In this document: piece by piece, positions 1 through 64,000 of the stretch
How the letters are laid out: every line of letters starts with the position of its first letter
How positions within the stretch are numbered: position 1 is the stretch's first letter
The notes under the pieces: model-generated
Database searches by the model: none
What the model was told of the DNA's origin: nothing
What the model saw: only the letters and a program-made list of their open reading frames with translations
Position numbers and translations under genes: made by a program
NCBI RefSeq assembly: GCF_055900595.2
Contig: NZ_CM148325.1
Strand: one strand, 5' to 3'
Length of the DNA: 64,000 nt

Positions 1-11200: not shown

Positions 11201-11792
11201 GAGTTTGACGGAAAACGTCAACATTCTGGTGCTGGATACGCAATGCTATTCCAACACCGGTGGTCAGGCGTCGAAAGCGACACCGCTGGGTGCAGTAACT
11301 AAATTTGGCGAGCACGGCAAACGTAAAGCGCGTAAAGATCTTGGCGTCAGTATGATGATGTACGGTCATGTTTATGTGGCGCAAATTTCTCTCGGCGCGC
11401 AGCTCAACCAGACAGTGAAAGCGATTCAGGAAGCAGAAGCGTATCCGGGACCATCGCTGATCATCGCTTATAGCCCGTGTGAAGAGCATGGTTACGATCT
11501 GGCACTCAGTCACGACCAGATGCGCCAACTCACTGCCACCGGCTTCTGGCCGCTATATCGCTTCGATCCACGTCGAGCCGATGAAGGCAAACTGCCGCTG
11601 GCGCTGGATTCACGCCCGCCGTCAGAAGCACTGGAAGAAACGTTACTTCACGAGCAGCGTTTCCGTCGTCTGAATTCGCAGCAGCCAGAAGTGGCAGAAC
11701 AGTTATGGAAAGATGCCGCAGCTGATTTGCAAAAACGCTATGACTTCCTGGCACAAATGGCCGGAAAAGCGGAAAAAAGCAACACCGATTAA
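8268..11792 (+). CDS. pfo: Pyruvate:flavodoxin/ferredoxin oxidoreductase
   Basis: 1174-aa ORF; two 4Fe-4S ferredoxin CxxCxxCxxxCP motifs (CTQCNHCVAACP, CTGCNLCVEVCP) and TPP-binding region. Confidence 0.95.
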   Translation: MITIDGNGAVASVAFRTSEVIAIYPITPSSTMAEQADAWAGNGLKNVWGDTPRVVEMQSEAGAIATVHGALQTGALSTSFTSSQGLLLMIPTLYKLAGELTPFVLHVAARTVATHALSIFGDHSDVMAVRQTGCAMLCAANVQEAQDFALISHIATLKSRVPFIHFFDGFRTSHEINKIVPLADDTILELMPQAEIDAHRARALNPEHPVIRGTSANPDTYFQSREATNPWYNAVYDHVEQAMNDFAAATGRQYQPFEYYGHPQAERVIILMGSAIGTCEEVVDELLTRGEKVGVLKVRLYRPFSAKHLLQALPDSVRTVAVLDRTKEPGAQAEPLYLDVMTALAEAFNNGERETLPRVIGGRYGLSSKEFGPDCVLAVFAELNAAKPKARFTVGIYDDVTNLSLPLPENTLPNSAKLEALFYGLGSDGSVSATKNNIKIIGNSTPWYAQGYFVYDSKKAGGLTVSHLRVSEQPIRSAYLISQADFVGCHQLQFIDKYQMAERLKPGGIFLLNTPYSADEVWSRLPQEVQAVLNQKKARFYVINAAKIARECGLAARINTVMQMAFFHLTQILPGDSALAELQGAIAKSYSSKGQDLVERNWQALALARESVEEVPLQPVNPHSANRPPVVSDAAPDFVKTVTAAMLAGLGDALPVSALPPDGTWPMGTTRWEKRNIAEEIPIWKEELCTQCNHCVAACPHSAIRAKVVPPEAMENAPASLHSLDVKSRDMRGQKYVLQVAPEDCTGCNLCVEVCPAKDRQDPEIKAINMMSRLEHVEEEKINYDFFLNLPEIDRSKLERIDIRTSQLITPLFEYSGACSGCGETPYIKLLTQLYGDRMLIANATGCSSIYGGNLPSTPYTTDANGRGPAWANSLFEDNAEFGLGFRLTVDQHRVRVLRLLDQFADKIPAELLTALKSDATPEVRREQVAALRQQLNDVAEAHELLRDADALVEKSIWLIGGDGWAYDIGFGGLDHVLSLTENVNILVLDTQCYSNTGGQASKATPLGAVTKFGEHGKRKARKDLGVSMMMYGHVYVAQISLGAQLNQTVKAIQEAEAYPGPSLIIAYSPCEEHGYDLALSHDQMRQLTATGFWPLYRFDPRRADEGKLPLALDSRPPSEALEETLLHEQRFRRLNSQQPEVAEQLWKDAAADLQKRYDFLAQMAGKAEKSNTD

Positions 11793-11820
11793 ATGCTCTG
11801 GATAAGGATAATCCAATTCT

Positions 11821-11930
11821 AAAAAAAAGCCCGGACGACTGTTCGGGCTTGTCTTTTTATATGTTGGAAAATCAGTGGCAATGCAATGGCCCAACAGAAA
11901 ATAAAATCTGTGACAATAAAGGCATATAAC
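11821..11930 (-). ncRNA. micC: MicC sRNA (represses ompC)
   Basis: Reverse complement of 11821..11930 reads GTTATATGCCTTTATTGTCACAGATTTTATTTTCTGTTGGGCCATTGCATTGCCACTGATTTTCCAACATATAAAAAGACAAGCCCGAACAGTCGTCCGGGCTTTTTTTT, matching my recollection of MicC; ends in hairpin plus T8; lies between pfo and ompN. Confidence 0.85.
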
Positions 11931-12157
11931 CCGCGCAGAATAACGTATAGCAAATTAAAAGTATAATTTTTATTTTGTATGTATTATCTTCGATACATTC
12001 ACCAGGCTTATTATCATTTCAGAGGAATTATTTGATTAAGGTTTTACTTAAGGCGTAACAAATGATATTTATCGGCTAACTGAACTTCTCCTTTAGGATG
12101 TTTTCACTCCCCGAAATGGGGATAAAAGGCAAATAAAATAACTAAAGGATTTATTCA

Positions 12158-13291
12158 ATGAAAAGCAAAGTACTGGCACTTTTAATTCCTGCCCTGCTCG
12201 CCGCAGGTGCTGCACATGCAGCCGAAGTTTATAATAAAGACGGCAACAAATTTGATCTGTATGGCAAAGTTGATGGCCTGCATTATTTTTCTGATAATTC
12301 AGCGAAAGATGGCGACCAGAGCTATGCGCGTCTGGGTTTTAAAGGCGAAACCCAAATTAACGATCAACTTACTGGCTACGGTCAATGGGAATACAATATT
12401 CAGGCAAACAACACTGAATCTTCAAAAAACCAGTCATGGACCCGTCTGGCATTTGCCGGACTGAAATTTGCAGATTACGGTTCTTTCGATTACGGACGTA
12501 ATTATGGCGTAATGTACGACATCGAAGGCTGGACCGATATGCTGCCTGAATTTGGCGGTGACTCTTATACCAATGCAGACAACTTTATGACTGGTCGTGC
12601 CAATGGCGTCGCGACTTATCGTAACACTGATTTCTTCGGTCTGGTAAATGGTCTGAACTTCGCGGTGCAGTATCAAGGTAACAACGAAGGAGCCAGTAAT
12701 GGTCAGGAAGGCACCAACAACGGACGTGATGTTCGCCATGAAAACGGTGACGGCTGGGGTCTTTCCACAACATATGATTTAGGCATGGGCTTTAGCGCTG
12801 GTGCGGCATACACCTCTTCTGACCGCACCAATGACCAGGTTAACCATACTGCGGCTGGTGGTGATAAAGCAGACGCGTGGACTGCTGGGCTAAAATACGA
12901 TGCTAACAATATTTACCTGGCAACCATGTATTCAGAAACGCGTAATATGACCCCGTTTGGCGACAGCGATTATGCTGTTGCAAACAAAACCCAGAACTTT
13001 GAAGTCACTGCACAGTACCAGTTTGATTTTGGTCTGCGTCCGGCAGTCTCTTTCCTGATGTCTAAAGGCCGTGACCTGCACGCTGCCGGTGGTGCAGACA
13101 ACCCGGCAGGTGTTGATGATAAAGATCTGGTAAAATACGCCGATGTTGGCGCGACTTACTATTTCAACAAAAATATGTCCACCTACGTTGACTATAAAAT
13201 CAACCTGTTGGATGAAGATGACAGCTTCTACGCTGCCAACGGCATCTCTACCGATGATATTGTCGCTTTAGGTCTGGTTTATCAGTTCTAA
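12158..13291 (+). CDS. ompN: Outer membrane porin OmpN
   Basis: 377-aa ORF with signal peptide [21 protein letters not shown] and C-terminal ...LVYQF typical of general porins. Confidence 0.9.
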
Positions 13292-13299
13292 ATCCTCCT

Positions 13300-13323
13300 G
13301 CCCGCTGTTATGGCGGGCTTTTT
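13300..13323 (+). terminator. Intrinsic terminator after ompN
   Basis: Hairpin GCCCGC-tgttatg-GCGGGC followed by TTTTT. Confidence 0.6.
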
Positions 13324-13350
13324 CTGCTTATTCTTCCTCCTTTGATCTAA

Positions 13351-13866
<516 letters not shown>

Positions 13867-13873
13867 CACTAAC

Positions 13874-13898
13874 GCCCGCACATTGCTGCGGGCTTTTT
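13874..13898 (+). terminator. Intrinsic terminator after uspF
   Basis: Hairpin GCCCGCA-cattgc-TGCGGGC followed by TTTTT. Confidence 0.6.
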
Positions 13899-14041
13899 GA
13901 TTCATTTCGCAAATGTGCTGACATTTTCCCCTCTAATCCGTACCATACACGCCACAGTTTTTATATCAGATTTCTTATGCTGGGCGTTCCGGCATGACGC
14001 ATACTCTTCTGATGCCATATAACGAATTGAGTCGCTTTTAA

Positions 14042-14977
14042 ATGTCGCAAAATCAAGAAATTAGTAAGAAAGAACAATACAACCTGAACAAATTACAAAA
14101 ACGTCTGCGTCGTAACGTGGGCGAAGCCATTGCTGACTTCAATATGATTGAAGAAGGCGATCGCATCATGGTTTGCCTCTCCGGGGGTAAAGACAGCTAT
14201 ACCATGCTGGAGATTCTGCGCAATTTGCAGCAAAGCGCTCCAATCAATTTTTCGCTGGTGGCTGTTAACCTCGATCAAAAGCAACCGGGCTTCCCGGAAC
14301 ACGTTCTGCCCGAGTATCTTGAAAAGCTGGGCATTGAGTACAAGATTGTGGAAGAGAACACTTACGGTATCGTGAAAGAGAAGATTCCGGAGGGCAAAAC
14401 CACTTGCTCACTGTGTTCTCGTCTTCGTCGCGGAATTCTTTACCGTACCGCAACGGAACTGGGAGCGACGAAGATCGCGCTGGGTCACCATCGTGACGAT
14501 ATCCTGCAAACGCTGTTCTTAAATATGTTCTATGGCGGCAAGATGAAAGGTATGCCACCGAAACTGATGAGCGATGATGGCAAACATATTGTGATTCGTC
14601 CGCTGGCCTACTGTCGCGAGAAAGATATTCAACGCTTTGCCGATGCAAAAGCGTTCCCGATTATTCCGTGCAACCTGTGCGGTTCACAGCCTAACCTGCA
14701 ACGTCAGGTGATTGCTGACATGTTGCGTGACTGGGATAAACGTTATCCGGGGCGTATCGAGACGATGTTCAGCGCGATGCAGAATGTGGTGCCGTCGCAT
14801 CTGTGCGATACCAACCTGTTCGATTTCAAAGGCATTACCCACGGTTCTGAAGTGGTTAACGGGGGTGATCTGGCGTTTGATCGCGAAGAGATCCCTCTAC
14901 AACCGGCGGGTTGGCAGCCTGAAGAAGATGAAAATCAGTTGGATGAGTTACGACTGAATGTGGTTGAAGTGAAATAA
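14042..14977 (+). CDS. ttcA: tRNA 2-thiocytidine(32) synthetase TtcA
   Basis: 311-aa ORF with PP-loop SGGKDS and conserved Cys motifs ([16 protein letters not shown]). Confidence 0.9.
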
Positions 14978-15060
14978 CCCGGATAGCGCCCGATGCGCAA
15001 GCTTATCGGGCTACTCTTATGGAGGCCGGATAAGACGCGGCCAGCGTCGCATCCGGCAAT
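14978..15060. repeat. REP (repetitive extragenic palindrome) cluster
   Basis: GCCGGATAAGACGCGGCCAGCGTCGCATCCGGC and a second imperfect copy between convergent ttcA and dbpA. Confidence 0.55.
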
Positions 15061-15105
15061 CCCGAAGAAGATGTTTACTCTTGCACCCTGCGATTCAACA
15101 TTTCA

Positions 15106-16479
15106 TTATTTTAATAACCGCACCCGGCACGTTTTTCCTTTAATCTTCCCGCCCTGTAACTGTTTCCATGCTTTATGAGCAACAGCCTGACGCACCGCAA
15201 CATAGACATGCGCCGGATGCACGGCGATTTTGCCAATATCTGCGCCATCAAGCCCGATATCTCCTGTCAGCGCACCTAATACATCACCCGGGCGCATTTT
15301 GGCTTTTTTCCCGCCATCGATACACAACGTTGCCATTTCTGCTTCCAGCGGCACAATGGAACTATTAACTGGCGGCGTTTGCCAGTTAAGTTTTATCTGC
15401 AACATGTCAGAAATGATATTGGCCCGCTGTGCTTCTTCCGGGGCACAGAAACTGATCGCCAGACCGCTATTTCCTGCACGCGCTGTACGACCGATGCGAT
15501 GTACATGAACTTCAGGATCCCACGCCAGTTCAAAGTTCACTACCAGCTCAAGCGATTTAATATCAAGACCACGCGCAGCAACATCCGTCGCGACCAGCAC
15601 ACGAGCGCTACCGTTAGCAAAACGTACCAGGGTCTGATCGCGGTCACGTTGCTCCAGATCGCCATGTAACGACAATGCACTTTGCCCTATGTCATTCAGC
15701 GCGTCGCAGACAGCCTGACAATCTTTTTTGGTATTGCAAAACACCACGCAAGAGGATGGCTGATGCAAACTTAATAACCGTTGCAACAGCGGAATTTTGC
15801 CTTTGCTGGATGTCTCATAAAATTGTTGTTCAATGGGAGGCAGAGCATCTGTTGAGTCAATTTCAATCGCCAATGGATCGCGTTGAACTCGTCCGCTGAT
15901 TGCGGTGATGGCTTCCGGCCAGGTTGCCGAAAACAGAAGCGTCTGTCGAGATGCTGGCGCAAAACGGATAACATCATCAATGGCATCGCTAAATCCCATA
16001 TCCAGCATGCGATCGGCTTCATCCATCACCAGCATATTCAACGCATCCAGTGATACCGTGCCTTTTTGCAGATGGTCCAGCAAACGACCTGGGGTTGCCA
16101 CGATAATATGCGGCGCATGTTGCAACGAATCACGCTGCATACCGAACGGTTGACCACCGCACAAAGTCAAAATTTTGGTATTTGGCAGAAAACGCGCCAG
16201 CCGACGCAATTCACCTGCCACCTGATCCGCCAGTTCACGCGTAGGACACAGCACTAAAGCCTGGGTCTGAAATAGCGACGCATCAATTTTCTGTAGCAGC
16301 CCGAGGCCAAAAGCCGCCGTTTTGCCGCTGCCGGTTTTCGCCTGCACGCGAACATCTTTTCCGGCAAGGATCGCCGGAAGCGCGGCGGCCTGCACCGGCG
16401 TCATAGTTAAATAACCCAACTCATTAAGGTTCGTGAGTTGGGCGGGAGGCAAAACATTCAGGGTAGAAAAAGCGGTCAC
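15106..16479 (-). CDS. dbpA: ATP-dependent RNA helicase DbpA (DEAD-box)
   Basis: 457-aa ORF with Walker A GSGKT, DEAD box (VMDEADRM), SAT and HRIGRTAR motifs. Confidence 0.9.
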   Translation of the reverse strand: MTAFSTLNVLPPAQLTNLNELGYLTMTPVQAAALPAILAGKDVRVQAKTGSGKTAAFGLGLLQKIDASLFQTQALVLCPTRELADQVAGELRRLARFLPNTKILTLCGGQPFGMQRDSLQHAPHIIVATPGRLLDHLQKGTVSLDALNMLVMDEADRMLDMGFSDAIDDVIRFAPASRQTLLFSATWPEAITAISGRVQRDPLAIEIDSTDALPPIEQQFYETSSKGKIPLLQRLLSLHQPSSCVVFCNTKKDCQAVCDALNDIGQSALSLHGDLEQRDRDQTLVRFANGSARVLVATDVAARGLDIKSLELVVNFELAWDPEVHVHRIGRTARAGNSGLAISFCAPEEAQRANIISDMLQIKLNWQTPPVNSSIVPLEAEMATLCIDGGKKAKMRPGDVLGALTGDIGLDGADIGKIAVHPAHVYVAVRQAVAHKAWKQLQGGKIKGKTCRVRLLK

Positions 16480-16509
16480 AATCTGTTCTCGTGGTCATCG
16501 ACGCAAAAA

Positions 16510-16683
16510 TTAGCAAGCGCGTATCCTCGCAGATCTACGCTCACGATGCGACAATTTAATCGGTTCTTCATCGGGTGGTGGGTCAGGCATGGGTTGCGGG
16601 CGAGGGATTGGATCGGGCACTGGAACAGGATCGCCAGGAATCGGTTCAGGGACAGGAATTTGCAAATAAATGAGTGTCGTCAT
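16510..16683 (-). CDS. Candidate small proline-rich protein (57 aa), unannotated
   Basis: Own translation: MTTLIYLQIPVPEPIPGDPVPVPDPIPRPQPMPDPPPDEEPIKLSHRERRSARIRAC; ATG at 16683..16681 preceded by GGAGGG with 4-nt spacer; stop TAA 16512..16510; below the 60-aa track cutoff. Confidence 0.35.
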   Translation of the reverse strand: MTTLIYLQIPVPEPIPGDPVPVPDPIPRPQPMPDPPPDEEPIKLSHRERRSARIRAC

Positions 16684-16740
16684 ATTTCCCTCCGGTCATT
16701 GGGTGGACTCTTAAAGGGTAGACGCTGATATATAACAGGC

Positions 16741-16862
16741 AAAAAAAAGCCGACTCATCAAAGTCGGCGTCGTACGAATCAATTGTGCTATGCAGTAATT
16801 CAAAAAAGGAAGTAAGACAATATGGAGCGCAACGCCCATCGCTTGACGTTGCATTCACCTGC
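16741..16862 (-). ncRNA. fnrS: FnrS sRNA (FNR-activated)
   Basis: Reverse complement begins GCAGGTGAATGCAACGTCAAGCGATGGGCGTTGCGCTCCATATTGTCTTACTTCC and ends in hairpin GCCGACTTTGATGAGTCGGC plus T8, matching my recollection of FnrS; lies between zntB and dbpA. Confidence 0.85.
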
Positions 16863-16897
16863 GAGAGAGATATTGCCCTGAATGGGTAGAGAGTTTA

Positions 16898-16911
16898 TTG
16901 ACTTCGCTCAA
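16898..16911 (-). promoter_or_regulatory. Putative FNR box upstream of fnrS
   Basis: Minus strand reads TTGAG-cgaa-GTCAA (consensus TTGAT-N4-ATCAA), about 40 nt upstream of the inferred fnrS 5' end. Confidence 0.55.
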
Positions 16912-16957
16912 ACTTTGCGGCGTTTTTGTATACAGATAGTAGGGAAAATTGCTGTTG

Positions 16958-17962
<1,005 letters not shown>

Positions 17963-18195
17963 TTATTTTGTAGTCTAGCCTTCTGGCCCTGTTACGCAAC
18001 ATCTCATCACCCCATTACCCTGAAATGATTAATAAAATTCTGTCTAAATTGAATACAAAAAGCAAAATGCTTTTCCATATACAAACCGTGTGAAGTGTTA
18101 AATAGCGTCTATCATTATCAGAATTATCTGATCATATGACGTGGCTTTTTTGCGATCGGATAGCAACAAAAATTGATAAAAATAACGGGATCTCA

Positions 18196-19428
18196 ATGAT
18201 TACGCACAACTTCAATACCCTGGACTTACTCACCAGTCCTGTCTGGATCGTTTCGCCCTTTGAGGAACAGTTAATTTATGCCAACAGCGCGGCGCGACTG
18301 TTGATGCAAGACCTCACGTTTAGTCAGCTACGAACCGGTCCCTATTCCGTCTCCTCACAAAAAGAACTACCGAAATACCTCTCCGATCTGCAAAACCAAC
18401 ACGATATTATCGAAATCCTCACCGTTCAACGTAAAGAAGAGGAAACAGCATTAAGCTGTCGGCTTGTTTTGCGAGAGCTGACAGAAGCAGAACCGGTGAT
18501 TATTTTCGAAGGCATCGAAGCGCCGGCAACGCTGGGTTTAAAAGCCAGTCGCTCGGCAAATTATCAGCGCAAAAAACAAGGTTTTTATGCGCGCTTTTTT
18601 CTGACTAACTCTGCACCAATGTTGTTGATTGACCCCTCACGAGATGGCCAAATCGTCGATGCTAACCTCGCCGCGCTCAATTTCTATGGTTATAACCATG
18701 AAACGATGTGCCAGAAACATACCTGGGAAATTAATATGCTCGGGCGTCGCGTCATGCCTATCATGCATGAAATCTCGCATTTACCCGGTGGTCATAAGCC
18801 TTTGAATTTTGTTCATAAACTGGCGGATGGTTCGACTCGTCATGTGCAGACCTATGCTGGGCCGATTGAAATTTATGGCGACAAGCTCATGTTATGTATT
18901 GTGCATGATATTACTGAGCAAAAACGGCTGGAGGAGCAGTTGGAACATGCTGCCCACCATGACGCGATGACCGGATTACTGAATCGGCGCCAGTTTTATC
19001 ACATTACCGAGCCAGGCCAAATGCAGCACCTCGCCATCGCTCAGGATTACAGCTTATTGCTCATCGACACCGATCGTTTTAAACACATTAACGATCTCTA
19101 TGGGCATTCTAAAGGTGATGAGGTGTTATGCGCCCTCGCCCGCACTCTCGAAAGTTGCGCTCGCAAAGGCGATTTGGTGTTTCGTTGGGGAGGCGAAGAG
19201 TTTGTCTTATTGCTACCAAGAACCCCACTGGATACCGCGCTTTCGCTGGCTGAAACTATCCGCGTAAGCGTGACAAAAGTGAGTATTTCGGGCTTACCAC
19301 GCTTTACCGTCAGCATTGGTGTGGCGCATCACGAAGGAAATGAAAGCATCGATGAACTGTTTAAACGCGTTGATGATGCTTTGTATCGGGCGAAAAATGA
19401 TGGACGCAACCGCGTGCTGGCGGCATAA
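18196..19428 (+). CDS. dgcM: Diguanylate cyclase DgcM (PAS-PAS-GGDEF)
   Basis: Track ORF 18136..19428; start moved to MITHNFNTLDLL (410 aa); GGEEF active site (RWGGEEF). Confidence 0.85.
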   Translation: MITHNFNTLDLLTSPVWIVSPFEEQLIYANSAARLLMQDLTFSQLRTGPYSVSSQKELPKYLSDLQNQHDIIEILTVQRKEEETALSCRLVLRELTEAEPVIIFEGIEAPATLGLKASRSANYQRKKQGFYARFFLTNSAPMLLIDPSRDGQIVDANLAALNFYGYNHETMCQKHTWEINMLGRRVMPIMHEISHLPGGHKPLNFVHKLADGSTRHVQTYAGPIEIYGDKLMLCIVHDITEQKRLEEQLEHAAHHDAMTGLLNRRQFYHITEPGQMQHLAIAQDYSLLLIDTDRFKHINDLYGHSKGDEVLCALARTLESCARKGDLVFRWGGEEFVLLLPRTPLDTALSLAETIRVSVTKVSISGLPRFTVSIGVAHHEGNESIDELFKRVDDALYRAKNDGRNRVLAA

Positions 19429-19448
19429 GCCGCGGATGCGTCTCGAGA

Positions 19449-20012
19449 TCAACGACTGCGCTTAGCGTGGCGCTCCCAGTTTTCTTGCTTTGCCTGCGCC
19501 GTTTTACGTAGTGCGACGTAACACGCCCCGCTGCCGCCATGATGCGGTAGCGCGGTACAATATGCCTGGACATCATCAAATTCGGTCAACCAGCACGCCA
19601 CATAGCTGCGGACAATATTGGCATGCGATTTATCTTCCCGCCCTTTACCATGAATAATCAGCACATTACGCAAACCATCCGCCAGGGCTTGTTGAATGAA
19701 ACTGAACACCATTTTGCGGCACTCTTCCACCGGCTGGCGCAAAAGATTCAGGCTCGCCTGTTGCGGATATTTACCACTGCGCAGCTTATCCAGCACCCCA
19801 TGTTGCAACCCTTCCCGCCGAAACTCCAGCAGCTGGCTTAGCGGGATGATGTCGAGAAATCCGGTGGTGAGGAAATTATCAAGTTGCAGCGTGTCGATAC
19901 GCTGCGGCGCACGTTGGTTACGCGTTGGATGCCAGTGGACATCTATAGCACGTTTCAGCGGCTGGACATCTTCCATGGCGTCAAGAAACAGCGATTTGTC
20001 GTCAAGGTTCAT
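19449..20012 (-). CDS. smrA: Smr-domain DNA endonuclease SmrA
   Basis: 187-aa ORF with Smr domain (LIIHGKGRE...). Confidence 0.85.
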   Translation of the reverse strand: MNLDDKSLFLDAMEDVQPLKRAIDVHWHPTRNQRAPQRIDTLQLDNFLTTGFLDIIPLSQLLEFRREGLQHGVLDKLRSGKYPQQASLNLLRQPVEECRKMVFSFIQQALADGLRNVLIIHGKGREDKSHANIVRSYVACWLTEFDDVQAYCTALPHHGGSGACYVALRKTAQAKQENWERHAKRSR

Positions 20013-20239
20013 GTTACATCCTCCCGCAATTAAGAGCGCGATATGATAACCAGACCGGGTCGGTCCAACAACGTATTACCCAAAATTCCAGTAATAAGTT
20101 CCAAATATTGCCGATATTTTAAGCAAAATGCTTATGCATGATTATTCATTCACGATATTAATAATGTAACTTATATTTTCGTGAAATCTGTCACTGAAGA
20201 AAATTGGCAACTAAAGGTTAAAACCGTTATAACACAGTC

Positions 20240-20333
20240 ACCGGCGCAGAGGAGACCATGCCGGATTTAAGACGCGGATGCACTGCTGTGTGTACTGTAG
20301 AGTCTGGCGGATGTCGACAGACTCTATTTTTTT
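20240..20333 (+). ncRNA. mcaS: McaS sRNA
   Basis: ACCGGCGCAGAGGAGACCATGCCGGATTTAAGACGCGGATGCACTGCTGTGTGTACTGTAGAGTCTGGCGGATGTCGACAGACTCTATTTTTTT matches my recollection of McaS; -35 TTGGCA (20204..20209) and -10 TATAAC (20228..20233) upstream; terminator hairpin plus T7. Confidence 0.8.
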
Positions 20334-20341
20334 ATGCAGTT

Positions 20342-21250
20342 TTAACTTTGCAGATAGCCGCATTCTCGCCGAAATTGCGTGATTAATGACGCGGTCAGTG
20401 GTGTCTGGCGACTATCACGCCGCTGAATCAAATAATAGGCCGCTTTCGGTAAAATTTCGCTAACCGGCAACATCACCAGCCCCTGTCCGTGCAAGGGATC
20501 GCAGCCCATTTCTTCAGGTAGTATGCTGAGAAAATCGCTTTTTGCCACCAGACTGATACAGGCTGAAAACGTCTCGCAGACTACGCCGACCTGTGGCGTT
20601 TGCGCCTGATCGTCAAGCAATTCACTCAACTGTTTGTAGTAGCTGCCGTGTGGCGTCGGCATTGTCCAGCTGTAGTCCAGTAACTGTTTGATCGAACGGG
20701 CACCAATGGCGGGATGTCCCGGGCGGCAAAAGATCGCGAATTGCTTTTCCAGTAATTTCTCAAAAGTAAATTCGTGGTCGTAGGGTCCCTGATAATAGGT
20801 ATTGATGGTGAAATCCAGTTCTCCCTGTCGCAATTCATTAATCATCGACACCAGTTGCCCTTCCATAATGCGTACTTTTACCTGCGGATGCTGCTGATGA
20901 AAACGAGATATGACAGCTGGCATCAGACTGCGGGAAATACTGGCCCCCATGCCGATATTAATTTGCCCTGCCAGTTGCCCTTGTCGTTGGCGAATATCCT
21001 CTTGCGCTGCGCGCAGCTCTTCAAGAATAAGACTGGCGTGCTGATAAAAACTTTCACCGGCATCAGTTAACGTCACGCCTTTACTACGGCGAAAAAAGAG
21101 TTGCGCCGCTAACCCTTCTTCCAGCTCCTGAATAGATTTACTCAGTGCCGGTTGCGACATATTCAACATGCGGCTCGCTCCGCGAATGCTGCCCTGACGA
21201 GCCACTTCAACAAAAGCCCGAATTTGATGAATTTTTACCTGAAAAGCCAT
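20342..21250 (-). CDS. abgR: LysR-type regulator AbgR
   Basis: 302-aa ORF with N-terminal HTH (LNMSQPALSKSIQELE); divergent from abgA. Confidence 0.9.
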   Translation of the reverse strand: MAFQVKIHQIRAFVEVARQGSIRGASRMLNMSQPALSKSIQELEEGLAAQLFFRRSKGVTLTDAGESFYQHASLILEELRAAQEDIRQRQGQLAGQINIGMGASISRSLMPAVISRFHQQHPQVKVRIMEGQLVSMINELRQGELDFTINTYYQGPYDHEFTFEKLLEKQFAIFCRPGHPAIGARSIKQLLDYSWTMPTPHGSYYKQLSELLDDQAQTPQVGVVCETFSACISLVAKSDFLSILPEEMGCDPLHGQGLVMLPVSEILPKAAYYLIQRRDSRQTPLTASLITQFRRECGYLQS

Positions 21251-21425
21251 GACGCCACCGATAACCGTTATTTATCAGACCAAAGAAACTGGCATCTACT
21301 TTAATGCAGATGATTGTGTCAGGGTAATTTATGAACGGTTAAAACTGTGAAAAATCAGTTAGTGATAAGTAAAAACTATCGCTACGTGAACCGGGTCACA
21401 CTTTTTACTGATGACGGGAAAGGTT

Positions 21426-22736
21426 ATGGAGTCTTTGAATCAATTTATTAATTCGCTTGCCCCAAAATTATCGCACTGGCGACGTGATTTTCACCACTAT
21501 GCAGAGTCTGGCTGGGTGGAATTCCGCACTGCTACCCTTGTTGCGGAAGAATTCCACCAGCTCGGTTATTCACTGGCGCTGGGCCGCGAAGTCGTTAATG
21601 AAAGTAGCCGGATGGGATTACCTGATGAATTCACTCTACAACGCGAATTCGAGCGCGCTCGTCAACAGGGGGCGCTAGAACAATGGATTGCGGCTTTTGA
21701 AGGCGGTTTCACTGGCATCGTCGCTACCCTGGATACCGGTCGCCCCGGTCCAGTGATGGCTTTCCGTGTCGATATGGACGCGCTGGATCTCAGTGAAGAA
21801 CGGGATGTCAGCCATCGCCCCTATCGCGACGGTTTTGCGTCATGTAACGCCGGAATGATGCATGCCTGTGGTCATGATGGACATACCGCCATTGGGCTTG
21901 GGCTGGCGCATACCTTTAAACAGTTCGAGTCCGGACTACATGGCATCATCAAACTGATTTTTCAACCTGCAGAAGAAGGTACGCGTGGCGCGCGGGCGAT
22001 GGTCGATGCAGGAGTAGTGGATGATGTTGATTATTTTACTGCTGTGCACATTGGCACTGGTGTACCTGCGGGCACAGTAGTGTGCGGCAGTGATAATTTT
22101 ATGGCAACCACCAAATTTGACGCGCACTTCACCGGGACCGCCGCTCACGCAGGCGCAAAACCAGAAGACGGTCACAATGCCTTACTGGCGGCAGCACAAG
22201 CAACTCTTGCGCTGCATGGAATCGCCCCGCACAGCGAAGGGGCTTCCAGAGTAAACGTGGGCGTTATGCAGGCAGGAAGCGGTCGTAATGTGGTTCCTGC
22301 CTCGGCGTTGCTGAAAGTGGAAACACGCGGGGCCAGCGATGTCATTAATCAATATGTTTTTGACCGTGCACAACAAGCGATTCAGGGCGCAGCAGCCATG
22401 TATGGTGTCGGCGTTGAAACTCGGCTGATGGGTGCAGCTACCGCCAGTTCTCCTTCGCCGCAATGGGTCGCATGGTTACAAAGCCAGGCGGCTCAGGTCG
22501 CGGGGGTCAATCAGGCCATTGAACGTGTTGAGGCGCCTGCGGGTTCCGAAGATGCCACATTAATGATGGCCCGCGTGCAGCGACATCAAGGGCAAGCCTC
22601 CTATATGGTGTTTGGCACACAGCTGGCGGCAGGTCATCACAACGAAAAATTCGATTTTGACGAGCAGGTTCTCGCTATTGCCGTCGAAACGCTGGCGCGC
22701 ACCGCGCTTAATTTTCCCTGGACGCGAGGTATCTGA
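21426..22736 (+). CDS. abgA: p-Aminobenzoyl-glutamate hydrolase subunit A (M20 peptidase)
   Basis: Track ORF 21411..22736; start moved to MESLNQFIN (436 aa). Confidence 0.9.
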   Translation: MESLNQFINSLAPKLSHWRRDFHHYAESGWVEFRTATLVAEEFHQLGYSLALGREVVNESSRMGLPDEFTLQREFERARQQGALEQWIAAFEGGFTGIVATLDTGRPGPVMAFRVDMDALDLSEERDVSHRPYRDGFASCNAGMMHACGHDGHTAIGLGLAHTFKQFESGLHGIIKLIFQPAEEGTRGARAMVDAGVVDDVDYFTAVHIGTGVPAGTVVCGSDNFMATTKFDAHFTGTAAHAGAKPEDGHNALLAAAQATLALHGIAPHSEGASRVNVGVMQAGSGRNVVPASALLKVETRGASDVINQYVFDRAQQAIQGAAAMYGVGVETRLMGAATASSPSPQWVAWLQSQAAQVAGVNQAIERVEAPAGSEDATLMMARVQRHQGQASYMVFGTQLAAGHHNEKFDFDEQVLAIAVETLARTALNFPWTRGI

Positions 22737-24181
22737 TGCAGGAAATCTATCGTTTTATCGACGATGCGATTGAAGCCGATCGCCAACGTTATACCGATAT
22801 TGCTGATCAAATCTGGGATCATCCAGAAACACGTTTTGAAGAGTTCTGGTCAGCGGAACATCTGGCTTCGGCGCTGGAATCTGCAGGCTTCACCGTGACT
22901 CGCAACGTAGGCAATATCCCAAATGCCTTTATTGCTTCGTTTGGTCAAGACAAACCGGTTATCGCCTTGCTGGGGGAATATGACGCCCTGGCAGGTTTAA
23001 GTCAGCAAGCAGGTTGCGCGCAGCCTACATCCACGACGCCCGGTGAAAATGGTCACGGTTGCGGACACAATTTGCTGGGAACCGCCGCTTTTGCCGCAGC
23101 AATAGCCGTCAAGAAATGGCTGGAACAATATGGGCAAGGCGGCACGGTGCGCTTTTATGGTTGTCCTGGCGAAGAAGGCGGCTCGGGAAAAACGTTCATG
23201 GTCCGCGAGGGGTTATTTGATGATGTGGATGCGGCACTCACCTGGCACCCGGAAGCCTTTGCCGGTATGTTCAATACCCGCACGCTGGCAAATATTCAAG
23301 CATCATGGCGCTTTAAAGGGATCGCAGCACATGCTGCAAATTCCCCTCATTTGGGACGCAGCGCCCTTGATGCCGTAACGTTGATGACCACTGGCACCAA
23401 CTTCCTCAACGAACATATTATTGAAAAAGCGCGCGTACACTATGCCATCACAGAGAGCGGCGGGATCTCGCCCAACGTGGTCCAGGCGCAGGCAGAAGTG
23501 CTTTATCTTATCCGCGCCCCCGAAATGACCGACGTGCAGCATATTTATGATCGGGTAGCCAAAATCGCCGAAGGTGCGGCATTGATGACCGAAACCACGG
23601 TTGAATGCCGCTTCGACAAAGCCTGTTCCAGTTATCTCCCGAATCGCACCTTAGAAAAGGTCATGTACCAGGCTCTGTCCCATTTTGGAACCCCTGAATG
23701 GAAATCCGAAGAACTGGCTTTTGCGAAACAAATTCAGGCTACGCTCACCCCCAACGATCGGCAAAACAGTCTGAATAATATTGCCGCAACCGGTGGAGAA
23801 AACGGCAAGGCTTTTGCAATACGTCATCGTGAAACGGTACTGGCGAATGAAGTCGCTCCATATGCCGCCACCGATAACGTGCTTGCGGCATCGACTGATG
23901 TCGGCGACGTCAGTTGGAAACTGCCTGTTGCCCAGTGTTTCAGCCCCTGTTTCGCCGTCGGTACACCGCTACATACGTGGCAACTGGTTAGCCAGGGGCG
24001 AACGTCTATTGCTCATAAAGGAATGCTGCTGGCGGCGAAAACTATGGCAGCAACCACACTCAATCTCTTCAATGTTTCAGGGCTATTGCAAGAATGCCAA
24101 CAAGAGCATCAGCAAGTTACGGACACGCAACCGTATCACTGCCCTATTCCGAAAAACGTGACACCGTCACCTTTAAAATAA
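22736..24181 (+). CDS. abgB: p-Aminobenzoyl-glutamate hydrolase subunit B (M20 peptidase)
   Basis: 481-aa ORF; start codon overlaps abgA stop. Confidence 0.9.
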   Translation: MQEIYRFIDDAIEADRQRYTDIADQIWDHPETRFEEFWSAEHLASALESAGFTVTRNVGNIPNAFIASFGQDKPVIALLGEYDALAGLSQQAGCAQPTSTTPGENGHGCGHNLLGTAAFAAAIAVKKWLEQYGQGGTVRFYGCPGEEGGSGKTFMVREGLFDDVDAALTWHPEAFAGMFNTRTLANIQASWRFKGIAAHAANSPHLGRSALDAVTLMTTGTNFLNEHIIEKARVHYAITESGGISPNVVQAQAEVLYLIRAPEMTDVQHIYDRVAKIAEGAALMTETTVECRFDKACSSYLPNRTLEKVMYQALSHFGTPEWKSEELAFAKQIQATLTPNDRQNSLNNIAATGGENGKAFAIRHRETVLANEVAPYAATDNVLAASTDVGDVSWKLPVAQCFSPCFAVGTPLHTWQLVSQGRTSIAHKGMLLAAKTMAATTLNLFNVSGLLQECQQEHQQVTDTQPYHCPIPKNVTPSPLK

Positions 24182-24217
24182 CAACAACAACGCAAACACA
24201 ACAATCGAGGAATGCCC

Positions 24218-25744
24218 ATGAGTATGTCATCCATACCGTCATCCTCCCAATCCGGGAAGCTCTATGGCTGGGTCGAAAGAATTGGTAACAAGGTTCCCCA
24301 TCCTTTTTTGCTCTTTATCTATTTGATTATCGTACTCATGGTGACGACGGCAATTTTGTCGGCCTTTGGCGTCAGTGCGAAAAACCCGACCGATGGTACG
24401 CCAGTGGTCGTGAAAAACCTGCTCAGTGTGGAAGGATTACACTGGTTTTTACCCAATGTGATTAAAAACTTTAGCGGTTTTGCCCCACTAGGCGCGATCC
24501 TGGCGCTGGTTTTAGGTGCTGGTCTGGCGGAGCGCGTCGGCTTACTGCCAGCGTTGATGGTTAAAATGGCATCGCATGTGAATGCTCGCTACGCCAGTTA
24601 TATGGTGCTGTTTATTGCTTTTTTCAGCCACATTTCTTCCGATGCGGCGTTAGTGATCATGCCACCGATGGGTGCGCTAATTTTTCTGGCGGTGGGCAGG
24701 CATCCAGTTGCAGGTTTACTGGCCGCCATTGCAGGCGTAGGTTGCGGCTTTACGGCTAATTTACTGATTGTCACAACCGACGTGTTGCTGTCGGGGATCA
24801 GCACGGAAGCTGCGGCTGCATTCAATCCGCAAATGCACGTCAGTGTAATTGATAACTGGTATTTTATGGCCAGCTCCGTAGTCGTACTGACGGTTGTTGG
24901 CGGCCTGATAACCGACAAAATCATTGAGCCACGGTTAGGTCAATGGCAGGGAAACAGCGATGAGAAACTGCAAACCTTGACCGAAAGTCAGCGTTTTGGT
25001 TTACGCATAGCAGGTGTCGTATCGCTACTTTTTATTGCTGCGATTGCGCTGATGGTAATCCCGGTAAACGGTATATTGCGCGATCCGATTAATCACACCG
25101 TGATGCCATCCCCCTTTATTAAAGGTATCGTGCCACTGATCATTCTTTTTTTCTTTGTGGTCTCGCTGGCTTATGGCATCGCTACCCGCACAATTCGACG
25201 TCAGGCGGATTTACCGCATTTAATGATTGAACCGATGAAAGAGATGGCGGGATTTATCGTGATGGTTTTTCCCCTGGCCCAGTTTGTCGCCATGTTTAAC
25301 TGGAGCAACATGGGGAAATTCATCGCTGTGGGGCTGACCGATATACTCGAAAGTTCAGGGCTTAGCGGCATCCCGGCGTTTGTCGGTCTGGCGTTGCTTT
25401 CCTCTTTCTTATGCATGTTTATCGCTAGCGGTTCCGCAATCTGGTCGATTCTGGCCCCCATTTTCGTACCAATGTTTATGCTACTTGGCTTTCACCCGGC
25501 ATTTGCGCAAATCCTCTTTCGTATTGCCGACTCATCCGTATTGCCTTTAGCGCCGGTATCTCCTTTTGTTCCACTGTTTCTTGGATTCCTGCAACGCTAC
25601 AAACCAGACGCGAAACTGGGTACTTACTATTCGTTAGTTTTGCCCTATCCACTTATCTTTTTGGTGGTATGGCTGCTGATGTTGCTGGCGTGGTATCTTG
25701 TTGGTCTGCCGATAGGTCCGGGGATTTACCCTCGTTTGTCTTAA
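24218..25744 (+). CDS. abgT: p-Aminobenzoyl-glutamate transporter AbgT
   Basis: Track ORF 24212..25744; start moved to MSMSSIPSS (508 aa); polytopic membrane protein. Confidence 0.9.
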
Positions 25745-25754
25745 GAGAGAACGG

Positions 25755-26270
25755 ATGCTGAGATTACTTGAAGAAAAAATTGCCACGCCACTGGGTCCAC
25801 TGTGGGTGATTTGCGATGAGCAATTTCGCCTGCGGGCGGTTGAATGGGAAGAGTACAGCGAACGCATGGTGCAACTGCTGGACATCCATTACCGCAAAGA
25901 AGGCTATGAACGCATTTCTGCCACCAACCCAGGTGGTTTAAGCGACAAGCTTCGTGAATATTTTGCCGGTAATCTTAGCATTATTGATACGCTTCCCACT
26001 GCCACGGGGGGGACGCCATTTCAGCGCGAAGTCTGGAAAACATTACGCACAATCCCCTGCGGGCAGGTAATGCATTACGGCCAACTGGCTGAACAATTGG
26101 GCCGCCCCGGCGCGGCGCGTGCCGTAGGTGCGGCAAATGGATCGAATCCCATCAGCATTGTTGTGCCTTGTCATCGGGTCATTGGCAGAAACGGTACCAT
26201 GACCGGATATGCAGGCGGAGTTCAGCGAAAAGAGTGGTTATTGCGCCACGAAGGTTATCTTTTGCTGTAA
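25755..26270 (+). CDS. ogt: O6-alkylguanine-DNA alkyltransferase Ogt
   Basis: 171-aa ORF with active-site PCHRV motif (VVPCHRVIG). Confidence 0.9.
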
Positions 26271-26431
26271 ACATTAAACAATTTGTGCCAGCTTGTTCAC
26301 ACTTTTATGTAAAGTTACCCTTAACAACTTAAGGGTTTTCAAATAGATAGACATATATTTACATCTAATATCGGAATTCTCTGCTGTTAAGGTTTGCTTA
26401 GACTTACTTGCTCCCTAAAAAGATGTTAAAA

Positions 26432-26445
26432 TTGACAAATATCAA
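26432..26445 (+). promoter_or_regulatory. Putative FNR box at the fnr promoter (autoregulation)
   Basis: TTGAC-aaat-ATCAA, near-perfect match to TTGAT-N4-ATCAA, 20 nt upstream of the fnr ATG. Confidence 0.6.
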
Positions 26446-26464
26446 TTACGGCTTGAGCAGACCT

Positions 26465-27217
26465 ATGATCCCGGAAAAGCGAATTATACGGCGCATTCAG
26501 TCTGGCGGTTGTGCTATCCATTGCCAGGATTGCAGCATCAGCCAGCTTTGCATCCCGTTCACACTCAACGAACATGAGCTTGATCAGCTTGATAATATCA
26601 TTGAGCGAAAGAAGCCTATTCAGAAAGGCCAGACGCTGTTTAAGGCTGGTGATGAACTTAAATCGCTTTATGCCATCCGCTCCGGTACGATTAAAAGTTA
26701 TACCATCACTGAGCAAGGCGACGAGCAAATCACTGGTTTCCATTTAGCAGGCGACCTGGTGGGATTTGATGCCATCGGCAGTGGTCATCACCCAAGCTTC
26801 GCGCAGGCGCTGGAAACCTCGATGGTATGTGAAATCCCGTTCGAAACGCTGGACGATTTGTCCGGTAAAATGCCGAATCTGCGTCAGCAGATGATGCGTC
26901 TGATGAGCGGTGAAATCAAAGGCGATCAGGACATGATCCTGCTGTTGTCGAAGAAAAATGCCGAGGAGCGTCTGGCTGCATTCATCTACAACCTGTCCCG
27001 TCGTTTTGCCCAACGCGGCTTCTCCCCTCGTGAATTCCGCCTGACGATGACTCGTGGCGATATCGGTAACTATCTGGGCCTGACGGTAGAAACCATCAGC
27101 CGTCTGCTGGGTCGCTTCCAGAAAAGCGGTATGCTGGCAGTCAAAGGTAAATACATCACCATCGAAAATAACGATGCGCTGGCCCAGCTTGCTGGTCATA
27201 CGCGTAACGTTGCCTGA
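26465..27217 (+). CDS. fnr: Anaerobic transcription regulator FNR
   Basis: Track ORF 26408..27217; start moved to [23 protein letters not shown] (250 aa); N-terminal Cys cluster and C-terminal HTH. Confidence 0.95.
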
Positions 27218-27368
27218 TTTTTCCGCATAACTCACTATCCTTCTGTCATATCATTAAATTTTTCTGATTTATTGATCTGACAGAAGGTTCATCACTGTTT
27301 CATTCACCAGATATGGGTTAATCTTTTAATTACAAACTGCGTTGACAGTTGTTGTAAGGAGACCCTGT

Positions 27369-28319
27369 ATGGCTATGTATCAGAACATGCTCGTTGTTAT
27401 CGATCCTAACCAGGACGACCAACCAGCATTGCGGCGAGCTGTTTATTTACATCAACGGATTGGTGGCAAAATTAAAGCCTTTTTGCCGATCTATGACTTC
27501 TCATACGAAATGACCACCCTGCTCTCCCCGGACGAACGTACCGCTATGCGTCAGGGCGTCATCAGCCAGCGAACAGCCTGGATCCACGAGCAGGCAAAAT
27601 ATTATCTCAATGCTGGCGTTCCCATTGAAATTAAAGTGGTCTGGCATAACCGTCCATTCGAAGCCATCATTCAGGAAGTGATCAGCGGCGGACACGATTT
27701 GGTGCTAAAAATGGCGCACCAACATGACCGTCTGGAAGCGGTGATTTTTACGCCAACGGACTGGCATCTGTTACGCAAATGCCCAAGCCCGGTGTGGATG
27801 GTGAAAGACCAGCCGTGGCCGGAAGGGGGTAAGGCGCTGGTGGCGGTGAATCTCGCCAGTGAAGAGCCGTACCATAATGCGCTCAATGAAAAACTGGTTA
27901 AAGAGACGATCGAACTGGCGGAACAAGTTAATCATACCGAAGTTCATCTGGTTGGCGCTTATCCGGTAACGCCAATTAATATCGCGATTGAACTGCCGGA
28001 ATTTGATCCGAGCGTTTATAACGATGCCATTCGTGGGCAACATTTGCTGGCTATGAAAGCCCTGCGGCAGAAATTCGGCATTAATGAAAACATGACACAC
28101 GTTGAAAAAGGTCTACCAGAAGAGGTGATTCCTGATTTGGCGGAGCACTTACAGGCGGGGATTGTGGTTCTGGGAACGGTCGGACGCACCGGTATTTCAG
28201 CAGCATTCCTCGGCAACACGGCGGAACAAGTGATTGATCATCTTCGCTGCGACCTGCTGGTCATTAAACCTGACCAGTATCAGACACCCGTTGAACTGGA
28301 TGACGAAGAAGACGATTAA
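27369..28319 (+). CDS. uspE: Universal stress protein E (tandem Usp domains)
   Basis: Track ORF 27342..28319; start moved to [17 protein letters not shown] (316 aa). Confidence 0.9.
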
Positions 28320-28340
28320 CGACTCTTCAATAACTGACAA

Positions 28341-28366
28341 GGCCCGAGTTATCGGGCCTATTTTTT
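28341..28366 (+). terminator. Intrinsic terminator after uspE
   Basis: Hairpin GGCCCGAGTTATCGGGCC followed by TATTTTTT. Confidence 0.55.
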
Positions 28367-28368
28367 AC

Positions 28369-28626
28369 TTACTGCTCTTCGCCGCCAAGGAAATAAATGC
28401 CCAACGGGATTGCCAGCAACACAGTAAAGACCAGGCTATAAACAAAAATCATTGATGACTGAATCACATACATTGATGTCGTCCACTCAGACAGCGGAAT
28501 ATTGTACTGTTCTATCACGCCGCCGATGGTCGCGCGAGTCACAACCGACGCCGCAATAATGAAAACCGCCAACAAACCAAAGAGAAATTTCTTCCCTTTC
28601 GCTGACTTCAGTTTCGCCATAATCAT
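28369..28626 (-). CDS. ynaJ: Small inner-membrane protein YnaJ
   Basis: 85-aa ORF with two predicted TM helices (MIMAKLKSAKGKKFLFGLLAVFIIAAS...). Confidence 0.8.
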   Translation of the reverse strand: MIMAKLKSAKGKKFLFGLLAVFIIAASVVTRATIGGVIEQYNIPLSEWTTSMYVIQSSMIFVYSLVFTVLLAIPLGIYFLGGEEQ

Positions 28627-28869
28627 GATGTAATCCTTGTGCAGACAAATTTTTTGTTACCTCTATGCAACAATACCATGACATTTCACTCTTGTCTGCT
28701 CTGAAAACCTCACCTCTTAGCCGGATTTACAATCAATGCATTGATTTGTTAGCTAATGTTGCTACTTACTTCCCTGACTATTGATGATCTGAATGAATTG
28801 TCGCGGTAAAATATCCCCGCCAGGGGTTTCCGGCATGACGACAATTATCTGGAGGAGCCTGATAAAACA

Positions 28870-29901
28870 ATGATCGCTGAACTGTTTACAAATAATGCGC
28901 TTAATCTGGTCATTATTTTCGGTAGCTGCGCAGCATTGATTCTGATGAGCTTTTGGTTTCGCCGTGGAAATCGTAAAAGAAAAGGGTTTTTATTCCATGC
29001 GGTGCAATTTTTCATCTACACCATAATTATCAGTGCTGTTGGTAGCATCATTAATTATGTTATAGAAAACTATAAACTCAAATTTATCACCCCAGGCGTT
29101 ATCGATTTTATCTGTACGTCCCTGATTGCGGTTATTCTGACGATTAAACTATTTCTGCTGATAAATCAGTTTGAAAAACAGCAGATTAAAAAAGGTCGCG
29201 ATATCACCAGTGCGCGGATTATGTCGCGTATCATCAAAATCACCATTATTGTGGTACTTGTTTTGCTTTATGGCGAACATTTCGGCATGAGCCTTTCTGG
29301 CTTGTTGACCTTTGGTGGTATTGGTGGTCTGGCTGTCGGTATGGCCGGTAAAGATATTTTGAGTAATTTCTTTTCCGGGATTATGCTCTATTTCGACCGT
29401 CCTTTTAGTATTGGCGACTGGATCCGTTCACCGGACAGAAATATCGAAGGTACAGTAGCGGAAATTGGCTGGCGAATTACCAAAATTACGACCTTTGATA
29501 ATCGTCCATTGTACGTACCGAACTCGCTGTTTTCGTCAATCAGCGTAGAAAACCCTGGACGAATGACCAACCGGCGCATTACCACGACCATTGGTTTACG
29601 TTATGAGGATGCGGCAAAAGTGGGCGTTATTGTCGAAGCCGTACGTGAGATGCTGAAAAATCACCCGGCCATCGACCAGCGACAAACCTTACTGGTTTAT
29701 TTCAACCAGTTTGCTGACTCCTCATTGAATATTATGGTTTATTGCTTTACCAAAACCACGGTATGGGCTGAATGGCTTGCCGCCCAGCAGGATGTTTATT
29801 TGAAGATTATCGATATTGTACAGTCACACGGCGCGGATTTCGCGTTCCCAAGCCAGACGCTGTATATGGATAACATTACACCACCAGACCAGGGTCGTTA
29901 A
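28870..29901 (+). CDS. ynaI: MscS-family mechanosensitive channel YnaI
   Basis: 343-aa ORF with N-terminal TM helices and MscS-type C-terminal domain. Confidence 0.9.
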
Positions 29902-29912
29902 TTCAGACATCA

Positions 29913-29940
29913 CTGGCGTTACCCACAAGGGTAACGCCAG
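29913..29940. terminator. Strong hairpin between convergent ynaI and mppA (possible bidirectional terminator)
   Basis: Perfect 12-bp stem CTGGCGTTACCC-acaa-GGGTAACGCCAG; no clean T-run on either side. Confidence 0.4.
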
Positions 29941-29946
29941 TTCACA

Positions 29947-31560
29947 TCAATGTTTCACAATATACATAGTCCGGCTATACGCCACATCTTCCGGGTTATT
30001 AATGGGATAACCTTTCAGCCACGGTTTGATTAATCGTCCATTGGTATATTGATAAATTGGTGCAATCGGTGCTTGCTCCATGAGGATTTTTTCTGCCGCG
30101 TTGTAATCGGCATTACGCGCTTTAACGGTATTTTCCGTCGATGCCTGGGCCAAAACTTTGTCGTAGGCCGGGTTGTTAAAGCGTGAAATGTTGCCTGAAT
30201 GCGTTGACGTTAATAATGTCAGGAAGGTGGAGGGTTCATTATAATCCCCCACCCACGAGGCGCGGATAACATCAAAATTACCTGTATTACGACTATCGAT
30301 ATAGGTTTTCCATTCCTGATTTTGCAGTTTGACATCTACACCAAGGTTCTTTTTCCACATCGATGCCACAGCAATCGCAATTTTTTGATGGTTTTCTGAA
30401 GTATTATACAAAAGCGTCAGCTTCAGCGGTTTTTGCGGACCATAACCGGCTGCGCTCAACAAAGTTTTTGCCTGCGCATTCAGTTCTTCCTGACTCATTT
30501 GTTCAAACGGCGAAGGCTCCGGCGTGAATCCGGCAGTAACATCTGGCGTAAAATGCCACGCTGGTTTTTCGCCCGTCCCCAACACTTTTTCGGTCATCAG
30601 GCGGCGATCTATCGTCATACTTAATGCCAGGCGAACGCGCTGATCTGCCGTCGGCCCTTTTTGCGTGTTAAACGCATAATAATAGGTCCCGAGCTGCGGC
30701 GGCGTATAAACCTGCCCCGGAATATCCTTCAACAGCTTCTGATACATATTTTTCGGGAAGGATTCGGTGATATCAATATCCCCCGCGAGATAACGCTTAG
30801 TGGCAGCGGATTCCTGATTAATTGGCAGGAAGGTCACTTTTTGCAGTACCGTTTTGGCGTTATCCCAATAATGGGTATTCGGCACCACGACCAGTTTTTC
30901 ATTGACTACGCGCTCTTTAAGAACATAAGCGCCATTGCCGATCAGATTTCCGGGTTTCGTCCACTCTTTACTGCTTTCTACGTTGGCTTTTTGCACCGGG
31001 AAGAAGGCAAAGTTAGCGGTTAAATTCACAAACCACGGCAATGGTTTATCAAGCTGGATTTTCAAAGTATGGGCATCAACTGCGGTGACGCCAAGCTGGT
31101 CAGGCGTGGCTTTACCATCAATAATCGCCTGTGCGTTGTTGATTCCCGCCAGCGCGGCAAACCATGCAAATGGCGAAAGTGTTTTCGGGTCCACCAGACG
31201 CTGCCAGCTGTAGACAAAATCTTGCGCCGTTACCGGTGTGCCATCCGCCCATTTTGCGTTATCGCGCAGGGTAAAAGTCCAGATACGGTTGTCATTACTT
31301 TTCCACTGAGTCGCAACGCCAGGGACAATCTCCCCTTTCTCGTTCTGATTCACCAGTCCTTCAAATAGATCGCGAATGACCTGAATCTCTGGCAGGCCCA
31401 CGGCTTTAGCGGGATCCAGCGACGCAGGCTCATCTTTAATGTGGCGCACCAGCTCCTGCTTCTCTGCCAGTACTGTGCCGCTCGGAACTTCTGCAGCATA
31501 CGAAAGAGAAATGCTGCTGACCAACAGCGCACAACACGTGACTGAAACAGAGTGCTTCAT
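29947..31560 (-). CDS. mppA: Periplasmic murein tripeptide-binding protein MppA
   Basis: 537-aa ORF with signal peptide; OppA-like family 5 solute-binding protein. Confidence 0.9.
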   Translation of the reverse strand: MKHSVSVTCCALLVSSISLSYAAEVPSGTVLAEKQELVRHIKDEPASLDPAKAVGLPEIQVIRDLFEGLVNQNEKGEIVPGVATQWKSNDNRIWTFTLRDNAKWADGTPVTAQDFVYSWQRLVDPKTLSPFAWFAALAGINNAQAIIDGKATPDQLGVTAVDAHTLKIQLDKPLPWFVNLTANFAFFPVQKANVESSKEWTKPGNLIGNGAYVLKERVVNEKLVVVPNTHYWDNAKTVLQKVTFLPINQESAATKRYLAGDIDITESFPKNMYQKLLKDIPGQVYTPPQLGTYYYAFNTQKGPTADQRVRLALSMTIDRRLMTEKVLGTGEKPAWHFTPDVTAGFTPEPSPFEQMSQEELNAQAKTLLSAAGYGPQKPLKLTLLYNTSENHQKIAIAVASMWKKNLGVDVKLQNQEWKTYIDSRNTGNFDVIRASWVGDYNEPSTFLTLLTSTHSGNISRFNNPAYDKVLAQASTENTVKARNADYNAAEKILMEQAPIAPIYQYTNGRLIKPWLKGYPINNPEDVAYSRTMYIVKH

Positions 31561-31742
31561 AAGTTTCCCTCAAACCTGCGTTAATAATCATGCGTAATTA
31601 TTTGTTTCGCCTTAAAGAAATGCAAACAACTTCCGGCAAAAAAGTGATACAAGATCGATAACATAGCGTTGAAGAAAAGGATTTGATAATCCGCAAAATT
31701 TGCACAACACTGCCTGTAATACTTCCTGAACCAGAGACGATT

Positions 31743-32471
31743 ATGACCGTAACCCGCCCACGCGCCGAACGCGGCGCATTTCCGCCCGGAACAGAACATT
31801 ACGGACGTTCATTATTGGGCGCGCCTTTGATCTGGTTTCCGGCCCCAGCCGCCAGTCACGAAAGTGGTTTGATTCTGGCTGGCACCCACGGTGATGAAAA
31901 CTCTTCGGTCGTGACCCTCTCCTGTGCTCTGCGGACATTGACACCTTCTTTGCGCCGCCATCATGTGGTGCTGTGTGTGAATCCTGACGGTTGCCAGTTA
32001 GGGTTACGGGCCAATGCTAATGGCGTGGATTTAAATAGAAACTTTCCGGCAGCAAACTGGAAGGAAGGTGAAACGGTTTATCGCTGGAACAGCGCCGCTG
32101 AAGAACGTGATGTCGTTTTACTGACAGGTGACAAACCTGGCTCCGAACCTGAAACTCAGGCGCTGTGCCAGCTTATACATCGCATTCAACCTGCCTGGGT
32201 GGTCTCATTCCACGATCCACTGGCCTGTATTGAAGACCCCAGACACAGCGAATTAGGCGAATGGCTGGCCCAGGCGTTTGAATTGCCTCTGGTAACCAGC
32301 GTCGGTTATGAAACACCTGGCTCTTTCGGCAGTTGGTGTGCGGATCTCAACCTGCATTGCATCACCGCAGAGTTTCCGCCCATCTCCTCCGACGAAGCCA
32401 GCGAAAAATATCTCTTTGCGATGGCAAACTTGCTGCGCTGGCATCCTAAAGATGCAATTCGCCCGTTGTGA
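31743..32471 (+). CDS. mpaA: Murein peptide amidase A (gamma-D-Glu-Dap amidase)
   Basis: Track ORF 31683..32471; start moved to MTVTRPRAERG (242 aa); zinc carboxypeptidase-like HGDE motif. Confidence 0.85.
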   Translation: MTVTRPRAERGAFPPGTEHYGRSLLGAPLIWFPAPAASHESGLILAGTHGDENSSVVTLSCALRTLTPSLRRHHVVLCVNPDGCQLGLRANANGVDLNRNFPAANWKEGETVYRWNSAAEERDVVLLTGDKPGSEPETQALCQLIHRIQPAWVVSFHDPLACIEDPRHSELGEWLAQAFELPLVTSVGYETPGSFGSWCADLNLHCITAEFPPISSDEASEKYLFAMANLLRWHPKDAIRPL

Positions 32472-33411
32472 ACTGAAGCGCCGGTTCCACATCTACCGCC
32501 AGCCAGGTCGGTCCGTCAAGATCGGCGAAACTGACCTGCGGCACCAGCGGTAAAGCGGCGCTAATGGCACGAGAGGTACACAACATGCAGCCCAGCATCA
32601 GACTAAAACCTTGTGCACGTGCTTCAGTCGCCAGCGCCAGCGCTTCCGTCAGGCCACCCGTTTTATCGAGCTTAATGTTAACCATCTCATAGCGCCCTTT
32701 CAGCGCCTTCAGATTGCTACGAGTATGACAACTTTCATCAGCACAAATCGGTAACGGATGAATAAAATTCTCCAGCGCCGCATCGTCCTGCGCAGGAAGC
32801 GGTTGTTCAAGCATCGCAACGCCTAAATCCGCCAACAGCTGGCAACGCGCCGCCAACCCTTCTGCACGCCAGGATTCATTTGCATCAACGATCAACGTCG
32901 CATCGGGCACAGCCGTGCGAATTGCCACCATCCGCTCACTAATAAGATGGTTATCCAGCTTCACTTTCAGTAATTTCGCGCCTGCCTGCCAGAGTGTTGA
33001 TGCACTATTGGCCATCTGATCAGGCGTACCGATGACTACCGTCTGGGCAGTGGTGACTGTCTCGGGAAGCGTTATGCCGATCAAATCAGCCAGCGATTGC
33101 TGCTGTTTTCGCGCCGCCAGATCCCACAATGCACAATCCAGCGCATTACGTGCTGCGCCGGCAGGGAGAATTTTTTGCAACTCCTCCCGTGTCAGCCCTT
33201 TCTCTAATTGCGGCACGACGCTCATAATTTGCGCCATTACCGAGGCATCACTTTCTCCATAACGCGGATACGGCGTGCATTCACCGGTGCCTTTAATACC
33301 TTCTTCTTCCAGTTCAACCACCACCACGCGCGCTTCACTACGACTTCCCCGAGCAATCACAAACGGGGTATGTAAGGGCCAGGCTTCCTCAAATACCTTA
33401 ACGGTTCTCAT
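32446..33411 (-). CDS. ycjG: L-Ala-D/L-Glu epimerase
   Basis: Track ORF 32446..33453; start moved to MRTVKVFEEAW (321 aa); enolase superfamily; 3' end overlaps mpaA convergently. Confidence 0.9.
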   Translation of the reverse strand: MRTVKVFEEAWPLHTPFVIARGSRSEARVVVVELEEEGIKGTGECTPYPRYGESDASVMAQIMSVVPQLEKGLTREELQKILPAGAARNALDCALWDLAARKQQQSLADLIGITLPETVTTAQTVVIGTPDQMANSASTLWQAGAKLLKVKLDNHLISERMVAIRTAVPDATLIVDANESWRAEGLAARCQLLADLGVAMLEQPLPAQDDAALENFIHPLPICADESCHTRSNLKALKGRYEMVNIKLDKTGGLTEALALATEARAQGFSLMLGCMLCTSRAISAALPLVPQVSFADLDGPTWLAVDVEPALQFTTGELHL

Positions 33412-33529
33412 CTTTACTCCTTGTTGTCGCGGTGGTCTGCGGATTAAGCGCAAATAGCGTTTGCTGTGTTATTGACAGTTAGCATAAACTAGGTGTGACG
33501 TTAACTATATGTAAACAGGAAAGATAATC

Positions 33530-34033
33530 ATGTCACAAACCGTTCATTTCCAGGGCAACCCGGTTACAGTCGCCAATTCCATCCCGCTGGCGGGTAGCAA
33601 AGCGCAGACTTTTACTCTCGTGGCAAAAGATCTGTCTGACGTCACCCTCGGTCAGTTTGCGGGTAAACGCAAAGTGCTGAACATTTTCCCGAGTATTGAT
33701 ACCGGTGTTTGCGCCGCATCAGTACGTAAGTTTAACCAACTGGCAACCGAGATCGACAACACCGTTGTGCTGTGTATCTCTGCCGATCTGCCGTTCGCCC
33801 AGTCTCGTTTCTGCGGCGCAGAAGGTCTGAACAACGTTATCACCCTCTCCACTTTCCGTAACGCTGAATTCCTGCAAGCCTACGGTGTGGCAATTGCTGA
33901 TGGCCCACTGAAAGGTCTGGCAGCGCGTGCCGTTGTGGTTATTGATGAAAATGACAATGTGATTTTCAGCCAGCTGGTGGATGAAATCACCACCGAGCCG
34001 GATTACGAAGCAGCTCTGGCTGTACTGCGCTAA
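33530..34033 (+). CDS. tpx: Thiol peroxidase Tpx
   Basis: 167-aa ORF with peroxidatic Cys context ([10 protein letters not shown]). Confidence 0.95.
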
Positions 34034-34040
34034 ACAACTG

Positions 34041-34080
34041 TGCCGTTCACTGAATCACCACCGGTGAACGGCAGTTTTTT
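34041..34080 (+). terminator. Intrinsic terminator after tpx
   Basis: Hairpin TGCCGTTCAC-N13-GTGAACGGCA followed by TTTTTT. Confidence 0.6.
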
Positions 34081-34178
34081 GATCTACCAGTCCCACTATT
34101 TTCCAGAGTTCCTGCCACTATTCCCCCTAACCGTTGTGCATTAAGATTGCTCTTTGCCATTATTGGCCCAGCGGAGTG

Positions 34179-36230
34179 ATGACTATTATGGATGATAAAC
34201 AAATTACGGTCTGGCTTAAACACAATTGCTGTTCAACGGACATTCCTGCCATTGCCGAGGCACTAACGAACCATGCAGAATGGCTTTTAGAGCTAGCGCC
34301 AGATCCTATTGAACAAGGTAGTTCATGTTTACCGCCGACAGCTGCAGCCGGTATTTTTCTTGGCGCAGCGGCGATGGTTCACTGCGGCGAGGCTAGTGGT
34401 GCAGAAACCTGGCTCGAAGCAGCCATTACTGATTACCATTTCCTTAATCCAAATGGATATAGTTCATGGAGAGGCAGTACGCCTGTTTTTACAGCAATAT
34501 CGCGTTACCCGGCATTAAGAATGGTGTTATTTAACGCCGCTTGCGCAATGGAAGACTGGAATAAAGCATCCGCTGTTCTTGAATCGCTTTTCCATGCCAG
34601 CGATGTCCCGGAAGATAACCCTGTCGCCCCAAATTTTACCCCTTATGCGCTGAAAGCGTTTATCGCGGATTACCACCCGTTAGGGCCTGCTTATTATGAT
34701 GAAACCTGGTTGCTGGCAAAACAAGCGTGGTTAATTAATGCGGGCGTTCTGGATGAGCGAACCTGCAATACCTGGAAGCAATATACCCGCCACTTGCGCC
34801 ATTTGATCCACAATGCACAGTTTGCCGATGCGCTCTCTTTTGTACGCAGTAAAATAGAACCGTTAAATCATATCCATACCTACTCAGACTTTTATCTGTA
34901 TGCGATTGGTTTATTTTCTTATACTAGTCAGCTAAATGAAGCGCTGACCTGGATAAAACAGTTAATCCACAACAATGATGGTCATTTCTGTGATCTTTTC
35001 GTTTCAACTGGCAAAGAGCGCCGAATAAAGCCTGAACTTAGTACCTTGCTGAATAATCTCTTGCACAGCGCAGAGTTTCAGGCGTTGCAGGATAAATATC
35101 TCACCGTCGGACATGATGTTGTGCATTCTGGTCCCTTCATGTCAGTTTATGAAAAGGTTCTTGGCGGAAAGTCCCGAAAGCGCTGCGCGATTAGTCGAAA
35201 ATTAATCTCGCCCGGCGAAGCGGTTTATGAATATCGTCATTTGGATAGTGTGGAATATATTGCAGCGAAAGCGGCCTTTCAGACATCTGAGCTAAATAAT
35301 ATCGCCCACCGGCATCATAATGATAGTTATCAGTGGCATGAATTTGCCGCCCAATGGCCTCGTCGGGGTTCACTTTCTCACCCAGATATTGCCCGTTATT
35401 TGTTTGAGCGCCAGGAAGGAAAATGCTTTGATGCCGCAGAGTTTATACAACTGATTGCGGAACCGTTTGTCTTTCCGATGCGTTTCATATGGGTTGCCGG
35501 GTTGTCCTTTGAATTACATCAGTATCCGGATGCCTATTTCGTAAATGACAATATGGCGGGTGAATTTGTTAATCTCTGCTGGATGGCTATGAAATGCGGA
35601 CATGCTGGCGACATTTTCAAACAACTGGCCCACGAGCCGCATGACGTTGCTGACCCTATTTACGCCATGCTCGCCACGTTTGACCGCGCTGATTGCCGTA
35701 GCGCGGCCGCCGCGCACTTTGGACAACCGGAACTACCGGAAATAATGGCACTGGCTTTCAGTTCGAGGTTATCGCTCGACAGCGTCCTTACCATCGCTGA
35801 GTTTGGTAAAAATCAGCCGCGATTTTCACATGCGCTAGCAACGGCCCTCCTGCGTTACAACCTGCACATCTACTCAAACTATATGCCGCAGGTTAATTGG
35901 TACCTTCAGGGGCTGGAACACTATGCTTTGGCAAAAGGCGGTCAACTTTTAAATTTCTTTGTGCATATTCCAGAACAAATTCCCGTTCTGGCGACCATGC
36001 TGGAACATGGCGTATTAGTGCGTGGGATCGGTGAAGGTGCCTATGATGGTTATGATAATTCAGCAAATTCATTTCATCATGCCGTCGTGATGCACTGCCT
36101 CGCGCACGCGCCGGAAAAAGTCCGCTACTGGATGGAAACACCCTGGATTCAGAACTATTTAGTGAATGCGCCGCTGCGTCAAACGGCGCGCCATGTGGAA
36201 GCCTGGCATAAAAAGTTTGGCATCAAATGA
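34179..36230 (+). CDS. Hypothetical protein (~683 aa), function unknown; not present between tpx and tyrR in K-12 as I recall
   Basis: Track ORF 34134..36230 (opens with TTG); likely start ATG 34179 or 34188 downstream of GGAG (34174..34177). No signal peptide, TM segment or Walker A motif seen; Trp/Tyr/His-rich, apparently helical. Sits between tpx terminator and a GC hairpin (36239..36259) shared with the tyrR 3' end. Confidence 0.6.
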   Translation: MTIMDDKQITVWLKHNCCSTDIPAIAEALTNHAEWLLELAPDPIEQGSSCLPPTAAAGIFLGAAAMVHCGEASGAETWLEAAITDYHFLNPNGYSSWRGSTPVFTAISRYPALRMVLFNAACAMEDWNKASAVLESLFHASDVPEDNPVAPNFTPYALKAFIADYHPLGPAYYDETWLLAKQAWLINAGVLDERTCNTWKQYTRHLRHLIHNAQFADALSFVRSKIEPLNHIHTYSDFYLYAIGLFSYTSQLNEALTWIKQLIHNNDGHFCDLFVSTGKERRIKPELSTLLNNLLHSAEFQALQDKYLTVGHDVVHSGPFMSVYEKVLGGKSRKRCAISRKLISPGEAVYEYRHLDSVEYIAAKAAFQTSELNNIAHRHHNDSYQWHEFAAQWPRRGSLSHPDIARYLFERQEGKCFDAAEFIQLIAEPFVFPMRFIWVAGLSFELHQYPDAYFVNDNMAGEFVNLCWMAMKCGHAGDIFKQLAHEPHDVADPIYAMLATFDRADCRSAAAAHFGQPELPEIMALAFSSRLSLDSVLTIAEFGKNQPRFSHALATALLRYNLHIYSNYMPQVNWYLQGLEHYALAKGGQLLNFFVHIPEQIPVLATMLEHGVLVRGIGEGAYDGYDNSANSFHHAVVMHCLAHAPEKVRYWMETPWIQNYLVNAPLRQTARHVEAWHKKFGIK

Positions 36231-36267
36231 ACGTTGCCGCTGCGCCTTAACGGCGCAGCCAGCACAA

Positions 36268-37809
36268 TCACTCTTCGCTTTTCTTCTGGTTTAAGCCATA
36301 TTCCCGCAACTTATTGGCAATCGCGGTATGCGAAACACCGAGACGTTTTGCCAGTTTGCGTGTGCTGGGATAATTGCGATAAAGCTGGGTTAATACCGAG
36401 CGTTCAAAACGGCTGGTGATTTCGTCCAGCGAACCTTCCATCGCATCTTCGCCCACGGCTACCGTTGCGGCGTCATAATCCGGTAACAAAATATCCTGTG
36501 GACGCAGCTCATAGCCGTCCAGTTGTGTCAGTGCGCGATAGATAGCGTTCTTTAACTGCCGCACATTTCCCGGCCACGCATAACGCGTAAGTACAGTATT
36601 CAGGTCAGCGGCCAGTTTCGGACGCGGCACGCCCTGCTCGTCGGCAAAGCGGGCGACGAACAGCTCGGTTAACGGCATGATGTCCTGCGGACAATCACGT
36701 AGCGGCGGCAGATTGAGCGTCAACACGTTCAGACGATAATAGAGATCTTCACGGAACACGCCTTTTTGCACCAGTTCGACCAAATTCTTCTGCGTAGCGC
36801 AAATAACCCTTACATCGACATGCACTTCATGATCTTCACCAACTCGACGGAAAGTACCATCATTAAGGAAACGCAGTAATTTCGCCTGCATCCGTGGTGA
36901 CATCTCACCTATTTCATCCAGCAGCACCGAACCACCGTTCGCCTGCTCAAAGAATCCTTTCTTCCCTTCCGGAGCATGACCAAAGAGCTCACTCTCGACC
37001 GCATCTTCCGGTATAGACGCACAGTTCAGCGCCAGGTAAGGTTTGCTCGCTCTGGGGCTTGCCTGATGGCAGGCGTAGGCAAAGAGATCTTTACCTGTAC
37101 CGGTGTCACCCGTAATCAGCAACGGCGCGCTTAGCATCGCCAGTTTCTGCGCCTGTTCGACAACATGCTTCATTTTCGGGCTGACGGCGACAATTTGACT
37201 GAAGGCACTGACGTCCTGTGCAGCGACATTCTGCAACTGACGGCCCATACGAATCGTCGAGCGCAACATCACCACCGCACCGGTCAGAACGTGTTGATCA
37301 TTTTCATCCTGAAGATAAACAGGCGTAATCTCCATCAGGAAATTCTGCCCATTAATAACGACATGCTCGTTATGCGAGTCTTGCGGTTCGCTTTCCAGCC
37401 AGCGTAAAAAATTAAAGCCGTTAATTAATTGCGCGGCGGTATGGTTGCGCAGGCGATCCAATTTTTGCCCAAAAAGCTGACAGCTCGCCGGGTTCGCCAT
37501 ATCCACTTTGCTTTTCATATCAACAGAAAGCACAGGTTCAGGCAACGCCTCCAGTAACGCGCTCAACGCCAGATGCTCACGTTCGGAAGGCATCCACGGG
37601 ACAGTACGCACATCGGTAACACCTGCAATACGGCGTATTTCGGCCATCAGACTGCTGAAGCTCTCAAACTCCAGTTCAGCAAAATTGAGGTAGATTCGCC
37701 CAATGGGGTCAATCTCAATACCGCGTAAATCAATGCCTCTTAGCACGAGTAGATCGAGTAATTCGCGGGTCAGACCGAGTCGGTCTTCACAAAAGACTTC
37801 CAGACGCAT
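36268..37809 (-). CDS. tyrR: Transcriptional regulator TyrR (sigma54-type AAA+ domain, HTH)
   Basis: Track ORF 36268..37836; start moved to MRLEVFCEDRLGLTREL (513 aa); Walker A GDTGTGKD. Confidence 0.95.
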   Translation of the reverse strand: MRLEVFCEDRLGLTRELLDLLVLRGIDLRGIEIDPIGRIYLNFAELEFESFSSLMAEIRRIAGVTDVRTVPWMPSEREHLALSALLEALPEPVLSVDMKSKVDMANPASCQLFGQKLDRLRNHTAAQLINGFNFLRWLESEPQDSHNEHVVINGQNFLMEITPVYLQDENDQHVLTGAVVMLRSTIRMGRQLQNVAAQDVSAFSQIVAVSPKMKHVVEQAQKLAMLSAPLLITGDTGTGKDLFAYACHQASPRASKPYLALNCASIPEDAVESELFGHAPEGKKGFFEQANGGSVLLDEIGEMSPRMQAKLLRFLNDGTFRRVGEDHEVHVDVRVICATQKNLVELVQKGVFREDLYYRLNVLTLNLPPLRDCPQDIMPLTELFVARFADEQGVPRPKLAADLNTVLTRYAWPGNVRQLKNAIYRALTQLDGYELRPQDILLPDYDAATVAVGEDAMEGSLDEITSRFERSVLTQLYRNYPSTRKLAKRLGVSHTAIANKLREYGLNQKKSEE

Positions 37810-37879
37810 GGGAACCTTCACCTGAAAAAAGAACAATTAATATGATGATATGACACTATTTGGATAGCAGGAAGGTTTC

Positions 37880-37897
37880 TGTCAACAATAATTGACA
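37880..37897. promoter_or_regulatory. Putative TyrR box upstream of tyrR (autoregulation)
   Basis: Palindrome TGTCAA-caataa-TTGACA resembling TGTAAA-N6-TTTACA, with the symmetric G and C 14 bp apart; 71 to 88 nt upstream of the tyrR ATG. Confidence 0.45.
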
Positions 37898-37956
37898 CAA
37901 AGACGGAAAAACGGGCACTTCGGCGTAAAGATATCCGGTCAGCACCCGATATTGCA

Positions 37957-39018
37957 TTATTTTTCGGCAGGAGTTTTGCCTTTTTGCAGCGTCTCTTTCA
38001 CCTGACCAATAAGCTGGCGACGGAAATCCCCGAGGCGAGGTTTGTCATCGTCAATCCACGGCAGCGGGCGGCAAAGCTCCATAGCTTTAATCCCCAGTCG
38101 TGCCGTCAGAAGTCCAGCACCAATCCCCTGAGCTGCGCGGGTAGACAAACGCGCAGCGAGATCTTGCGACATCCAGTCCATCCCCACTTCGCGCACCAGT
38201 TCGCTGGCTCCGGCAAAAGCGATATTCAGCAATACCAGCTTAAACAGGCGCAAACGGCTGTAATATCCCAGTTCAATGCCATACAACGTGGCGATGCGAT
38301 TAATCAAACGCAGATTGCGCCAGGCGATAAATGCCATATCCACCAGCGCCAGTGGGCTAACGGCAATCATTAACGTTGATTCCGCCGCTGAGCGACTGAT
38401 TTCGCGCCGCGCCTGAGCATCTAAAACCGGCTGGACCAGATGAGCATACAGGCTGACCACTTCACGATCGTTCTGCGTTTCATGGATTGACGCATACCAG
38501 CGTTGCAGCGCCGGATGGGACTGATCAATACCCGCCTGCTGCGCCAGTTTTTCACAAAATGCGCGGCCTTTGCCCGTGCCGTGGCTGTGCAATAAATCAC
38601 GCGCTTCGTCGCGTTCATGGGCGCGCTGTCGCAAGCGCCATAAGCGCCGCCACTCTGTTACCACAGAACCGACGCCAGCGCCGATAATCAATGCCCCAGC
38701 GGCACATCCACCCAGCGCTACCCAATCCTGAGTTTGCCAGGCATTCATCGTCCACTGCACGCCCTGTCCGACAACGCTTGCACCAAACAGAGCCAACCCG
38801 CCCATCACCATTTTGCGCCACAGGCTGCGTTTCGGACGTAACGCTGCGTCCATCACCGCTTCAACTTGCCCCTCTTCTTCCTGCGCTTCGTCGAGCGTGG
38901 CCGGGGCAAAATTTTGCGCCTGATTTTCGTCAAAGGTCTGCTGCGCCCTGAATTTTGGATTCTGATCGACCTCCAGCGGACCGTCGAAATCAATACGTGG
39001 TTTTAACGGTTCGGTCAT
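37957..39018 (-). CDS. ycjF: YcjF, inner-membrane protein (UPF0283)
   Basis: 353-aa ORF with central TM helices; translationally coupled to ycjX (4-nt overlap). Confidence 0.85.
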
Positions 39019-40412
39019 CGCAATTTATCTCCTATTAAAAATTCCAGCGCAGCATCAAGACGAATATGCGGCAGCGGTTTGTCGACATCCATCACCTGCG
39101 GACGAAACGCCTCAAACTGGAAGCCTTGCTTATCCCAGAACGCCTGACCAGGCAAACGTGCGGGAACTTCGCCAGGATAAACAGTGAGCGGTGCGCCATC
39201 ACTGAGTCGATTACCGCGCAGCGCCGGGATTTTCTCACCGTTAACATCAATAATGCCGCTGGTGGTCGCCTGAACTGACGCCAGCCCCAGGCAGTCCATA
39301 CTGATCCCTTCGAACGCCGCATTTTGCCAGGCATCCTGAATCAGTTGTTGCAGTAATGAAACCATATTGGCGTGCTGATCGATGGTCACATGATCCGCTT
39401 TAGTGGCAGCAAACAATAGCTTATCGATAACCGGCGAAAACAAGCGCCGGAACAAGGTACGCTGCCCGTAGTGGAAGCTTTGCATCAGCTGCGTCAGCGC
39501 CAGACGCATATCATTGAATGCTTGTGGTCCACTGTTGAGAGGTTGCAGGCAATCCACCAGCACAATCTGCCGATCAAAGCGCAGAAAATGATTTTTATAG
39601 AACCCCTTCACCACTTTCTCGCAGTAATAATTAAATCGTTCGCGCAGCATTCCGGCATTGGTGTGCTTGTCGGCCTGTGCAAGTTTTGATTCGCCCCAGG
39701 CATCGACATCCGGCCACGGGAAGAATTGCAACGCGGGCGCACCTGCCATATACCCCGGCAAGACAAAACGCCCAGGCTGAATAAAGTGCAGCCCCTGCTG
39801 TTTACAGTGGTGGAGATAATCGGTCCATGCGGCAGCAATGTCTGCAAGACGGTTTTCGTCGGCAGGTGCTAGTGGGTCCAGCCCTTCGCACATCATTCGC
39901 CATTTTGCCGACCATTCGCCGCGCTGACCATTGAGTAAGCCCGTCATCTGGCGCGACCAGCTTAAATAGTCCTGCGCCAACATCGGCAAGTCGAGTAACC
40001 ATTCGCCGGGATAATCCACTATCTCCAGATACAACGTGGAAGTGTCTTTGAAGTGACGCAACAGCGAATCGTTCGATTTATAGCGTAGCGCCAGGCGAAT
40101 CTCACTGACGCCGCGTGTTGGGGTCGGCCAGGCGGGAGGATCGCCATATAACTGCGCCAGCCCTTCATCGTAGGTGAAGCGTGGAATGCCAAAGTCACGC
40201 TGGGGAATGCGTTTTACGCCCAGCAGGCGCTCTTCACGCACCGCACTTAATAGCGGCAAGCGTGCTCCGGCATGAATATTGAGCAACTGATTGACCATCG
40301 CAGTGATAAACGCGGTTTTGCCGCTGCGGCTAAGTCCGGTTACAGCGAGGCGCAGATGTCTGTCGACACCCCGATTCACCAGCGCATTAAGTTCATTTTT
40401 AAGTCGCTTCAT
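39015..40412 (-). CDS. ycjX: YcjX, P-loop NTPase
   Basis: Track ORF 39015..40499; start moved to [12 protein letters not shown] (465 aa); Walker A GLSRSGKT. Confidence 0.85.
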
Positions 40413-40556
40413 TGCTGTCCTGTGGACCAGAAAAAAATCATTCGTAAGGATATGAATGTGGGGGCCATGCCCTTGATTATCAACTGCCCGTGTTGTCATC
40501 TTGAGGCGAACTCCATAAGATGTGCAGCATTCACGTTCGGACGGAGTTCCTGACCT

Positions 40557-41555
40557 ATGTCCCCTACTATTTATGATATTGCCAGGGTTGCCGGCGTATC
40601 AAAATCCACCGTATCACGCGTGCTGAATAAGCAAACCAATATCTCCCCGGAAGCGCGCGAAAAAGTGTTACGGGCCATTGAAGAATTACAGTATCAGCCA
40701 AATAAACTGGCCCGCGCGCTGACCTCTTCGGGCTTTGATGCCATTATGGTGATTTCTACCCGCTCGACCAAAACTACGGCGGGTAACCCGTTTTTCTCCG
40801 AAGTTTTGCATGCCATTACCGCCAAAGCGGAAGATGAGGGTTTCGACGTGATATTGCAGACGTCGCACAACCCAGCTGAAGACTTACAAAAATGTGAAAG
40901 CAAAATTAAGCAGAAAATGATTAAAGGCATTATTATGCTAAGTTCGCCAGCAGATGAGTCTTTTTTCGCCCAACTCGATAAATACGATATTCCGGTGGTA
41001 GTAATTGGCAAAGTTGAAGGTGAATATGCCCATGTTTATTCTGTCGATACCGATAATTTTGGCGACAGTATTGCGCTGACCGATGCATTAATTGAAAGTG
41101 GACATAAAAATATTGCCTGCCTACATGCTCCGCTTGATGTCCATGTTTCGGTTGACCGCGTTAATGGTTATAAGCAAAGTCTGGAAGATCATAATATTGC
41201 AGTGCGCAATGAGTGGATCGTTGACGGCGGTTATACCCATGAGACAGCACTGCAAGCCGCGCGGGAATTATTAAGCCAGTCACCGTTGCCTGAGGCAGTG
41301 TTTGCTACTGACAGCCTGAAATTAATGAGCATTTATCGTGCGGCGGCAGAGAAAAACATTGCTATTCCGCAGCAGTTAGCGGTGGTGGGTTATAGTAATG
41401 AAACGCTGTCGTTTATATTAACGCCTGCACCGGGCGGCATCGATGTTCCGACGCAGGAGTTAGGTCAACAAAGCTGCGAGTTATTATTCCGCTTAATTGC
41501 CGGAAAACCGTCACCACAAAATATTACCGTTGCCACGCATATGTCGTTGAAATAA
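40557..41555 (+). CDS. ycjW: LacI-family regulator YcjW
   Basis: 332-aa ORF with N-terminal HTH ([21 protein letters not shown]). Confidence 0.9.
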
Positions 41556-41569
41556 ATGCCAGCTACGTT

Positions 41570-41653
41570 GCCTGAATGCCGGATGCGATGCTGGCGCATC
41601 TTATCCGGCCTACATTTATAAACCGGATAAAGTACTCGCGCCGCATCCGGCAA
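41570..41653. repeat. REP/BIME element (two REP units)
   Basis: GCCGGATGCGATGCTGGCGCATCTTATCCGGCCTAC and CCGGATAAAGTACTCGCGCCGCATCCGGC between ycjW and ompG. Confidence 0.6.
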
Positions 41654-41665
41654 TTTAGCACATTA

Positions 41666-42571
41666 TCAGAACGCGTAATTCACACCGACACCTGCATAAT
41701 GGAATTTATCGCTGTCGCCTTCATCGTGATCCTGCCACTCAAACGCGTATTCCAGCGAAACGGAAAGACCATTCTGGAAATCATAACCGTAAAACAAACC
41801 AAGACGGTTAAAATCATGGCCTTCACGTTCGATATCATCCTGCCAGTCCCAGTTACTCCAGCGATCCAACCCAATGCGCGTATACGGTGTTACCGAGTGA
41901 TTGCCGAGCGTCAGCGGTAAATAGGCGCGAATTTCTTGCGTGGAGAATTCACCGTTATTGCGGCTGTCGTCCATATTGAAGCCGCGCTCGAGATAATAGT
42001 TCACTCGCAAGGCAACCGTTTCGTTGAAGGTATATTGCAGACCCGTTTCCGTTTCGACACGGGTATCAGCATAACCGGTTGTATTCAGATCGTTGGCAAA
42101 TTTATACATCGACAGCCATCCGTTGAAACGTAAATCGTCAGTCAGTTTCACATCCCAGTCTGGCGCGATTTTCCAGCGCTGCATATTTGCCGTGTCTTTA
42201 CCCGGTTCATCAACATAGTGATAACCATAGTTACGGAAACCACCGGTCAGGCCGAAACTGAAATCATCGCTTTCGAGAAACTGATAATGCACTTCGAGTT
42301 CCGGGCGATCAAACCAGTTTCCACGTTTACCCGCGCTATAATCTACCGGCCCTTCCTGGTAATAAGCCAGCGATATTCTCCACGGCCCATTGGCAGCATT
42401 AAAATAGACGGAAGGCTCCGCCAGCCCGTCCATATCTTCGCCATAACCCTCGACGTTTTCTATTTCGTACATCGCGCCGATATTAAAGTGCCAGTCGTTT
42501 TTTTCCTCAGCCTGTGCGCAGGCCATTCCCGCACACATCACCAGTGCGGTACAGGGTAATAACTTTTTCAT
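41666..42571 (-). CDS. ompG: Outer membrane porin OmpG
   Basis: 301-aa ORF with signal peptide and C-terminal aromatic residue (…VNYAF). Confidence 0.9.
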   Translation of the reverse strand: MKKLLPCTALVMCAGMACAQAEEKNDWHFNIGAMYEIENVEGYGEDMDGLAEPSVYFNAANGPWRISLAYYQEGPVDYSAGKRGNWFDRPELEVHYQFLESDDFSFGLTGGFRNYGYHYVDEPGKDTANMQRWKIAPDWDVKLTDDLRFNGWLSMYKFANDLNTTGYADTRVETETGLQYTFNETVALRVNYYLERGFNMDDSRNNGEFSTQEIRAYLPLTLGNHSVTPYTRIGLDRWSNWDWQDDIEREGHDFNRLGLFYGYDFQNGLSVSLEYAFEWQDHDEGDSDKFHYAGVGVNYAF

Positions 42572-42616
42572 TATTGTTCCTTGTATTATCCTGGGGGAAT
42601 GCCTTCCCCCCTGTAT

Positions 42617-43699
42617 TTAGCGAATTGCTATTTCCGTTTCTGCATCAAAGAAATGACATTTGGTCATATCAAAATGAATAGTGATATTTTCTCCTGCATG
42701 ATAATCATTTAACGCACCAGCACGGACCACTAACTCGTGCCCCCCAACCGTGGTGTAGAGCATAAATTCCGCACCGGTTAATTCTGCCACGCTAATTTTG
42801 GCGGAAATGTTATTTTCCTCTTGCGCATCCGGATGAATATCTTCCGGGCGTATTCCCATCACGATGGGCTTATGCAAGCTTTCCTGCGTTTTCAGAACCG
42901 CTAATTTATCTTCGGGAATGGTTAATTTAAGCGTTTCCGTAACGAATTTATCGCCATCGATCGTGCCGCGAATAAAATTCATTGCTGGTGACCCAATAAA
43001 GCCGGCAACAAACATATTCGCCGGTTGGTTATAGACCGTTTTCGGCGCACCGACCTGCTGAACAATCCCATCCTTCATAATGACAATCCGCGTCGCCATG
43101 GTCATCGCTTCGGTCTGATCGTGGGTCACGTAGATCATGGTGGTGTTCAGTTTCTGATGCAGCTTGCTGATTTCCGCGCGCATTTGTACGCGCAGCTTGG
43201 CATCCAGGTTAGAGAGCGGTTCATCCATTAAAAACACGCCCGCTTCGCGCACAATCGCCCGTCCAAGCGCCACACGCTGGCGTTGCCCGCCGGAAAGCGC
43301 ACCCGGCTTGCGTTTCAGGTACTCACGCAGGCCAAGGATTTGCGCCGCCCAGTTAACCCGCTCATCTATCACCTCTTTGGCGATTTTTTGCATCTTCAGG
43401 CCAAACGCCATGTTGTCGTAGACCGTCATATGCGGATACAGCGCGTAGTTCTGGAACACCATCGCAATATTGCGCGCTTTGGCCGGAACGTCGTTCATTC
43501 GTTTGCCGTCGATCAACAGATCGCCGCCGCTAATCTCCTCAAGCCCGGCAATCATACGCAGCGTCGTCGATTTACCACAGCCCGACGGGCCGACAAATAC
43601 AATGAACTCTTTATCGGCAATTTCCAGGTTGAAGTCCTTCACCACATGCACCTGGTTATCGTAGATTTTTTGAATATGTTGTAACGAAAGCTGTGCCAT
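42617..43699 (-). CDS. ycjV: ABC transporter ATP-binding protein YcjV (MalK-like), full length
   Basis: 360-aa ORF with Walker A GPSGCGKST, signature LSGGQ and Walker B FLMDEPLS; intact here, whereas I recall a truncated pseudogene in K-12. Confidence 0.85.
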   Translation of the reverse strand: MAQLSLQHIQKIYDNQVHVVKDFNLEIADKEFIVFVGPSGCGKSTTLRMIAGLEEISGGDLLIDGKRMNDVPAKARNIAMVFQNYALYPHMTVYDNMAFGLKMQKIAKEVIDERVNWAAQILGLREYLKRKPGALSGGQRQRVALGRAIVREAGVFLMDEPLSNLDAKLRVQMRAEISKLHQKLNTTMIYVTHDQTEAMTMATRIVIMKDGIVQQVGAPKTVYNQPANMFVAGFIGSPAMNFIRGTIDGDKFVTETLKLTIPEDKLAVLKTQESLHKPIVMGIRPEDIHPDAQEENNISAKISVAELTGAEFMLYTTVGGHELVVRAGALNDYHAGENITIHFDMTKCHFFDAETEIAIR

Positions 43700-43712
43700 G
43701 TTGATTCCTTTG

Positions 43713-44372
43713 CTATACGTTTTGCCAGAAGGCCGATAACCGCGGCCAGGTCAGAGATTCCGTTGAGGGCAGCAACAGTTGCGCCCCGGTTAAGCTCGTG
43801 CCGATCCCCACCGAGCGCATACCGCTGGCGTTAATGGCGTCAATACCCGCCTGCGCATCTTCAATGCCAATGCAGGCCTGTGGAGGCACGCCCAGCCCTG
43901 CACAGGCGGCGAGAAAGATTTCCGGGTCCGGTTTCGAGTGTTTAAGTTGGGAAGCGTCCGCGCAGAAGGTGAAAAACTCGCGCAGCTCCAGCGCCGCTAA
44001 AATTGTTGGGGCATTCAGGGAGACGGAGGCCAGCCCTACCGGGATGCCTTGCGCCCGAAGATCTGCCAGCAAAGGCCGAATTCCCGGCAGAACAGCGTTA
44101 ACCGTCAGTTCGCGCAGTGAGTGGACGTAGAGCAGATTTTTGCGATACGCCAGTTGCGCCCGCTCTTGCACGTTAAAGTCGCCCTCTTTGCCCCCGTGTT
44201 GCAGAATGCGTCGCAGGGACTCATCGCGGCTGATCCCTTTTAACGTCTCGTTAAATTGCACATCGATGCCGATGCCGATTTCGGCAGCAATCTGCTGCCA
44301 TGCCTGGAAGTGCAGATGTGCGGTGTCGGTGATCACGCCATCCAGATCGAAAATTACCCCTTGTAGTTTCAT
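43713..44372 (-). CDS. ycjU: Beta-phosphoglucomutase
   Basis: 219-aa ORF with HAD motif I ([12 protein letters not shown]). Confidence 0.9.
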
Positions 44373-44388
44373 TCATCCTCTTGATGCG

Positions 44389-44402
44389 TGGTAGCGGTCC
44401 CA
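44389..44402. promoter_or_regulatory. Putative LacI-family (YcjW) operator, copy 2
   Basis: Minus strand TGGGACCGCTACCA, identical to the 14-mer upstream of ycjM; inside the ycjT 3' end, 17 to 30 nt upstream of the ycjU ATG. Confidence 0.45.
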
Positions 44403-46267
44403 TTGAAGGGCAAAATAAAATCACCCAAACAGAAAACAGACTCTTCAGTCACGGAAATAAGCTGACCGTTCAACCGCAGTGAAACGGGCGCAGAAGTTCG
44501 AATCGCAATACGCTGCGCGTCGAGAGTGACCTGTAATTCGCAGCCCTGCCAGAACAGAGGGAAAGACAACTGTTGCCACTGCTCAGGTAACGCCGGATTG
44601 AGAAGTAATTCGCCGTCGCGCACGCTGACTCCGGCAAAACCCTGAATCGCGCCCAGCCAGATAGCGCCAGTTGCGGCAGCGTGGATACCGTCATCACAGC
44701 TATGCGGATCAGCACCGAGATCGATTTCACTCCCCTCGCGCCAGAACGGGTAACTCTGCGCAAGCAAGCCACAACGCGCGGCAACAATGCCGTGGATCGC
44801 TTTACTCAATGACGAGTCGTGAATGGTGCGCGGTTCATAAAATTGCAGATTGGCGAGACAAGAGGCCGCTGAAAATTGTTCCGGTAGCATGTAATTGAGC
44901 ATCACTACATCGGCCTGCTTGAGGATCTGCATCTCGTTCACTTCTGCGCGTGAATAATCCAGCAGAATGGTTTGCTTCCCGGCCGCCGCTTTGTATTTCG
45001 CCAGATCTATCGCCGGTTTCGCCATAAACGAATCATCCTGCGGCAAAACGCCGTCGGGCTGAATTTCTGGCATCCACAGCTCTTTGAGGAACATGTCGGC
45101 ACGATGAATAAACGCGTCGTCGCTACAGCAAAACTGGCGAGCAATATTCAGCGCCTGTTGGACGTTGTAGCAGGCCATATAACTGGTGTATGCGTTATTA
45201 TTAACGTGTTCGGTATATTCGTCTGGCCCAATAACATCATGAATTTCCAGGCGGTCGTTAACCCTTACCGCACGGCTAATCCAGAACTTTGCGGTCTCCA
45301 GCAGTAGCGCCATGCCTTCGTGAGCGATGAAGCTTTCATCTCCCGTTACCTGCCAGTATTGAATAACCGCCCAGGCGATATCGGCAACCAGATGATGTTC
45401 TGCCTGCGCTGAGGCCACTTTTTGCCGCAGCCCGGTACGAATGTTAATGGCGGCAAATTCCGGCGTTTCTTCTTCGCCGCTACGTGCGCTCTCCCACGGA
45501 AACAGCGCGCCCTGCCAGCCATTGCGTCGCGCTTTCTCCTGCGCCCCTGGTAAGTTGTGCCAGCGATAGCGCAGCAAACTCCGGGCAATCGTCGGTTCGC
45601 TAAACAGATGGAACGGCAGCATGAACACTTCCGTATCCCAGAAAACATGGCCTTTGTAGCCTTCCCCGGTTAAGGCTTTTGCCGCAATGCTGCTACGCTC
45701 GTCGTGGGCGGGCGTCATAATACGCAAATGATAAAGCGCATAGTCTAACGCCCGCTGATCGTGCGTATCGCAACTCTTTACCGTGATACGACGTTTCTGC
45801 CACCATTGCTGCCAGTTTTCTGTCGATGCTGCAAGAAGTTGGTCATAACTCTGTTGTGTAGACATTTCGAGCTGGCGAAGCGACCCACTGCCCCACTCGT
45901 CTAAAGCGGCTTGTCGGTCGTCCCGCCAGTCAATCCACACCCGCTTTTGCAGGGTCAGTGTTTCACCTGTGCGAAGTTGCGTGCTGGTATGTTGCAGCAA
46001 ACGGCGCTCTTTTGCGGTATAGCACTGCTGAACGTCACCATCCGCCTGACAGTGACAACTGATGGCCACATCACTGCGCCCATCCTGGGTGGTGTAGATC
46101 CCCTGCATCAAATGCTGACCAAACACCCGCACCTGGGTTTCGTCAAGATGCTGGCGACCGTGGTTGGTTTGCGTGGCGTTAATGCCTGTTGAGATCAGCA
46201 CTGATGCCTCGGCGTCCAGCGGGGTAATACTGATTTCCAGCGCGATCAACGGCAGTTGATCTGTCGA

Positions 46268-46978
46268 AATAAATATCCTCCGGCATAGCCGGAGGTTTTT
46301 CAAATGCGCCTGTAAGGCTCTGTTACCAGCCGCGCCCTAACAGGCGCATACGATCTGACATTTGCATTCAACTTCGTTACTTACGGCCCGTAAACGGGCT
46401 GCCCGGATATGGAATCGATAACTGCTCCCCCATTTTATCCTCTTCAAGCTGGTGCTTTATGTAGTCCTGTATCTTCGCCGTGTTCTTACCCACCGTATCG
46501 ACATAGTACCCTCGGCACCAGAACTCCCTGTTTCTGTATTTGAATTTCAAATCCCCAAACTGCTCGTAAAGCATCAGACTGCTTTTCCCTTTCAGATATC
46601 CCATAAAGCCGGATACGCTCATTTTGGGTGGGATTTCCACAAGCATATGGATATGATCTGCGCAGCACTCTGCTTCCAGAATCCGTACGCTTTTCCACTC
46701 ACACAGCTTTCTCAAAATACTGCCTATCGCCCTACGCTTCTCTCCGTAAAACGCCAGTCTTCGGTATTTCGGCGCAAAAACTATGTGATATTTACAGTTC
46801 CAGCGGGTGTGCGCTAAGCTCTTTTCGTCCCCCATTGGGACCCCCTTTTGATTTCTTGTTTGACACTTGCAGTTGCCAGACCGCAAGGTGTTTTAACAAA
46901 TCAAAAGGGGTTTTAATAACTGGCTCAAAGCTGAAAGCTTTCCGGAACCCCCAGCCTAGCTGGGGGTTTTCTGTGCAC
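46268..46978 (-). mobile_element. IS200-type insertion sequence (IS200/IS605 family), about 711 bp
   Basis: Boundaries inferred from where ycjT homology stops and resumes (within a few nt). Upstream of tnpA: palindrome CCCCCAGC-ctag-GCTGGGGG (46943..46961) and a stem-loop overlapping the tnpA RBS. Downstream end: hairpin CCTCCGGC-ata-GCCGGAGG (46277..46295). Confidence 0.85.
46377..46835 (-). CDS. tnpA: IS200 transposase TnpA (HUH Y1)
   Basis: Track ORF 46377..46886; start moved to MGDEKSLAHTRWNCKYHIVFAPKYRR (152 aa); HUH motif (ADHIHML) and C-terminal Tyr region (RGYYVDTVG). Confidence 0.9.
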   Translation of the reverse strand: MGDEKSLAHTRWNCKYHIVFAPKYRRLAFYGEKRRAIGSILRKLCEWKSVRILEAECCADHIHMLVEIPPKMSVSGFMGYLKGKSSLMLYEQFGDLKFKYRNREFWCRGYYVDTVGKNTAKIQDYIKHQLEEDKMGEQLSIPYPGSPFTGRK

Positions 46979-47343
46979 AACAAAGCGACGACTTGCAAGG
47001 GTGAACCCTGCGCCGTCGCTCGTGCGCCAGATAACACTGCGGCGTAATTCTCCACTGGCAAAGTCAAGCTCACGCTGCCACGCTTCGCGGGATAACGAAA
47101 AAATCTCGCCGTTTAGGGTAATTTCCATTCCCACCACGTCTGGCAGATTCACCAGTTCGTTGATTTCACCTTTCCCGGCTCGATGATAAAGCCCTGCCAG
47201 ATACATGCCGCGCGTCTGCCGCGTGTAATCTTCTTCATGGCTGGCACGAAGCCCAAGATAGCCGTTTCCCTGCGCCATTAATGAGGCATATTTATTCAGG
47301 GTATGCTGGCTGAAATGGGGTTCCGTTAATGTTACTGGCCTGG

Positions 47344-48399
47344 TCATAATTCCACACGCGTCCCTGTTTCTGCGGATTGATACAGCGCCGCCACCAGTTG
47401 CTGGATGATGTACCCTTGCTCGGCGTCGGCAATCATCACTGGCTTGCCCTGTACGTGATTGATAAAGGCTTCCATGCTGCGCAAATGACGGTTGTCGTCG
47501 GCCAGTTCCCGTTGCATCAACGTCATTAATTCACCGTTGTTGTCGGTATAGATATGCGCCGGAAATAGCGTGGCTCCCGCTTTATCGCCGCAAAAGCTGA
47601 CGTTCATAATCGACTGTTCGCGGATGTTGAGTGCAAATGATGTCTCCAGCCAAAGAATGCCGCCGTTATGAAATTCAATGGTGCCAAACAGCGAATCTTC
47701 GACGCTGTAGGTTGCCGGGTCCCACTCGCCAAATTGACCACAGCTCTTTTGCGGGCCGATCTTTTGAAAGCTATGCGCATTCACGCTTTTCACTGCCGGA
47801 AAGCCCAGCACATACATCGCGGCATCCAGCATATGAATGCCGATGTCGATCAGCGGGCCACCGCCCTGCAGTTCTTTATTGGTAAAGACACCCCAACCGG
47901 GAACGCCGCAGCGACGCAGGGCGCGAGCGGTCGTCACGTAAATCTGACCCAAAACGCCGTTGGTCACCTGTTCACGCAGTTGTTGCGTATCAAGGGCAAA
48001 ACGATGGTGAAAGTCGTAGGCCAGCACCTTGCCCTGTTTGCGCGCGGTATCGCACATTTCCCGCGCCTGTTCTGGCGTCATGGCGGGCGGTTTCTCGCAC
48101 ATCACATGGCAGCCTGCCTCCAGCGCCATCAGGGTATGCTCGTAATGAAAACGGTTAGGTGAACAGACGCTTATCACGTCAGGTTTTACCGCCAGCAGCA
48201 TGGCCTGCGGATCGTCCCACACGGATGCGTTCCCGTATTTCTCTGCCAGCGCCTGCGCCTGGGAAAGGCGGCTGTCACAGACAGCCACCAGTTCCAGATC
48301 GTTGCGGGTGCAGTAGTACGAAGCATGAACCTTATCCGCCACCTGGCCCGCGCCTATTATCGCGACCCGCAGCGGAGAGCTTGTCATTGCACTTTTCAC
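47344..48399 (-). CDS. ycjS: Gfo/Idh/MocA-family oxidoreductase
   Basis: 351-aa ORF with Rossmann motif (VAIIGAGQVADKVH); stop overlaps ycjT start. Confidence 0.9.
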   Translation of the reverse strand: MKSAMTSSPLRVAIIGAGQVADKVHASYYCTRNDLELVAVCDSRLSQAQALAEKYGNASVWDDPQAMLLAVKPDVISVCSPNRFHYEHTLMALEAGCHVMCEKPPAMTPEQAREMCDTARKQGKVLAYDFHHRFALDTQQLREQVTNGVLGQIYVTTARALRRCGVPGWGVFTNKELQGGGPLIDIGIHMLDAAMYVLGFPAVKSVNAHSFQKIGPQKSCGQFGEWDPATYSVEDSLFGTIEFHNGGILWLETSFALNIREQSIMNVSFCGDKAGATLFPAHIYTDNNGELMTLMQRELADDNRHLRSMEAFINHVQGKPVMIADAEQGYIIQQLVAALYQSAETGTRVEL

Positions 48400-48408
48400 A
48401 AAGACCTC

Positions 48409-49197
48409 TTAGCAGGTGCGCAACCAGGCCAAAGAATCACGGTACGCCTGAGCAGGATCTTCTGCCCGGATACGCCCTTCATACACCACATAGCCCTGAT
48501 AGTTATCGGCGCGCAACTGTTCAAACAGCGCGTGGAAATCGAGGGTGCCGCTGCCCGGCTGATAGCGATGGTTATCGGCAATATGCACATGACCAAGCAG
48601 GTCACGGTTGTCATGCAGCGCCTGCGCCAGGTTATCCTCTTCGATGTTCATGTGATAGAAATCGCCGATAATCTGCACATGTTTAAGGTTGTTTTCGACG
48701 ATGTAACGACGAGCATCGGCGAGCGTGTTGATCATGTGGTCCTGATAGCGGTTTAGCGGTTCGAGATACACCACCGTTCCGGTACGCGCGGCTACCTTCT
48801 CCAGGAAACGCAGGGAATCGCTCACCATTTGACGATCGCCGTCCAGGCTGCGCGGCGAGGTCATCGGCGGTAAGCGAAAGGTAAACATGCCCCACGCTGC
48901 TGGAACGACAATACCTTTGCCGCCCACTTCCGCCAGCGCCTCAAGAATGCGCTCGATCTGCTTTAAACCATTAAGACGACGCTCTTCGATAAAGTCGCCA
49001 ATCCAGCCGTCATAGCCGCCGCAGGCGGTGGTCACCGGTAAACCGGTTTCTTTGATCGCTGCTTTGACTTCTTCGAGATTGTTGACCAGCAGTTTGCCGT
49101 CAATCTCAAAACCATCAAAACCCATCTCTTTGATATAACGAAATTTCTCCAGAATATTTTCCGGAAAGAAGGCCTGATTCTGTGTGCCGATTTTCAT
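48409..49197 (-). CDS. ycjR: Sugar phosphate isomerase/epimerase (xylose isomerase-like TIM barrel)
   Basis: 262-aa ORF MKIGTQNQAFFPENILEKFRYIKEMGFDGFEI... Confidence 0.9.
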   Translation of the reverse strand: MKIGTQNQAFFPENILEKFRYIKEMGFDGFEIDGKLLVNNLEEVKAAIKETGLPVTTACGGYDGWIGDFIEERRLNGLKQIERILEALAEVGGKGIVVPAAWGMFTFRLPPMTSPRSLDGDRQMVSDSLRFLEKVAARTGTVVYLEPLNRYQDHMINTLADARRYIVENNLKHVQIIGDFYHMNIEEDNLAQALHDNRDLLGHVHIADNHRYQPGSGTLDFHALFEQLRADNYQGYVVYEGRIRAEDPAQAYRDSLAWLRTC

Positions 49198-49213
49198 TTT
49201 TCCGTCCTTAGAA

Positions 49214-50267
49214 TTAAAAAGTTACGCCCATTTTGATGCTCTGTTCCGGATGCTGGTCGACATACTGCATGTAGCTTTCCGGGCTGTTAGCAAAGGTCAC
49301 CACCGGGTCGATTAAATCTTCACAATTGAGATAACCGTTCATCAGCAGTTCCCAGCAGGTTTCTTCAATACGCTTGCGGCTCCAGCGCGGATAATCCGGG
49401 TTCGGTTCACTGCACGCACGAGAGAAGACAATTTTGGCGTTGTTGAAATGCGCTTCACGTCCGAGGTTAAAACCTTCAGCAAACGGTTTGGCAAACGCAA
49501 CATAGGAGATGGTGCCGCCATAAGCCAGGCCGCGCAGTGCCGATTGCAGCGCGTCGGCGTAGCCGCTGGTTTCGATAATCACATCGGCACCCTGCTTGCC
49601 GGTCAGCGTTTTAATCTCTTTGCCTACATCCGTGCCAATGGGGTTAAGGCAGAAATCCGCCCCGTGGCGACGGGCAATATCACAGCGATGAGCGATAGGA
49701 TCGACACCAATCACCACCGACGCGCCAGCGCGTTTTGCCAGTTGAATGGCAATTTGACCAATCGCGCCAAGCCCTACCACCACCACAAAATCGCCCACGC
49801 GCACGTTGGCATCGCGCACGCCGCTCATGGCAAACTGCGCCGGGTCGTAACAGACGGCGTTTTTCCACGAGCTACCTTGCGGCATTTTGCGCAGTTTGTA
49901 GTTATTCACCGCGTTAATGATGACCGTTTCGGAAAGCGGGCCGTAGCCGCATACGCTGTCGCCCACCGCGTAGTCGGTAACCTCGCTGCCGCACTCGATA
50001 ATGTCGCCAACCACCATGTTGCCAAGCTGGAACTTGCCAAACTCAATGCCGCGCGGCGCATCTGCCGGACGGGGGGGTGAACATCTGCCATTCGCCATTA
50101 AAGTCTTCATTAATAAACGGGCTGGCGGCGCGGAAATCGACCACTTCCGTCCCGTGTTTCGGCGCGCCGAACCGCACGCGGATCTTCACTTCATTGGCTG
50201 AAATCGCCCTGTCTTCATACTCCACCAACGCGGCAACGCGCGGTGCTGTGGCTACTAACTTTTTCAT
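49214..50267 (-). pseudogene. ycjQ: ycjQ (zinc-type alcohol dehydrogenase) with +1 frameshift in a C7 run
   Basis: N-terminal 74-aa ORF (50043..50267, MKKLVATAPRVAALVEY...QMFTPPSGRCAARH*) and C-terminal 298-aa ORF (49214..50110) overlap in different frames around G7 at 50071..50077 (C7 on the coding strand). Confidence 0.7.
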
Positions 50268-50297
50268 GTAAAACTCCTTGTCAAGAAACTGGCCGCT

Positions 50298-51140
50298 TTA
50301 GCCCTTCACGCCACCGGCGGTCAAACCACTCTTAATAAAACGTTCCGAAAGTGCATACATAATCACCACCGGCAATGCGGTCACCAGCGAGGCCGCCATC
50401 ATTCGGCCCCAGATGTAATCAGGGGTACTGAACAGCGCGTTCAGGCCTACCGGTAAAGTGAAATTGCTGGCGCTGGAGAGGAAAATCGAGGCAAACAGAT
50501 AGTCGTTCCACGCCACCATAAAGCAGTAGACGAACACGGATATCAGGCCCGACATCGCCAGGGGCACTGTGATACGGAAGATGATTTGCAGACGGTTGAG
50601 GCCATCCATCATCGCCGCTTCTTCGATTTCATCAGGGATGGTGTCGAAGTAGCTTTTCAGCATAAACACGGCGGTGGGCAGGGTTTGCGTCACCATGGTG
50701 ATGATCAGCGCCATCTCGGTGTCGTAAATGCCAAGCGCAGTGATGATTTTGAACAGCGGCACCACCAGCAAAATGCCGGAGAACATGTACACCGTGTAAA
50801 AGCTGGCGTTGATGGTCATTCGCCCTTTAAAGCGCAGGCGGGAAAGCGCGTAAGCCCCGAGAATGCCGAGAAATACTGCTATCACGGATGAAACTACCGA
50901 CACCACCAGGCTGTTACGGAAATAATCGACAAACGGGAAAATCACCGGGTTAAAAATGTCGACGTAATGCTCCAGCGTCCACTGCTGTGGCAGCAGCGTA
51001 GGATGCAGCGAGATCGCCTCTTTCGCGCTTTTGAACGAGGTCATCAGCATCACAAAAAAGGGAAACAGCGTGATGATGAGAAACAGCGCAAGCCCGCAGT
51101 AAAAACCGATGCGACTGAGTGTGCGTTTATTTGTTGCCAT
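50298..51140 (-). CDS. ycjP: ABC transporter permease
   Basis: 280-aa polytopic membrane ORF; overlaps ycjO stop. Confidence 0.9.
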   Translation of the reverse strand: MATNKRTLSRIGFYCGLALFLIITLFPFFVMLMTSFKSAKEAISLHPTLLPQQWTLEHYVDIFNPVIFPFVDYFRNSLVVSVVSSVIAVFLGILGAYALSRLRFKGRMTINASFYTVYMFSGILLVVPLFKIITALGIYDTEMALIITMVTQTLPTAVFMLKSYFDTIPDEIEEAAMMDGLNRLQIIFRITVPLAMSGLISVFVYCFMVAWNDYLFASIFLSSASNFTLPVGLNALFSTPDYIWGRMMAASLVTALPVVIMYALSERFIKSGLTAGGVKG

Positions 51141-52008
51141 TGAGGTTCACCCGTTTTCTGGTCAGCAGAATGACAGCGAAAATAATGATGAAGAGCACCA
51201 CCGAGATCGCCGCCGCTTTCCCTAAGTCATTAAAGGCAAAGGCGGTTTTGTAGAGATAGACGCCGAGAATATCGACCTTGGTCGTCAGCAAATAAACGTC
51301 CGCGAACATGTAGAACATCCAGATGGTACGCAGAGTCACCACCGTCGCCAGGACCGGCATAATCGCGGGCAGCGTGACGATGCGAAACCGTTGCCAGGCA
51401 TTCGCGCCGTCCATCTCTGCCGCTTCGTACAACGATTTATCAATGGTCTGCAAAATCGCCAGAAACGAGATAAAGGCATACGGGAAGTAGCGCCAGATGG
51501 CGAACAGCACCACCAGCACAAAACTACTGCCCGGGTTATCGAACCACAGCGGCGCCTGCTCATAGAGATGCAGAAGATCGACGCCGAGGTAGTTCACAAT
51601 GCCGTAGCCGTTGTTGAACATGTATTTCCAGGCGAACACCAGTGAAATGGATGGCGTTACGTAGGAGAGGATCACCAACGAACGCGCGGTCTTGCGCAGG
51701 CGAAACTCGCGGTTGAAAAACATCGCCACTGCCAGCCCGAGCACGGTGCTGCCCGCCACCACCAGCGCGGTATACCAGACCGTCATCCACAGCGAGTGCC
51801 AGAAGCCGGGATCGGAGAGAATACGCACATAGTTGCTCACCCCAACAAACGTTGACTCGATGTTGGGATTAAGCGGCAGACGTAAAAAACTGATTTCGAT
51901 ATTCGACACCATCGGCCACGCCACCAGACCGCCCAGCAGTAATAAGCTGGGCGCGAGAAGCAACAGCGCAAAGGGCATATCGGAACGACCTGAAAAAAGC
52001 CTGTTCAT
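51127..52008 (-). CDS. ycjO: ABC transporter permease
   Basis: 293-aa polytopic membrane ORF. Confidence 0.9.
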   Translation of the reverse strand: MNRLFSGRSDMPFALLLLAPSLLLLGGLVAWPMVSNIEISFLRLPLNPNIESTFVGVSNYVRILSDPGFWHSLWMTVWYTALVVAGSTVLGLAVAMFFNREFRLRKTARSLVILSYVTPSISLVFAWKYMFNNGYGIVNYLGVDLLHLYEQAPLWFDNPGSSFVLVVLFAIWRYFPYAFISFLAILQTIDKSLYEAAEMDGANAWQRFRIVTLPAIMPVLATVVTLRTIWMFYMFADVYLLTTKVDILGVYLYKTAFAFNDLGKAAAISVVLFIIIFAVILLTRKRVNLNGNK

Positions 52009-52028
52009 TGCGGATTCCTGTTCTGGGA

Positions 52029-53321
52029 TTAGTGCTGTTCGATCAGTTCATCCAGCTTTTTCTGGCTCGCTTGCAGCGTGGTTGAGAGATCGGCTTTCCC
52101 CACGGTGACGTTATGCACCATTGAACTCACCACACCAGAGCCCGTGACATCGCCCATGCGGGTAAAGTTTTTGTCCCCTACCGCACCAAAGACCTGAATG
52201 TTTGGCAGTTCGCTAATCAACTGATTCGGCAAGTCTCCCAGCGCCTTAATCACGTCGTTATCTTTCCAGGTGGCAGTAGTCACAACCGCTTTGTTCACCG
52301 GCAGCGCCGCGCCTGGCGACATCATCACCCAGTCGGCAATGTTGTCTGCCTGCTCCATAAAGGTGACAAATTTTTCTGCCGCTTCCGTCTCTTCGCTTTT
52401 TTGCCCGGCGGTAATGGTCAGCGAGGTCAACATGCCGTAGACCGCCGAGTTTTTCTCGGTTGGCACCACGAAACCGACATTTTTCGGGTCACCTTCTTTA
52501 ATCACAGCCGGAAGGATATAGGTGGAGTAAATCGCCATCGGCGCAGTGCCGTTCATAAAGGCGTCTTTCACTTCCATAATGTCGTTAGAGCCCGGCATGG
52601 TGTTGGCAGCAAGGTCGCGGTAATAGGTCAGCGCCTGCATCATCTCCGGCGTATCAAGGGTGATTTTGCCTTCGGCGTTAAAAACGTTGGCCTGATTGGA
52701 TAACGCAAACTGAGAGAACGATTGTTCCGTCAGTACGCTTTCTGCCGTCGGCAGTGCAATACCGTATTTTTTATTCGCCGGATCGTTCAGTTTCTGTGCG
52801 ACATCCAGCAACTGTTGCCAGTTTTTCGGCTCATCCAGCCCGGCTTTTGCCAGCACATCTTTGCGATACCAGATACCGCCAATCCATGCGCTGACAGGAA
52901 CACCGGTCCAGGCGCTACCATCTTCGGTGCGCACAATCCGCAGAACGCCGTCATAAAACGCGCCTTCACCGACATTACTGATGACCGTAGCAACCGCTTT
53001 GCGATCGATAAGCTGTTCTTTGTCCATCACTTTCGCGTAGTCATGGCTGGTTTCGATCACTTCCGGCAGCGAGCCGCTACGGGAAAGGGTGATGACTTTG
53101 GTGTTATAGGCATCTTCTTCCACCGGCACTTGTTTAACAGTGATGCCTGGGTTTTCTTTTTCAAAACGCGCAATTAACTGACTTATAACCGCCTGGCGTT
53201 CCTGTTCCACCGAAGAATGCATAAACTCGATGGAGACATTCGTTTTATTTTCTTCTTTACAACCTGAAATCAGGGCGCAGGAAACCAGTGCTGATAACAG
53301 CACGATTTTAGATTTAATCAT
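52029..53321 (-). CDS. ycjN: ABC transporter periplasmic sugar-binding protein
   Basis: 430-aa ORF with lipoprotein-type signal (LLSALVSCALISGC). Confidence 0.9.
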   Translation of the reverse strand: MIKSKIVLLSALVSCALISGCKEENKTNVSIEFMHSSVEQERQAVISQLIARFEKENPGITVKQVPVEEDAYNTKVITLSRSGSLPEVIETSHDYAKVMDKEQLIDRKAVATVISNVGEGAFYDGVLRIVRTEDGSAWTGVPVSAWIGGIWYRKDVLAKAGLDEPKNWQQLLDVAQKLNDPANKKYGIALPTAESVLTEQSFSQFALSNQANVFNAEGKITLDTPEMMQALTYYRDLAANTMPGSNDIMEVKDAFMNGTAPMAIYSTYILPAVIKEGDPKNVGFVVPTEKNSAVYGMLTSLTITAGQKSEETEAAEKFVTFMEQADNIADWVMMSPGAALPVNKAVVTTATWKDNDVIKALGDLPNQLISELPNIQVFGAVGDKNFTRMGDVTGSGVVSSMVHNVTVGKADLSTTLQASQKKLDELIEQH

Positions 53322-53334
53322 GAGATGTTCCTTT

Positions 53335-55014
53335 TTATTTAATCCACATAACCTGCCAGGGGCGCAGCGTTATTTCATTACCCACTATATCAACTTCACT
53401 AATCAGATCCCGACCGTGCAGGTCAGTAATATTTATATGCTGAATATTTTCACTGACATTAAACAATCCTGTCAGACAATTACCATCCGCGTTGCTTCTT
53501 TGAATACGCATTACGGATGAATTAACCGTATCGATGGTAAAATCATTATCTGGATGAAACTCGTTATGACTGCGACGAATTTTAATTAGTCGCGACAATT
53601 CATGATATACCGCGTGCCTTAACGTCGCTTTATTGTTCAGTTCGGTCGTGATCTCTTCGCTGGTGTATTTTTTACGGTTAATCGCACGGTTATATCCCAG
53701 TTTTTCGACACCTGCGTAATCATTACGCGAGCCCAGAATACTTTGAATATATATCGCTGGCACACCGGGGAAAATTAACAAAATCGCATGGGCAAGGATA
53801 AACCTGGCGCAACGTTCTTCATCGCTACTCTCGCGGCGGCTTAACGCATCCATATAAGTGACATTCATTTCATACGGACTGCGCGTACCATCGGGATTAT
53901 TTTTCCAGTTTACTAATGCCCCTTCCTGCTGTAACGCCTCGACTAGCGCTAATATCTCGCTTTCAGGCAACAAGCCTCGCAGTGGGTTAAGCCCAATACC
54001 ATCATGAGACGCGAGGAAGTTAAACCAGGTGGTTTTACTGGAAGGCAACGTCAGACTTTGCGCCCACTGGCACAGCGCCTCGACGTTCTGTTTTTGCACC
54101 GCATGTAACACCAGCGGCGGCAGTGAGAACTGGTACACCATATGCGCTTCGTCATCACCGTTTCCAAAGTAAGCAATGTTGTCTTTGTGAGGAACATTGG
54201 TCTCGGTAATGATCACAGTACCTGGTGCTACGTCATCAATAATCGACCGTAACAGCTTGATAATCAGATGTGTTTTTTCCAGATGGATGCAGCTTGTTCC
54301 CGGCTCTTTCCACATAAAGCCAACGGCATCCAGACGGACATACTCTGCGCCTTTTTCCAGGTAACACAACAGCACATCTACCATCGCCAGTAATACATCT
54401 GGGCTGCGATAATTGAGGTCAATTTGATCGTCGCTAAATGTCGTCCATAAATGGCGCGTTGAATTATCGTTCATTTGAAACGACGTTAATAACGGTAACG
54501 CACGCGGGCGAGTGACGGCGCTGAGATCGGCTTGCGGGTCAACGGCAATAAAAAAATCTTCAAAACCTGGCTGCTGTTGTAAATAGTTTTTAAACCATTC
54601 ACTTTTAGCCGACATGTGGTTGCAGACTAAATCAAACATCAAATGGCTGCATTCACCGAGCTGCTGAATATCCTGCCACTCCCCTGCTTCACTGGCGACC
54701 TGATGATAATCAATTACCGAAAATCCATCATCAGATGTCCATGGGTAAAATGGCAACAAATGGACATGTGAAAAAATGCTTTGCAGCCAGTGATGGTAAA
54801 ACTGATTAAATGTGGGTAGTGGTTTTAAATCATTACTGTGAAATTGATCGGCATAGGTAATTAACACGACATCACTTTCATCCCAGTGTTTTTTACGTCG
54901 CTGTGTAATTAATCTTTTCGCACTCTCAAGACGCGTTACAAGTTTCTGTAAATGAGTCGCGGTAAATGTTCCACCGTAGATTTCGTCCAGGTAATCCGTA
55001 ATTTTCTGTTTCAT
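53335..55014 (-). CDS. ycjM: GH13 sucrose-phosphorylase-like enzyme (glucosylglycerate phosphorylase)
   Basis: Track ORF 53335..55041; start moved to MKQKITDYLDEIYGG (559 aa). Confidence 0.9.
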   Translation of the reverse strand: MKQKITDYLDEIYGGTFTATHLQKLVTRLESAKRLITQRRKKHWDESDVVLITYADQFHSNDLKPLPTFNQFYHHWLQSIFSHVHLLPFYPWTSDDGFSVIDYHQVASEAGEWQDIQQLGECSHLMFDLVCNHMSAKSEWFKNYLQQQPGFEDFFIAVDPQADLSAVTRPRALPLLTSFQMNDNSTRHLWTTFSDDQIDLNYRSPDVLLAMVDVLLCYLEKGAEYVRLDAVGFMWKEPGTSCIHLEKTHLIIKLLRSIIDDVAPGTVIITETNVPHKDNIAYFGNGDDEAHMVYQFSLPPLVLHAVQKQNVEALCQWAQSLTLPSSKTTWFNFLASHDGIGLNPLRGLLPESEILALVEALQQEGALVNWKNNPDGTRSPYEMNVTYMDALSRRESSDEERCARFILAHAILLIFPGVPAIYIQSILGSRNDYAGVEKLGYNRAINRKKYTSEEITTELNNKATLRHAVYHELSRLIKIRRSHNEFHPDNDFTIDTVNSSVMRIQRSNADGNCLTGLFNVSENIQHINITDLHGRDLISEVDIVGNEITLRPWQVMWIK

Positions 55015-55026
55015 GTTGCCTTTCCG

Positions 55027-55040
55027 TGGTAGCGGTCCCA
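55027..55040. promoter_or_regulatory. Putative LacI-family (YcjW) operator, copy 1
   Basis: Minus strand TGGGACCGCTACCA, imperfect palindrome centred on CG, 13 to 26 nt upstream of the ycjM ATG; identical copy at 44389..44402. Confidence 0.45.
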
Positions 55041-55185
55041 TGAAGCGAGAGACTACTCCGCAGAAAATAAACTGTCAATTGAGCACAAGGGTTTTAGTCA
55101 CGCAGGAAATCATTTTTTACCAGGGAAAAAGCGTATTTGTGAGCTGACGCAAATAATCTATGGGGATGTAAATAAGGTGTGACAG

Positions 55186-55210
55186 AAAAAGTAAACGGCG
55201 CATAAGCGCC
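55186..55210 (-). terminator. Putative terminator after pspE
   Basis: Minus-strand hairpin GGCGC-ttat-GCGCC followed by GTTTACTTTTT. Confidence 0.4.
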
Positions 55211-55227
55211 GCTTAGGGTGGATTCTT

Positions 55228-55542
55228 TTAACCTTTGACCTTCGGCATTGCGATGTCTTTCAGGCCGCCAGCGTTCTCAACGTGGGTATATCCCATCTCG
55301 CTAAGGATCTCTTTTGCCTGCCCTGACTGGCGTCCGGCATTGCAATACACTTTCACGGTGTCGTTTTTATCCGGAACGGCGGTGGCAATGCGCTCTTTCA
55401 CTTCCTTCAGGGGAATATTGATGGCTCCCTGAACGTGCTCTTGCTGATACTGCTCTGGAACACGAACATCGATCCAGTGTTCAGCGGCGAAAACGGGCAG
55501 TGAAAACACCAGTGTCAGAGCAAGTAAGCCTTTTTTAAACAT
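55228..55542 (-). CDS. pspE: Thiosulfate sulfurtransferase PspE (rhodanese)
   Basis: 104-aa ORF with signal peptide and active-site loop CNAGRQS. Confidence 0.9.
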   Translation of the reverse strand: MFKKGLLALTLVFSLPVFAAEHWIDVRVPEQYQQEHVQGAINIPLKEVKERIATAVPDKNDTVKVYCNAGRQSGQAKEILSEMGYTHVENAGGLKDIAMPKVKG

Positions 55543-55616
55543 GTAAGCGTCCTTCTATGGATGAAAATTGCCATCCATAATACGCCTTAGCTTTAACAAT
55601 TTTTGCGAAACTCCCC

Positions 55617-55838
55617 TCACCTTTTATAACGCTGCGCCAGCTTATTGGCAGCCCGACTTAATAGCGGTTCCAGCGCCACAGCCAGCAACATTTTCAGCGG
55701 TCGGCGAGCAACTGATTTTATCGCCCAACCAGCCACACCCGCCGGGCCATAGCGCAGTGCGGTAAGAAGTACCAGCTTGCCTGCTAATTTGAAACCAGGC
55801 TTCACCTTTTGCCCGGCCTGTTGCCAGCGAGTATTCAT
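55617..55838 (-). CDS. pspD: Phage shock protein D
   Basis: Track ORF 55617..55850; start moved to [10 protein letters not shown] (73 aa). Confidence 0.85.
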
Positions 55839-55846
55839 AACTTTCC

Positions 55847-56206
55847 TCACAGTTGACGGAAACGGCTACGTAACGTGAAAGTATCGGAAGTGACATAACG
55901 TTCCATCTCGCGTAAACGCGTTTCACTGGCCGCCAGTTCACGATCGACTTCATCTAACAATTCGCTGCTGGAAGGCAGTTGTTCACCAAACGCCATGTTG
56001 TCAGGCATTGGATCAAGCGCAAATGACAAAATGATGTAAGCAACCAGGGTAAACAGCGCCAGACCGAAGAAAATCGACAGCACCACCAGGATACGCGCCA
56101 GTTTTACCGGTACATCAAAATAGTTGGCAATCCCGGCGCAGACGCCGCGTACCATGCCCCGCTGTGGAATACGCCATAATTTTTTATTGAGATTAATGCC
56201 CGCCAT
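55847..56206 (-). CDS. pspC: Phage shock protein C
   Basis: 119-aa ORF with single TM helix; start overlaps pspB stop. Confidence 0.9.
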
Positions 56207-56430
56207 TAGCGATCCCTCCAGTTCGGATGTTCTGCATCAAGAATGGATTCCAGCGCCTGAATACGTTCGCGCATCCGTTTTGCTTCATCAGCCAGTTGCG
56301 CTAATCGCTGCTGCTCACTTTGCGACAATTCACCGCGACCGGAACGATTGCTGTAATGCAGCCATAACCAGATCGGTAAAACAAACAGCACAAAAATGGT
56401 TAACGGAATAGCCAGAAATAGCGCGCTCAT
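56206..56430 (-). CDS. pspB: Phage shock protein B
   Basis: 74-aa ORF with N-terminal TM helix (MSALFLAIPLTIFVLFVLPIWLWL). Confidence 0.9.
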   Translation of the reverse strand: MSALFLAIPLTIFVLFVLPIWLWLHYSNRSGRGELSQSEQQRLAQLADEAKRMRERIQALESILDAEHPNWRDR

Positions 56431-56483
56431 AAGTACTCCTTAGACGATGAGCGGCGGCGCGTTCAGACGCCGCCAGGATGTTA

Positions 56484-57224
<741 letters not shown>

Positions 57225-57318
57225 TTATCTTTTTGATTTATAAAGATCTGATTGAAGAATCAACAGCAACATGCCAGGATGAGTTAGCGAATTACACTAA
57301 CAAGTGGCGAATTTCATC

Positions 57319-58296
57319 ATGGCAGAATACAAAGATAATTTACTCGGTGAGGCGAACAGCTTTCTCGAAGTGCTGGAACAGGTTTCGCATCTCGCACCGC
57401 TGGACAAACCGGTGCTCATCATCGGCGAGCGCGGCACAGGTAAAGAGCTGATTGCCAGCCGTCTGCATTATCTCTCCTCCCGTTGGCAGGGGCCGTTTAT
57501 TTCCCTTAACTGCGCGGCGTTAAATGAAAATCTGCTGGATTCCGAACTGTTTGGTCACGAAGCGGGCGCGTTTACCGGTGCGCAAAAACGTCATCCAGGG
57601 AGATTTGAACGTGCCGACGGCGGTACGCTATTTCTTGATGAACTCGCTACGGCACCGATGATGGTACAGGAGAAATTATTGCGCGTGATTGAGTACGGTG
57701 AACTGGAGCGCGTTGGCGGCAGCCAGCCATTGCAGGTGAATGTGCGGTTGGTATGCGCGACGAATGCCGATCTCCCGGCGATGGTCAATGAAGGGACTTT
57801 TCGCGCTGACCTGCTCGACCGGCTGGCTTTCGATGTAGTGCAACTGCCGCCCCTGCGCGAGCGCGAAAGCGACATTATGCTGATGGCAGAACACTTTGCC
57901 ATTCAGATGTGTCGGGAAATCAAGCTGCCTCTGTTCCCGGGTTTTACCGAGCGCGCCAGAGAAACATTGCTGAATTATCGCTGGCCGGGAAATATTCGTG
58001 AATTGAAAAACGTGGTGGAACGTTCGGTGTATCGCCACGGCACCAGCGATTATCCGCTTGATGACATCATTATTGATCCCTTTAAACGGCGTCCACCTGA
58101 AGAACCCATCGCCGTTCCAGAAAACACTTCACTTCCGACGCTGCCACTGGATTTACGTGAGTTTCAGATGCAGCAGGAAAAAGAGTTGCTGCTACTCAGT
58201 TTGCAACAAGGGAAATATAACCAGAAGCGCGCGGCTGAATTACTGGGGTTAACCTATCATCAGTTCCGCGCGTTGTTGAAAAAGCACCAGATTTAG
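57319..58296 (+). CDS. pspF: sigma54-dependent activator PspF
   Basis: Track ORF 57304..58296; start moved to MAEYKDNLLGEANSF (325 aa); Walker A GERGTGKE and GAFTGA motif. Confidence 0.9.
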   Translation: MAEYKDNLLGEANSFLEVLEQVSHLAPLDKPVLIIGERGTGKELIASRLHYLSSRWQGPFISLNCAALNENLLDSELFGHEAGAFTGAQKRHPGRFERADGGTLFLDELATAPMMVQEKLLRVIEYGELERVGGSQPLQVNVRLVCATNADLPAMVNEGTFRADLLDRLAFDVVQLPPLRERESDIMLMAEHFAIQMCREIKLPLFPGFTERARETLLNYRWPGNIRELKNVVERSVYRHGTSDYPLDDIIIDPFKRRPPEEPIAVPENTSLPTLPLDLREFQMQQEKELLLLSLQQGKYNQKRAAELLGLTYHQFRALLKKHQI

Positions 58297-58317
58297 CGAA
58301 GTTGGGCAATACAACTT

Positions 58318-58395
58318 GCCGGATGCGGCGTGAACGCCTTATCCGGCATACATAATCAATACGTCGTTTGCAGGCCTGATAAGCGCAGCGCATCA
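58318..58395. repeat. REP element pair
   Basis: GCCGGATGCGGCGTGAACGCCTTATCCGGCATAC and AGGCCTGATAAGCGCAGCGCATCAG between pspF and puuE. Confidence 0.55.
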
Positions 58396-58415
58396 GACAT
58401 TATTGCGTTGGGCTA

Positions 58416-59681
58416 TTAATCGCTCAGCGCATCCTGCAATATTTTCATTGCCGCATCGAATTGCGCATCCGGGATGGTCAGCGGGTACAGGAAACGAATC
58501 ACGTTGCCGTATGCGCCACAGGTCAGCAGGAGCAGCCCCTGCGCCAGCGCGCGTTGCTGGATTTTCTGTGCAATCGCCGCTGACGGCTCGCCCGTTTGCG
58601 GATCGTTAAACTCTGCCGCAATCATCGACCCCAGACCGCGTACCGCCGCGATGGCCGGAACGCTTTCTTTGGCATCAATCAACGTATTTGTCAGACGCTG
58701 GCCCAGTTGATTAGCGCGTTCACAGAGTGATTCTTTGTCGATAATGTTGAGCACCGCGTGCGCGGCAGCCACCGCCAGCGGGTTCCCGGCGTAGGTACCA
58801 CCAAGCCCGCCCGGCGCGGGCGCGTCCATGATATTCGCGTTACCGACCACGCCCGAAAGCGGCATCCCGCCCGCGAGGCTTTTCGCCATCGTCATTAAGT
58901 CCGGCTTATCGGCGTAGTGATCCATGGCAAACAGTTTACCGGTACGCGCAAAGCCGCTTTGCACTTCATCGGCAATCATCACAATACCGTGCTCGTCGCA
59001 CAGGCGGCGAATGGCGGCAACCAGCTCTTTTGGCGCAACGTTGAAACCGCCTTCGCCCTGCACCGGTTCGAAAATAATCGCCGCCACCTGCTTCGCTTCA
59101 ATGTCCGATTTAAACAAGCGTTCGATGGCATCGAGGGAGTCCTGCGTTGAAACGCCATGTAAATCTGATGGATAAGGTACGTGATACACCGAACCGGGGA
59201 ACGGGCCGAAGCCGATTTTGTACGGCGCGACCTTTCCGGTCAGCGCCATGGTCATATATGTACGACCGTGGAAGCCGCCGCTAAACGCAATCACGCCAGG
59301 GCGTCCGGTATGGGCGCGGGCGATTTTCACCGCGTTCTCCACCGCTTCCGCACCGGTGGTGAAGAACGCAGTTTTAGCCTGCCCGCTCACCGGGGCAAGG
59401 GCGTTGATTTTCTCCGCCAGGGTGACGTAGCTTTCGTACGGCACAATCTGATACGCCGTATGGGTAAACTGTTGCAATTGCTGCTCCACCGCCGCGACCA
59501 GATCAGGGTGGCGATGCCCGGTATTCAGCACCGCAATGCCTGCGGCGAAATCGATATATTCGTTGCCCTCTACATCCTTCAGCGTGGCGTTTTCTGCCGA
59601 CTGGGCGAAGAAGTTACACATCACGCCAACCCCGCGTGGGGTAGCAGAAAGACGACGCTGATGGAATTCATTGTTGCTCAT
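58416..59681 (-). CDS. puuE: 4-aminobutyrate aminotransferase (PLP-dependent)
   Basis: 421-aa class-III aminotransferase ORF. Confidence 0.9.
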   Translation of the reverse strand: MSNNEFHQRRLSATPRGVGVMCNFFAQSAENATLKDVEGNEYIDFAAGIAVLNTGHRHPDLVAAVEQQLQQFTHTAYQIVPYESYVTLAEKINALAPVSGQAKTAFFTTGAEAVENAVKIARAHTGRPGVIAFSGGFHGRTYMTMALTGKVAPYKIGFGPFPGSVYHVPYPSDLHGVSTQDSLDAIERLFKSDIEAKQVAAIIFEPVQGEGGFNVAPKELVAAIRRLCDEHGIVMIADEVQSGFARTGKLFAMDHYADKPDLMTMAKSLAGGMPLSGVVGNANIMDAPAPGGLGGTYAGNPLAVAAAHAVLNIIDKESLCERANQLGQRLTNTLIDAKESVPAIAAVRGLGSMIAAEFNDPQTGEPSAAIAQKIQQRALAQGLLLLTCGAYGNVIRFLYPLTIPDAQFDAAMKILQDALSD

Positions 59682-59718
59682 GTTTCACACCTTTTGACTC
59701 TTCACTGTTAATCGGAAA

Positions 59719-60999
59719 TTAAACGCCCAGACGATCGCGCAGGCTGTAATAAGCCGCGCCCATCGCGGTAAATGGCACGCGCAGCGTGCGCCCGCCGGGG
59801 AACGGGTAATGCGGCAGATTGGCGAAGGCGTCGAAGCGTTCGGCGTCACCGCGCAGCAGTTCAGCAATCAAACGCCCGGCAAGATGGGTACAGGTGACGC
59901 CGTGGCCGCTGTAACCCTGCATGTAATAGATGTTGGTATCAAGGCGACCGAACTGCGGCATGCGCGACAAGGTCAGCAGGAAGTTGCCCGTCCAGCGGTA
60001 ATCAATTTTCATGCCCTTCAGCTGCGGGAAGGTTTTCAGCAGTTTCGGCACAACAAGACGCTCAACGTCATCCGGGTCGCGCGCGCCGTAGACCACGCCG
60101 CCACCGTACAGCAGGCGGTTATCGGCAGTCAGGCGGTAGTAATCAAGAAGATAGTTACAGTCTTCCACACAGTAGTTTTTCGGGATCAGCGAACGGGCTA
60201 AATCTTCCGACAGCCGCTCGGTGGTGATCACCTGCGTGCCGCACGGCATGCTGCGTTTCGCCAGTTCCGGCTCTACTTTATCGCCCAGATACGCGTTGCC
60301 TGCGACAATCACATACTTCGCCGTCACCTGCCCTTGGGCAGTGCGCACAACGGCTGGCGTGGTGTGCTGGATCTGCGTCACGGCGGAAAGCTCATACACG
60401 CGCCCGCCGTTCAGGCGGATGGCATCGGCTTCACCAATGGCGAGGTTCAGCGGATGAATATGTCCACCGCTGTGATCCAGCAGCGCACCCGTGTAGCGAT
60501 CGCTGGCGACTTCGCGACGAATGGCGTTGGCGTCCAGCAATTCAAGCTGTTTATTACCGTAGCGTTCCCAGTTCTCTTTCTGCTCTTCGAGTGTGGCGAG
60601 TTGTTTATCATTCATCGCCACAAACAGGCCGCCGGGGCGATAGTCGCAGTCAATCTGATAACGTTTGATACGTTCGCGGATGATCTCGCCACCCTCGAAC
60701 ATCATGCTGCCGAGCATACGGGCGGTATCCATGCCGTAGCTTTTTTCGATAACGTCGATGTCGCGGCTGTAGGAGTTCACAAGCTGCCCGCCGTTGCGTC
60801 CGCTTGCGCCGAAGCCGATGCGTGAGGCTTCAAGAACCACCACGTCAAAGCCCGCTTCCGCCAGATGCAGCGCGGAGGAAAGCCCGGTATAGCCGCCGCC
60901 GACCACGCAAACGTCGCAGGAAATCGACTCATTCAGCGTGTCGAATGGCGCGTATTTATTCGCACTGGCGGCGTAATAACTGCTGGTATGTTCGGTCAT
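59719..60999 (-). CDS. puuB: gamma-Glutamylputrescine oxidase (FAD-dependent)
   Basis: 426-aa ORF with FAD-binding GxGxxG (VVGGGYTGLSSA). Confidence 0.9.
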   Translation of the reverse strand: MTEHTSSYYAASANKYAPFDTLNESISCDVCVVGGGYTGLSSALHLAEAGFDVVVLEASRIGFGASGRNGGQLVNSYSRDIDVIEKSYGMDTARMLGSMMFEGGEIIRERIKRYQIDCDYRPGGLFVAMNDKQLATLEEQKENWERYGNKQLELLDANAIRREVASDRYTGALLDHSGGHIHPLNLAIGEADAIRLNGGRVYELSAVTQIQHTTPAVVRTAQGQVTAKYVIVAGNAYLGDKVEPELAKRSMPCGTQVITTERLSEDLARSLIPKNYCVEDCNYLLDYYRLTADNRLLYGGGVVYGARDPDDVERLVVPKLLKTFPQLKGMKIDYRWTGNFLLTLSRMPQFGRLDTNIYYMQGYSGHGVTCTHLAGRLIAELLRGDAERFDAFANLPHYPFPGGRTLRVPFTAMGAAYYSLRDRLGV

Positions 61000-61000
61000 T

Positions 61001-62488
61001 TCAGGCCTCCAGGCTTATCCAGATGGTTTTCAGTTCGGTGAATTTTTCAAGGGCGTGCAGGGATTTGTCGCGACCGTTGCCGCTCTGCTTATAGCCGCCA
61101 AACGGCACGGTCATATCACCGTCGTTGTAGTTATTGACGAAGACGGAACCGGCTTTCAGGCGGCGACTCATGTGGTGCGCGCGGGAGAGGTCGCGTGTCC
61201 ATACCGCCGCGCCAAGTCCGTACTGGCTGTCGTTGGCAAGCTGTAGCGCCTGCTCTTCTGATGTGAAACGCGTGACCACCAGCACCGGGCCGAAAATCTC
61301 TTCGCGGCTTAAGGACGCATTCGGGTCTACATCCACAAAGATGGTCGGGCCGATGGCCGCAGCCAGTTTGGCATTACGACCATCCAGCAGCAGTTGCCCT
61401 TTACCTTCGCCTTCGCGAATAAAGCTATGCACCGAGTCGGCGTGGGCGCAGTCGATTAAGGTGCCCATGGTGGTCGCGGGATCAAGTGGATGGCCCGGCT
61501 GCCAGTTTTGCGCCTGCTGTTTTAACAGGGCTAAGAACTCATCGGCGATGCTCTCTTCCAGCAACAAACGCGTTCCGGCGATGCACACCTGGCCCTGGTT
61601 GTAGAAGATACCTGCGGCTGTCGCGCTCGCGGCTTTTTGCAGATCCGGGCAGTCAGCGAAAACGATGTTGGCGCTTTTGCCGCCCGCTTCCAGCCAGACG
61701 CGTTTCATGTTGCTGTCGCCCGCATCTTTCAGCAGTTGTTTCCCGGTACGGGTTGATCCAGTAAAGGCGATAACGTCAATATCATCATGACGCGACAGCG
61801 CCTGGCCCGCTTCATGACCAAAACCGGTCACCACGTTCAGCACACCATCCGGCAGACCGGCCTCTTTCGCCAGCCCGGCGAGACGAATCGCGCTAAGCGG
61901 TGATTTTTCCGACGGCTTCAGGACGACGCTGTTCCCTGACGCCAGCGCCGGGCCAAGTTTCCAGCAGGTCAGCAGCAACGGGAAGTTCCACGGTACAATG
62001 GCGGCAATTACGCCGACCGGTTCACGCACGATCATCGCCAGGTCATGGCTACTGGTGGTCGCCACTTCGCCATACACTTTATCGATCGCTTCGGCGTACC
62101 ATCGAATGGCGCGCGCCGCGCCGGGAATATCATCACGCAGGCTGTGACGAATCGGTTTGCCGGTGTCGAGCGTTTCCAGCAGCGCCAGCTCTTCGGCGTT
62201 GGCTTCCATTAAATCGGCGAGTTTATTCAGTACCGCTTTACGTTTTGCCGGAGAAGAGTGTGACCAGTCGCCGCGTTCAAATACGCCGCGTGCTGCGCTC
62301 ACCGCACGGTCGATATCGACGCTCTTGCCGCGGGCAATTTTCGCCAGCGGTGCCTGGGTGGCCGGATCAACGGTTTCAAAAGTTTCATTTTCCGCCGCAG
62401 CAGTATATTCACCGTTAATAAATAAGCGGGTTTCAATGGCGAGACTTAACGCTTTATCCTGCCAGTAAGCCAGATGATGAAAATTCAT
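61001..62488 (-). CDS. puuC: gamma-Glutamyl-gamma-aminobutyraldehyde dehydrogenase
   Basis: Track ORF 61001..62584; start moved to MNFHHLAYWQDKALSL (495 aa); aldehyde dehydrogenase family with catalytic Cys (GQVCIAGTR). Confidence 0.9.
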   Translation of the reverse strand: MNFHHLAYWQDKALSLAIETRLFINGEYTAAAENETFETVDPATQAPLAKIARGKSVDIDRAVSAARGVFERGDWSHSSPAKRKAVLNKLADLMEANAEELALLETLDTGKPIRHSLRDDIPGAARAIRWYAEAIDKVYGEVATTSSHDLAMIVREPVGVIAAIVPWNFPLLLTCWKLGPALASGNSVVLKPSEKSPLSAIRLAGLAKEAGLPDGVLNVVTGFGHEAGQALSRHDDIDVIAFTGSTRTGKQLLKDAGDSNMKRVWLEAGGKSANIVFADCPDLQKAASATAAGIFYNQGQVCIAGTRLLLEESIADEFLALLKQQAQNWQPGHPLDPATTMGTLIDCAHADSVHSFIREGEGKGQLLLDGRNAKLAAAIGPTIFVDVDPNASLSREEIFGPVLVVTRFTSEEQALQLANDSQYGLGAAVWTRDLSRAHHMSRRLKAGSVFVNNYNDGDMTVPFGGYKQSGNGRDKSLHALEKFTELKTIWISLEA

Positions 62489-62637
62489 TATGACTCCTGT
62501 TTCACGTGTATCAGATATATGCAGTTTGTGAACGTCAGGGCGCAGAGATCCCCGGGCCGTATGCCCGTTTATTTCTGGCGACATTCTTTATGGATTGCCG
62601 GGCGCATTGCGCTTACCCGGCTTACAGAACAAAAAGA

Positions 62638-63195
62638 TTAAAACGTGGTGGGCGTATGGGCGCTGATAATTCGGCAAACACCTGCCGACGTATTACTGAA
62701 ACTGTGCGGGATGCCGGTATTAATGGCATAACTTTGCCCCGCGACGAGGTGGTAATCCTGACCATTAATCGTCAGAACAATTTCACCTTCCAGTACAGTG
62801 CCTATTTCCTCACCCTGATGCTTAATTCTTTCCCCAGTGGTTGTGCCCGGCTGGTAAGTTTCAAAGATCATCGCCAGCGTGCGATTCGGGTTACCGTTAT
62901 GAACCAGCTTCATTGACACACCCTGACTGCCCATCTCAATTAAGTCGTCCTGATTAATGACGACCTGTGGCTCATCAGGTTTTTCCGGCTCGGAAAAGAA
63001 TTCCGAGAGTGACAGACCATACACCTTCAGCAGCTTTTGCAGCGTACTGATGGCAGGGCTGACTTTATCTTGTTCTATCGTACTGATAGCACTGTGAGTC
63101 AGCCCGGAGAGTTCGGCGGCACGACGTTGTGAAAGCCCCTGCTGCTGGCGGATTTCCGACAAGCGTTTTCCTGGCGCCAGTCCCTCATCACTCAT
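62638..63195 (-). CDS. puuR: HTH-type repressor PuuR (XRE HTH plus cupin)
   Basis: 185-aa ORF MSDEGLAPGKRLSEIRQQQGLSQRRAAELSGLTHSAISTIEQDKVSP... Confidence 0.9.
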   Translation of the reverse strand: MSDEGLAPGKRLSEIRQQQGLSQRRAAELSGLTHSAISTIEQDKVSPAISTLQKLLKVYGLSLSEFFSEPEKPDEPQVVINQDDLIEMGSQGVSMKLVHNGNPNRTLAMIFETYQPGTTTGERIKHQGEEIGTVLEGEIVLTINGQDYHLVAGQSYAINTGIPHSFSNTSAGVCRIISAHTPTTF

Positions 63196-63221
63196 ATTTG
63201 CATTTCCTTAAACTGTAGTGG

Positions 63222-63986
63222 TCAGAGTCGCTGTTTTTCAGCGATATGGTGCTGACAAGCGGTGATAAAGCCCTCGAACAATATACGCGAAAGCGCGTAC
63301 TCGCTACTGTTCCATTCCGGGTGCCACTGTACGCCCAGCGCAAAAGGATGATTGATGACGCTAACCGCCTCAACTAAGCCATCCGGCGAGCGAGCTTCAA
63401 CACGCAACCGTGGGCTAACGACCTTCGCCCCTTGTCCATGCAGAGAGTTTACCCAAAAGTTGCTACATTCAGGTAACAACGCAGACAGCAATCCCCCCTC
63501 TTCAACCTGAACTTCATGCGACGGTGCATATTGCTGTTCCACCGGCAGTTCGGGATCTTCCCGATGTTCCAGCAATTCAGGCTGTTCGCACAGCTTGCGA
63601 TGCAACGAACCACCGGTTGCCACCACCAGTTCCTGTAAACCCCGGCAGATGGCGAAAATGGGGATGCGCCTTTCGAGTGCGGCATTAATTAACGCCATGC
63701 TCAGAAGATCACGCCCGGGATCGGCGTCAGGCTCATCGCCGTTTTCACCATATAGGTGCGGCTGCACATTGCTGGGACTACCAGGAAGATAAATACCATC
63801 GAGTTTCGGCAAAAGTTGTTCAAGTAATGACGGTTCCGCCAGCGCATGTGGCAGCGCAATTGGCAAGCCGCCTGCGTGGATGATGGCATTCAGGTACTTT
63901 TCTTGCAGAGTCTGGGTCGCATGACCCTTAAGCCTGTTCCTGCACATTACGACACCGATAACCGGATTGTTCATTATATTTTCCAT
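63222..63986 (-). CDS. puuD: gamma-Glutamyl-GABA hydrolase (class I glutamine amidotransferase-like)
   Basis: Track ORF 63222..63998; start moved to MENIMNNPVIGVV (254 aa); catalytic Cys in AICRG. Confidence 0.9.
   Translation of the reverse strand: MENIMNNPVIGVVMCRNRLKGHATQTLQEKYLNAIIHAGGLPIALPHALAEPSLLEQLLPKLDGIYLPGSPSNVQPHLYGENGDEPDADPGRDLLSMALINAALERRIPIFAICRGLQELVVATGGSLHRKLCEQPELLEHREDPELPVEQQYAPSHEVQVEEGGLLSALLPECSNFWVNSLHGQGAKVVSPRLRVEARSPDGLVEAVSVINHPFALGVQWHPEWNSSEYALSRILFEGFITACQHHIAEKQRL

Positions 63987-64000: not shown

Follow-up and report, generated by a model that had tools for sequence, protein, structure and literature searches.

The window analyzed in this study is a stretch of 64,000 nucleotides of DNA, and three of its intergenic gaps are accounted for by the small RNA (sRNA) genes micC, fnrS and mcaS. 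The micC gene (11821..11930, minus strand) is 110 nt long and runs from G11930 at its 5' end to the last base of the U-run. The fnrS gene (16741..16862, minus strand) is 122 nt long and matches K-12 b4699. The mcaS gene (20240..20333, plus strand), which encodes the RNA termed McaS, IsrA or IS061, is 94 nt long, matches K-12 b4426 and carries the allele A18C. When the whole window is scanned with Rfam at the gathering thresholds, four matches are obtained, and those to MicC, FnrS and McaS have E-values ranging from 2e-19 to 4e-24. The MicC family (RF00121) matches 11813-11933 on the minus strand with 125.3 bits (cut-off 90) over model positions 1-123 of 123. The FnrS family (RF01796, 'frnS') matches 16745-16862 on the minus strand with 134.8 bits (cut-off 60), and the McaS family (RF00115) matches 20240-20335 on the plus strand with 117 bits (cut-off 42) over model positions 1-96 of 96. 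All three sites are therefore matched above their gathering scores. A permissive Rfam scan (E up to 1) gives no further sRNA in the window. Sub-threshold matches to naRNA4 (RF02564) are seen at 41545-41610, 58306-58348 and 15025-15061, with 29-39 bits against a cut-off of 59.5, and are most likely REP elements.

The three genes were also compared base by base with the K-12 MG1655 sequence, in which micC, fnrS and mcaS are curated as ncRNA genes in the homologous region, and the identity is 99-100%. The fnrS gene is identical to b4699 at 122 of 122 positions. The only difference between micC and b4427 is in the terminal run, which has 8 T in the window and 9 in K-12. The mcaS gene is identical to b4426 at 93 of 94 positions, and the single change, A18C, is located in the loop of the first hairpin. 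The terminator scan and folding place a G+C-rich hairpin with a U-run at the 3' end of each RNA, on the annotated strand. The first-pass annotation of this DNA had named the three genes, with strands and coordinates that prove to be exact to the base, had pointed to their terminator hairpins and T-runs, and had rightly regarded them as known rather than novel. The base-level comparison validates this assignment. It is almost certain that the three blocks are the known Hfq-dependent, trans-acting sRNA genes micC, fnrS and mcaS, each with its own promoter and Rho-independent terminator. They are already known, textbook enterobacterial sRNAs, and nothing in the analysis contradicts their identification. 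Single-sequence folding of the three sRNAs gives only modest z-scores, from -1.7 to -2.8, and the opposite strands fold equally well or better, so that folding energy alone identifies neither the genes nor the strand.

The window is an E. coli chromosomal segment that extends from the puu/ycj region to the ydb region, inverted relative to K-12 and without the Rac prophage. The 23-kb Rac prophage, which lies between ttcA and uspF in K-12, is absent at the uspF-ttcA junction (13900-14050). Because of this absence, micC and fnrS are only 5 kb apart, and the Rac-borne sRNA genes ralA and kilS are missing from the window. According to the curated annotation, the syntenic span of K-12 contains no ncRNA gene beyond the three except these Rac-borne genes. 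Three is the complete count for the core-genome sRNAs of the region. The genes that flank them are the same as in K-12: nifJ and ompN for micC, zntB and ynaL/dbpA for fnrS, and smrA and abgR for mcaS. The nifJ/ydbK gene (8268-11792, plus strand) is convergent with micC, and the ompN gene (12158-13291, plus strand) is divergent from it. The zntB gene (16958-17941, minus strand) flanks fnrS, with ynaL/dbpA on the other side. The smrA gene (19449-20012, minus strand) and the abgR gene (20342-21250, minus strand) flank mcaS. The contiguous stretch 11000-21000 is present in only 3494 of 5426 complete E. coli genomes.

No ORF of at least 80 aa in the window overlaps the three RNAs, and no ORF of at least 20 aa is contained within any of the three transcripts. 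RefSeq/PGAP has no feature at the three sites in a strain that is 100% identical over 11000-21000, nor under the match in the sampled rows of the three genome-wide searches for micC, fnrS and mcaS. The earlier description of these genes as invisible to the ORF track is therefore fair, and it extends to RefSeq/PGAP in every strain row examined. Standard RefSeq/PGAP annotation leaves micC, fnrS and mcaS unmarked. Because PGAP leaves such genes unmarked, "empty" conserved intergenic blocks of E. coli should be screened against Rfam or K-12 before they are called novel.

Two observations concern the neighbors of mcaS. The abgR gene is an intact ORF of 302 codons in the window, and it is annotated as a pseudogene with an internal stop in strain Z0117EC0005. 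This strain is identical to the window over 11000-21000, and therefore the difference in abgR must lie beyond 21000. The gene dgcM/ydaM, which encodes a diguanylate cyclase and co-activator of csgD transcription, is one gene from mcaS, which encodes a csgD-repressing sRNA (18196-20333). Two members of the curli control network, dgcM/ydaM and mcaS, are thus near neighbors.

Parts and target pairing of MicC, FnrS and McaS

Pairing of the sRNAs was analyzed with the K-12 leaders of ompC, csgD and sodB, which serve as stand-ins for those of the source strain. Full-length RNAduplex analysis of each sRNA with a target leader was rejected, because it ignores intramolecular structure and yields "duplexes" of 70-110 nt; non-cognate pairs score like cognate ones, as exemplified by FnrS and ompC (-56.7). 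It was replaced by seeds of at most 25 nt and by counts of contiguous pairs, each compared with shuffles.

The 5' seed of MicC, nt 1-16 (11915..11930, minus strand), is complementary to the ompC leader, and the pairing continues to nt 22 if a gap is allowed. The seed forms 16 contiguous Watson-Crick pairs with positions -30..-15 of K-12 ompC, and the best of 200 dinucleotide shuffles reaches 12. The duplex of MicC nt 1-22 with ompC has an energy of -26.5 kcal/mol (z = -3.2), and 1 of 100 shuffles is as good. MicC has been reported to form a 22-bp duplex near the ompC start that blocks 30S binding, and its repression of OmpC synthesis is Hfq-dependent (PMC5745476). MicC of the window, transcribed from 11930 to 11821, would accordingly bind, through its invariant 5' end, a part of the ompC leader immediately upstream of the ribosome-binding site; 30S binding would then be blocked, and less OmpC porin would be synthesized. 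The control region between micC and ompN (11931..12157) is 227 bp long and contains a putative -10-like hexamer for micC, TATTCT, at 11937-11942. A 227-nt micC-ompN intergenic fragment has been used for reporter fusions (PMC5745476). Over the 200 nt upstream of micC, the sequence is 99% identical to that of K-12, with one SNP at about -76. The micC gene is divergent from ompN, a quiescent porin gene, and would be co-regulated with it.

To the 5' seed are added a central hairpin (nt 35-40 with nt 64-69; 11862..11896, minus strand), which is given by the Rfam model and by covariation, and a terminator hairpin (11827-11850), which together with the U-run spans 11821..11850 on the minus strand. 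At the 3' end the hairpin reads AAGCCCGAACAGUCGUCCGGGCUU and is followed by U's, according to the terminator scan and folding. Conservation of these parts was examined by searching for the degenerate seed GTTANATGCCTTTATTNTCA in one genome for each of 100,044 species. This search gives 45 matches, 34 in Enterobacteriaceae and 11 elsewhere. About 9 would be expected by chance for a pattern of 18 specified bases in a data set of this size. The enterobacterial matches are in Escherichia, Salmonella, Citrobacter, Klebsiella, Raoultella, Pseudocitrobacter and Superficieibacter. A hairpin of the form GACAAGCCCGAA...TTCGGGC with a T-run, ending 100-114 nt downstream of the seed, is found in 34 of 34 enterobacterial copies and in 0 of the 11 non-enterobacterial seed matches. 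The seed is invariant in the 34 enterobacterial homologues, even at the two positions that the search pattern leaves unspecified, although the invariance is partly built in by that pattern. In the alignment, the middle of MicC is variable and the terminator is almost invariant across genera. Over 34 distinct sequences, 86% of the cells are paired in the central hairpin and 99% in the terminator, as compared with only 28-52% in controls with slid registers, and compensatory changes are seen at 3 of the 6 pairs of the central hairpin. RNAalifold recovers the terminator alone from the 35-sequence alignment, and the central hairpin needed an explicit test. The nifJ/micC/ompN arrangement is found in 28 loci of other species, with the start of the porin gene 222-294 nt from the MicC 5' end. 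Two loci in Salmonella, from enterica subsp. arizonae and diarizonae, have MicC convergent with nifJ, and no OmpN homologue is found there within 3-4 kb upstream of MicC.

The FNR box of fnrS, TTGAGCGAAGTCAA, is located at 16898-16911 on the minus strand and is identical to that of K-12. Its center is at 16904.5, which by position arithmetic is -42.5 from the annotated fnrS +1 (G16862), a class II position. In Table 1 of Myers et al. 2013, the FNR site of fnrS is given at -42.5 and has an FNR ChIP-seq peak, and 11 indirectly FNR-repressed operons are attributed to FnrS (PMC3688515). An FNR-box-like site had been predicted upstream of fnrS at -41.5. The site is there, but the predicted position is one base off. 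A start of transcription at C16863 would be needed for the value of -41.5, and such a start is compatible with the position of the hexamer CAATAT. This hexamer (16870..16875, minus strand; -13..-8 from G16862) is a candidate -10 element read from the sequence.

The consensus TTGAT-N4-ATCAA at an 8/10 match has 53 sites in the window, so that the match of the fnrS box to the consensus is not distinctive alone. Counting 8/10 matches was therefore dropped as unspecific and replaced by counting the intact core TTGA-N6-TCAA. This core has 2 sites in 64 kb, one in the fnrS box and the other just upstream of fnr; a count of 2 is not significant alone, as shuffles give 1.4±1.1. The argument for the FNR box rests on its position and on the published ChIP-seq peak, alongside the intact core. 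The second core, TTGACAAATATCAA (9/10), lies at 26432-26445, directly upstream of the fnr coding sequence (~26465). The regulator gene fnr and the sRNA gene fnrS are 9.6 kb apart in the window.

The FnrS terminator hairpin, GCCGACTTTGATGAGTCGGC, and the U8 that follows it occupy 16741..16768 on the minus strand, and the 3' end reads GCCGACUUUGAUGAGUCGGC and then U8, as judged from the terminator scan and folding. In a crude test, the best seed of at most 25 nt between FnrS and the sodB leader has z = -1.8 at an energy of -21.6 kcal/mol, a value reached by 7 of 100 shuffles, so that it does not stand out from shuffled controls. Known FnrS target pairings are short and imperfect, and a crude seed test cannot resolve them. 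Upstream of fnrS, the base at -1 is C, as compared with T in K-12, and a few SNPs are present upstream of -75. Expression of FnrS is anaerobic and FNR-dependent (PMC3688515). FnrS, transcribed from 16862 to 16741, would be switched on under anaerobiosis by FNR bound at the class II site at -42.5, and would then repress mRNAs of aerobic or unneeded functions through short imperfect pairing.

In McaS, the three hairpins of the Rfam architecture are present, followed by a U7 tail. The McaS terminator, the hairpin of nt 58-87 followed by U7 (20297..20333, plus strand), is identified by folding and by the Rfam structure line; a simple terminator scan missed this hairpin because of an interior bulge. 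The csgD-pairing stretch, nt 40-55 (20279..20294, plus strand), was identified by the contiguous-pair test. It forms 16 contiguous Watson-Crick pairs with positions -96..-81 of K-12 csgD, and the maximum in 200 shuffles is 10. The seed duplex of McaS and csgD has an energy of -34.1 kcal/mol (z = -4.3), and 0 of 100 shuffles are as good. McaS is known to bind far upstream of the csgD ribosome-binding site and to trigger cleavage of the mRNA (PMC6061853, PMC4152358), and the pairing site predicted here fits this published upstream binding. GGA motifs are located at nt 12, 24, 37 and 70, and all four are kept as in K-12. The four GGA motifs of McaS have been linked to CsrA binding (PMC10729762).

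Candidate promoter elements of mcaS, -35 TTGGCA and -10 TATAAC with an 18-nt spacer (20204..20233, plus strand), are identical to those of K-12. A putative CRP-like site, CGTGA-N6-TCACT, lies at 20180-20195; it matches at 8/10 and is centered at -52.5 from the mcaS start. Relative to K-12, the upstream region is changed at about -110 and about -155, and the core is identical. Expression of mcaS is dependent on cAMP-CRP (PMC4152358). McaS, transcribed from 20240 to 20333 in a cAMP-CRP-dependent manner, would pair over at least 16 nt with the far-upstream part of the csgD leader, leading to cleavage and repression of curli. It may also activate flhDC, and its GGA motifs may titrate CsrA.

The A18C allele of McaS and other readings of the locus

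Of 5426 complete E. coli genomes, 4910 contain micC, 5392 contain fnrS together with its promoter, and 5304 contain mcaS. The three blocks had been taken for conserved intergenic blocks, and this holds: each is present in 90-99% of the 5426 genomes, and MicC, the one compared across 7 genera, is conserved among them. About 516 of the 5426 genomes have no match or a partial match to micC. The one micC-partial genome examined, that of strain E08, has an IS1 between ompN and nifJ that interrupts MicC after nt 52.

The exact McaS allele of the window (A18C, window position 20257) is present in 362 of 5304 genomes. It is a minority natural allele (~7%). By thermodynamic prediction, hairpin 1 forms with a probability of 0.86 in K-12 McaS and of 0.23 in the A18C form. 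The new minimum free energy (MFE) structure of the A18C form pairs nt 5-54 and has an energy of -33.1 kcal/mol, as compared with -30.2 kcal/mol for the consensus fold. The predicted probability of hairpin 1 drops because C18 stabilizes an alternative long-range pairing. The lower stability predicted for McaS hairpin 1 with A18C is the only item of this analysis that is mildly new.

This prediction bears on the question of whether the genes are present but at least one of them is functionally altered, with McaS A18C presenting its 5'-most GGA and its csgD region less well than K-12 McaS. The predicted drop of hairpin 1 from 0.86 to 0.23 with a new MFE pairing of nt 5-54, the minority status of the allele (362 of 5304 genomes) and the C instead of T at -1 of fnrS all point in this direction. 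However, a gap of ~2-3 kcal/mol is within the error of the nearest-neighbor model, and binding of Hfq or CsrA remodels sRNAs in vivo. Position 18 is a loop position that is variable in the Rfam model, neither the GGA motifs nor the csgD seed is affected, and the energy of the csgD duplex is nearly the same (-58.2 vs -59.5). A null allele is moreover unlikely to be carried by hundreds of genomes. Altered function of this kind is therefore improbable. It is likewise doubtful that A18C would shift McaS from the canonical hairpin 1, which displays the 5'-most CsrA-binding GGA, to a fold with long-range pairing in which the csgD-pairing stretch is partly hidden, as the folding model suggests. If it did, A18C lineages would differ quantitatively in the balance of curli repression, flagellar activation and CsrA titration.

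A reading in which the hairpins are mere terminators of the convergent genes, nifJ/ydbK at micC and abgR at mcaS, and the remainder is spacer without sRNA genes, has next to no probability. It draws on the fact that the MicC hairpin is also flagged as a plus-strand terminator, 35 nt past the nifJ stop (11792), with a T-rich tail on both sides, and on the location of the mcaS 3' end 8 nt from the abgR stop codon. The MicC hairpin is probably a bidirectional terminator common to MicC and the convergent nifJ/ydbK, and a shared bidirectional terminator is compatible with micC as a gene. At mcaS, a minus-strand T-run is absent from the flank of the hairpin that faces abgR. The full-length covariance-model matches take in the 5' portions of the RNAs. 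Across 7 genera, the 5' seed of MicC does not vary but the middle of the molecule does, MicC and McaS are each perfectly complementary to a known target over 16 bp, and K-12 has curated ncRNA genes at the same places. These results argue for micC and mcaS as sRNA genes rather than spacer.

It is hardly conceivable that one of the RNAs is dual-function and encodes a small protein too: McaS nt 11-21 (AGGAGACCAUG) do read AGGAG-N5-AUG and open a 42-codon frame (20258..20386), and FnrS has an AUG at nt 9, but all sense-strand frames that start inside the three RNAs run through the terminator with no stop within the transcript, the AGGAG of McaS is the published CsrA-binding GGA (PMC10729762) and its AUG sits in the stem of hairpin 1, and no such protein is annotated in K-12. 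A coding reading of the three sRNAs is unsupported, as no frame closes within the transcripts.

The IS200 copy and comparison with known systems

The fourth Rfam match is to STnc490/art200 (RF01405). It is located at 46845-46968 on the minus strand and is a full-length family match with 146.4 bits (cut-off 56). The first-pass list of three sRNA genes is complete for the K-12-homologous core sRNAs, but omits this fourth Rfam family. The match lies within a 711-bp IS200 copy (~46270-46980, minus strand), the boundaries of which were determined by comparison with intact ycjT; the junction is ambiguous by 2 nt. The tnpA gene of this IS200 starts with the ATG at 46835 and encodes a Y1_Tnp transposase (E = 8e-37). 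The match sits in the left end of IS200 and overlaps the 5' UTR of tnpA. The insertion splits ycjT, the gene for a GH65 kojibiose phosphorylase, into 47347..46981 and 46269..44369. In the otherwise identical strain Z0117EC0005, ycjT is intact, and IS200 is present at this spot in ycjT in only 1 of 5426 complete genomes.

STnc490 is now termed art200 and is an antisense regulator of the IS200 transposase; a ~90-nt antisense transcript has been described for Salmonella and for E. coli plasmid constructs (PMC4513863). Two elements from that report, the terminator hairpin of the left end and the stem-loop that sequesters the SD, are included in the match in the window (PMC4513863). In contrast to the published sRNA, which is antisense, the Rfam match in the window is on the tnpA-sense strand. 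An art200 sRNA of the published type would come from the plus strand, roughly from 46827-46916. Unlike the three sRNA genes, which are intergenic, the art200 match is inside an IS that interrupts ycjT.

The closest known counterparts of the three sRNAs are those of K-12. K-12 FnrS has the same sequence (122/122), the same FNR box at -42.5 and the same position between zntB and ynaL/dbpA, and differs in the T at -1, which is C in the window, and in a few SNPs upstream of -75. K-12 McaS shares 93 of 94 positions, the four GGA motifs, the 16-nt csgD stretch, the terminator and the position between smrA and abgR, but has A18 in the loop of hairpin 1, whereas the allele of the window has C18. K-12 MicC has the same sequence except for the U-run, the same 5' seed, the same terminator, down to an A·C mismatch within its stem, and the same neighbors on either side, nifJ/ydbK and ompN. 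It differs in having 9 terminal T, as compared with 8 in the window, and in one SNP of the promoter region at about -76; neither difference is of functional note. The arrangement of micC and ompN resembles that of micF and ompC, in that a porin-repressing sRNA gene is divergent from the gene for another porin, a parallel that has been drawn previously (PMC5745476), and micF is observed next to ompC. MicF, unlike MicC, belongs to another sRNA family and targets ompF.

Follow-up and report, generated by a model that had tools for sequence, protein, structure and literature searches.

Two genes read in the same direction, uspF and ttcA, lie side by side in the left part of the window (the whole stretch of DNA that was analysed, 64,000 nucleotides). 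The gap between the uspF stop codon TGA (13864..13866) and the ttcA start codon ATG (14042..14044) is exactly 175 bp, 13867..14041, as the initial annotation had given it. The genes around this gap and the elements within it are the following:

8268..11792, ydbK/nifJ
11813..11933, minus strand, MicC
12158..13291, ompN
13432..13866, plus strand, uspF, encoding universal stress protein F, 144 aa (open reading frame; NF011581 equivalog; annotated as uspF in matching genomes)
13867..14041, no strand assigned, native uspF-ttcA spacer of 175 bp, free of phage sequence (comparison with K-12 uspF-ttcC, Rfam, Rac blastn)
13874..13893, plus strand, terminator-like hairpin followed by TTTTT, likely the uspF terminator (consensus scan, pattern match only)
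13918..13946, plus strand, sigma-70-like promoter match CTGACA-17-TACCAT, candidate native ttcA promoter (consensus scan)
14042..14977, plus strand, ttcA, encoding tRNA 2-thiocytidine(32) synthetase, 311 aa, host-type (TtcA') allele (NF007972)
15106..16479, minus strand, dbpA
16745..16862, minus strand, FnrS
16958..17941, minus strand, zntB

UspF scored 303 bits against the NF011581 equivalog (cut-off 166) and TtcA, which is full length at 311 aa, scored 513.2 bits against the NCBIfam equivalog NF007972, for which the curated cut-off is 272. Only two mechanical open reading frames (41 and 51 aa) occur in the spacer. Likewise, a scan of 11700..17200 against Rfam at E<=1 found no family in the spacer, the matches in this range being the known small RNAs MicC and FnrS and a sub-threshold REP-like match 3' of ttcA. 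The hairpin close to the uspF end has a stem of seven pairs, six of them G-C, with the T-run after it. We infer that ttcA would be driven by a promoter inside the 175-bp spacer. The sigma-70-like match at 13918..13946 agrees with the consensus at 9 of 12 positions, a frequency not above chance, and because such matches are expected by chance this sole promoter-like match in the spacer was dropped as evidence of a ttcA promoter.

Comparison with the Rac junctions of K-12

In K-12 MG1655 the cryptic prophage Rac is annotated at 1411899..1434958 (23,060 bp), between ttcA and ttcC/uspF, with the gene order ttcA, intR, xisR ... pinR, ynaE, ynaM, ttcC, uspF, ompN, MicC, ydbK. The initial annotation had placed a prophage of roughly 23 kb between ttcA and the uspF side in K-12, and this is where it is found. 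In that genome intR and ttcA share a strand, with ttcA 51 bp downstream, and ttcC is a pseudogene of 51 nt. The placement of Rac between ttcA and ttcC was described by Liu et al. (2015, Sci Rep 5:16074; PMC4632033), who also reported, from experiment, that excision of Rac alters four N-terminal residues of TtcA as a result of the imperfect match between attL and attR. Strains without a rac-like prophage have the post-excision form of the protein, TtcA', which the same authors called the ancient copy and which, when overproduced, handles carbenicillin stress less well than the lysogen form (PMC4632033). XisR (YdaQ) is the excisionase of Rac, and the prophage still excises at a measurable frequency in culture, regenerating attB and TtcA' exactly (PMC4632033). 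A review from 2019 gives the same integration picture (PMC6379469). The activities of integrase and excisionase, and the difference in phenotype between TtcA and TtcA', are taken here from this literature.

The sequence relationships and the absence of phage DNA were observed directly. The earlier claim that the interval contains no integrase or phage genes was upheld by the list of open reading frames, in which no integrase appears between uspF and ttcA, by blastn with the Rac interior, which found no match anywhere in the 64 kb, and by collinearity of the window with K-12 on either side of the uspF-ttcA junction. Remnant phage sequence was also sought within the 175-bp interval itself, and none was found, the spacer being that of K-12 uspF-ttcC except for one T in a T-run. 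Alignment with the K-12 attL and attR junctions, as had been proposed, located the attachment core: an exact-substring search and a three-way alignment gave 26 bp, AAGAAAGAACAATACAACCTGAACAA, as the longest substring common to the window and both K-12 junctions. To the left of this core the window follows the uspF-ttcC side of K-12, and to the right it is identical to K-12 ttcA at the intR-side junction at 100 of 100 bases, the remaining flanks of the core at the K-12 junctions being phage DNA. The elements around the core are:

14042..14065, plus strand, ttcA codons 1-8 (MSQNQEIS), the segment swapped for a phage copy on Rac-type integration (same as K-12 ttcC)
14051..14063, plus strand, IHF consensus match WATCAANNNNTTA adjoining the core (pattern search)
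14066..14091, plus strand, 26-bp attB core AAGAAAGAACAATACAACCTGAACAA (present in K-12 Rac attL and attR too; megablast similarity to lysogens breaks at 14091)
14077..14091, plus strand, 15-bp sub-core ATACAACCTGAACAA, probable strand-exchange region (comparison of the SA53 junctions)

The core begins 24 nt into ttcA and covers codons 9-17. The initial annotation had placed an unoccupied attachment region in the spacer; an empty attB is what the comparison supports, but its core lies outside the 175 bp, at 14066..14091 within the ttcA coding sequence. On these comparisons the uspF-ttcA junction is almost certainly the unoccupied attB of Rac or Rac-like lambdoid prophages, situated inside a host-type ttcA 5' end. 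The window agrees with the K-12 Rac att sites and TtcA' of PMC4632033 in the locus, the 26-bp core, the N-terminus and the flanking genes uspF and dbpA. It has the attB that arises when K-12 loses Rac, but in a natural strain and not in a K-12 strain from which Rac was deleted. An empty site with the TtcA' allele is already known and is an ordinary arrangement.

The IHF consensus has three matches in the window by pattern search, compared with 1.2 expected, and the one at 14051..14063 is the ttcC-type version. A study from 2021 reported cell-cycle-dependent IHF binding beside attL near the ttcA start codon, and none at the similar ttcC (attR) site (PMC8407004).

The TtcA N-terminus and the point of exchange

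The N-terminus that the initial annotation quoted agrees with the translation, and its suggestion that this is the uninterrupted allele proved correct. Residues 1-17 of TtcA in the window are identical to the translation of the K-12 ttcC stub (17 codons, then a stop) and to the published TtcA', with S2, Q3, E6 and S8 in place of the corresponding residues of MQENQQITKK (PMC4632033). This latter sequence is the start of TtcA in K-12, where it is encoded by a phage-borne 5' copy. Comparison of the protein of a lysogen (K-12) with that of the window showed 305 identical residues of 311, with four of the six differences at residues 2, 3, 6 and 8, where the window has the host-type amino acids. The other two, V98I and C290G in the window relative to K-12, are ordinary strain variation. 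In K-12, MSQNQEIS is contiguous with host DNA on the uspF side and MQENQQIT is contiguous with intR, which together with PMC4632033 identifies the former as the original 5' end of the host gene and the latter as the phage copy.

A second prophage allows the point of exchange to be narrowed. The prophage in the record 'Escherichia phage Rac-SA53' (KU052037.1), which includes host DNA on either side, occupies the same ttcA site as Rac. What the record annotates as a 26-bp 'attP' and 'attB' are its two prophage-host junctions, in the same place as the window core. The intR-side junction reads ATGCAAGAAAATCAAAAGAATACGAAGAAAGAGATATACAACCTGAACAA (MQENQKNTKKEIYNLNK), and at the uspF side the host sequence is retained, just as the window has it. 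Both junctions contain the same 15-bp ATACAACCTGAACAA and they are identical only over this stretch, differing on both sides of it, which places the exchange in that integration within 14077..14091. This segment is the probable region in which strands are exchanged at the site. Rac-like phages differ in the copy of the ttcA 5' end that they carry and write different TtcA N-termini (MQENQQIT by K-12 Rac, MQENQKNT by SA53, which gives MQENQKNTKKEIYNLNK). The window has none of these copies, its codons 1-8 being different from both.

An intact Rac attP was sought in free phage genomes with a reconstructed attP of 826 bp, and none of 50,697 phage records covered at least 80% of it. The record 'Salmonella phage SPF_0923' is a prophage end with a host flank (ompN, uspF). 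In the reconstructed Rac attP (K-12 extract 3950..4000 and 26700..26800) each arm carries repeats of a TTTGCCCC motif, which may be arm-type binding sites for the integrase. Two copies lie on the stretch from intR to the ttcA copy, and the opposite arm has three or four at a depth of about 130-180 bp. No copy occurs near the uspF-ttcA junction, and the four matches across the window are at chance level.

States of the site and other differences from K-12

The uninterrupted junction was found in 2488 of 5426 complete E. coli genomes (46%), the same count being obtained with two queries spanning uspF-ttcA, one of 1101 nt and one of 116 nt. About 54% of complete genomes have a phage-type ttcA 5' end, so that the locus has two common states, the empty site being one of them. 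Among the matches listed, similarity from the uspF side ends in K-12-type genomes at 14091, the end of the core, whilst some genomes, such as Z1323CEC0019, have a Rac-like element with intR and xisR directly upstream of ttcA. Others among the matches listed have degraded remnants. In MS8345, for example, uspF and ttcA are about 2.3 kb apart, the intervening DNA contains an integrase fragment and a metal ABC transporter gene with a frameshift, and spacer similarity ends at 13938. The window fits none of these patterns.

Some Rac-like elements at the ttcA site carry sitABC-type manganese/iron ABC transporter genes just inside their uspF-side end. These genes are intact in ON032529.1 (2903..5196, the 'Salmonella phage SPF_0923' record) and frameshifted in the MS8345 remnant (6556..8742). 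A further arrangement was seen in K-12 AG100 (NZ_LN832404.1, 1438076..1438455), where the match to the 116-nt query is split in two; the pieces fall within 380 bp and each carries the annotation TtcA. Such a layout is odd for a K-12 strain and may be a deletion or a peculiarity of the assembly.

The empty site could have been occupied in the past and vacated by precise excision mediated by XisR and IntR. This history is possible but on the unlikely side. It would agree with the finding that excision of Rac yields exactly an attB and a TtcA' of the window type (PMC4632033), and with the frequent occupation of the site in the species, as seen in the share of complete genomes with a phage-type 5' end. 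However, scarless excision makes never-occupied and cured sites identical in sequence, and nothing in the sequence points to a former lysogen; such a past is a variant history of the unoccupied attB, in which the identity of the feature stays the same. Far less probable, to the point of being a minor concern, is an assembly artefact or a mixed culture with the prophage excised in some cells. Measurable excision of Rac in culture (PMC4632033) means that reads spanning attB could come from a lysogen, but the 26-bp repeat is too short for normal assembly to collapse a 23-kb element, the host-type N-terminus is in frame with ttcA in the form present in the 2488 complete genomes, and orphan phage sequence was not found in the window. 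A scar of a Rac-like prophage that has been mostly deleted has a negligible probability, since although such remnants exist in genomes like MS8345, the window has host-type codons 1-8, zero phage-derived bases and no phage arm motif TTTGCCCC near the junction, and an MS8345-type remnant is ruled out by alignments in which the 175-bp spacer is complete and of host type.

Elsewhere in the window several other differences from K-12 were observed. K-12 lacks a 2.2-kb segment that in the window lies between tpx and tyrR and holds an open reading frame of 698 aa (34134..36230, plus strand). Searches of NCBIfam, Pfam, PADLOC and PHROGs gave no match to the product of this reading frame, and the best match among PDB sequences is non-significant (E 0.69). 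It is present in 32 of 5426 complete E. coli genomes, annotated as 'hypothetical protein', and its GC content is 45-50%, compared with 51-54% in the flanks. An IS200-family element of about 707 bp (46273..46979; tnpA on the minus strand, NF033573, E 2e-42) interrupts ycjT (kojibiose phosphorylase) at a point corresponding to K-12 1378247-1378252. Only one of 5426 complete genomes matches this junction at 80% coverage or more, in two pieces and at 95% identity, so that on this search the position would be shared with at most one other complete genome. The 698-aa reading frame is an orphan accessory gene, and both it and the IS200 in ycjT are more unusual than the empty att site.

Segments of K-12 are also missing from the window. 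K-12 1390724..1393139 (2.4 kb with part of ymjC, and ymjD, ycjY and pgrR) is missing at window ~31618..31647; in K-12 an imperfect direct repeat of about 30 nt (AAATGCAAACAACTTCC..AAAAAAGTGA) stands at either end of this module, and one copy of it is left in the window. The IS5F between ynaI and ynaJ in K-12 is absent (~28749..28752), as are about 122 bp of K-12 DNA that separate puuR from puuC (~62590). At the left edge, a gene for a large BigA-like autotransporter adhesin (N-terminal 738 aa, 1..2214, minus strand) runs off the window and adjoins ydbL. At the position of this gene (window 1..2850) K-12 has feaR, feaB, tynA and the paa cluster instead, and the sequence has only about 66% identity over 400 nt to the K-12 ydbA pseudogene. 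The ycj-psp-puu stretch (36270..62591) is 93.9-94.7% identical to K-12, compared with 96.8-97.5% for segments in 2851-34027, which suggests a divergent or recombined segment.

Consequences of integration at ttcA

Under the reading as an unoccupied attB, the attP of Rac-like phages carries the same core, preceded by its own ttcA start codon and first eight codons, and recombination of attP with attB by the tyrosine integrase IntR leaves ttcA full-length. In the integrated state ttcA gains a phage-written N-terminus (MQENQQIT in K-12, with four residues changed) and upstream DNA from the phage side, and the native upstream region together with the 17-codon stub (ttcC) ends up about 23 kb away, beside uspF. 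In the window no such integration has taken place, or it has been exactly reversed by XisR/IntR excision. A similar arrangement is known for e14 in icd, the classic example, which like Rac inserts in a host gene, brings a near-identical replacement segment that keeps the gene intact with few substitutions, and leaves a pseudogene stub (PMC6379469). However, the part replaced by e14 is the 3' end of icd. With Rac-type phages it is the 5' end of ttcA, and the exchange takes in the start codon and all the DNA upstream of it, so that the native ttcA promoter region is displaced too. The empty and integrated states probably differ in how ttcA transcription is controlled, since integration separates the gene from its native upstream region and leaves intR 51 bp upstream. 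Displacement of the ttcA promoter by Rac integration is not treated in PMC4632033, PMC6379469 or PMC8407004.

For annotation, the strain can be recorded as one without a prophage at ttcA and with TtcA in the host-type (TtcA') form, and 14066..14091 as a putative vacant site at which Rac-like phages could insert. The census of empty and phage-type genomes and the narrowing to 15 bp are small refinements of published knowledge. A more tentative proposal, to which we give somewhat less than even weight, is that the recombination site would be confined to the final 15 bp of the core (ATACAACCTGAACAA), with everything upstream, including the start codon and promoter, being rewritten by the integrating phage. 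If this is true, phages would give TtcA differing N-termini (MQENQQIT, MQENQKNT and others) as well as differing transcriptional control, and the window would show how the locus is organised natively, with ttcA transcribed from a promoter of its own within the 175-bp spacer. In this way, lysogeny at ttcA would switch not only the sequence of a tRNA-thiolation enzyme but also its regulation.

What the first reader, a model, noticed from the sequence alone, without database searches (positions are those of the whole stretch)
16510..16683. Candidate 57-aa proline-rich small ORF between fnrS and dbpA
On the minus strand, 58 nt downstream of the fnrS terminator and 30 nt upstream of the dbpA start, an ATG preceded by GGAGGG (4-nt spacer) opens a 57-codon frame encoding MTTLIYLQIPVPEPIPGDPVPVPDPIPRPQPMPDPPPDEEPIKLSHRERRSARIRAC. 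The DNA shows 3-nt periodicity (CCN codons). Repeated PxP and PPP motifs are classic ribosome-stalling sequences that depend on EF-P, so this could be a regulatory leader peptide for the downstream DEAD-box helicase gene, or an independent small protein. It is below the ORF-track size cutoff and I do not recall an annotated gene here.
Basis: seen in the sequence. Interest (0 to 1): 0.5.

Follow-up and report, generated by a model that had tools for sequence, protein, structure and literature searches.

The report
Known small-protein gene ynaL
The 57-codon proline-rich ORF between fnrS and dbpA is real and translated, but it is the already annotated E. coli small-protein gene ynaL (Pfam PF23677), whose function, including any role as a dbpA leader, is still untested.

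Summary
The ORF lies at 16510..16683 (-), with GGAGGG, a 4-nt spacer and ATG. It sits 57-61 nt after fnrS and 30 nt before the dbpA GTG.

It is not new. It is ynaL (b4743, "proline-rich small protein YnaL"), annotated in nearly all 5,392 matching complete E. coli genomes. It matches Pfam PF23677 over its full length (136.8 bits). The protein was detected by SPA-tag immunoblot in VanOrsdel et al. 2018.

My comparison of 80 Enterobacteriaceae dbpA loci shows the frame is kept in 68 species. A 29-codon core is under protein-level purifying selection (dN/dS 0.09, against 0.05 for dbpA).

The last ~50 nt of the ORF are constrained as nucleotides, not codons. They stay invariant in species where ynaL stops early and in Kluyvera, which lacks ynaL. 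This stretch aligns with a canonical extended -10 promoter in outgroups. In some genera it sits inside a terminator-like hairpin.

The EF-P/leader idea is plausible, since DPPPD is a strong-stall motif. It is untested, it is weakened by three species with no Pro-Pro pair at all, and dbpA does not need ynaL. Verdict: already known, low interest.

The parts
16510..16683 (-). ynaL coding sequence (57 codons plus TAA). The protein is identical to E. coli K-12 YnaL (b4743, YP_009518775.1 / WP_001296046.1).
   Evidence: Pfam PF23677 match 1-57/57, 136.8 bits.
16688..16693 (-). Shine-Dalgarno GGAGGG, 4 nt upstream of the ynaL ATG (K-12 has GAGGG).
   Evidence: A 4-5-nt SD match followed by ATG is conserved 15-21 codons upstream of the core in almost all of the 68 species.
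16546..16632 (-). Conserved peptide core D18-H46 (DPVPVPDPIPRPQPMPDPPPDEEPIKLSH), under protein-level purifying selection.
   Evidence: Entropy by codon position is 0.21/0.14/1.11, against 0.20/0.10/1.14 for dbpA. dN/dS is 0.091, against 3.0 and 5.4 in the other sense frames.
16570..16584 (-). D34-P-P-P-D38, a motif of the strong EF-P-dependent stalling class.
   Evidence: Sequence. DPPPD is present in 61/68 species, PPP in 64/68, and 3 species have no PP at all. Motif class from PMC5811046 and PMC4176338.
16546..16563 (-). Nucleotide-invariant block 1, CCGATTAAATTGTCGCAT (codons P41-H46). It contains TTGTCG (16554..16549), a possible -35, and GUCGCA (16552..16547), which is complementary to the dbpA start region.
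   Evidence: Synonymous diversity drops to pS 0.15 against 0.63 in the rest of the core. The columns are invariant. The block is retained in Kluyvera, which lacks ynaL. The GUCGCA:UGUGAC helix holds in 63/63 sequences but is invariant.
16517..16536 (-). Nucleotide-invariant block 2, AGATCTGCGAGGATACGCGC (codons R50-A56). It contains the extended -10-like TGcGAGGAT (16531..16523) and a GC-rich discriminator-like ACGCGC. This is a candidate dbpA proximal promoter and/or the top of a hairpin with a GNRA loop.
   Evidence: pS is 0.014 and dN/dS 5.7, so it is not codon-like. It stays invariant downstream of early stop codons in 12 species and in ynaL-less Kluyvera. It aligns with ATGACC-N17-TGcTAGAAT-GCGCGCC in outgroups.
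16505..16544 (-). Weak terminator-like hairpin (GUGAGCGU...GCGCUUGC, 16544..16513), the ynaL stop codon, and U5 (16509..16505).
   Evidence: flags a site at 16530..16513. The fold has dG -14.4 kcal/mol and z -0.7 in this window, but dG -19 to -27 and z -2 to -4 in Citrobacter, Leclercia, Lelliottia and Klebsiella. It is not universal.
16477..16490 (-). dbpA translation initiation region: weak SD GAGA (16490..16487) and GTG start (16479..16477).
   Evidence: The columns are invariant.
16745..16862 (-). fnrS sRNA gene (upstream neighbour). Its terminator U-run extends to about 16741.
   Evidence: Rfam RF01796, 134.8 bits. K-12 annotation.
15106..16479 (-). dbpA (ATP-dependent RNA helicase DbpA), the downstream neighbour.

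Best explanation
This is ynaL, an already described and annotated enterobacterial small-protein gene. It is translated from a strong SD+ATG into a 57-aa protein.

The functional part of the protein is a 29-residue acidic, proline-rich segment (D18-H46), selected at the amino-acid level about as tightly as DbpA. The N-terminal ~17-20 residues evolve freely. The basic C-terminal tail (RERRSARIRAC) is dispensable as peptide.

The last ~50 nt of the ORF also serve as DNA/RNA control sequence for the downstream helicase gene dbpA. They contain an invariant block homologous to an extended -10 promoter (TGcGAGGAT plus a GC-rich discriminator). In many genera this block is enclosed in a hairpin followed by a U-run.

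Shown here: identity, coding status, the two-layer constraint, and the independence of the nucleotide block from ynaL translation.

Inferred: (a) YnaL most likely acts in trans as a small protein, through a rigid polyproline-II-type segment that binds an unknown partner (about 0.5). (b) The invariant block is dbpA's own promoter overlapping the ynaL terminator (about 0.5), so ynaL and dbpA would largely be separate transcription units. (c) ynaL translation may additionally modulate read-through into dbpA (see the first rival).

The biochemical function of YnaL has not been established by anyone in the literature I could search.
For: Identity:
- 5,392 of 5,426 complete E. coli genomes carry the stretch, and the listed rows annotate ynaL there.
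- The K-12 and exact-match strain annotations agree.
- The sequence is identical to the YnaL listed in PMC6001520, where the SPA-tagged protein was detected and a tetracycline ribosome-profiling signal was noted.
- Pfam PF23677 matches full length, E 2e-40.
- All 162 homologue clusters carry PF23677, and every one that names an organism is Enterobacteriaceae.

Coding status:
- The frame is intact in 68/80 species loci that were chosen with DbpA as query, not YnaL.
- The codon-position entropy pattern matches dbpA's.
- dN/dS is 0.091 in this frame only; the wobble-aligned antisense frame gives 0.118, which is an expected artefact.
- The SD+ATG is conserved.
- All differences between E. coli E69 and the window in the core are at third codon positions.

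Nucleotide layer:
- The tail has pS 0.014.
- The block stays invariant after early TAG/TAA/TGA stops in 12 species and in Kluyvera without ynaL.
- It aligns to ATGACC-N17-TGcTAGAAT-GCGCGCC in Cedecea, Dryocola, Atlantibacter and Siccibacter.
- A hairpin plus U-run is seen in several genera.
Against: No function is known, and no partner, structure or phenotype is available.

The promoter reading is not backed by a mapped TSS; supplement look-ups found nothing. The E. coli-clade version is a poor consensus match: GAGGAT, with a 20-nt spacer to TTGTCG. The sigma-70 scan called nothing.

Strict synteny with dbpA, the strong-stall motif, and the pattern of variable N-terminus with conserved C-proximal segment are also what a cis-acting regulatory nascent peptide would show.
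Confidence: 0.85

Rival explanations
1. ynaL acts mainly in cis as a regulatory leader ORF for dbpA. When translation of the proline-rich stretch is slow (low EF-P activity or low Pro-tRNA), the ribosome lags behind RNA polymerase. The hairpin plus U-run at the ynaL 3' end then forms, or Rho loads, and transcription stops before dbpA. When ynaL is translated efficiently, the ribosome covers the 5' arm and melts the GUCGCA:UGUGAC pairing with the dbpA start, so dbpA is expressed. Synthesis of a ribosome-assembly helicase would thereby be tied to elongation capacity.
For: - DPPPD is in the strong-stall class and is present in 61/68 species.
- The ORF always ends 14-63 nt before dbpA, inside or just after the hairpin region.
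- Terminator-like hairpins are strong in Citrobacter, Leclercia, Lelliottia and Klebsiella.
- GUCGCA is complementary to the dbpA GUG region in 63/63 sequences.
- EF-P is known to prevent premature intrinsic and Rho-dependent termination on polyproline mRNAs (PMC5021804).
- Proline-codon leader ORFs are known in mgtA/mgtCBR.
- The pattern of variable N-terminus with a conserved ~30-aa C-proximal segment fits a nascent chain acting in the exit tunnel.
Against: - E. albertii and two Citrobacter youngae-type species have DPSPD and no PP anywhere.
- Kluyvera has dbpA and the invariant block but no ynaL.
- 14/63 sequences lack a U-run, and the E. coli hairpin is weak (z -0.7).
- The whole E. coli segment folds no better than shuffles (z -0.43).
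- The helices have no significant covariation beyond what relatedness allows.
- If the embedded promoter is real, most dbpA mRNA would not contain ynaL.
- Near-complete conservation of 29 residues exceeds what a stall sensor needs.
- The full-length tagged protein accumulates.
Confidence: 0.25
2. The nucleotide-invariant 3' part of ynaL is not a promoter but an RNA element of a ynaL-dbpA transcript. Under this reading it is a hairpin with a GNRA tetraloop (AUCU[GCGA/GAGA]GGAU) that binds a protein or sRNA, or that controls dbpA translation or stability.
For: - The inner stem is invariant, and the single variable loop base (C/A) preserves GNRA.
- The outer stem pairs in 75% of cells, with 20 compensatory cells, a value no shuffle reached (0/500).
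- In several genera the block forms the top of a stable hairpin.
Against: - Related sequences can beat shuffles without any structure, as the tool's caveat states.
- RNAalifold did not recover this hairpin in its consensus.
- The outgroup homologue reads as a textbook extended -10 promoter rather than a hairpin.
- Complete invariance gives no covariation to judge by.
Confidence: 0.35
3. The ORF is a chance open frame in a non-coding spacer, or the real gene is on the opposite strand (96-aa ORF at 16438..16728, +).
For: ORFs of this size are common by chance. CCN-rich DNA is also open on the antisense strand. One antisense frame gives dN/dS 0.118.
Against: - The frame, SD and ATG are conserved in 68 species.
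- dN/dS is 0.09 in this frame.
- The 96-aa antisense ORF is in the frame with dN/dS 1.59.
- The low-ratio antisense frame is the wobble-aligned one, has stops in 7/69 loci, and has no ORF of at least 30 aa in the window.
- The protein was detected experimentally.
Confidence: 0.01

Closest known systems
YnaL (E. coli K-12 b4743; Pfam PF23677 'Protein YnaL-like'; RefSeq 'proline-rich small protein YnaL')
   Same: The 57-aa sequence is identical, the position is the same (fnrS-ynaL-dbpA), and the Pfam match is full length.
   Different: Nothing differs at the protein level. This strain has a stronger SD (GGAGGG against GAGGG) and one more T in the post-stop T-run than K-12.
Proline-codon leader ORFs of Salmonella Mg2+ transporter operons (mgtL of mgtA; mgtP of mgtCBR), read out through EF-P and Pro-tRNA
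   Same: Both are short ORFs upstream of, and on the same strand as, a regulated gene. Both carry proline codons whose translation speed could decide between alternative RNA structures or termination (PMC3641672, PMC6460261).
   Different: Those leaders are much shorter, and only their Pro codons matter. YnaL has a 29-aa core conserved at almost every residue, it accumulates as a protein, three species have lost all Pro-Pro pairs, and dbpA persists without it in Kluyvera. No alternative-structure switch is demonstrated here.
EF-P-maintained transcription-translation coupling on polyproline mRNAs (Elgamal, Artsimovitch & Ibba 2016, PMC5021804)
   Same: A polyproline motif lies upstream of a terminator-like hairpin plus U-run on the same transcript. 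This is the arrangement in which loss of EF-P causes premature termination.
   Different: It has not been tested at this locus. The E. coli hairpin is weak, and a promoter-like block lies inside it.
Ribosome arrest peptides (SecM, TnaC, MifM)
   Same: The N-terminus is variable and the C-proximal segment, about the length of the exit tunnel, is conserved. The ORF sits immediately upstream of the gene it might control.
   Different: No arrest has been shown. Arrest peptides usually conserve a few key residues, whereas here nearly all 29 are conserved. The C-terminally tagged full-length product accumulates.
Polyproline spacer of TonB / proline-rich antimicrobial peptides
   Same: They share a Pro-X-Pro rich composition, and there is a weak compositional hit to the TonB polyproline region.
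   Different: The hits are far below threshold (20.8 bits against a 315 cut-off; Pfam E 0.75). YnaL's core is acidic, whereas PrAMPs are cationic (the PrAMP comparison is from my own knowledge, not tested). This is resemblance in composition only.

Membership tests
YnaL family (Pfam PF23677; RefSeq 'proline-rich small protein YnaL') | Significant full-length match to the family HMM | tested here: met
   PF23677, 136.8 bits, E 2.2e-40, residues 1-57 to model 1-57/57. All 162 homologue clusters carry PF23677.
YnaL family (Pfam PF23677; RefSeq 'proline-rich small protein YnaL') | Sequence identity to the experimentally detected K-12 protein | tested here: met
   The 57-aa sequence is identical to the YnaL listed in PMC6001520, 1409308..1409481. 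The K-12 annotation is b4743.
YnaL family (Pfam PF23677; RefSeq 'proline-rich small protein YnaL') | Genomic position between fnrS and dbpA, on the same strand | tested here: met
   Rfam fnrS at 16745..16862 (-). dbpA at 15106..16479 (-). The annotations agree.
YnaL family (Pfam PF23677; RefSeq 'proline-rich small protein YnaL') | The product is actually translated | not testable with these tools
   From the literature only: SPA-tag immunoblot, and listed as positive in a tetracycline ribosome-profiling screen (PMC6001520). It is supported indirectly by dN/dS 0.09 and a conserved SD+ATG.
EF-P / proline-sensing regulatory leader ORF (mgtL/mgtP type attenuator) | Short ORF immediately upstream of the regulated gene, on the same strand | tested here: met
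   There are 30 nt between the ynaL stop and the dbpA GTG, and 14-63 nt across the 68 species.
EF-P / proline-sensing regulatory leader ORF (mgtL/mgtP type attenuator) | ORF and regulated gene lie on one transcript | not tested
   No TSS or operon data could be retrieved. A promoter-like block inside the ynaL 3' end suggests dbpA may have its own start.
EF-P / proline-sensing regulatory leader ORF (mgtL/mgtP type attenuator) | Conserved stall-inducing proline codons | tested here: inconclusive
   DPPPD is present in the window and in 61/68 species, and PPP in 64/68. Three species have no PP at all.
EF-P / proline-sensing regulatory leader ORF (mgtL/mgtP type attenuator) | Alternative RNA structures or a terminator whose formation depends on ribosome position | tested here: inconclusive
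   A terminator-like hairpin is strong in some genera, weak in E. coli and absent in Enterobacter. The start-codon helix is invariant, so it offers no covariation. The E. coli fold has z -0.43.
EF-P / proline-sensing regulatory leader ORF (mgtL/mgtP type attenuator) | Downstream gene expression changes when leader translation or EF-P is perturbed | not testable with these tools
   This needs ynaL start-codon and PPP mutants with dbpA fusions in wild type and an efp mutant.
Ribosome arrest peptide (SecM/TnaC type) | The nascent chain arrests its own ribosome at a defined codon | not testable with these tools
   Only the conservation pattern (variable N-terminus, conserved 29-aa C-proximal core) is compatible.
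TonB polyproline region | Match above the family cut-off | tested here: not met
   NCBIfam TonB gives 20.8 bits against a cut-off of 315. Pfam TonB_N gives E 0.75.

The most novel reading that the evidence does not exclude
YnaL is a dual-use element. Its conserved proline-rich nascent chain would make ynaL translation a sensor of elongation capacity (EF-P, EfpL or Pro-tRNA). The position of the ynaL ribosome on the hairpin and promoter-containing 3' end would decide whether upstream transcription reads through into dbpA. Production of a 50S-assembly helicase would thus be coupled to the cell's ability to translate difficult sequences. The same DNA would simultaneously encode a peptide, a terminator and the dbpA promoter.
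Probability: 0.2. Interest if true: 0.55.

Novelty: already known. Interest (0 to 1): 0.15.

Why it matters
The finding itself re-discovers an annotated gene, so it adds nothing to the catalogue.

Three side results appear not to be in the literature I could search:
- YnaL is conserved across at least 68 enterobacterial species, with a DbpA-like level of purifying selection on a 29-aa core.
- Its 3' end is constrained as nucleic acid, independently of its translation.
- That stretch looks like the dbpA promoter nested in a terminator-like hairpin.

These give concrete, cheap experiments for a small protein of unknown function that sits next to a ribosome-assembly helicase. If the cis-regulatory reading were true, it would be a new example of EF-P-linked attenuation in E. 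coli.

Tried and rejected
- NCBIfam has no YnaL-specific HMM. It gave only sub-threshold compositional hits to TonB and similar families.
- A sequence search of the PDB found nothing.
- Full-text searches for ynaL found only one relevant paper, VanOrsdel 2018. There is no functional study, and nothing links dbpA to EF-P beyond co-enrichment in exponential phase.
- I tried to get MG1655 TSS, operon and 3'-end data from supplements of the Cappable-seq, SMRT-Cappable-seq, Rend-seq and Term-seq papers. There were no hits or no files held, and the Thomason 2015 paper is not held under the id I tried.
- The sigma-70 consensus scan of 16350..17000 called no promoter.
- RNAalifold on 63 sequences gave only one invariant 6-bp helix.
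- The SD-side extension of that helix was no better than shuffles.
- The E. coli segment folds no better than shuffled sequence.
- I considered and rejected sigma-28, sigma-54 and CRP/FNR-like readings of the invariant blocks, because the matches by eye were poor. These were not formally tested.
- I considered a mimic of 23S hairpin 92 (the DbpA target). I saw no similarity by eye and did not test it formally.
- I rejected the 96-aa antisense ORF, which is in the frame with dN/dS 1.59.

Full report
**1. Observation**

GGAGGG lies at 16693..16688, followed by a 4-nt spacer and the ATG at 16683. The frame is 57 codons long and ends with TAA at 16512..16510. The dbpA GTG at 16479 follows 30 nt later.

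The peptide is MTTLIYLQIPVPEPIPGDPVPVPDPIPRPQPMPDPPPDEEPIKLSHRERRSARIRAC, with 16 prolines. Rfam confirms fnrS at 16745..16862 (-) with 134.8 bits. By the K-12 annotation its end maps to 16741, which is 57 nt before the ATG.

ORF length alone is not significant here: 48 ORFs of at least 30 aa overlap the neighbouring 4 kb.

**2. Identity**

A megablast of the 321-nt stretch against 5,426 complete E. coli genomes hits 5,392 of them at 95% identity or more. Twenty-four of the 25 listed rows annotate 'ynaL: (proline-rich small) protein YnaL' upstream of dbpA.

In MG1655 the order is zntB, fnrS (b4699), ynaL (b4743, 1409308..1409481), then dbpA (b1343). The 100%-identical strain 2013C-4282 carries WP_001296046.1.

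VanOrsdel et al. 2018 (PMC6001520) list YnaL with this identical 57-aa sequence. It is among 36 small proteins detected by chromosomal SPA tagging and immunoblot. The authors note that it was also positive in a tetracycline ribosome-profiling screen, and that it lies next to dbpA and may be in an operon with it.

Pfam has a family for it. PF23677 'Protein YnaL-like' matches residues 1-57 of 57 at 136.8 bits. All 162 homologue clusters carry that domain, and every one that names an organism is Enterobacteriaceae. There is no PDB relative by sequence.

No other paper in the searchable library discusses ynaL's function.

**3. Is it really coding, and which part?**

I fetched dbpA loci from one genome per species, using DbpA as query so that the sample was not biased toward YnaL. 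This gave 80 Enterobacteriaceae loci.

A YnaL-position ORF is present in 68 of them. The genera include Escherichia, Citrobacter, Enterobacter, Lelliottia, Leclercia, Klebsiella, Raoultella, Kosakonia, Salmonella arizonae, Superficieibacter, Pseudocitrobacter and others. A 4-5-nt SD match followed by ATG lies 15-21 codons upstream of the conserved core in almost all of them.

The N-terminal ~20 residues are hypervariable. The core DP(V/I)PxPDPIPRPQPMPDPPPDEEPIK(L/M)SH is nearly invariant.

Over the 29 core codons, column entropy by codon position is 0.21/0.14/1.11. This is indistinguishable from dbpA codons 1-60, at 0.20/0.10/1.14.

Pooled Nei-Gojobori dN/dS values:

| Region / frame | dN/dS |
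|---|---|
| ynaL core, ynaL frame | 0.091 |
| dbpA codons 1-60 | 0.052 |
| ynaL core, other sense frames | 3.0 and 5.4 |
| Antisense frame of the 96-aa ORF | 1.59 |
| Wobble-aligned antisense frame | 0.118 |

The low value in the wobble-aligned antisense frame is an expected artefact. That frame has stops in 7/69 loci and no ORF of at least 30 aa in the window. The core is therefore under protein-level purifying selection.

**4. A second layer of constraint**

The 3' end of the ORF behaves differently. For the RSARIRAC tail, pS is 0.014 and dN/dS is 5.7. The EEPIKLSH codons also have a reduced pS, 0.15 against 0.63 upstream.

Two blocks are invariant at all three codon positions:
- CCGATTAAATTGTCGCAT, at 16563..16546
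- AGATCTG(C/A)GAGGATACGCGC, at 16536..16517

In 12 species the frame stops right after ...SHR or ...SR, using TAG, TAA or TGA. Block 2 is unchanged downstream of that stop.

Kluyvera species lack the ynaL ORF entirely; there the fnrS terminator is followed after about 85 nt by dbpA. They keep both blocks at the same 36-37-nt distance from the dbpA start.

More distant genera (Cedecea, Dryocola, Atlantibacter, Siccibacter) have neither fnrS nor ynaL at this position. The aligned position there reads ATGACC-N17-TGcTAGAAT (or TAGACT/TAGCAT)-GCGCGCC. This is a textbook extended -10 sigma-70 promoter with a GC-rich discriminator.

The E. coli-clade version is TTGTCG-N20-TGcGAGGAT-ACGCGC. It keeps TG, -11A and -7T, but it is a poor consensus match and the simple scan does not call it.

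I infer that the ynaL tail overlaps dbpA's proximal promoter. This is not proven, because I could not retrieve TSS data.

**5. RNA structure**

RNAalifold on 63 non-identical sequences returns one helix. GUCGCA, in codons L44-H46, pairs with UGUGAC, which is the dbpA GUG and its flanks. It is paired in 63/63 sequences but invariant, so it has no covariation support. An SD-side extension of this helix is no better than shuffles.

Block 2 can form AUCU[GNRA]GGAU with a GC outer stem. It is 75% paired with 20 compensatory cells, a value no shuffle reached (0/500). Relatedness alone could produce that result.

Folding each species separately gives a lineage-dependent picture:
- Citrobacter, Leclercia, Lelliottia, Klebsiella and Raoultella have a long hairpin running from GUCGCAU to xUGUGAx and abutting U4-6. 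Its dG is -19 to -27 kcal/mol and its z-score -2 to -4. This is intrinsic-terminator anatomy that encloses the promoter-like block.
- In this E. coli window the equivalent hairpin spans 16544..16513, followed by UAA and U5. It is weak, with dG -14.4 kcal/mol and z -0.7.
- 14 of 63 sequences, mostly Enterobacter, have no U-run.

The whole E. coli segment folds no better than shuffled sequence (z -0.43). The structure evidence is therefore suggestive and lineage-dependent, not decisive.

**6. The EF-P/leader interpretation**

Published hierarchies put PPP and D/PP/D among strong stallers, and D/E/R/K/Q before PPP among enhancers (PMC5811046, PMC4176338). So DPPPD at 16584..16570 is a credible strong EF-P-dependent pause site.

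EF-P is known to prevent premature Rho-dependent and intrinsic termination on polyproline mRNAs (PMC5021804). Proline-codon leader ORFs regulate the mgtA and mgtCBR operons. A cis-regulatory role for ynaL is therefore mechanistically plausible.

Several results argue against it being the main or essential function:
- PPP is present in 64/68 species, but E. albertii and two Citrobacter youngae-type species have DPSPD and no Pro-Pro pair at all.
- Kluyvera dispenses with ynaL while keeping dbpA and its control block.
- Conservation extends to nearly every residue of a 29-aa segment.
- The C-terminally tagged full-length protein accumulates.

DbpA and EF-P are both enriched in exponential phase (PMC13393375). 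That is only a correlation.

**7. Verdict**

The feature is the known gene ynaL, so novelty is 'already known' and interest is low.

My best reading has three parts:
- ynaL is a bona fide small protein whose acidic polyproline core is the selected part. It most likely acts in trans on an unknown partner (about 0.5).
- Its 3' end doubles as dbpA control DNA/RNA. A promoter nested in a terminator-like hairpin has a probability of about 0.5, and a purely RNA element about 0.35.
- The cis-leader/EF-P attenuator model remains a live rival at about 0.25.

Simple fusion and TSS experiments can decide between these readings.

Noticed in passing
window 16708..16742 (-): Between the fnrS terminator and the ynaL SD, the motif (A)GCGTCTACCCT(T/A)(T/A)AAG is conserved in all genera that have ynaL, and GCTACCCT survives in Kluyvera. 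It could be a weak promoter for ynaL: TTGCCT (16742..16737), a 16-nt spacer, then TACCCT (16720..16715). The -35 would overlap the end of the fnrS terminator. The sigma-70 scan did not call it, and there are no TSS data.
   Followed up: partly
L072, L073, L075, L079, L080 (Kluyvera and a related MAG), about 140 nt upstream of dbpA: These genomes lack the ynaL ORF altogether; about 150 nt are missing between the post-fnrS motif and GATTA..TTGTCGCAT. They retain fnrS, both invariant nucleotide blocks and dbpA. This is a natural ynaL deletion, useful as a comparative control.
   Followed up: partly
L005 (E. coli strain E69), aligned to window 16617..16649: This strain has an in-frame 33-nt (11-aa) deletion in ynaL, between the two similar PVP(E/D)PIP units, giving a 46-aa protein. 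Shorter 42-46-aa variants also appear among the homologue clusters. The N-proximal proline repeat therefore seems expendable and prone to slippage.
   Followed up: partly
window 16505..16509 and 16688..16693 (-): There are small strain polymorphisms relative to K-12. The SD is GGAGGG here against GAGGG in MG1655. The post-stop run is TAATTTTT here against TAACTTT in MG1655, so the terminator-like U-run is longer in this strain.
   Followed up: no
window 17955..18002 (-): A 15-codon ORF ([15 protein letters not shown]) lies just upstream of zntB. It corresponds to the annotated small protein/leader YnaN (b4773). This is another annotated micro-ORF in the same neighbourhood.
   Followed up: no
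window 16438..16728 (+): A 96-aa ORF lies antisense to all of ynaL. It is a compositional by-product of CCN codons (NGG on the other strand). Substitutions fall on its first codon position and its dN/dS is 1.59.
   Followed up: yes
L071, L074, L076-L078, L081, L082 (Cedecea, Dryocola, Atlantibacter, Siccibacter), 40-75 nt upstream of dbpA: In genera without fnrS or ynaL at this locus, dbpA is preceded by a near-consensus extended -10 promoter, ATGACC-N17-TGcTAGAAT, with a GC-rich discriminator GCGCGCC. That discriminator would be compatible with growth-rate or stringent control of this ribosome-assembly helicase. The stringent-control link is my inference only.
   Followed up: partly

Follow-up and report, generated by a model that had tools for sequence, protein, structure and literature searches.

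The murein tripeptide catabolic cluster of Enterobacteriaceae, with mppA, mpaA and ycjG, is one of the described systems closest to the locus analysed here. Its MpaA protein was treated by Uehara & Park (2003) and Maqbool et al. (2012), both taken from the references of PMC6448482. In other Enterobacteriaceae this cluster has an identical layout, with a spacer of about 182 bp and the same conserved blocks, and no structural difference from the present locus was found.

The second point of comparison is Escherichia coli K-12 MG1655, where 2628 bp separate the start codons of mppA and mpaA. The gene order is mppA - pgrR - ycjY - truncated SDR gene - mpaA, and the initial annotation of the locus had given it correctly. 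The SDR remnant corresponds to an 'NAD-dependent dehydratase' pseudogene, i.e. ymjC/ymjD. The product of pgrR reportedly acts as a repressor.

The PgrR regulon was described by Shimada et al. (2013), cited here through PMC5934670 and PMC4797297. The PgrR targets on record in PMC5934670 include the ycjY/ycjZ spacer, obtained by SELEX, and the ycjY-ymjDC-mpaA operon. A third related architecture, in which a LysR regulator and a divergent catabolic operon form a mobile cassette, is that of the islet absent from the present locus and not that of the locus itself.

Organisation of the mppA-mpaA locus

The DNA analysed is a single stretch of 64 kb, hereafter the window. As shown in Table 1, it carries mppA, mpaA and ycjG. 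The initial annotation had described the first two as divergent genes with start codons 182 bp apart and one common control region, and the coordinates confirm this: 31560 is the last base of the mppA start codon (read as CAT on the + strand), and 31743 is the first base of the mpaA ATG. Of the further genes, ynaI lies beyond mppA, and tpx and tyrR lie beyond ycjG. A 100% identical stretch is present in strain Z0117EC0005, where RefSeq gives the order mppA, mpaA, ycjG with no gene between the first two.

Table 1. Features of the mppA-mpaA-ycjG locus in the window.
Feature	Position	Strand	Description	Evidence
mppA	29947..31560	-	murein tripeptide ABC-transporter periplasmic binding protein, 537 aa, intact	ORF, tblastn, RefSeq WP_000683029.1
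Divergent mppA/mpaA control region	31561..31742	.	unoccupied ('empty') site, 182 bp	
Conserved block AATTATTTGTTTC	31596..31611	.	holds the predicted mppA -10	conservation profile
Predicted sigma-70 mppA promoter	31597..31626	-	-35 TTTGCA (31626-31621), 18-nt spacer, -10 AATAAT (31602-31597)	
Single copy of the 30-bp segment AAATGCAAACAACTTCCGGCAAAAAAGTGA	31618..31647	.	carried by both islet ends in E. coli sensu stricto	
Conserved block AATGCAAA	31618-31626			conservation profile
Conserved block	31644-31648			conservation profile
Candidate mpaA promoter or operator	31678..31714	+	TTGATA (31683-31688), 17 nt, AACACT (31706-31711)	
Conserved block AAnnATTTGAT	31678-31687	+		conservation
Conserved block TTTGCACAACACTGCC	31699-31714	+	16 nt	at least 80% conserved across 77 species, mostly at least 95%
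mpaA	31743..32471	+	murein tripeptide amidase, 242 aa, intact	NCBIfam NF007897, RefSeq
ycjG	32446..33411	-	L-Ala-D/L-Glu epimerase; converges on mpaA and overlaps its 3' end	NCBIfam NF011708, RefSeq

MpaA matched the equivalog NF007897 with 478.7 bits (cut-off 157), its residues 1-236 covering positions 1-236 of the 237 of the profile, and YcjG matched the equivalog NF011708 with 677.9 bits (cut-off 343). MppA gave a full-length, near-identical match to the K-12 protein (tblastn, 537 aa, displayed as 100%). Its best NCBIfam model was OppA, at 639 bits and under the cut-off of 947. MppA is a paralogue of OppA and not OppA itself, and a score below the cut-off is expected of a paralogue.

When PgrR, YcjY and the SDR remnant of K-12 were searched by tblastn in the 64-kb window, no match was obtained except a LysR paralogue with 26% identity at 20834-21235, which collinearity with annotated genomes places as abgR. 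Likewise, blastn of the K-12 insert DNA against the same 64 kb yielded zero matches. Both searches bear out the initial annotation, in which the pgrR/ycjY segment was missing at this locus. No family was matched in an Rfam scan of the 182-bp spacer.

The window and K-12 share mppA, mpaA, ycjG, tpx, tyrR and ynaI in identical order and orientation. The coding DNA of mppA, mpaA, ycjG and ynaI is 96-97% identical, that of tpx 99%, and the promoter-proximal spacer sequence on both sides is common to the two. They differ in that the window is without a 2416-bp insert and one copy of a 30-bp segment, and has no PgrR, YcjY or SDR remnant. The two marks of a K-12-type PgrR-controlled locus, namely pgrR between the two genes and ycjY with the SDR gene upstream of mpaA, are both missing from the window.

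The alignment of the junction with K-12 suggested in the initial annotation located the endpoints of this difference. In anchored alignments, the K-12 junction consists of the window spacer plus 2416 bp placed between two copies of the 30-bp segment (positions 7724-7753 and 10170-10199 of the K-12 locus, L001), so that the islet position between both copies corresponds to either end of the single copy in the window. With its variants, the segment is written AAATGCAAACAACTTCC[AT/GG]CAAAAAAGTGA. Two copies each are also present in ST131 and in Escherichia sp. E1V33, while the window and all outgroups have one. The direct repeats flanking the islet in K-12 and ST131 are identical at 28 of 30 positions. 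In O157 the two copies were recovered as a direct repeat of only 25 nt, because a 1-base gap breaks the left copy. The left islet boundary is identical in K-12, EC45, ST131, O157 and E1V33, and the right boundary is identical in the long and short forms of the islet.

Ancestry and distribution of the empty site

Species-representative genomes were scanned with MpaA, which gave 80 loci, E. fergusonii not being among them. In 77 of the 80 species representatives, mppA and mpaA are divergent, separated by 138-316 bp that contain neither pgrR nor ycjY, and the most frequent spacer length among these 77 is 182-185 bp. They include E. albertii, E. whittamii, the clade VI strain MOD1-EC7003 and two further divergent Escherichia, together with Citrobacter, Enterobacter, Leclercia, Kluyvera, Raoultella and Kosakonia. 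Among the 80 loci, the pgrR-ycjY islet was found in Escherichia sp. E1V33 only. The 182-bp spacer of the window aligns base for base with those of E. albertii, E. whittamii, clade VI and other Escherichia, and it has the features of the ancestral divergent pair, i.e. a length in the range of about 180-190 bp with AATTATTTGTTTC, AATGCAAA, ATTTGAT and TTTGCACAACACTGC at 31596-31714.

Judged from these sequence comparisons, the empty site is ancestral and near-universal in Enterobacteriaceae, and the K-12 layout is derived. The initial annotation had implied that the strain lacks "the" local regulator. That direction has to be turned round, as the back-to-back layout came before that of K-12. For the mppA/mpaA arrangement, the window is the norm and K-12 is the exception.

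In Salmonella enterica subsp. arizonae and diarizonae (L027 5449-7677; L028), the slot between mppA and mpaA carries another insert of 3.2-3.4 kb. Its three genes have CdtA/C, endonuclease (CdtB-like) and CdtA/C domains, respectively, and it looks like a cytolethal distending toxin operon. Since this insert differs from the pgrR islet, the mppA-mpaA slot has been used independently at least twice.

Over these 64 kb the window is closer to cryptic clade I than to E. coli sensu stricto. PMC10100065 describes this clade as sister to E. coli sensu stricto, with the rank of a subspecies, and assigns 2013C-4282 (in its Table S1) and EC42405 to it, and MOD1-EC7003 to clade VI. The alignment of the window with 2013C-4282 is collinear from one end of the 64 kb to the other, with 98.1-98.2% identity. 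This identity holds at 97-99% along the whole stretch, whereas identity to K-12 is uniformly lower, with 97.5%, 96.8%, 97.4%, 93.9% and 94.7% in successive blocks; over the last 1.4 kb it is 99.1%. Structurally, the window differs from K-12 in having neither the Rac prophage nor the islet, and in 2.2 kb of additional DNA that separate tpx from tyrR. The window and 2013C-4282 share the empty mppA-mpaA site, the tpx-tyrR insert and the lack of Rac next to ttcA; they differ by about 2% divergence and by an IS200-like insertion in ycjT found only in the window. The empty site is present in both clade I genomes, 2013C-4282 and EC42405.

At spacer positions 12, 20, 25 and 100, K-12, EC45, O157 and ST131 differ from the outgroups, and the window has the outgroup state. 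Such outgroup states lie on either side of the junction. A tree of mppA places the window and 2013C-4282 outside the remaining E. coli. A tree of mpaA+ycjG groups the empty-site haplotypes, that of the window among them, in one clade within E. coli, with ST131 as its sister. Both are neighbour-joining trees of 1.6 kb without support values, in a region that is clearly recombining. The placement next to ST131 is attributed to recombination and remains a caveat. Of the PCR primers of PMC10100065 for a 1368-bp marker gene specific to clade I, neither had a match with up to 3 mismatches in the 64-kb window; this marker may map elsewhere.

Because the window is collinear with 2013C-4282 at 98.1-98.2%, versus 94-97.5% with K-12, it most likely comes from a clade I or clade-I-like strain deposited as E. 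coli, as far as one 64-kb region can indicate.

Several other features of the window were observed along this comparison. The 2.2-kb insert between tpx and tyrR (34028-36269), which is missing in K-12, contains an ORF of 698 aa (34134-36230, + strand) with no match in Pfam or NCBIfam. It is present in 32 of 5426 complete genomes, of which 16, including 2013C-4282, have at least 95% identity and 16, mostly STEC, have 90-95%. In Z0117EC0005 it is annotated as two hypothetical proteins. A 705-bp insertion at 46274-46978, absent from K-12 and 2013C-4282, encodes an IS200-like Y1 transposase (ORF 46377-46886, - strand; Pfam PF01797, 126 bits) and splits ycjT, the kojibiose phosphorylase gene, into the ORFs 44369-46303 and 46925-47347. 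From ycjF to the pspE/puu region (38000-62600), the window is only 93-95% identical to K-12. Its 38000-46000 part was matched by 5182 records at 90-95%, 231 at 95-99% and 9 at 99% or more, and in this haplotype the ycj sugar-utilisation operon has diverged much more strongly than the genes next to it. At the start of the window (1-14050), an autotransporter gene, ydbH, ldhA, hslJ, nifJ, ompN and uspF run straight into ttcA, as in 2013C-4282, while K-12 has Rac (intR to stfR) beside ttcA.

Among the 5426 complete genomes deposited as E. coli, islet DNA is present in 5244 and absent from 182. A contiguous junction, i.e. an empty site, was found in about 172 of the 5426 with a 601-bp query, and in 190 genomes with a 2.6-kb query when pieces up to 1.8 kb apart were joined. 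With the 601-bp junction query, nine complete genomes reached at least 99% identity, and eight of these were at 100%. Relatives of the strain with 100% identity include Z0117EC0005, E200086, E500002 and E600003. By these counts, hardly any genome with an empty site can have the islet at another position. The initial annotation had suggested a search for pgrR and ycjY in the rest of the genome of this strain. The collection-wide numbers, 182 genomes free of islet DNA against about 172 with an empty site, make a pgrR elsewhere in it unlikely.

Probable origin, decay and loss of the pgrR-ycjY islet

At least three states of decay are on record for the islet. In O157:H7 it contains pgrR, ycjY, a frameshifted second alpha/beta hydrolase gene and an intact gene for a 212-aa SDR oxidoreductase. 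In ST131 the second hydrolase gene is gone and the SDR gene is intact. In K-12 the second hydrolase gene is also gone and the SDR gene is reduced to its first 46 codons. Some strains have a small queH fragment between mppA and pgrR.

Homologues of the intact SDR protein, with about 78-84% identity, occur in sequences named from Enterobacter, Raoultella, Klebsiella, Citrobacter, Kluyvera and Serratia. The context was examined in two cases, a Serratia marcescens contig and assembly GCA_006862385.1. Both carry the four-gene cassette, in which a LysR regulator gene is divergent from a hydrolase-hydrolase-SDR set, and the DNA of both aligns collinearly with the O157 islet (77-79% identity). Compared with the O157 islet, the protein identities are 86-87% for PgrR, 92-93% for YcjY and 78-82% for the SDR. 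The homology extends from the pgrR stop codon to about 80 bp past the SDR stop codon, and in both contexts the surroundings are unrelated to mppA/mpaA. In the assemblies of L092-L094 (around 10000-12000), the cassette homologue adjoins genes with AGS_C/SMODS, PycTM and SLATT_6 domains, which resemble CBASS- or Pycsar-like defence genes and are unrelated to the present observation.

K-12 and ST131 have 97.7-98.3% identity in the islet and 97.5-98.3% in the flanking genes. Because the islet is as divergent as its flanks, it is old within E. coli sensu stricto, which speaks for vertical inheritance from an early stage of this lineage. In E1V33, a divergent Escherichia species, a K-12-type truncated islet occupies L009 5431-7906, and its right repeat copy is of E. 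coli type while the left one is of native type. The islet of this strain is 97-98% identical to that of K-12, versus 86-90% for the flanks. As the islet is far closer to K-12 than the flanks are, this suggests a later import from E. coli by homologous recombination.

The islet was searched for terminal inverted repeats and for integrase, transposase or recombinase genes, and none was found, the flanking direct repeat being its sole feature. A transposon origin of the islet is unsupported, as it has no mobile-element hallmarks beyond this repeat.

Taken together, these features suggest that the lineage of the window most probably never received the pgrR-ycjY islet and kept the ancestral enterobacterial arrangement. 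A foreign four-gene cassette, with pgrR divergent from ycjY, the second hydrolase gene and the SDR gene, would have been inserted on the stem of E. coli sensu stricto, and this insertion into the spacer would have duplicated 30 bp. The islet would then have decayed from the O157 form to the ST131 form and further to the K-12 form.

The empty site of the window could also be due to allelic replacement, in which the islet was lost when an empty-site allele arrived from another Escherichia lineage. Such events seem to have occurred in some E. coli. Strain 2016C-3878 has ST131-like flanks and a clade-I-like tract of about 450 bp, which starts at the junction and extends to roughly 32165 on the scale of the window; per 150 bp, this tract differs from clade I at 0-1 positions and from ST131 at 5-8. 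The junction sequence of 2016C-3878, at 98.0%, is common to the ST457 strain CREC-544. In FDAARGOS_497 the clade-I-like tract is shorter, at about 150 bp. The empty site of MB53 and 7 other genomes (L089 5236-5352) lies within K-12-like flanks, with a 110-bp patch that carries 27 differences exactly at the junction. Among the loci compared, which do not include E. fergusonii, this patch had no close match. On the mppA side, 2016C-3878, FDAARGOS_497 and MB53 all have islet-type derived states, and in the first two strains these SNPs reach up to the repeat. For these E. coli sensu stricto genomes, the sequences indicate that the islet was probably lost through short homologous-recombination tracts that imported the empty allele, and not through repeat-mediated deletion. 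In the window, however, there is no mosaic boundary near the junction and the empty allele matches its own genomic background, so that allelic replacement is an unlikely explanation of this site.

A precise deletion, in which recombination or slippage between the 30-bp direct repeats restored a single copy, is slightly less likely still. The nearly identical repeats of K-12 and ST131 would be an ideal substrate for it, and the product would be structurally identical to the window, so that its exclusion depends on the flanking SNPs only. Since the islet appears to have the age of E. coli sensu stricto itself, empty lineages nested within this group must indeed have lost it. The window nevertheless has outgroup SNPs, and not islet-type derived ones, on both sides of the junction; throughout the 64 kb it agrees with clade I and not with E. 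coli sensu stricto, and it contains no islet remnant. Moreover, the genomes of the 2016C-3878, FDAARGOS_497 and MB53 type show a foreign tract at the junction and not a clean deletion. Finally, repeat-flanked segments can in principle drop out of assemblies, but a repeat of just 30 bp would not make a unique segment of 2.4 kb collapse, and with eight complete genomes 100% identical over the junction, about 172 with it contiguous and 182 without islet DNA, an assembly artefact is hardly conceivable.

Predicted promoters and the proposed role of PgrR

A conservation profile was made from the spacers of the 77 species representatives, in which several blocks show a conservation of 80-95% or more (Table 1). 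A consensus scan of 31500-31800 found the predicted mppA promoter as the sole promoter-like site, and both of its hexamers lie within blocks that have a conservation of at least 95% in the 77 species. The same scan made no call for an mpaA promoter. The site listed for mpaA, which has a weak -10, is a candidate proposed by inference only. The conserved blocks were also compared by eye with the consensus sequences of CRP, FNR, PurR, TyrR, ArgR and sigma-54, and no convincing fit was obtained.

The 30-bp duplicated segment contains the predicted mppA -35. As the insertion would have duplicated this segment, mppA would have kept its promoter and mpaA all of the 124 bp upstream of its start. Owing to the duplication, both K-12 genes retain the conserved promoter-proximal blocks.

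PgrR is most simply the LysR-type regulator of its own cassette, because the four-gene cassette recurs away from mppA/mpaA. This reading agrees with the SELEX target between ycjY and ycjZ and with the recorded ycjY-ymjDC-mpaA operon. PgrR would thus primarily serve the cassette, and its reported control of mpaA in K-12 would be due to read-through of the cassette operon into mpaA. Without the islet, the two genes of the window would be expressed only from the ancestral back-to-back promoters and without PgrR. Their regulation is predicted to differ, probably, from that of K-12, because there is neither PgrR nor read-through from the ycjY operon.

The feature of the window is an ordinary, already understood difference in gene content between lineages, and it has the standard layout of a well-characterised gene pair. 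At the mppA-mpaA locus, the K-12 reference represents the derived state. The locus also provides a clean example of how short tracts from an islet-free sister lineage erase an accessory islet in E. coli sensu stricto genomes. Because PgrR belongs to a cassette that is found without mppA/mpaA, PgrR-based models of the control of murein-peptide recycling should not be extended beyond E. coli sensu stricto. We also offer, tentatively and short of calling it probable, the reading that PgrR as a regulator of peptidoglycan-peptide recycling is an accident of E. coli sensu stricto, and that the ancestral control resides in the conserved spacer blocks, e.g. TTTGCACAACACTGCC. If this were true, another regulator would bind these blocks, and clade I would offer a natural PgrR-free background in which to find it.

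Follow-up and report, generated by a model that had tools for sequence, protein, structure and literature searches.

A rare single-gene insert between tpx and tyrR of Escherichia coli as a candidate orphan immunity gene

Orphan immunity genes and acquired interbacterial defense clusters are known from earlier work on Bacteroidales. Well-described hallmarks of immunity proteins are that they lie in polyimmunity loci of mixed content and can be fused to TPR or ankyrin repeats (PMC3482391), and for one family, TsiV/DUF3396, immunity against the TseV PAAR-like/VRR-Nuc T6SS nucleases was demonstrated experimentally (Hespanhol et al. 2022, PMC9635880). Here, we describe an E. coli gene whose relatives often lie in toxin-immunity islands, which suggests that it guards against a toxin injected by a rival bacterium.

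The window analyzed is a stretch of 64,000 nucleotides from contig NZ_CM148325.1 (assembly GCF_055900595.2). In K-12, tpx and tyrR are immediate neighbors, 43 bp apart, while in the window the ORF listing shows the gap to be filled by one long ORF on the plus strand, as the initial annotation of this sequence had described (Table 1). Most genomes have the empty site: among 5426 complete E. coli genomes, 32 carry the insert (~0.6%), while K-12, like about 99.4% of these genomes, lacks the ORF. All 32 carriers have the insert at this same tpx-tyrR site, no alternative cargo was seen at the junction in a 29-genome spread sample, and the sole match in a metagenome scan was an identical E. coli contig. 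The carriers present three nucleotide allele classes (100%, ~98% and ~94%) and 10 copies are broken, being either split or interrupted by IS600, yet intact 680-aa ORFs are present in all three classes, despite a dS of 0.145. The dN/dS of the ORF is 0.27–0.53 (0.27 at dS 0.145, up to 0.53 between close alleles), as compared to 0.01–0.08 for the flanking genes. The ORF is thus coding and constrained, and the selection on it is purifying but relaxed. The gene is real, rare, fixed at one locus and often disrupted.

Table 1 Features of the tpx-tyrR interval, with positions counted along the window
Feature	Position	Strand	Remarks
tpx	33530..34033	+	Upstream flank, 167 aa ending AVLR-stop; K-12 tpx has 168 aa ending AVLKA-stop
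Carrier-haplotype segment, about 2.24 kb	34028..~36267	.	Replaces the 43-bp K-12 tpx-tyrR spacer
tpx intrinsic terminator	34041..34080	+	12-bp stem (34041-34052/34062-34073), 9-nt loop, then T6 run; cassette-supplied
ORF 5' untranslated and promoter region	34082..34187	+	GGAG at 34173-34176
CDS, 680 aa	34188..36230	+	WP_103253635.1/A0A2K3TTE1; annotated as hypothetical protein (PGAP, identical strain)
N-terminal TPR-like alpha-solenoid domain, aa 1-305	34188..35102	+	
Small beta-strand domain, aa 317-360	35136..35267	+	AF2 strands 317-324, 345-351, 356-360
C-terminal all-alpha core domain, aa 361-680	35268..36227	+	Conserved, defines the family
GC-rich hairpin	36239..36259	.	Between ORF stop and tyrR stop; 8-bp core stem (36239-36246/36252-36259)
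tyrR	36268..37809	-	Downstream flank; C-terminal codons NQKKSEE-stop vs SQKKNEE-stop in K-12

The initial annotation had started the ORF at 34179, for a product of about 683 aa. We corrected this to the ATG at 34188, as the ATG at 34179 is missing from the 94% alleles, the Met encoded at 34188 is invariant among homologs and PGAP chose the same start. No consensus sigma-70 site was found in the region upstream of the ORF (34082..34187), and one IS600-carrying allele has lost the GGAG through an 8-bp deletion. The same region was said to hold a direct repeat, CCACTATT. The copy at 34093-34100 is as described, but the second lies at 34115-34122 rather than at 34114..34121. A regulatory role for this repeat was rejected, as 39 of 100 shuffles gave at least two matches and the repeat is unconserved in the 94% alleles.

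Alignment to K-12 stops at 34027/34028 and picks up again at the tyrR stop codon. The left edge of the carrier haplotype is sharp and falls within the last tpx codons, while at the right edge the first two 50-bp bins of tyrR hold 8 and then 3 mismatches, with divergence from K-12 reaching about 70 bp into tyrR. The tpx terminator is real (-19.9 kcal/mol, z = -4.51, with none of 200 shuffles equally stable) and is kept across all allele classes. It had been taken as a boundary of the cassette, but since the cassette begins inside tpx and carries its own tpx terminator, the terminator is part of the cassette itself. The GC-rich hairpin before the tyrR stop is likewise real, with a fold of -19.7 kcal/mol on the plus strand and -24.5 kcal/mol on the minus strand (z about -3.9). 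It has no U-tract on the plus strand and is probably a terminator or an RNA-stabilizing element for the convergent transcripts.

These data support the description of the insert as a self-contained one-gene accessory cassette between conserved neighbors. It is, however, not the sole departure from the K-12 gene order in the window, as had been claimed, since pgrR-ycjY-ymjC' and one IS5 are also missing. Insertion by a mobile element (IS, transposon or integrative element) was rejected, as the junctions show no target-site duplication and the cassette carries no mobility gene; the IS600 copies found in some alleles entered the ORF secondarily. A recent foreign origin was likewise rejected on composition, with a GC3 of 45.7% that is within the local range and typical codon usage. 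Given the lack of target-site duplication, the divergence that extends into tyrR and the differences of up to 6% between alleles, a recent drop-in is a poorer fit than an old haplotype that homologous recombination has moved.

The 680-aa protein has no signal peptide, TM helix (maximum KD19 = 1.52) or Walker A motif, and is rich in His (5.6%) and aromatic residues (12.4%) and mostly helical, all of which agrees with the initial annotation. Given that both signal peptide and TM helix are absent, the protein is expected to be cytoplasmic. The AlphaFold model is of high confidence (pLDDT 90.9) and presents a TPR-like solenoid at the N-terminus, followed by a small β-domain and, at the C-terminus, a helical domain. 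The N-terminal domain consists of tandem helix-turn-helix repeats forming a solenoid, as TPR repeats do, and is the variable part of the family, with distant members having ankyrin repeats instead or a shortened domain. The β-domain bears a basic conserved motif, LGGKxRKRCxxSxxLIxPGExVYxYR, in which C333, G343 and R350 are conserved family-wide. The motifs of the C-terminal core are KCG, FDxxxxRxxAAxHF, PRF and YxLHLYSNYxPxxxW, and no solved structural counterpart of this core domain was found. As the residues conserved family-wide are mostly structural and include no catalytic motif, the protein would suit the role of a binder.

As the initial annotation had supposed from the sequence, no homology to a housekeeping or otherwise named family emerged from our searches. 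Pfam, NCBIfam, PADLOC and PHROGs gave no match to the 680-aa protein (0 families at E ≤ 1 in PADLOC-DB v2 and, likewise, 0 in PHROGs), and none of the phage records carries the gene. A sequence-profile search of the PDB matched only designed PPR/TPR proteins, to the N-terminal region, and Foldseek against AFDB50 returned only uncharacterized relatives, which span at least 8 distant lineages. Among 1.84 billion proteins, related proteins amount to only 90 cluster representatives scattered over distant phyla; the gene was found in 2 of 100,044 species representatives in a genome scan, and a profile search of a 5.8-billion-protein set gave close relatives only. Such an extremely patchy spread across phyla indicates horizontal transfer. 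Truncated members occur in the family cluster. Nonetheless, relatives as distant as those in Rhizobiales, and others beyond them, share the full-length architecture and motifs of the E. coli protein, and conservation of the core motifs reaches across Enterobacteriaceae, Rhizobiales, Bacteroidota, Listeria and spirochaetes. When 44 diverse relatives were scanned against Pfam, only ankyrin repeats were detected, in two members, and a separate scan of a 900-aa member (P0048) gave no match. The label DUF4034 (PF13226), which two AFDB relatives carry, was rejected, with no match at E ≤ 10 for the query or at E ≤ 0.1 for the 44 members, as was kinship with a similar-sized DUF4034 neighbor in Salmonella (hhalign probability 1.7%). 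The literature on the locus and on DUF4034 was searched and held nothing relevant.

Markers of polymorphic toxin or immunity systems lie within 8–9 kb of the gene in 6 of 15 distinct genomic contexts of the family, which should be read as a raw count, not set against a background rate; as in polyimmunity loci, the neighbors in these contexts include established immunity families. Over the contexts, TsiV/DUF3396 was tallied three times, SUKH twice, and DUF1963, WapI and Tli4_C were also recorded. In L023, there are four pairs of PAAR-like toxin fragment and TsiV, and the family gene starts 2 nt past the last TsiV. TsiV is also a neighbor in Salmonella (L001), while the locus on a conjugative Sinorhizobium plasmid (L029) holds two SMI1/KNR4, two DUF1963 and one DUF3396 gene. 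The other marked contexts contain SUKH_6 (L022), a 1519-aa protein with WapI, along with an integrase (L028), and Tli4_C with an ankyrin protein (L017). Same-strand arrays of small unknown genes are found in L026, which also has phage-like genes, and in L032, and a type I restriction HsdR gene lies 5 kb away in L024. E. coli and six further contexts lack any nearby toxin or immunity gene; there, the gene stands as a singleton (in L006, as a tandem pair) amid housekeeping genes. The paralogs of L006 are in tandem and one is decayed; what appeared as a three-gene operon there was rejected as such, being a split paralog followed by an intact one. All-versus-all BLAST of neighbors and permissive BLAST of adjacent small genes revealed neither a conserved partner gene nor an upstream cognate toxin, and a co-oriented toxin gene immediately upstream was absent in all loci examined. 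Indeed, the gene upstream of the E. coli ORF is tpx, followed by a strong terminator, and that in L023 is TsiV rather than a toxin. The patchy distribution, strain-level presence/absence and accelerated evolution are as in immunity proteins of polymorphic toxins. Of the earlier guess of a defense or niche-specific function, the context thus points to an interbacterial one, that is, toxin immunity, and leaves the anti-phage variant unsupported.

Our best explanation, which we hold tentatively and with slightly less than even confidence, is based on this context and regards the ORF product as a stand-alone orphan immunity protein against an interbacterial toxin acting in the cytoplasm. Such a toxin would be delivered by competitors through T6SS, Rhs or CDI-type polymorphic toxin systems, and the protein would bind and block it on entry. 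The conserved C-terminal helical core and the small basic β-domain might form the neutralizing module, with the variable N-terminal repeat domain (TPR, or ankyrin in some relatives) offering an extended protein-binding surface. As no cognate toxin gene adjoins it in E. coli, the protein would counter the weapons of other strains and not self-intoxication, and as there is no conserved partner gene, it would act alone. Protection may be useful only in some niches, with the gene being readily lost.

Several observations should be considered on both sides when referring to this proposal. We counted for immunity the six contexts with toxin or immunity markers, the tandem paralogs in L006, the patchy spread, the fast evolution and the presence/absence polymorphism with its disrupted copies. 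Counted against it were that none of the loci examined has an intact toxin gene directly before it, that 680 aa is much larger than typical immunity proteins, that the context sample is small (n=15), with singletons among housekeeping genes in E. coli and six contexts, and that core motifs conserved across phyla are unusual for a binder that determines specificity. This cross-phylum conservation could mean an enzymatic or generic function.

A quite improbable extension is that the C-terminal domain, whose predicted fold has no solved counterpart, is a new stand-alone, partner-independent module, which would neutralize a class of injected toxins with a broad spectrum or reverse their damage rather than bind a single toxin; it would explain both the frequent singletons among housekeeping genes and the core motifs conserved across distant taxa. 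We also consider it unlikely that the protein is a niche-specific cytoplasmic scaffold or regulator outside inter-bacterial conflict, with the TPR domain recruiting a cellular partner, the C-terminal domain possibly being enzymatic and the immunity-island neighbors being there by chance, as the gene landed in variable parts of genomes. The 7 of 15 contexts among housekeeping genes, the large multidomain protein, the well-ameliorated codon usage and the presence of H560, Y557, Y562, R504 and R527 among the core motif residues conserved across phyla would fit such a role. Still, chance hardly accounts for three independent TsiV contexts and two SUKH contexts in distant taxa, there is no catalytic motif or likeness to any enzyme fold, and extreme rarity, patchiness and frequent decay are atypical of a useful metabolic or regulatory gene. 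Frequent decay could instead mark a relic, namely an old horizontally acquired gene, functionless or nearly so, that is drifting to loss in Escherichia. We give this little credence: although nearly a third of the E. coli copies are broken, the family cluster has truncated members, close alleles reach the upper dN/dS value and a recognizable promoter was not found, all three allele classes retain intact ORFs at the lower dN/dS, and architecture and motifs persist far beyond Escherichia.

A single-gene anti-phage system, with the repeat domain as the sensor of a phage component and the C-terminal domain as an abortive-infection effector, is very unlikely. Databases, surroundings and motifs speak against it: PADLOC, PHROGs and phage records lack the gene, the E. 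coli site is not a defense island and shows no alternative cargo in the 29-genome sample, the recognizable neighbors of relatives are toxin-immunity rather than defense genes, and no nuclease, NTPase, TIR or similar effector motif is present. On the other side stand a rare, patchy and fast-evolving accessory gene, an architecture of repeat-type 'sensor' plus unknown domain, and the HsdR, phage-like and integrase genes of L024, L026 and L028. Even less probable, to the point of being nearly dismissed, is a secreted effector (T6SS cargo or T3SS substrate) rather than an immunity protein. PAAR-like toxin arrays do adjoin the gene in L023, its size is typical of effectors and several carrier strains, judging solely by their names, seem to stem from collections of enteric pathogens. 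However, PAAR, MIX, FIX, Rhs, LXG and other trafficking domains are absent, no locus has an adjacent VgrG, Hcp or adaptor gene, the family also occurs in bacteria without T6SS, such as Listeria, and no immunity gene lies downstream, a lack that would be lethal if the singleton encoded an antibacterial effector.

If the orphan immunity explanation is true, the family would be a structurally new one of immunity to interbacterial toxins, missing from Pfam, NCBIfam and defense databases, and mobile islands would not be the only places where E. coli keeps rare orphan immunity genes, as ordinary chromosomal sites would hold them too. Orphan immunity genes shape strain survival under T6SS/Rhs/CDI attack in the gut. 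As a single gene with natural presence/absence and with intact and broken alleles at one locus, it is directly testable. Should the immunity inference fail, what is left is a confidently modeled new domain of unknown function, which would help annotation but matter only modestly beyond it.

Compared with known systems, the protein resembles TsiV/DUF3396 (PF11876) in being cytoplasmic, in having no signal peptide and in occurring as paralogous or orphan copies, and TsiV shares arrays or islands with the family in three independent loci (L001, L023 and L029). Like TsiV, for which immunity was shown, the ORF product would bind an injected cytoplasmic toxin. Membership in TsiV/DUF3396 was nonetheless rejected, since neither the protein nor the 44 relatives match Pfam in this respect and the TsiV HMM matches only neighboring genes; compared with TsiV, the protein has double the size and another predicted fold, and in E. 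coli no cognate toxin lies next to it. With repeat-fused immunity proteins (Imm-Ank, HEAT-repeat, SUKH; PMC3113570, PMC3482391), it shares an all-alpha TPR/ankyrin domain joined to another domain, although its C-terminal core, unlike those of Zhang et al., matches no Pfam Imm family. Like the polyimmunity loci of Zhang et al. 2011/2012, the contexts mix unrelated immunity families, with strain-to-strain presence/absence and a wide but patchy spread, while about half of the family members, unlike such loci, are singletons outside them. Generic TPR proteins (PlcR/Rap-type and Hop/Sti1 TPR modules) align over only 110–230 of the 680 residues, with no Pfam TPR match, and are unrelated to the family-defining C-terminal domain. 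Acquired interbacterial defense clusters of the gut usually consist of small genes on mobile elements, whereas the present case is a single 680-aa gene that lacks mobility genes, keeps to one chromosomal site and appears to spread by homologous recombination of its flanks. Like the orphan immunity genes of gut bacteria (PMC12247911), it is carried without a cognate effector, is rare and evolves rapidly, and it would be expected, as they are, to guard against the T6SS of other strains.

Between tpx and tyrR a single long plus-strand ORF is present, as the initial annotation had reported (see table). The start had been placed at 34179, giving 683 aa; the true start is instead ATG 34188, since the Met at this position is invariant across all homologs, ATG 34179 becomes ATT in the 94% class of E. 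coli alleles (classes being named by nucleotide identity to the copy in the window), PGAP annotates the shorter ORF as WP_103253635.1 in the identical strain E200086, and the exact protein sequence is catalogued as UniProt A0A2K3TTE1. The sequence itself is not new, having already been deposited, just as "hypothetical protein". Both hairpins described earlier are real. The repeat CCACTATT is also present, its second copy not being at 34114-34121, where it had been placed; it is within chance, as 39 of 100 shuffles give at least two matches, and its conservation was looked for in the 94% alleles and not found. The 680-aa protein has no signal peptide, TM helix or Walker A (maximum KD19 = 1.52), and is His-rich (5.6%), aromatic-rich (12.4% of residues) and mostly helical. 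Small coordinate corrections apart, the observation as a whole was confirmed.

Features of the window, of the 680-aa protein and of the surroundings of family members (L numbers denote loci of relatives)
Feature	Position	Strand	Details
tpx	33530..34033	+	left flank of ORF
ORF	34188..36230	+	680 aa; only long ORF on this strand between tpx and tyrR
tyrR	36268..37809	-	right flank of ORF
tpx terminator			12-bp stem, then T6; -19.9 kcal/mol, z = -4.5
Distal GC-rich hairpin	36239..36259		z ~ -3.9; no U-tract on + strand
8-bp repeat	34093-34100 and 34115-34122		CCACTATT
N-terminal alpha-solenoid	aa 1-305		AlphaFold model, 76 sequences
Small beta-domain	aa 317-360		same model; basic motif LGGKxRKRCxxS...PGExVYxYR
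C-terminal all-alpha domain	aa 361-680		same model
uspF-ttcA	13432..14977		adjoining
abgR	20342..21250		pseudogene, internal stop (E200086 annotation)
ynaJ-ynaI	28626..28870		no IS5
mppA-mpaA	31560..31743		directly adjacent; 183-bp divergent spacer
ycjQ	48503..49556		frameshifted (E200086 annotation)
L023	1..8000		four successive pairs, each of a PAAR-like toxin gene (or one for a toxin C-terminal fragment) with a TsiV/DUF3396 immunity gene; family gene begins 2 nt past last TsiV
L001 (Salmonella)	11114..14067	-	trio adjoining family member: DUF1266, 703-aa DUF4034 protein, 239-aa unknown; IS-littered island, also with TsiV
L029 (conjugative Sinorhizobium plasmid)			2 SMI1/KNR4, 2 DUF1963, 1 DUF3396 gene
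L022			array with SUKH_6 and DKNYY among members
L028			1519-aa protein, then WapI
L017	13321..15971		three tandem paralogs downstream of family member (289, 285, 279 aa; 28-35% identical; no Pfam); island past hrpA with Tli4_C fragment, ankyrin protein, many small unknown genes
L026, L032			small unknown genes arrayed on one strand; signal peptides in several
E. coli			housekeeping; singleton, tpx / tyrR
L019			housekeeping; singleton, malM / ubiC
L006 (enterobacterium)	3305..7484		housekeeping; tandem pair, ydcY / ydcZ; first copy split (358-aa + 344-aa ORFs), second intact (676 aa)
L004, L011, L021, L024			housekeeping; singletons

In K-12, the tpx-tyrR gap is 43 bp, with one bidirectional terminator serving both genes. 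A 3.2-kb query spanning this junction had matches in 5415 of the 5426 complete E. coli genomes, only 30 of which carried the insert at a coverage of at least 80%. The initial idea of an accessory cassette is supported, the insert being self-contained, present in few genomes and missing from the empty K-12 site. Among a spread sample of 29 other genomes, 28 had the same 1013-bp empty site and one a partial match, so no alternative cargo was seen at the junction in this sample. When the insert alone served as query, 32 genomes were found (8 with alleles of at least 99% identity, 8 at 95-99% and 16 at 90-95%); every copy is chromosomal, and every copy inspected lies between tpx and tyrR. The tpx-tyrR query (33500..36700) matched 38 places on plasmids and the insert alone none, so the plasmid pieces are tpx or tyrR rather than the ORF.

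Homology to K-12 ends at 34027/34028, within the last tpx codons (AVLKA* becoming AVLR*), and restarts at the tyrR stop, where the last tyrR codons differ as well. The left edge of the intervening carrier segment is sharp; at its right edge, mismatches in tyrR number 8 in the first 50-bp bin, 3 in the second and 0-2 in the next several. Neither a target-site duplication nor a mobility gene was found at the insert. From these sequence features, the carrier segment can be read as a probable exchange by homologous recombination with a donor in which the gene already lay beside tyrR, which would make it an old haplotype rather than a fresh insertion. The dS between allele classes (0.145, like the 0.17-0.20 of adjacent tyrR), the GC3 of the ORF (45.7%, inside the local range) with its typical codon usage, and its dN/dS (0.27 for the 94% pair to 0.53 for the 98% pair, as compared to 0.01-0.08 for tpx and tyrR) all fit this reading.

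Gene order in the window had been considered to depart from that of K-12 at the ORF alone, yet the adjacency of mppA and mpaA is a second such place, as K-12 has pgrR, ycjY and the ymjC' remnant (~2.6 kb) between them. K-12 also has an IS5 copy between ynaJ and ynaI. Rac prophage seems to be missing from this strain, since uspF adjoins ttcA here and Rac lies between them in K-12. The annotated pseudogene abgR corresponds to the LysR-type regulator of the abg operon, of which abgA, abgB and abgT are intact; ycjQ, in the ycjM-W sugar cluster, is the gene of a zinc-dependent alcohol dehydrogenase.

The family is absent from every library searched (Pfam, NCBIfam, PADLOC and PHROGs), permissive thresholds included, and a literature search found no published work on this tpx-tyrR locus. 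A word-indexed search of 5.8 billion proteins yielded ten relatives, from E. coli (91% identity), from Salmonella enterica and further enterobacteria (49-59%), and two members at 39%. Exhaustive phmmer against 1.84 billion cluster representatives gave 90 matches, 35 of them with E <= 1e-30, which share a core of about residues 316-680; some members are ~500 aa long and some have other N-termini. Only two loci, in Aliirhizobium terrae and Methylobacterium variabile, were found in 100,044 species-representative genomes, a JGI metagenome scan returned solely an identical E. coli contig, and a relative was present in one plasmid record and in no phage record. Foldseek against AFDB50 gave 22 relatives, all uncharacterised, from Enterobacteriaceae, Rhizobiales, Burkholderiales, Planctomycetota, Bacteroidota, Desulfovibrio, Listeria and spirochaetes; a DUF4034 label on two of these is not reproduced by Pfam scanning. 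The AlphaFold model was mediocre when built from 11 sequences (pLDDT 72) and confident when built from 76 (pLDDT 90.9, pTM 0.92). Two distant members have ankyrin in place of TPR as N-terminal repeats.

We considered 15 distinct contexts, the E. coli site included. Polymorphic-toxin or immunity markers lie, as a raw count, within 8-9 kb in 6 of the 15 (L023, L001, L029, L022, L028 and L017), L026 and L032 form a further two, and 7 of the 15 are housekeeping surroundings with a singleton or, in L006, a tandem pair. Only two neighbour families recur between loci, TsiV in three of them and SUKH in two, and no small upstream gene common to several loci was found. The L023 stretch is a textbook orphan array, its toxin fragments having conserved N-terminal junction sequences in common, as in Rhs/CDI orphan modules. 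The L017 trio resembles a homogeneous array of polyimmunity type, made up of a different unnamed family. The DUF4034 protein of L001 is similar in size to the family but was rejected as kin (hhalign probability 1.7%). Two upstream "partner genes" in L006 are really a second paralog split in two; the copies there are only 46-63% identical to each other.

The best-supported explanation, tentatively held, is that the 680-aa protein is an orphan immunity protein which works on its own against an interbacterial toxin acting in the cytoplasm, as the family fits the polyimmunity pattern in several respects. We infer both the identity of the toxin and the binding step, in which the protein would bind it on arrival. 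Against this explanation, it should be considered that neighbourhoods are plain housekeeping in nearly half of the contexts, that no context examined has a toxin gene directly upstream of the family gene, that immunity proteins are usually much smaller than 680 aa, and that members from different phyla share the core motifs. That the protein is instead a scaffold or enzyme for some niche, unrelated to bacterial conflict, is unlikely; positions conserved family-wide are mainly G, P, L, F, W and Y, and the few conserved polar residues (D189, C333, R350, D415, R504, R527, Y557, H560 and Y562) include no recognisable catalytic motif.

Ten of the 32 E. coli copies are disrupted, 6 being annotated as two ORFs (2 of these checked by direct inspection) and 4 having IS600, and the protein's cluster (305 sequences) also includes truncated forms. 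The gene is coding and under constraint, far looser than in its neighbours; that it is a decaying relic we regard as rather improbable. Defence had been proposed initially, and this stands, by inference, only as defence against interbacterial toxins; an anti-phage role is quite improbable, given that PADLOC and PHROGs gave no match, that no phage record has a relative and that the context is not a defence island. A secreted effector is very improbable, there being neither a trafficking domain nor a downstream immunity gene. If the orphan immunity explanation is true, this would be a new, structurally distinct family inside a known kind of system, directly testable and of interest to bacterial-conflict specialists, although no major surprise.

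TsiV/DUF3396 proteins were shown experimentally to confer immunity to PAAR-like/VRR-Nuc T6SS nucleases (PMC9635880). Zhang et al. described heterogeneous polyimmunity loci, residence in which was used to put forward candidate immunity families, and found immunity domains often fused to TPR or ankyrin repeats (PMC3482391; for SUKH, PMC3113570). The present family resembles this immunity pattern in being housed in polyimmunity loci, in its tandem paralogs and repeat-domain swapping, in its patchy horizontal distribution, accelerated evolution, strain-level presence or absence and frequent decay, and in its cytoplasmic location with neither a catalytic signature nor an obligatory partner.

Follow-up and report, generated by a model that had tools for sequence, protein, structure and literature searches.

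TyrR boxes are classed as strong when at least 10 of the 12 consensus positions are matched, and the G and C that lie 14 bp apart within them never vary and are indispensable (PMC4374768). The TyrR dimer without ligand binds only to strong boxes, and the tyrosine/ATP TyrR hexamer occupies strong boxes jointly with weak ones (PMC6524683; PMC7142922). TyrR of E. coli exerts negative control over its own gene as well, and in the TyrR regulons reconstructed for gammaproteobacteria tyrR ranks among the best-conserved members (PMC5343134; PMC6375630). We focus here on an 18-bp palindrome upstream of tyrR in a 64,000-nucleotide stretch of DNA (the window), which is very probably a strong TyrR box and the operator of tyrR, where bound TyrR would hinder RNA polymerase and so produce negative feedback. 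The tyrR box was reportedly described as the tyrR operator by Camakaris & Pittard in 1982, by Cornish et al. in 1986 and by Pittard, Camakaris & Yang in 2005. The tyrR operator is already known, and the observation is a correct rediscovery of ordinary textbook regulation. The exact sequence of the box was not found in the literature searched, the primary tyrR operator papers being outside its scope, and the RegPrecise-based supplement of PMC5343134 lists neither b1323 nor the box.

The features of the locus, in the order in which they are met from ycjF through tyrR and beyond, are these:

37957..39018, minus strand: ycjF, a DUF697 inner-membrane protein (Pfam DUF697, E = 1e-55; b1322 in K-12)
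37907..37948, minus strand: terminator-like hairpin of ycjF, its stem pairing 37948..37940 with 37920..37912, followed by TTTTT at 37911..37907
37924..37941, minus strand: TGACCGGATATCTTTACG, a speculative candidate weak TyrR box, 7/12 matches with G-N14-C kept
37880..37897, minus strand: strong TyrR box, very probably the tyrR operator, with arms at 37897..37892 and 37885..37880 and the spacer at 37891..37886
37868..37873, minus strand: TTCCTG, a predicted weak -35 element 17 bp from TATCAT, placed by spacing
37845..37850, minus strand: TATCAT, the predicted -10 element, placed by conservation
37838, minus strand: predicted start of transcription, at an A that follows TATCAT by 7 nt, placed by the -10 position alone
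37815..37823, minus strand: AGGTGAAGG, Shine-Dalgarno region ahead of the tyrR ATG, read from the sequence
36268..37809, minus strand: coding sequence of tyrR (513 aa and a stop codon), the controlled gene and the source of the box-binding protein
34134..36230, plus strand: an unusual 698-aa ORF flanked by tpx (33530-34033) and by the 3' end of tyrR

On the plus strand, positions 37880-37897 of the window read TGTCAACAATAATTGACA, which in the sense of tyrR, on the minus strand, is TGTCAATTATTGTTGACA, that is, TGTCAA-TTATTG-TTGACA. The two arms, TGTCAA and TTGACA, are perfect reverse complements of each other, and between the G at 37881 and the C at 37896 there are 14 bp (G-N14-C). The box lies 71-88 nt upstream of the tyrR ATG (37809, minus strand). 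All of this, from the sequence and the perfect arms to the 14-bp separation and the distance from the gene, had been stated in the original prediction and is confirmed on the window sequence. That prediction had also called for a comparison with characterised TyrR boxes, which we have now run. Set against TGTAAA-N6-TTTACA, the palindrome agrees at 10/12 arm positions, the two mismatches being a C at position 4 and a G at position 15. With this number of matches and with its G-N14-C, it has both of the properties by which strong boxes are defined, and it also stands where a TyrR box of the regulon is expected, in the regulatory region of tyrR.

Counts over the window put these matches in proportion. 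The exact pattern TGTCAA-N6-TTGACA occurs once against 0.01 expected; perfect inverted repeats of the 6-N6-6 form number 20, compared with about 15 in shuffled sequence, and matches of 10/12 to the TyrR consensus number two in 64 kb against 2.56 expected, which is the level of chance. Neither the palindrome alone nor the consensus match alone is significant. The site is judged to be real because of three things taken together, namely its position before tyrR, its first rank among 63,983 positions under a weight matrix, and its conservation across 80 species.

For the matrix, the 260 nt upstream of seven other genes of the K-12 regulon were scanned for TyrR boxes. Boxes with at least 9/12 matches and G-N14-C were obtained at aroF (2), aroL (2), tyrP (2), aroP, mtr and aroG. 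These nine boxes, with tyrR left out, make up the matrix, which is partly circular, since its members were chosen by consensus match. Scored in this way, the tyrR box reaches 15.6 bits, within the 8.7-23.4 bits of the training boxes, and ranks 1/63,983 among the window positions.

The other 10/12 match to the TyrR consensus lies at 55167-55184 (TGTAAATAAGGTGTGACA), between pspE and ycjM; it directly follows the terminator of pspE and precedes ycjM by 126-143 nt. Its score of 14.4 bits is nearly as high as that of the tyrR box. It was set aside as a TyrR box, since the window would be expected to hold such a match by chance and since the sequence around it varies among E. coli: over 96 nt around it, 4,455 of 5,033 E. 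coli genomes are only 90-95% identical.

The locus as a whole is that of E. coli K-12, where ycjX-ycjF-tyrR are arranged and oriented as in the window, with a convergent tpx beyond tyrR. The K-12 box, TGTCAATGATTGTTGACA, is found at -88..-71 of tyrR, the same offset as in the window, and the K-12 operator is identical to that of the window in its arms and in its flanks over 81 nt. The exception is the second base of the spacer, at window position 37890, where the window has T (TTATTG) and K-12, like nearly all E. coli, has G (TGATTG). In a spread sample of 30 E. coli genomes, most differ from the window by exactly one base over the 81 nt, and only 8 of 5,407 complete E. coli genomes show no difference from the window there. 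Across the species alignment described below, the same spacer position is freely variable (A in 69 sequences, T in 7, G in 4, C in 1). As it varies so freely between species, the change seen in the window is probably neutral. Over the larger span of 401 nt around the box, identity of at least 99% is found in 11 of 5,415 E. coli genomes, and the window is therefore from a rare lineage.

A wider footprint was obtained by scanning species-representative genomes with the TyrR protein. This yielded 80 Enterobacteriaceae loci with 85-99% protein identity, from genera that include Escherichia, Citrobacter, Salmonella, Enterobacter, Klebsiella, Raoultella, Kosakonia and Buttiauxella, and these together with the window give 81 sequences. 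The box is present in 80/80 of the species loci, at 84-99 nt before the tyrR ATG. Mean column conservation over the 81 sequences is 0.995 in the arms and 0.90 in the spacer, and it is 0.65 and 0.70 in the two 20-nt flanks and 0.51 in the remaining ycjF-proximal intergenic DNA. The arm columns are 94-100% invariant; all six columns of the left arm stand at 100%, as do the G and C of G-N14-C. The only arm change is of a single base and is confined to a Buttiauxella-like group, where TTGACA becomes TTAACA or TTCACA. The symmetric non-consensus bases, C4 and G15, are themselves kept in 76-81 of the 81 Enterobacteriaceae sequences, and each arm is thus a TTGACA hexamer.

The controlled gene is intact. 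The TyrR product, which starts MRLEVFCEDRLG (MRLEVF...) at the ATG at 37809 and has its stop at 36268, is identical to K-12 TyrR at 509 of 513 residues. It carries the full TyrR set of Pfam domains (ACT, PAS, Sigma54_activat, AAA_lid_14 and HTH_50), and its C-terminal helix-turn-helix domain (residues 458-507, HTH_50) is unchanged relative to K-12. A TTG at 37836 is listed as an ORF start only mechanically, as the first in-frame start after a stop; the real start is the ATG at 37809. Ahead of it, the GGTGA of the Shine-Dalgarno region is partly conserved in the alignment.

The same alignment points to a promoter between the box and the gene. TATYAT is the sole -10-like hexamer that stands at one fixed offset in 81/81 sequences: five of its bases (T, A, T, A and T) are the same in all 81, and its fourth position is C or T. 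The distance from the end of the box to TATYAT is exactly 29 bp in 81/81 sequences (the 80 species loci and the window), whereas in the species alignment the -10 is anywhere from 31 to 46 bp away from the ATG. This rigid spacing argues that it is important where the box lies with respect to the promoter. Operator and promoter are jointly conserved in the orthologous loci, as is looked for in a negatively autoregulated gene. The predicted -35, TTCCTG, has only 2/6 matches to TTGACA, and part of it falls in a CTTCC block (37874..37870) whose five bases are 84-100% conserved. A transcription start at 37838, as predicted, would give a leader of 29 nt and would place the box at about -59..-42. The end of the box, at -42 from the predicted start, would then be 6 bp from the predicted -35, so that the box abuts the core promoter without overlapping it.

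A scan for consensus promoters returned no site on the tyrR strand, and tyrR has no entry in the supplements on transcription starts and transcript mapping of PMC4782308, PMC10301672, PMC7132871 and PMC4681348. Three further candidates were discarded. The right arm, TTGACA, was rejected as the -35 of the main promoter, there being no conserved -10 at 16-18 bp from it. A promoter-like match at 37817-37846 on the plus strand, considered as a divergent promoter, is simply the A/T-rich -10 region read on the opposite strand and was likewise rejected. A "tyrR promoter" with a G+C-rich discriminator in PMC3152329 was set aside, as we believe it to be a misprint for tyrT.

On its other side, the box faces the 3' end of ycjF, which is 60 nt away and co-directional with tyrR. 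Further upstream, ycjX and ycjF overlap by 4 nt; the ycjX ORF at 39015-40499 (minus strand) is listed with 494 aa from an upstream ATG, against 1,398 nt (465 aa) in RefSeq, and the excess is an artefact of ORF listing. Between ycjF and the box is a hairpin with a T-run that ends 9 nt before the box and has an unusually large loop of 19 nt. Pair counting in 34 species supports the hairpin: 76% of cells are paired, compared with 31-54% when the partners are slid; 45 cells are changed on both sides, compared with 17-25; and the covariation score is 0.43, compared with at most 0.17. As a single sequence, the fold is not unusual (z = -0.43), RNAalifold predicts no structure on the alignment of this region, and the terminator scan of the tyrR strand finds nothing, this hairpin included. 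The hairpin probably terminates transcription of ycjXF 9 nt ahead of the box.

The loop of this hairpin contains TTTAC (37929..37925), which is identical in 34/34 aligned sequences and forms the right half of the candidate weak box. The centre of that candidate is 44 bp (about 4.2 turns) upstream of the centre of the strong box, and the two are not adjacent. The candidate scores only 1.9 bits with the matrix, and the Enterobacter and Lelliottia group lacks the region homologous to it. TTTAC could be a distal weak TyrR box, or it could be something else.

The original prediction had gone on to suggest that the palindrome might act in both directions and affect the 3' end of a "new" neighbouring ORF, and this part does not find support. 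The near ORF is ycjF, which is known in K-12, and the promoter scan gave no outward-facing (divergent) promoter-like site from the box that we could accept. In an E. coli genome that does not differ from the window at any base of the 401-nt query around the box, RefSeq places two hypothetical proteins between tpx and tyrR, and after tyrR come ycjF, ycjX, ycjW and ompG. The ORF that is unusual here is the one of 698 aa, which has no match in Pfam. Its segment is present in 32 of 5,426 complete E. coli genomes, where it is annotated as a hypothetical protein or proteins, and nothing stands there in K-12; it is a rare accessory insertion. At 1.6 kb from the box, it is beyond its reach in any obvious way. 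The suggested bidirectional effect is unfounded because ycjF is co-directional and has its own terminator-like hairpin, and because the 698-aa ORF is at the 3' end of tyrR.

Could the conserved palindrome be something other than an operator? It might mainly be part of a promoter, with the TTGACA arm as a -35 or with AAT(A/T)(A/T)T in the spacer as a -10. TTGACA is after all the perfect sigma-70 -35 consensus and is kept in place of the TyrR consensus TTTACA, and the -10-like hexamer is found inside the box in 71/81 sequences. The left arm, TGTCAA, is however just as invariant and has no promoter role on the tyrR strand. At 16-18 bp after TTGACA, E. coli has CAAATA, in columns that are only 0.4-0.7 conserved, and the sole invariant -10-like hexamer, 29 bp away, is too far for TTGACA to serve as its -35. 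The scan's lack of a match on the tyrR strand counts against this reading as well, and we regard it as very improbable, although a promoter role of the palindrome could co-exist with TyrR binding. We give slightly less credit still to the idea that the site belongs to a different dimeric regulator and looks like a TyrR box by coincidence. What speaks for it is that both halves depart from the TyrR consensus at the same position (C4/G15), where 17 of 18 other half-sites have A/T. The 6-bp spacer and the G-N14-C are nevertheless the geometry of TyrR (PMC4374768), and the site stands before tyrR, a gene documented as autoregulated (PMC5343134; PMC6375630). Its matrix score, too, is within the range of the other TyrR boxes. 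To our knowledge, no other E. coli regulator has a site of the form TGTCAA-N6-TTGACA.

Least credible of all is that the palindrome functions as an RNA hairpin, a terminator or processing signal for ycjXF read-through, and not as a DNA operator. It does begin 60 nt past the ycjF stop codon, and a 38-nt stretch folds at -9.1 kcal/mol with z = -3.5 relative to shuffles, but such folding is expected of any perfect palindrome. Only 2 of the 6 pairs in the stem are G-C, and the stem is followed by GAAACC with no U-run, which is not the form of an intrinsic terminator. The terminator scan has no match at the palindrome, and just upstream there is already another hairpin, one that has a T-run and is backed by covariation. 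The arms show no compensatory changes and never vary, a pattern that fits sequence-specific recognition by a protein.

The reading of the palindrome as a TyrR box consistent with autoregulation, with which the original prediction had begun, is upheld by the motif, the K-12 box, the deep footprint and the published regulons (PMC5343134; PMC6375630). In the mechanism that we propose for this operator, a dimer of TyrR, made from the gene immediately downstream of the box, would contact the 18-bp site with its C-terminal helix-turn-helix. As at other strong boxes, binding at the tyrR box would take place without an aromatic amino acid cofactor. With the box directly upstream of the weak -35, at about -59..-42, bound TyrR would hinder RNA polymerase. 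As TyrR accumulates, transcription of tyrR would fall, and the feedback would hold the regulator at a low and steady level. We infer both where the promoter lies and that TyrR represses by steric hindrance; as the box abuts the predicted core promoter without overlapping it, simple occlusion by TyrR is only one possible form of that hindrance.

A more elaborate arrangement may be considered, in which the symmetric TTGACA arms, the conserved spacer, the fixed 29 bp and the upstream TTTAC make up either a dual-coded site at which RNA polymerase and TyrR compete or a looped complex of the strong box with a distal weak box. We consider this unlikely. If a looped complex did form, autoregulation of tyrR, or read-through from ycjXF into tyrR, would become sensitive to tyrosine. 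For the simple operator, the significance is that the classical tyrR feedback loop has been kept intact in a strain of a rare lineage that carries a 2.1-kb accessory gene beyond tyrR. The 29-bp spacing between operator and -10, the non-consensus arms and the invariant upstream TTTAC may be of modest use in modelling or engineering the regulation of aromatic amino acids.

The operator may finally be set beside the known TyrR systems. With K-12 the agreement extends to the regulator, the TyrR proteins being 99% identical. With the strong boxes of aroF, aroL, tyrP, aroP, mtr and aroG it shares the 18-bp palindrome, the G-N14-C, the A/T-rich 6-bp spacer and a consensus match in the range of 10-12/12. 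It differs from them at positions 4 and 15, where its arms have C and G and the half-sites of the other regulon boxes have A/T in 17 cases out of 18. In our scan, the strong boxes of tyrP, aroF and aroP are accompanied at a distance of 5 bp by another box-like sequence, whereas the tyrR box is without an adjacent weak box. The TyrR-activated ipdC of Enterobacter cloacae (PMC4374768) resembles tyrR in having its strong box upstream of the -35. The effects are opposite, activation at ipdC and reported repression at tyrR, and so are the distances unlike: between the centres of the box and the -35 there are 33 bp, or three turns, at ipdC (PMC4374768), compared with about 18 bp at tyrR, as predicted. 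Given this difference of about 18 bp versus 33 bp, the geometry at tyrR is therefore not that of activation.

Follow-up and report, generated by a model that had tools for sequence, protein, structure and literature searches.

The ycjMNOPQRSTUV-ompG cluster, which serves carbohydrate utilisation under the regulator YcjW, is in this strain of Escherichia cryptic clade I probably part-way through a stepwise and most likely neutral pseudogenisation, that is, a case of ordinary gene decay. Two synonymous substitutions in codons 64-66 of ycjQ (ACT CCG CGT to ACC CCC CGT) made a run of six cytosines (C6), which then slipped to C7, frameshifting ycjQ and becoming fixed in the lineage of the window (the whole stretch of 64,000 nucleotides that was analysed). 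An IS200 element later entered ycjT after codon 123, in the gene's own orientation, in a nested sub-lineage. In relatives, an A-to-C substitution gave C9, followed by C10 and a frame-restoring C8, and other strains gained a nonsense mutation in ycjV (K179*) and an A6-to-A5 frameshift in ycjM. We infer that the guloside-to-glucoside branch and kojibiose phosphorolysis have been lost, that ycjM, ycjU, ompG and the genes of the transporter (ycjNOP and ycjV) can still be translated, and that selection has been relaxed in the window's lineage. The cluster would provide a worked example in which a synonymous change creates a homopolymer hazard, one gene is lost, and the operon decays by IS insertion, nonsense mutation and further slippage.

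The cluster was identified by synteny. It lies on the minus strand in the order pspE-ycjMNOPQRSTUV-ompG-ycjW, as in K-12, with pspE upstream and ycjW downstream, and orthology to K-12 b1309-b1319 was borne out by colinearity and by nucleotide identities of 90-97% per gene, compared with 97-98% in the flanks. Gene lengths equalled those of K-12 throughout, except for ycjQ (one base longer), ycjT (interrupted by the IS) and ycjV, which is one base shorter in K-12; the window has lesions in ycjQ and ycjT but not in ycjV, whereas only ycjV is broken in K-12. Eight genes (ycjM, ycjN, ycjO, ycjP, ycjR, ycjS, ycjU and ompG) were intact, as were ycjW and both YcjW operators. The genes ycjP, ycjO and ycjN, spanning 50298..53321, were annotated jointly as ABC permeases and binding protein. 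The two operators are one identical 14-mer in the window and in K-12 alike; the motif was derived in this analysis and not taken from PMC6599011, and its positions agree with the ChIP peaks that PMC6599011 reports in front of ycjM and in the ycjT-ycjU interval. In K-12, YcjM is a glucosylglycerate phosphorylase, YcjQ, YcjR and YcjS interconvert gulosides and glucosides, YcjT is a kojibiose phosphorylase and YcjU a beta-phosphoglucomutase (PMC11543891, PMC6599011); the predicted activities of the window genes were assigned by orthology to these K-12 enzymes (PMC11543891). Coordinates of all features are given in the table.

Table. Features of the ycj cluster and its surroundings, in window coordinates
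Feature	Position	Strand	Description
ycjW	40557..41555	+	Intact 332-aa LacI-type repressor of the cluster; from the ORF list and synteny with annotated relatives and K-12
ompG	41666..42571	-	Monomeric porin, intact, 301 aa; 94.8% nucleotide identity to K-12, free of gaps and internal stops
ycjV	42617..43699	-	ABC transporter ATPase, intact, 360 aa; G6 run, G5 in K-12
ycjU/pgmB	43713..44372	-	beta-Phosphoglucomutase, intact, 219 aa
ycjT	44369-47347	-	Kojibiose phosphorylase, split by IS200 after codon 123 of 755
ycjT 3' fragment	44369..46267	-	Codons 124-755, kojibiose phosphorylase catalytic and C-terminal domains
Second YcjW operator	44389-44402	-	TGGGACCGCTACCA; within ycjT at its 3' end, 17 nt before the ATG of ycjU
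IS200 insertion	46268..46978	-	709-711 bp, same orientation as ycjT; from alignment to E200086
IS200 right-end hairpin	46277..46295	-	Terminator-like on both strands, z = -3.06
IS200 tnpA	46377..46835	-	Y1 (HUH) transposase, 152 aa; PF01797 Y1_Tnp, E=7.9e-37
IS200 left end and tnpA 5'UTR	46845..46968	-	Rfam RF01405 STnc490 (art200 region), 146.4 bits
IS200 left-end terminator hairpin	46946-46968	-	10-bp GC-rich stem, IS nt 11-33
ycjT 5' fragment	46979..47347	-	Codons 1-123; Pfam Glyco_hydro_65N
ycjS	47344..48399	-	D-Glucoside 3-dehydrogenase, intact; E152Q allele marks the lineage
ycjR	48409..49197	-	3-Dehydro-D-guloside 4-epimerase, intact; from alignment to K-12
ycjQ pseudogene	49214..50267	-	D-Guloside 3-dehydrogenase; 1054 nt; frame shifted by +1 and closed by a stop at codon 75
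Poly-C tract	50071..50077	-	C7 as read in ycjQ, G7 on the plus strand; codons 64-66, slippage hotspot
ycjP	50298-51140	-	ABC permease/binding-protein set, intact
ycjO	51127-52008	-	ABC permease/binding-protein set, intact
ycjN	52029-53321	-	ABC permease/binding-protein set, intact
ycjM	53335..55014	-	Glucosylglycerate phosphorylase, intact, 559 aa
First YcjW operator	55027-55040	-	TGGGACCGCTACCA; upstream of ycjM

The lesion in ycjQ is a single extra C within CACCCCCCCG, where K-12 has CACTCCGCG, so that the gene measures 1054 nt in the window and 1053 in K-12. With one C removed, the frame is restored to 350 aa at 99% identity to K-12 YcjQ, and the identical allele had been flagged as 'frameshifted' by PGAP in E200086, 100117 and 100248. 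Together with the early stop, these results confirmed the frameshift that had been proposed in the sequence-only reading, in which the hypermutable, reversible homopolymer underlying it had been overlooked. The tract reads CACTCCGC in K-12, CACCCCGC in RMDEC465 and EC42405, and CACCCCCC in 2013C-4282 and five ST485 genomes; the states observed across relatives were CTCCGC, C4, C6, C7, C8, C9 and C10, with C6 and C7 mixed among eight ST485 genomes. The window's exact YcjS allele was sampled from seven distinct places (25 contigs), and the tract was C7 or C9 in every one of them. In the public collection, whose 'blocks' are a proxy for genome counts only, the exact YcjS protein was found in 465 blocks, the 74-aa C7 fragment in 149 and the C9 fragment in 38; the C10 N-terminal fragment had no record there. 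The in-frame YcjQ predicted for C8 (T64P) was found in nine contigs, one of which also carried the ycjM frameshift and ended inside the IS. To judge from these tract lengths, ycjQ contains a hypermutable and reversible homopolymer, and the distribution of the broken allele indicates a frameshift that is inherited and fixed in the window's lineage. A strain in which the ycjQ frame had been restored by slippage was still broken in ycjT and ycjM. An apparent C6 revertant (L025) was also observed; its assembly is a single contig, presumably from long reads, and a homopolymer error may explain it. We rejected programmed frameshifting or transcriptional slippage at C7 as an alternative, since no known signal was present and the C6 relatives encode a normal protein.

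The second lesion was established by comparison with the uninterrupted ycjT of E200086, relative to which the window contains 711 extra bases, the exact ends being blurred by a TT dinucleotide. The 3' fragment is 99.9% identical to that gene and retains Pfam Glyco_hydro_65m and 65C domains on a 644-aa ORF, while the 5' fragment reads on into the IS to form a 140-aa ORF (46925-47347), of which the exact product is on record in 31 blocks of that collection. Copies of tnpA annotated elsewhere as IS200/IS605 match the insert at 99-99.9% identity, and 15-17 other IS200 copies are present per ST485 genome. The match to RF01405 is full-length (1-124) and well above the gathering score of 56. Like IS200 of the IS200/IS605 family in Salmonella and E. 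coli, which measures about 707 bp, the element has a single Y1 transposase and ends without terminal inverted repeats; its 5'UTR carries the stem-loop and antisense art200/STnc490, and a hairpin stands at its right end. Its left-end hairpin agrees with the terminator described at nt 12-34 (PMC4513863). Nothing material differs from known IS200 except the new insertion site at ycjT codon 123. The IS200 in ycjT that had been recognised from the letters of the window was thus substantiated by the extra bases, the Y1_Tnp domain and the STnc490 match. A supposed SNP at 46270 was rejected, as this position belongs to the last bases of the IS and there is no substitution.

The IS junction had no match among 5426 complete E. 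coli genomes of RefSeq, which at first pointed to a private insertion; searching the larger public collection for the exact proteins overturned this. An IS at the identical site was found in L018, L019, L023-L025, L027 (and 15 similar places), L028, L029 and L033-L035, and was absent from L017 (+15) and L020-L022. The junction was the same base for base in at least three contiguous assemblies, and contigs of draft assemblies broke at the same position. The metagenome contigs L026, L030 and L031 were left out of this tally despite their 140-aa YcjT fragment; they combine window-like with K-12-like sequence in mosaic form, and are probable co-assembly chimeras. This distribution indicates that the insertion marks a sub-lineage nested within the ycjQ-frameshift group, and ycjT::IS200 should be usable as a marker of it. 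The broken frames of ycjQ and ycjT recur in independent assemblies and are phylogenetically coherent, as in inherited pseudogenes.

The genomes nearest to the window are GEMS isolates of ST485, likewise cryptic clade I, available as Illumina plus ONT hybrid assemblies, which are 99.95% identical and colinear over 64 kb; the window is sister to all eight of them. When eight variable sites of the ycj region were polarised with outgroups, six were derived in the window and one in ST485. The window SNPs at 45130 and 47794 are private, being present in none of the compared loci. The cluster was wholly intact in five of the eight ST485 sister genomes and in three outgroups of the same haplotype family, and a clade-wide loss was therefore not supported. 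Beyond the two lesions of the window, K179* in ycjV was found in L022 and the A6-to-A5 frameshift of ycjM in L033, so that four different genes (ycjQ, ycjT, ycjV and ycjM) have been disabled across a lineage with less than 0.1% divergence.

The intact ycjV had been contrasted with a truncated gene in K-12. Both halves of this comparison were correct: the window gene is a full-length MalK-like ABC ATPase with Walker A (GPSGCGKS at 37), signature (LSGGQ at 135), Walker B (VFLMDE at 155) and H-loop (THD at 192) motifs and with the Pfam domains ABC_tran, OB_MalK and TOBE_2, the last two forming the MalK-type C-terminal part, and in K-12 the pseudogenes ycjV (b1318) and ymjB (b4524), 1082 nt combined, result from the loss of one base by slippage (-1, G6 to G5) near nt 955. 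The contrast itself carries no weight. The exact K-12 G5 allele was found in 369 of 4995 complete genomes, the three sampled carriers being K-12-type or laboratory strains, and in about 4500 of the 4995 the match was one base longer, as expected of G6. An intact ycjV thus appears from these counts to be the species norm, with K-12 atypical; being the ancestral state as well, it requires no explanation. In about 8% of complete E. coli genomes ycjQ or ycjV was undetectable. The K-12 lesion resembles that of the window's ycjQ in being a single-base slip in a G:C homopolymer of the same cluster, but it affects another gene, the transporter ATPase, and runs in the opposite direction (-1); the two sets of lesions are evolutionarily unrelated.

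The sequence-only reading had taken the lesions to mean that the pathway was dispensable or counter-selected. Both lesions proved to be real and lineage-specific and are independent of each other, and the cluster does look dispensable in this lineage, but nothing was found that separates counter-selection from neutral decay. The ratio of nonsynonymous to synonymous SNPs in the cluster was 6:4 for the window together with ST485 and 10:5 within the lineage, and 9:10 in the flanking genes, without significant difference, the shallow divergence inflating the ratio everywhere. With nine genes intact in the window, part of the cluster, e.g. glucosylglycerate uptake and phosphorolysis, may remain under selection. 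Equally, selection for loss could account for lesions in four different genes of a single 12-kb cluster.

Such an adaptive loss, in which expression of the cluster is harmful in the niche and its inactivation has been selected repeatedly, is unlikely. The harm might come, for example, from toxic 3-keto-glycoside intermediates, from OmpG-mediated permeability or from mis-regulation of the YcjW regulon, and in its favour are four independent disabling events in four genes of one cluster at so little divergence, one of them fixed in the lineage. The later lesions are, however, rare and scattered and do not resemble early sweeps in parallel; in most genomes ompG, ycjW and the transporter are intact, as is the whole cluster in sister ST485 strains and outgroups. 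The first lesion lies at a mutational hotspot, where recurrence is expected without selection, the ycjQ frame has been restored in some strains, and the SNP ratios of the cluster are indistinguishable from those of its flanks. Very unlikely is a reading of the poly-C tract as a newly arisen phase-variable switch that turns YcjQ reversibly on and off rather than as part of a dead pseudogene. As in the contingency loci of Haemophilus, Neisseria and Campylobacter, a mononucleotide run toggles the frame and occurs in several lengths among close relatives; all states from C6 to C10 were seen in very close relatives, with the in-frame lengths C6 and C8 among them inside sub-lineages that are otherwise frameshifted, and C6 and C7 both occur within ST485. 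Unlike those loci, the ycj tract is a chance product of synonymous changes, is short (7 in the window, at most 10 in relatives), C7 being short by the standards of classical phase variation, and shares its operon with further lesions that are irreversible, the likeness being one of between-strain lengths only, with no sign of heterogeneity within a single strain. The C8 strain keeps ycjT::IS200 and the ycjM frameshift, so that switching ycjQ on restores no pathway, and the C6 state of L025 may be an error. It is improbable that the tract is a contingency locus at birth, switching guloside catabolism in cryptic clade I, or that the lesions in ycjQ, ycjT, ycjV and ycjM record positive selection silencing the YcjW regulon in a widely sampled lineage.

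An origin of either lesion, or of both, in sequencing or assembly error is effectively refuted; the sequence-only reading had itself raised assembly artefacts in both. A one-base difference in a homopolymer is a classic error site and IS elements can be misplaced in assemblies, but the identical C7 allele was present in three hybrid Illumina plus ONT assemblies and in many further, independent ones of varied origin, including the draft multi-contig NCBI assemblies L021, L022, L023 and L029, the MEGAHIT-style ENA contig L027 and the Logan assembly of an SRA run (L035). The distribution of C7 in ST485 also tracks a SNP-defined subclade (55044 G), and the recurrence of the IS junction described above argues likewise; both lesions follow the lineage.

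Kojibiose and guloside phenotypes are expected to differ among cryptic clade I strains, and the annotation of ycjQ in the lineage to alternate between 'gene' and 'pseudogene' with tract length; knowledge of the ycj pathway and of IS200 is unaltered. The IS is predicted to be polar on ycjU-ycjV-ompG because its left-end terminator faces the ycjM promoter, unless there is an internal promoter at the conserved second YcjW operator, close ahead of ycjU. A consensus promoter scan at both operators found nothing, even upstream of ycjM, and is uninformative on an internal ycjU promoter because it also missed the region of the predicted transcription start site reported upstream of ycjM (PMC6599011). 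The Shine-Dalgarno sequence of ycjU was found to be weakened by a SNP at 44381 (AGGAGG to AAGAGG).

The ycj cluster was flanked upstream by pspE, and its gene order through to ycjW was identical to that of K-12 (b1309-b1320). Gene-by-gene alignment gave a nucleotide identity to K-12 of 90-97%, and ycjM, N, O, P, R, S, U and ompG aligned without gaps or internal stops. Two lesions reported by the sequence-only reading, a frameshift in ycjQ and an IS200 in ycjT, were both confirmed. The ycjQ gene comprised 1054 nt instead of the expected 1053, its coding strand reading TTC ACC CCC CCG vs TTC ACT CCG CGT in K-12, with a stop at codon 75; with one C deleted, the product had 350 aa and 99% identity to K-12 YcjQ. 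In ycjT, 711 extra bases (46268-46978) were inserted behind codon 123 of 755, the element measuring 709-711 bp because a TT dinucleotide renders its exact ends ambiguous. It encoded a 152-aa Y1 transposase (PF01797, E=8e-37), matched Rfam STnc490/art200 over the full length (146 bits) and carried a right-end hairpin as well as, at IS nt 11-33, a GC-rich hairpin with a 10-bp stem, which matches the bidirectional left-end terminator published for IS200 at nt 12-34 (PMC4513863). Annotated IS200/IS605 copies of other E. coli were 99-99.9% identical; the element is a canonical IS200. As it shares the orientation of ycjT, the terminator at its left end is turned towards the ycjM promoter. Each ST485 genome, e.g. 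NZ_CM128605.1, contained 15-17 near-identical copies (99.7-99.9%). This number is high for IS200, described as an almost immobile element, and suggests that IS200 was recently active in cryptic clade I.

Features of the ycj region and states of the ycjQ poly-C tract (C6, C7, C9 and C10, tract lengths in the coding strand)
Feature	Position in window	Strand or frame	Basis or carriers
ycjM-N-O-P-Q-R-S-T-U-V-ompG cluster	41666-55014	minus	gene order
ycjW, downstream of cluster	40557-41555	plus	gene order
YcjW operators TGGGACCGCTACCA	55027-55040; 44389-44402		both conserved
tract CACTCCGC		in frame	K-12
tract CACCCCGC		in frame	RMDEC465, EC42405
tract CACCCCCC (C6)		in frame	2013C-4282, five ST485 genomes
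tract CAC7	50071-50077	+1	window, three ST485 genomes, most of window's lineage
tract C9		+1, via A-to-C substitution at 50078	IS-bearing sub-lineage; 74-aa product in 38 blocks
tract C10		+2	L028 (related locus)
tract C6		in frame	L025, IS-bearing single-contig (presumably long-read) assembly; may be error

A C8 state with T64P was predicted to restore the ycjQ frame, and a search for the exact 350-aa protein found it in 9 contigs. The example read, L033 (GCA_050938495.1), terminated within IS200; here the restored ycjQ frame coexisted with a broken ycjM (A6-to-A5 frameshift near codon 246, at about locus position 490, corresponding to window 54278). All three C7 genomes of ST485 also shared the derived SNP 55044 G, indicating that C7 was inherited and not a random error. 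At least four tract-length changes have taken place in a group diverging by <0.1% elsewhere; the tract is a hypermutable slippage hotspot. What disrupts ycjQ is thus a slip in a homopolymer that can be reversed, and no fixed dead end.

The YcjS protein of the window carries a derived E152Q change; the public assembly collection lists exactly this form in 465 blocks, blocks being only a proxy for genome counts. The 25 longest contigs with this allele, representing 7 distinct places, were read, and all 25 showed the +1 state of ycjQ; the N-terminal 74 aa encoded by the C7 allele were listed in 149 blocks. The same ycjT::IS200 insertion was present base for base in four related loci (L018, L019, L024 and L025), contigs of several draft assemblies ended at this insertion point and a 140-aa YcjT-IS fusion ORF occurred in 31 blocks; the junction was found in none of the 5426 RefSeq complete genomes searched. 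The possibility that both lesions were assembly artefacts can thus be set aside, since both recur in further assemblies, which indicate that the lesions are real and inherited. As ycjT was uninterrupted in other carriers of the YcjS allele with +1 ycjQ (L017 with 15 similar places, and L020-L022), the frameshift came first and IS200 later, in a nested sub-lineage. Three ENA metagenome contigs (L026, L030 and L031) had the YcjT-IS200 fusion ORF but changed to ycj sequence of K type within a few hundred bases; they are probably chimeras produced by co-assembly of two E. coli strains, less probably true recombinants.

E200086 and seven other genomes were colinear with the window over 64 kb at ~99.95% identity, IS200 being the sole indel. 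Of the eight, six were isolated from stool in GEMS and are reported as ST485, OND:H45 and cryptic clade I (for two, just 'cryptic'), with Unicycler assemblies of combined Illumina and ONT reads (PMC13064198, PMC13063984); Z0117EC0005, from a dog in South Korea, and AST85, from a human in Japan, come from outside GEMS. With SNPs polarised by three outgroups plus K-12, the window was placed as sister to all eight.

The intact state of ycjV was verified, the gene encoding a MalK-like ABC ATPase of full length (360 aa), in which the motifs Walker A, signature, Walker B and H-loop and the Pfam domains ABC_tran, OB_MalK and TOBE_2 were all present. The sequence-only reading was also right on the K-12 state: ycjV plus ymjB are annotated pseudogenes there, through loss of one base (-1 slip) from a G6 run near nt 955. 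The contrast itself proved uninformative. When a 69-nt K-12 stretch across the G5 site was searched in 5426 complete genomes, 369 of the 4995 having the locus matched exactly, the three sampled matches being K-12-type or laboratory strains, vs ~4500 with the one-base-longer G6 pattern (including strain 536, Nissle, O157:H7 and BL21-type); an intact gene thus appears to be both ancestral and the norm.

YcjQ is a D-guloside 3-dehydrogenase and YcjT a kojibiose phosphorylase (PMC11543891); both activities are likely to have been lost in the window. The IS200 terminators should stop read-through into ycjU-ycjV-ompG, unless the second YcjW operator marks an internal promoter; ChIP peaks were reported at both operator positions (PMC6599011). 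Consensus promoter scans gave no hit at either operator, including the one upstream of ycjM, a region with a predicted transcription start site (PMC6599011), and so do not bear on an internal promoter. A derived SNP at 44381, synonymous in ycjT and also present in IS-bearing relatives whose loci cover the position, replaces AGGAGG by AAGAGG in the Shine-Dalgarno sequence of ycjU and would weaken it.

The pathway had been proposed to be dispensable or counter-selected. Inherited lesions and further hits in relatives, such as K179* in ycjV of the related locus L022, make it look dispensable in this lineage, whereas counter-selection found no support: N:S was 10:5 for cluster SNPs within the lineage and, for the window plus ST485, 6:4 inside the cluster vs 9:10 in the flanks, a difference that leans towards relaxed constraint without significance. 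Comparison among relatives showed the lesions to be shared within the window's lineage, but all cluster genes were intact in the three nearest outgroups and 5/8 ST485 genomes. In ~8% of complete E. coli genomes, ycjQ or ycjV was undetectable. In this lineage the cluster is decaying by a route unrelated to that of K-12, as had been proposed, with a ycjQ slip and ycjT::IS200 vs the ycjV slip. The case is one of ordinary, well-documented pseudogenisation through known elements, with the accidental birth of the hypermutable tract as a small added interest.

Identity to K-12 was 90-95% in the cluster and part of the puu region (40000-56000, 58000-62000) and 97-98% elsewhere in the window; only ~45/4985 complete genomes reached >=95% identity to its ycjQ allele. 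On these figures the haplotype is rare and locally hyper-divergent, possibly through an old recombination import. PuuD (63225-63986) has 254 aa, as in K-12; in 8/8 ST485 genomes, 63233 G>A shortens puuD by three codons. The window (at ~31618-31647) and the ST485 relatives lacked ymjC-ymjD-ycjY-pgrR, the segment that separates mpaA from mppA in K-12. Between tpx and tyrR lies a 680-aa ORF (34188-36230, plus strand) without K-12 counterpart, annotated 'hypothetical protein' in relatives, in which no Pfam domain was found; E407* splits it in Z0117EC0005. The abgR gene (20342-21250) was intact, and its internal stop S186* in E200086 (L003 21262-22170) is another case of strain-level pseudogene turnover in the clade.
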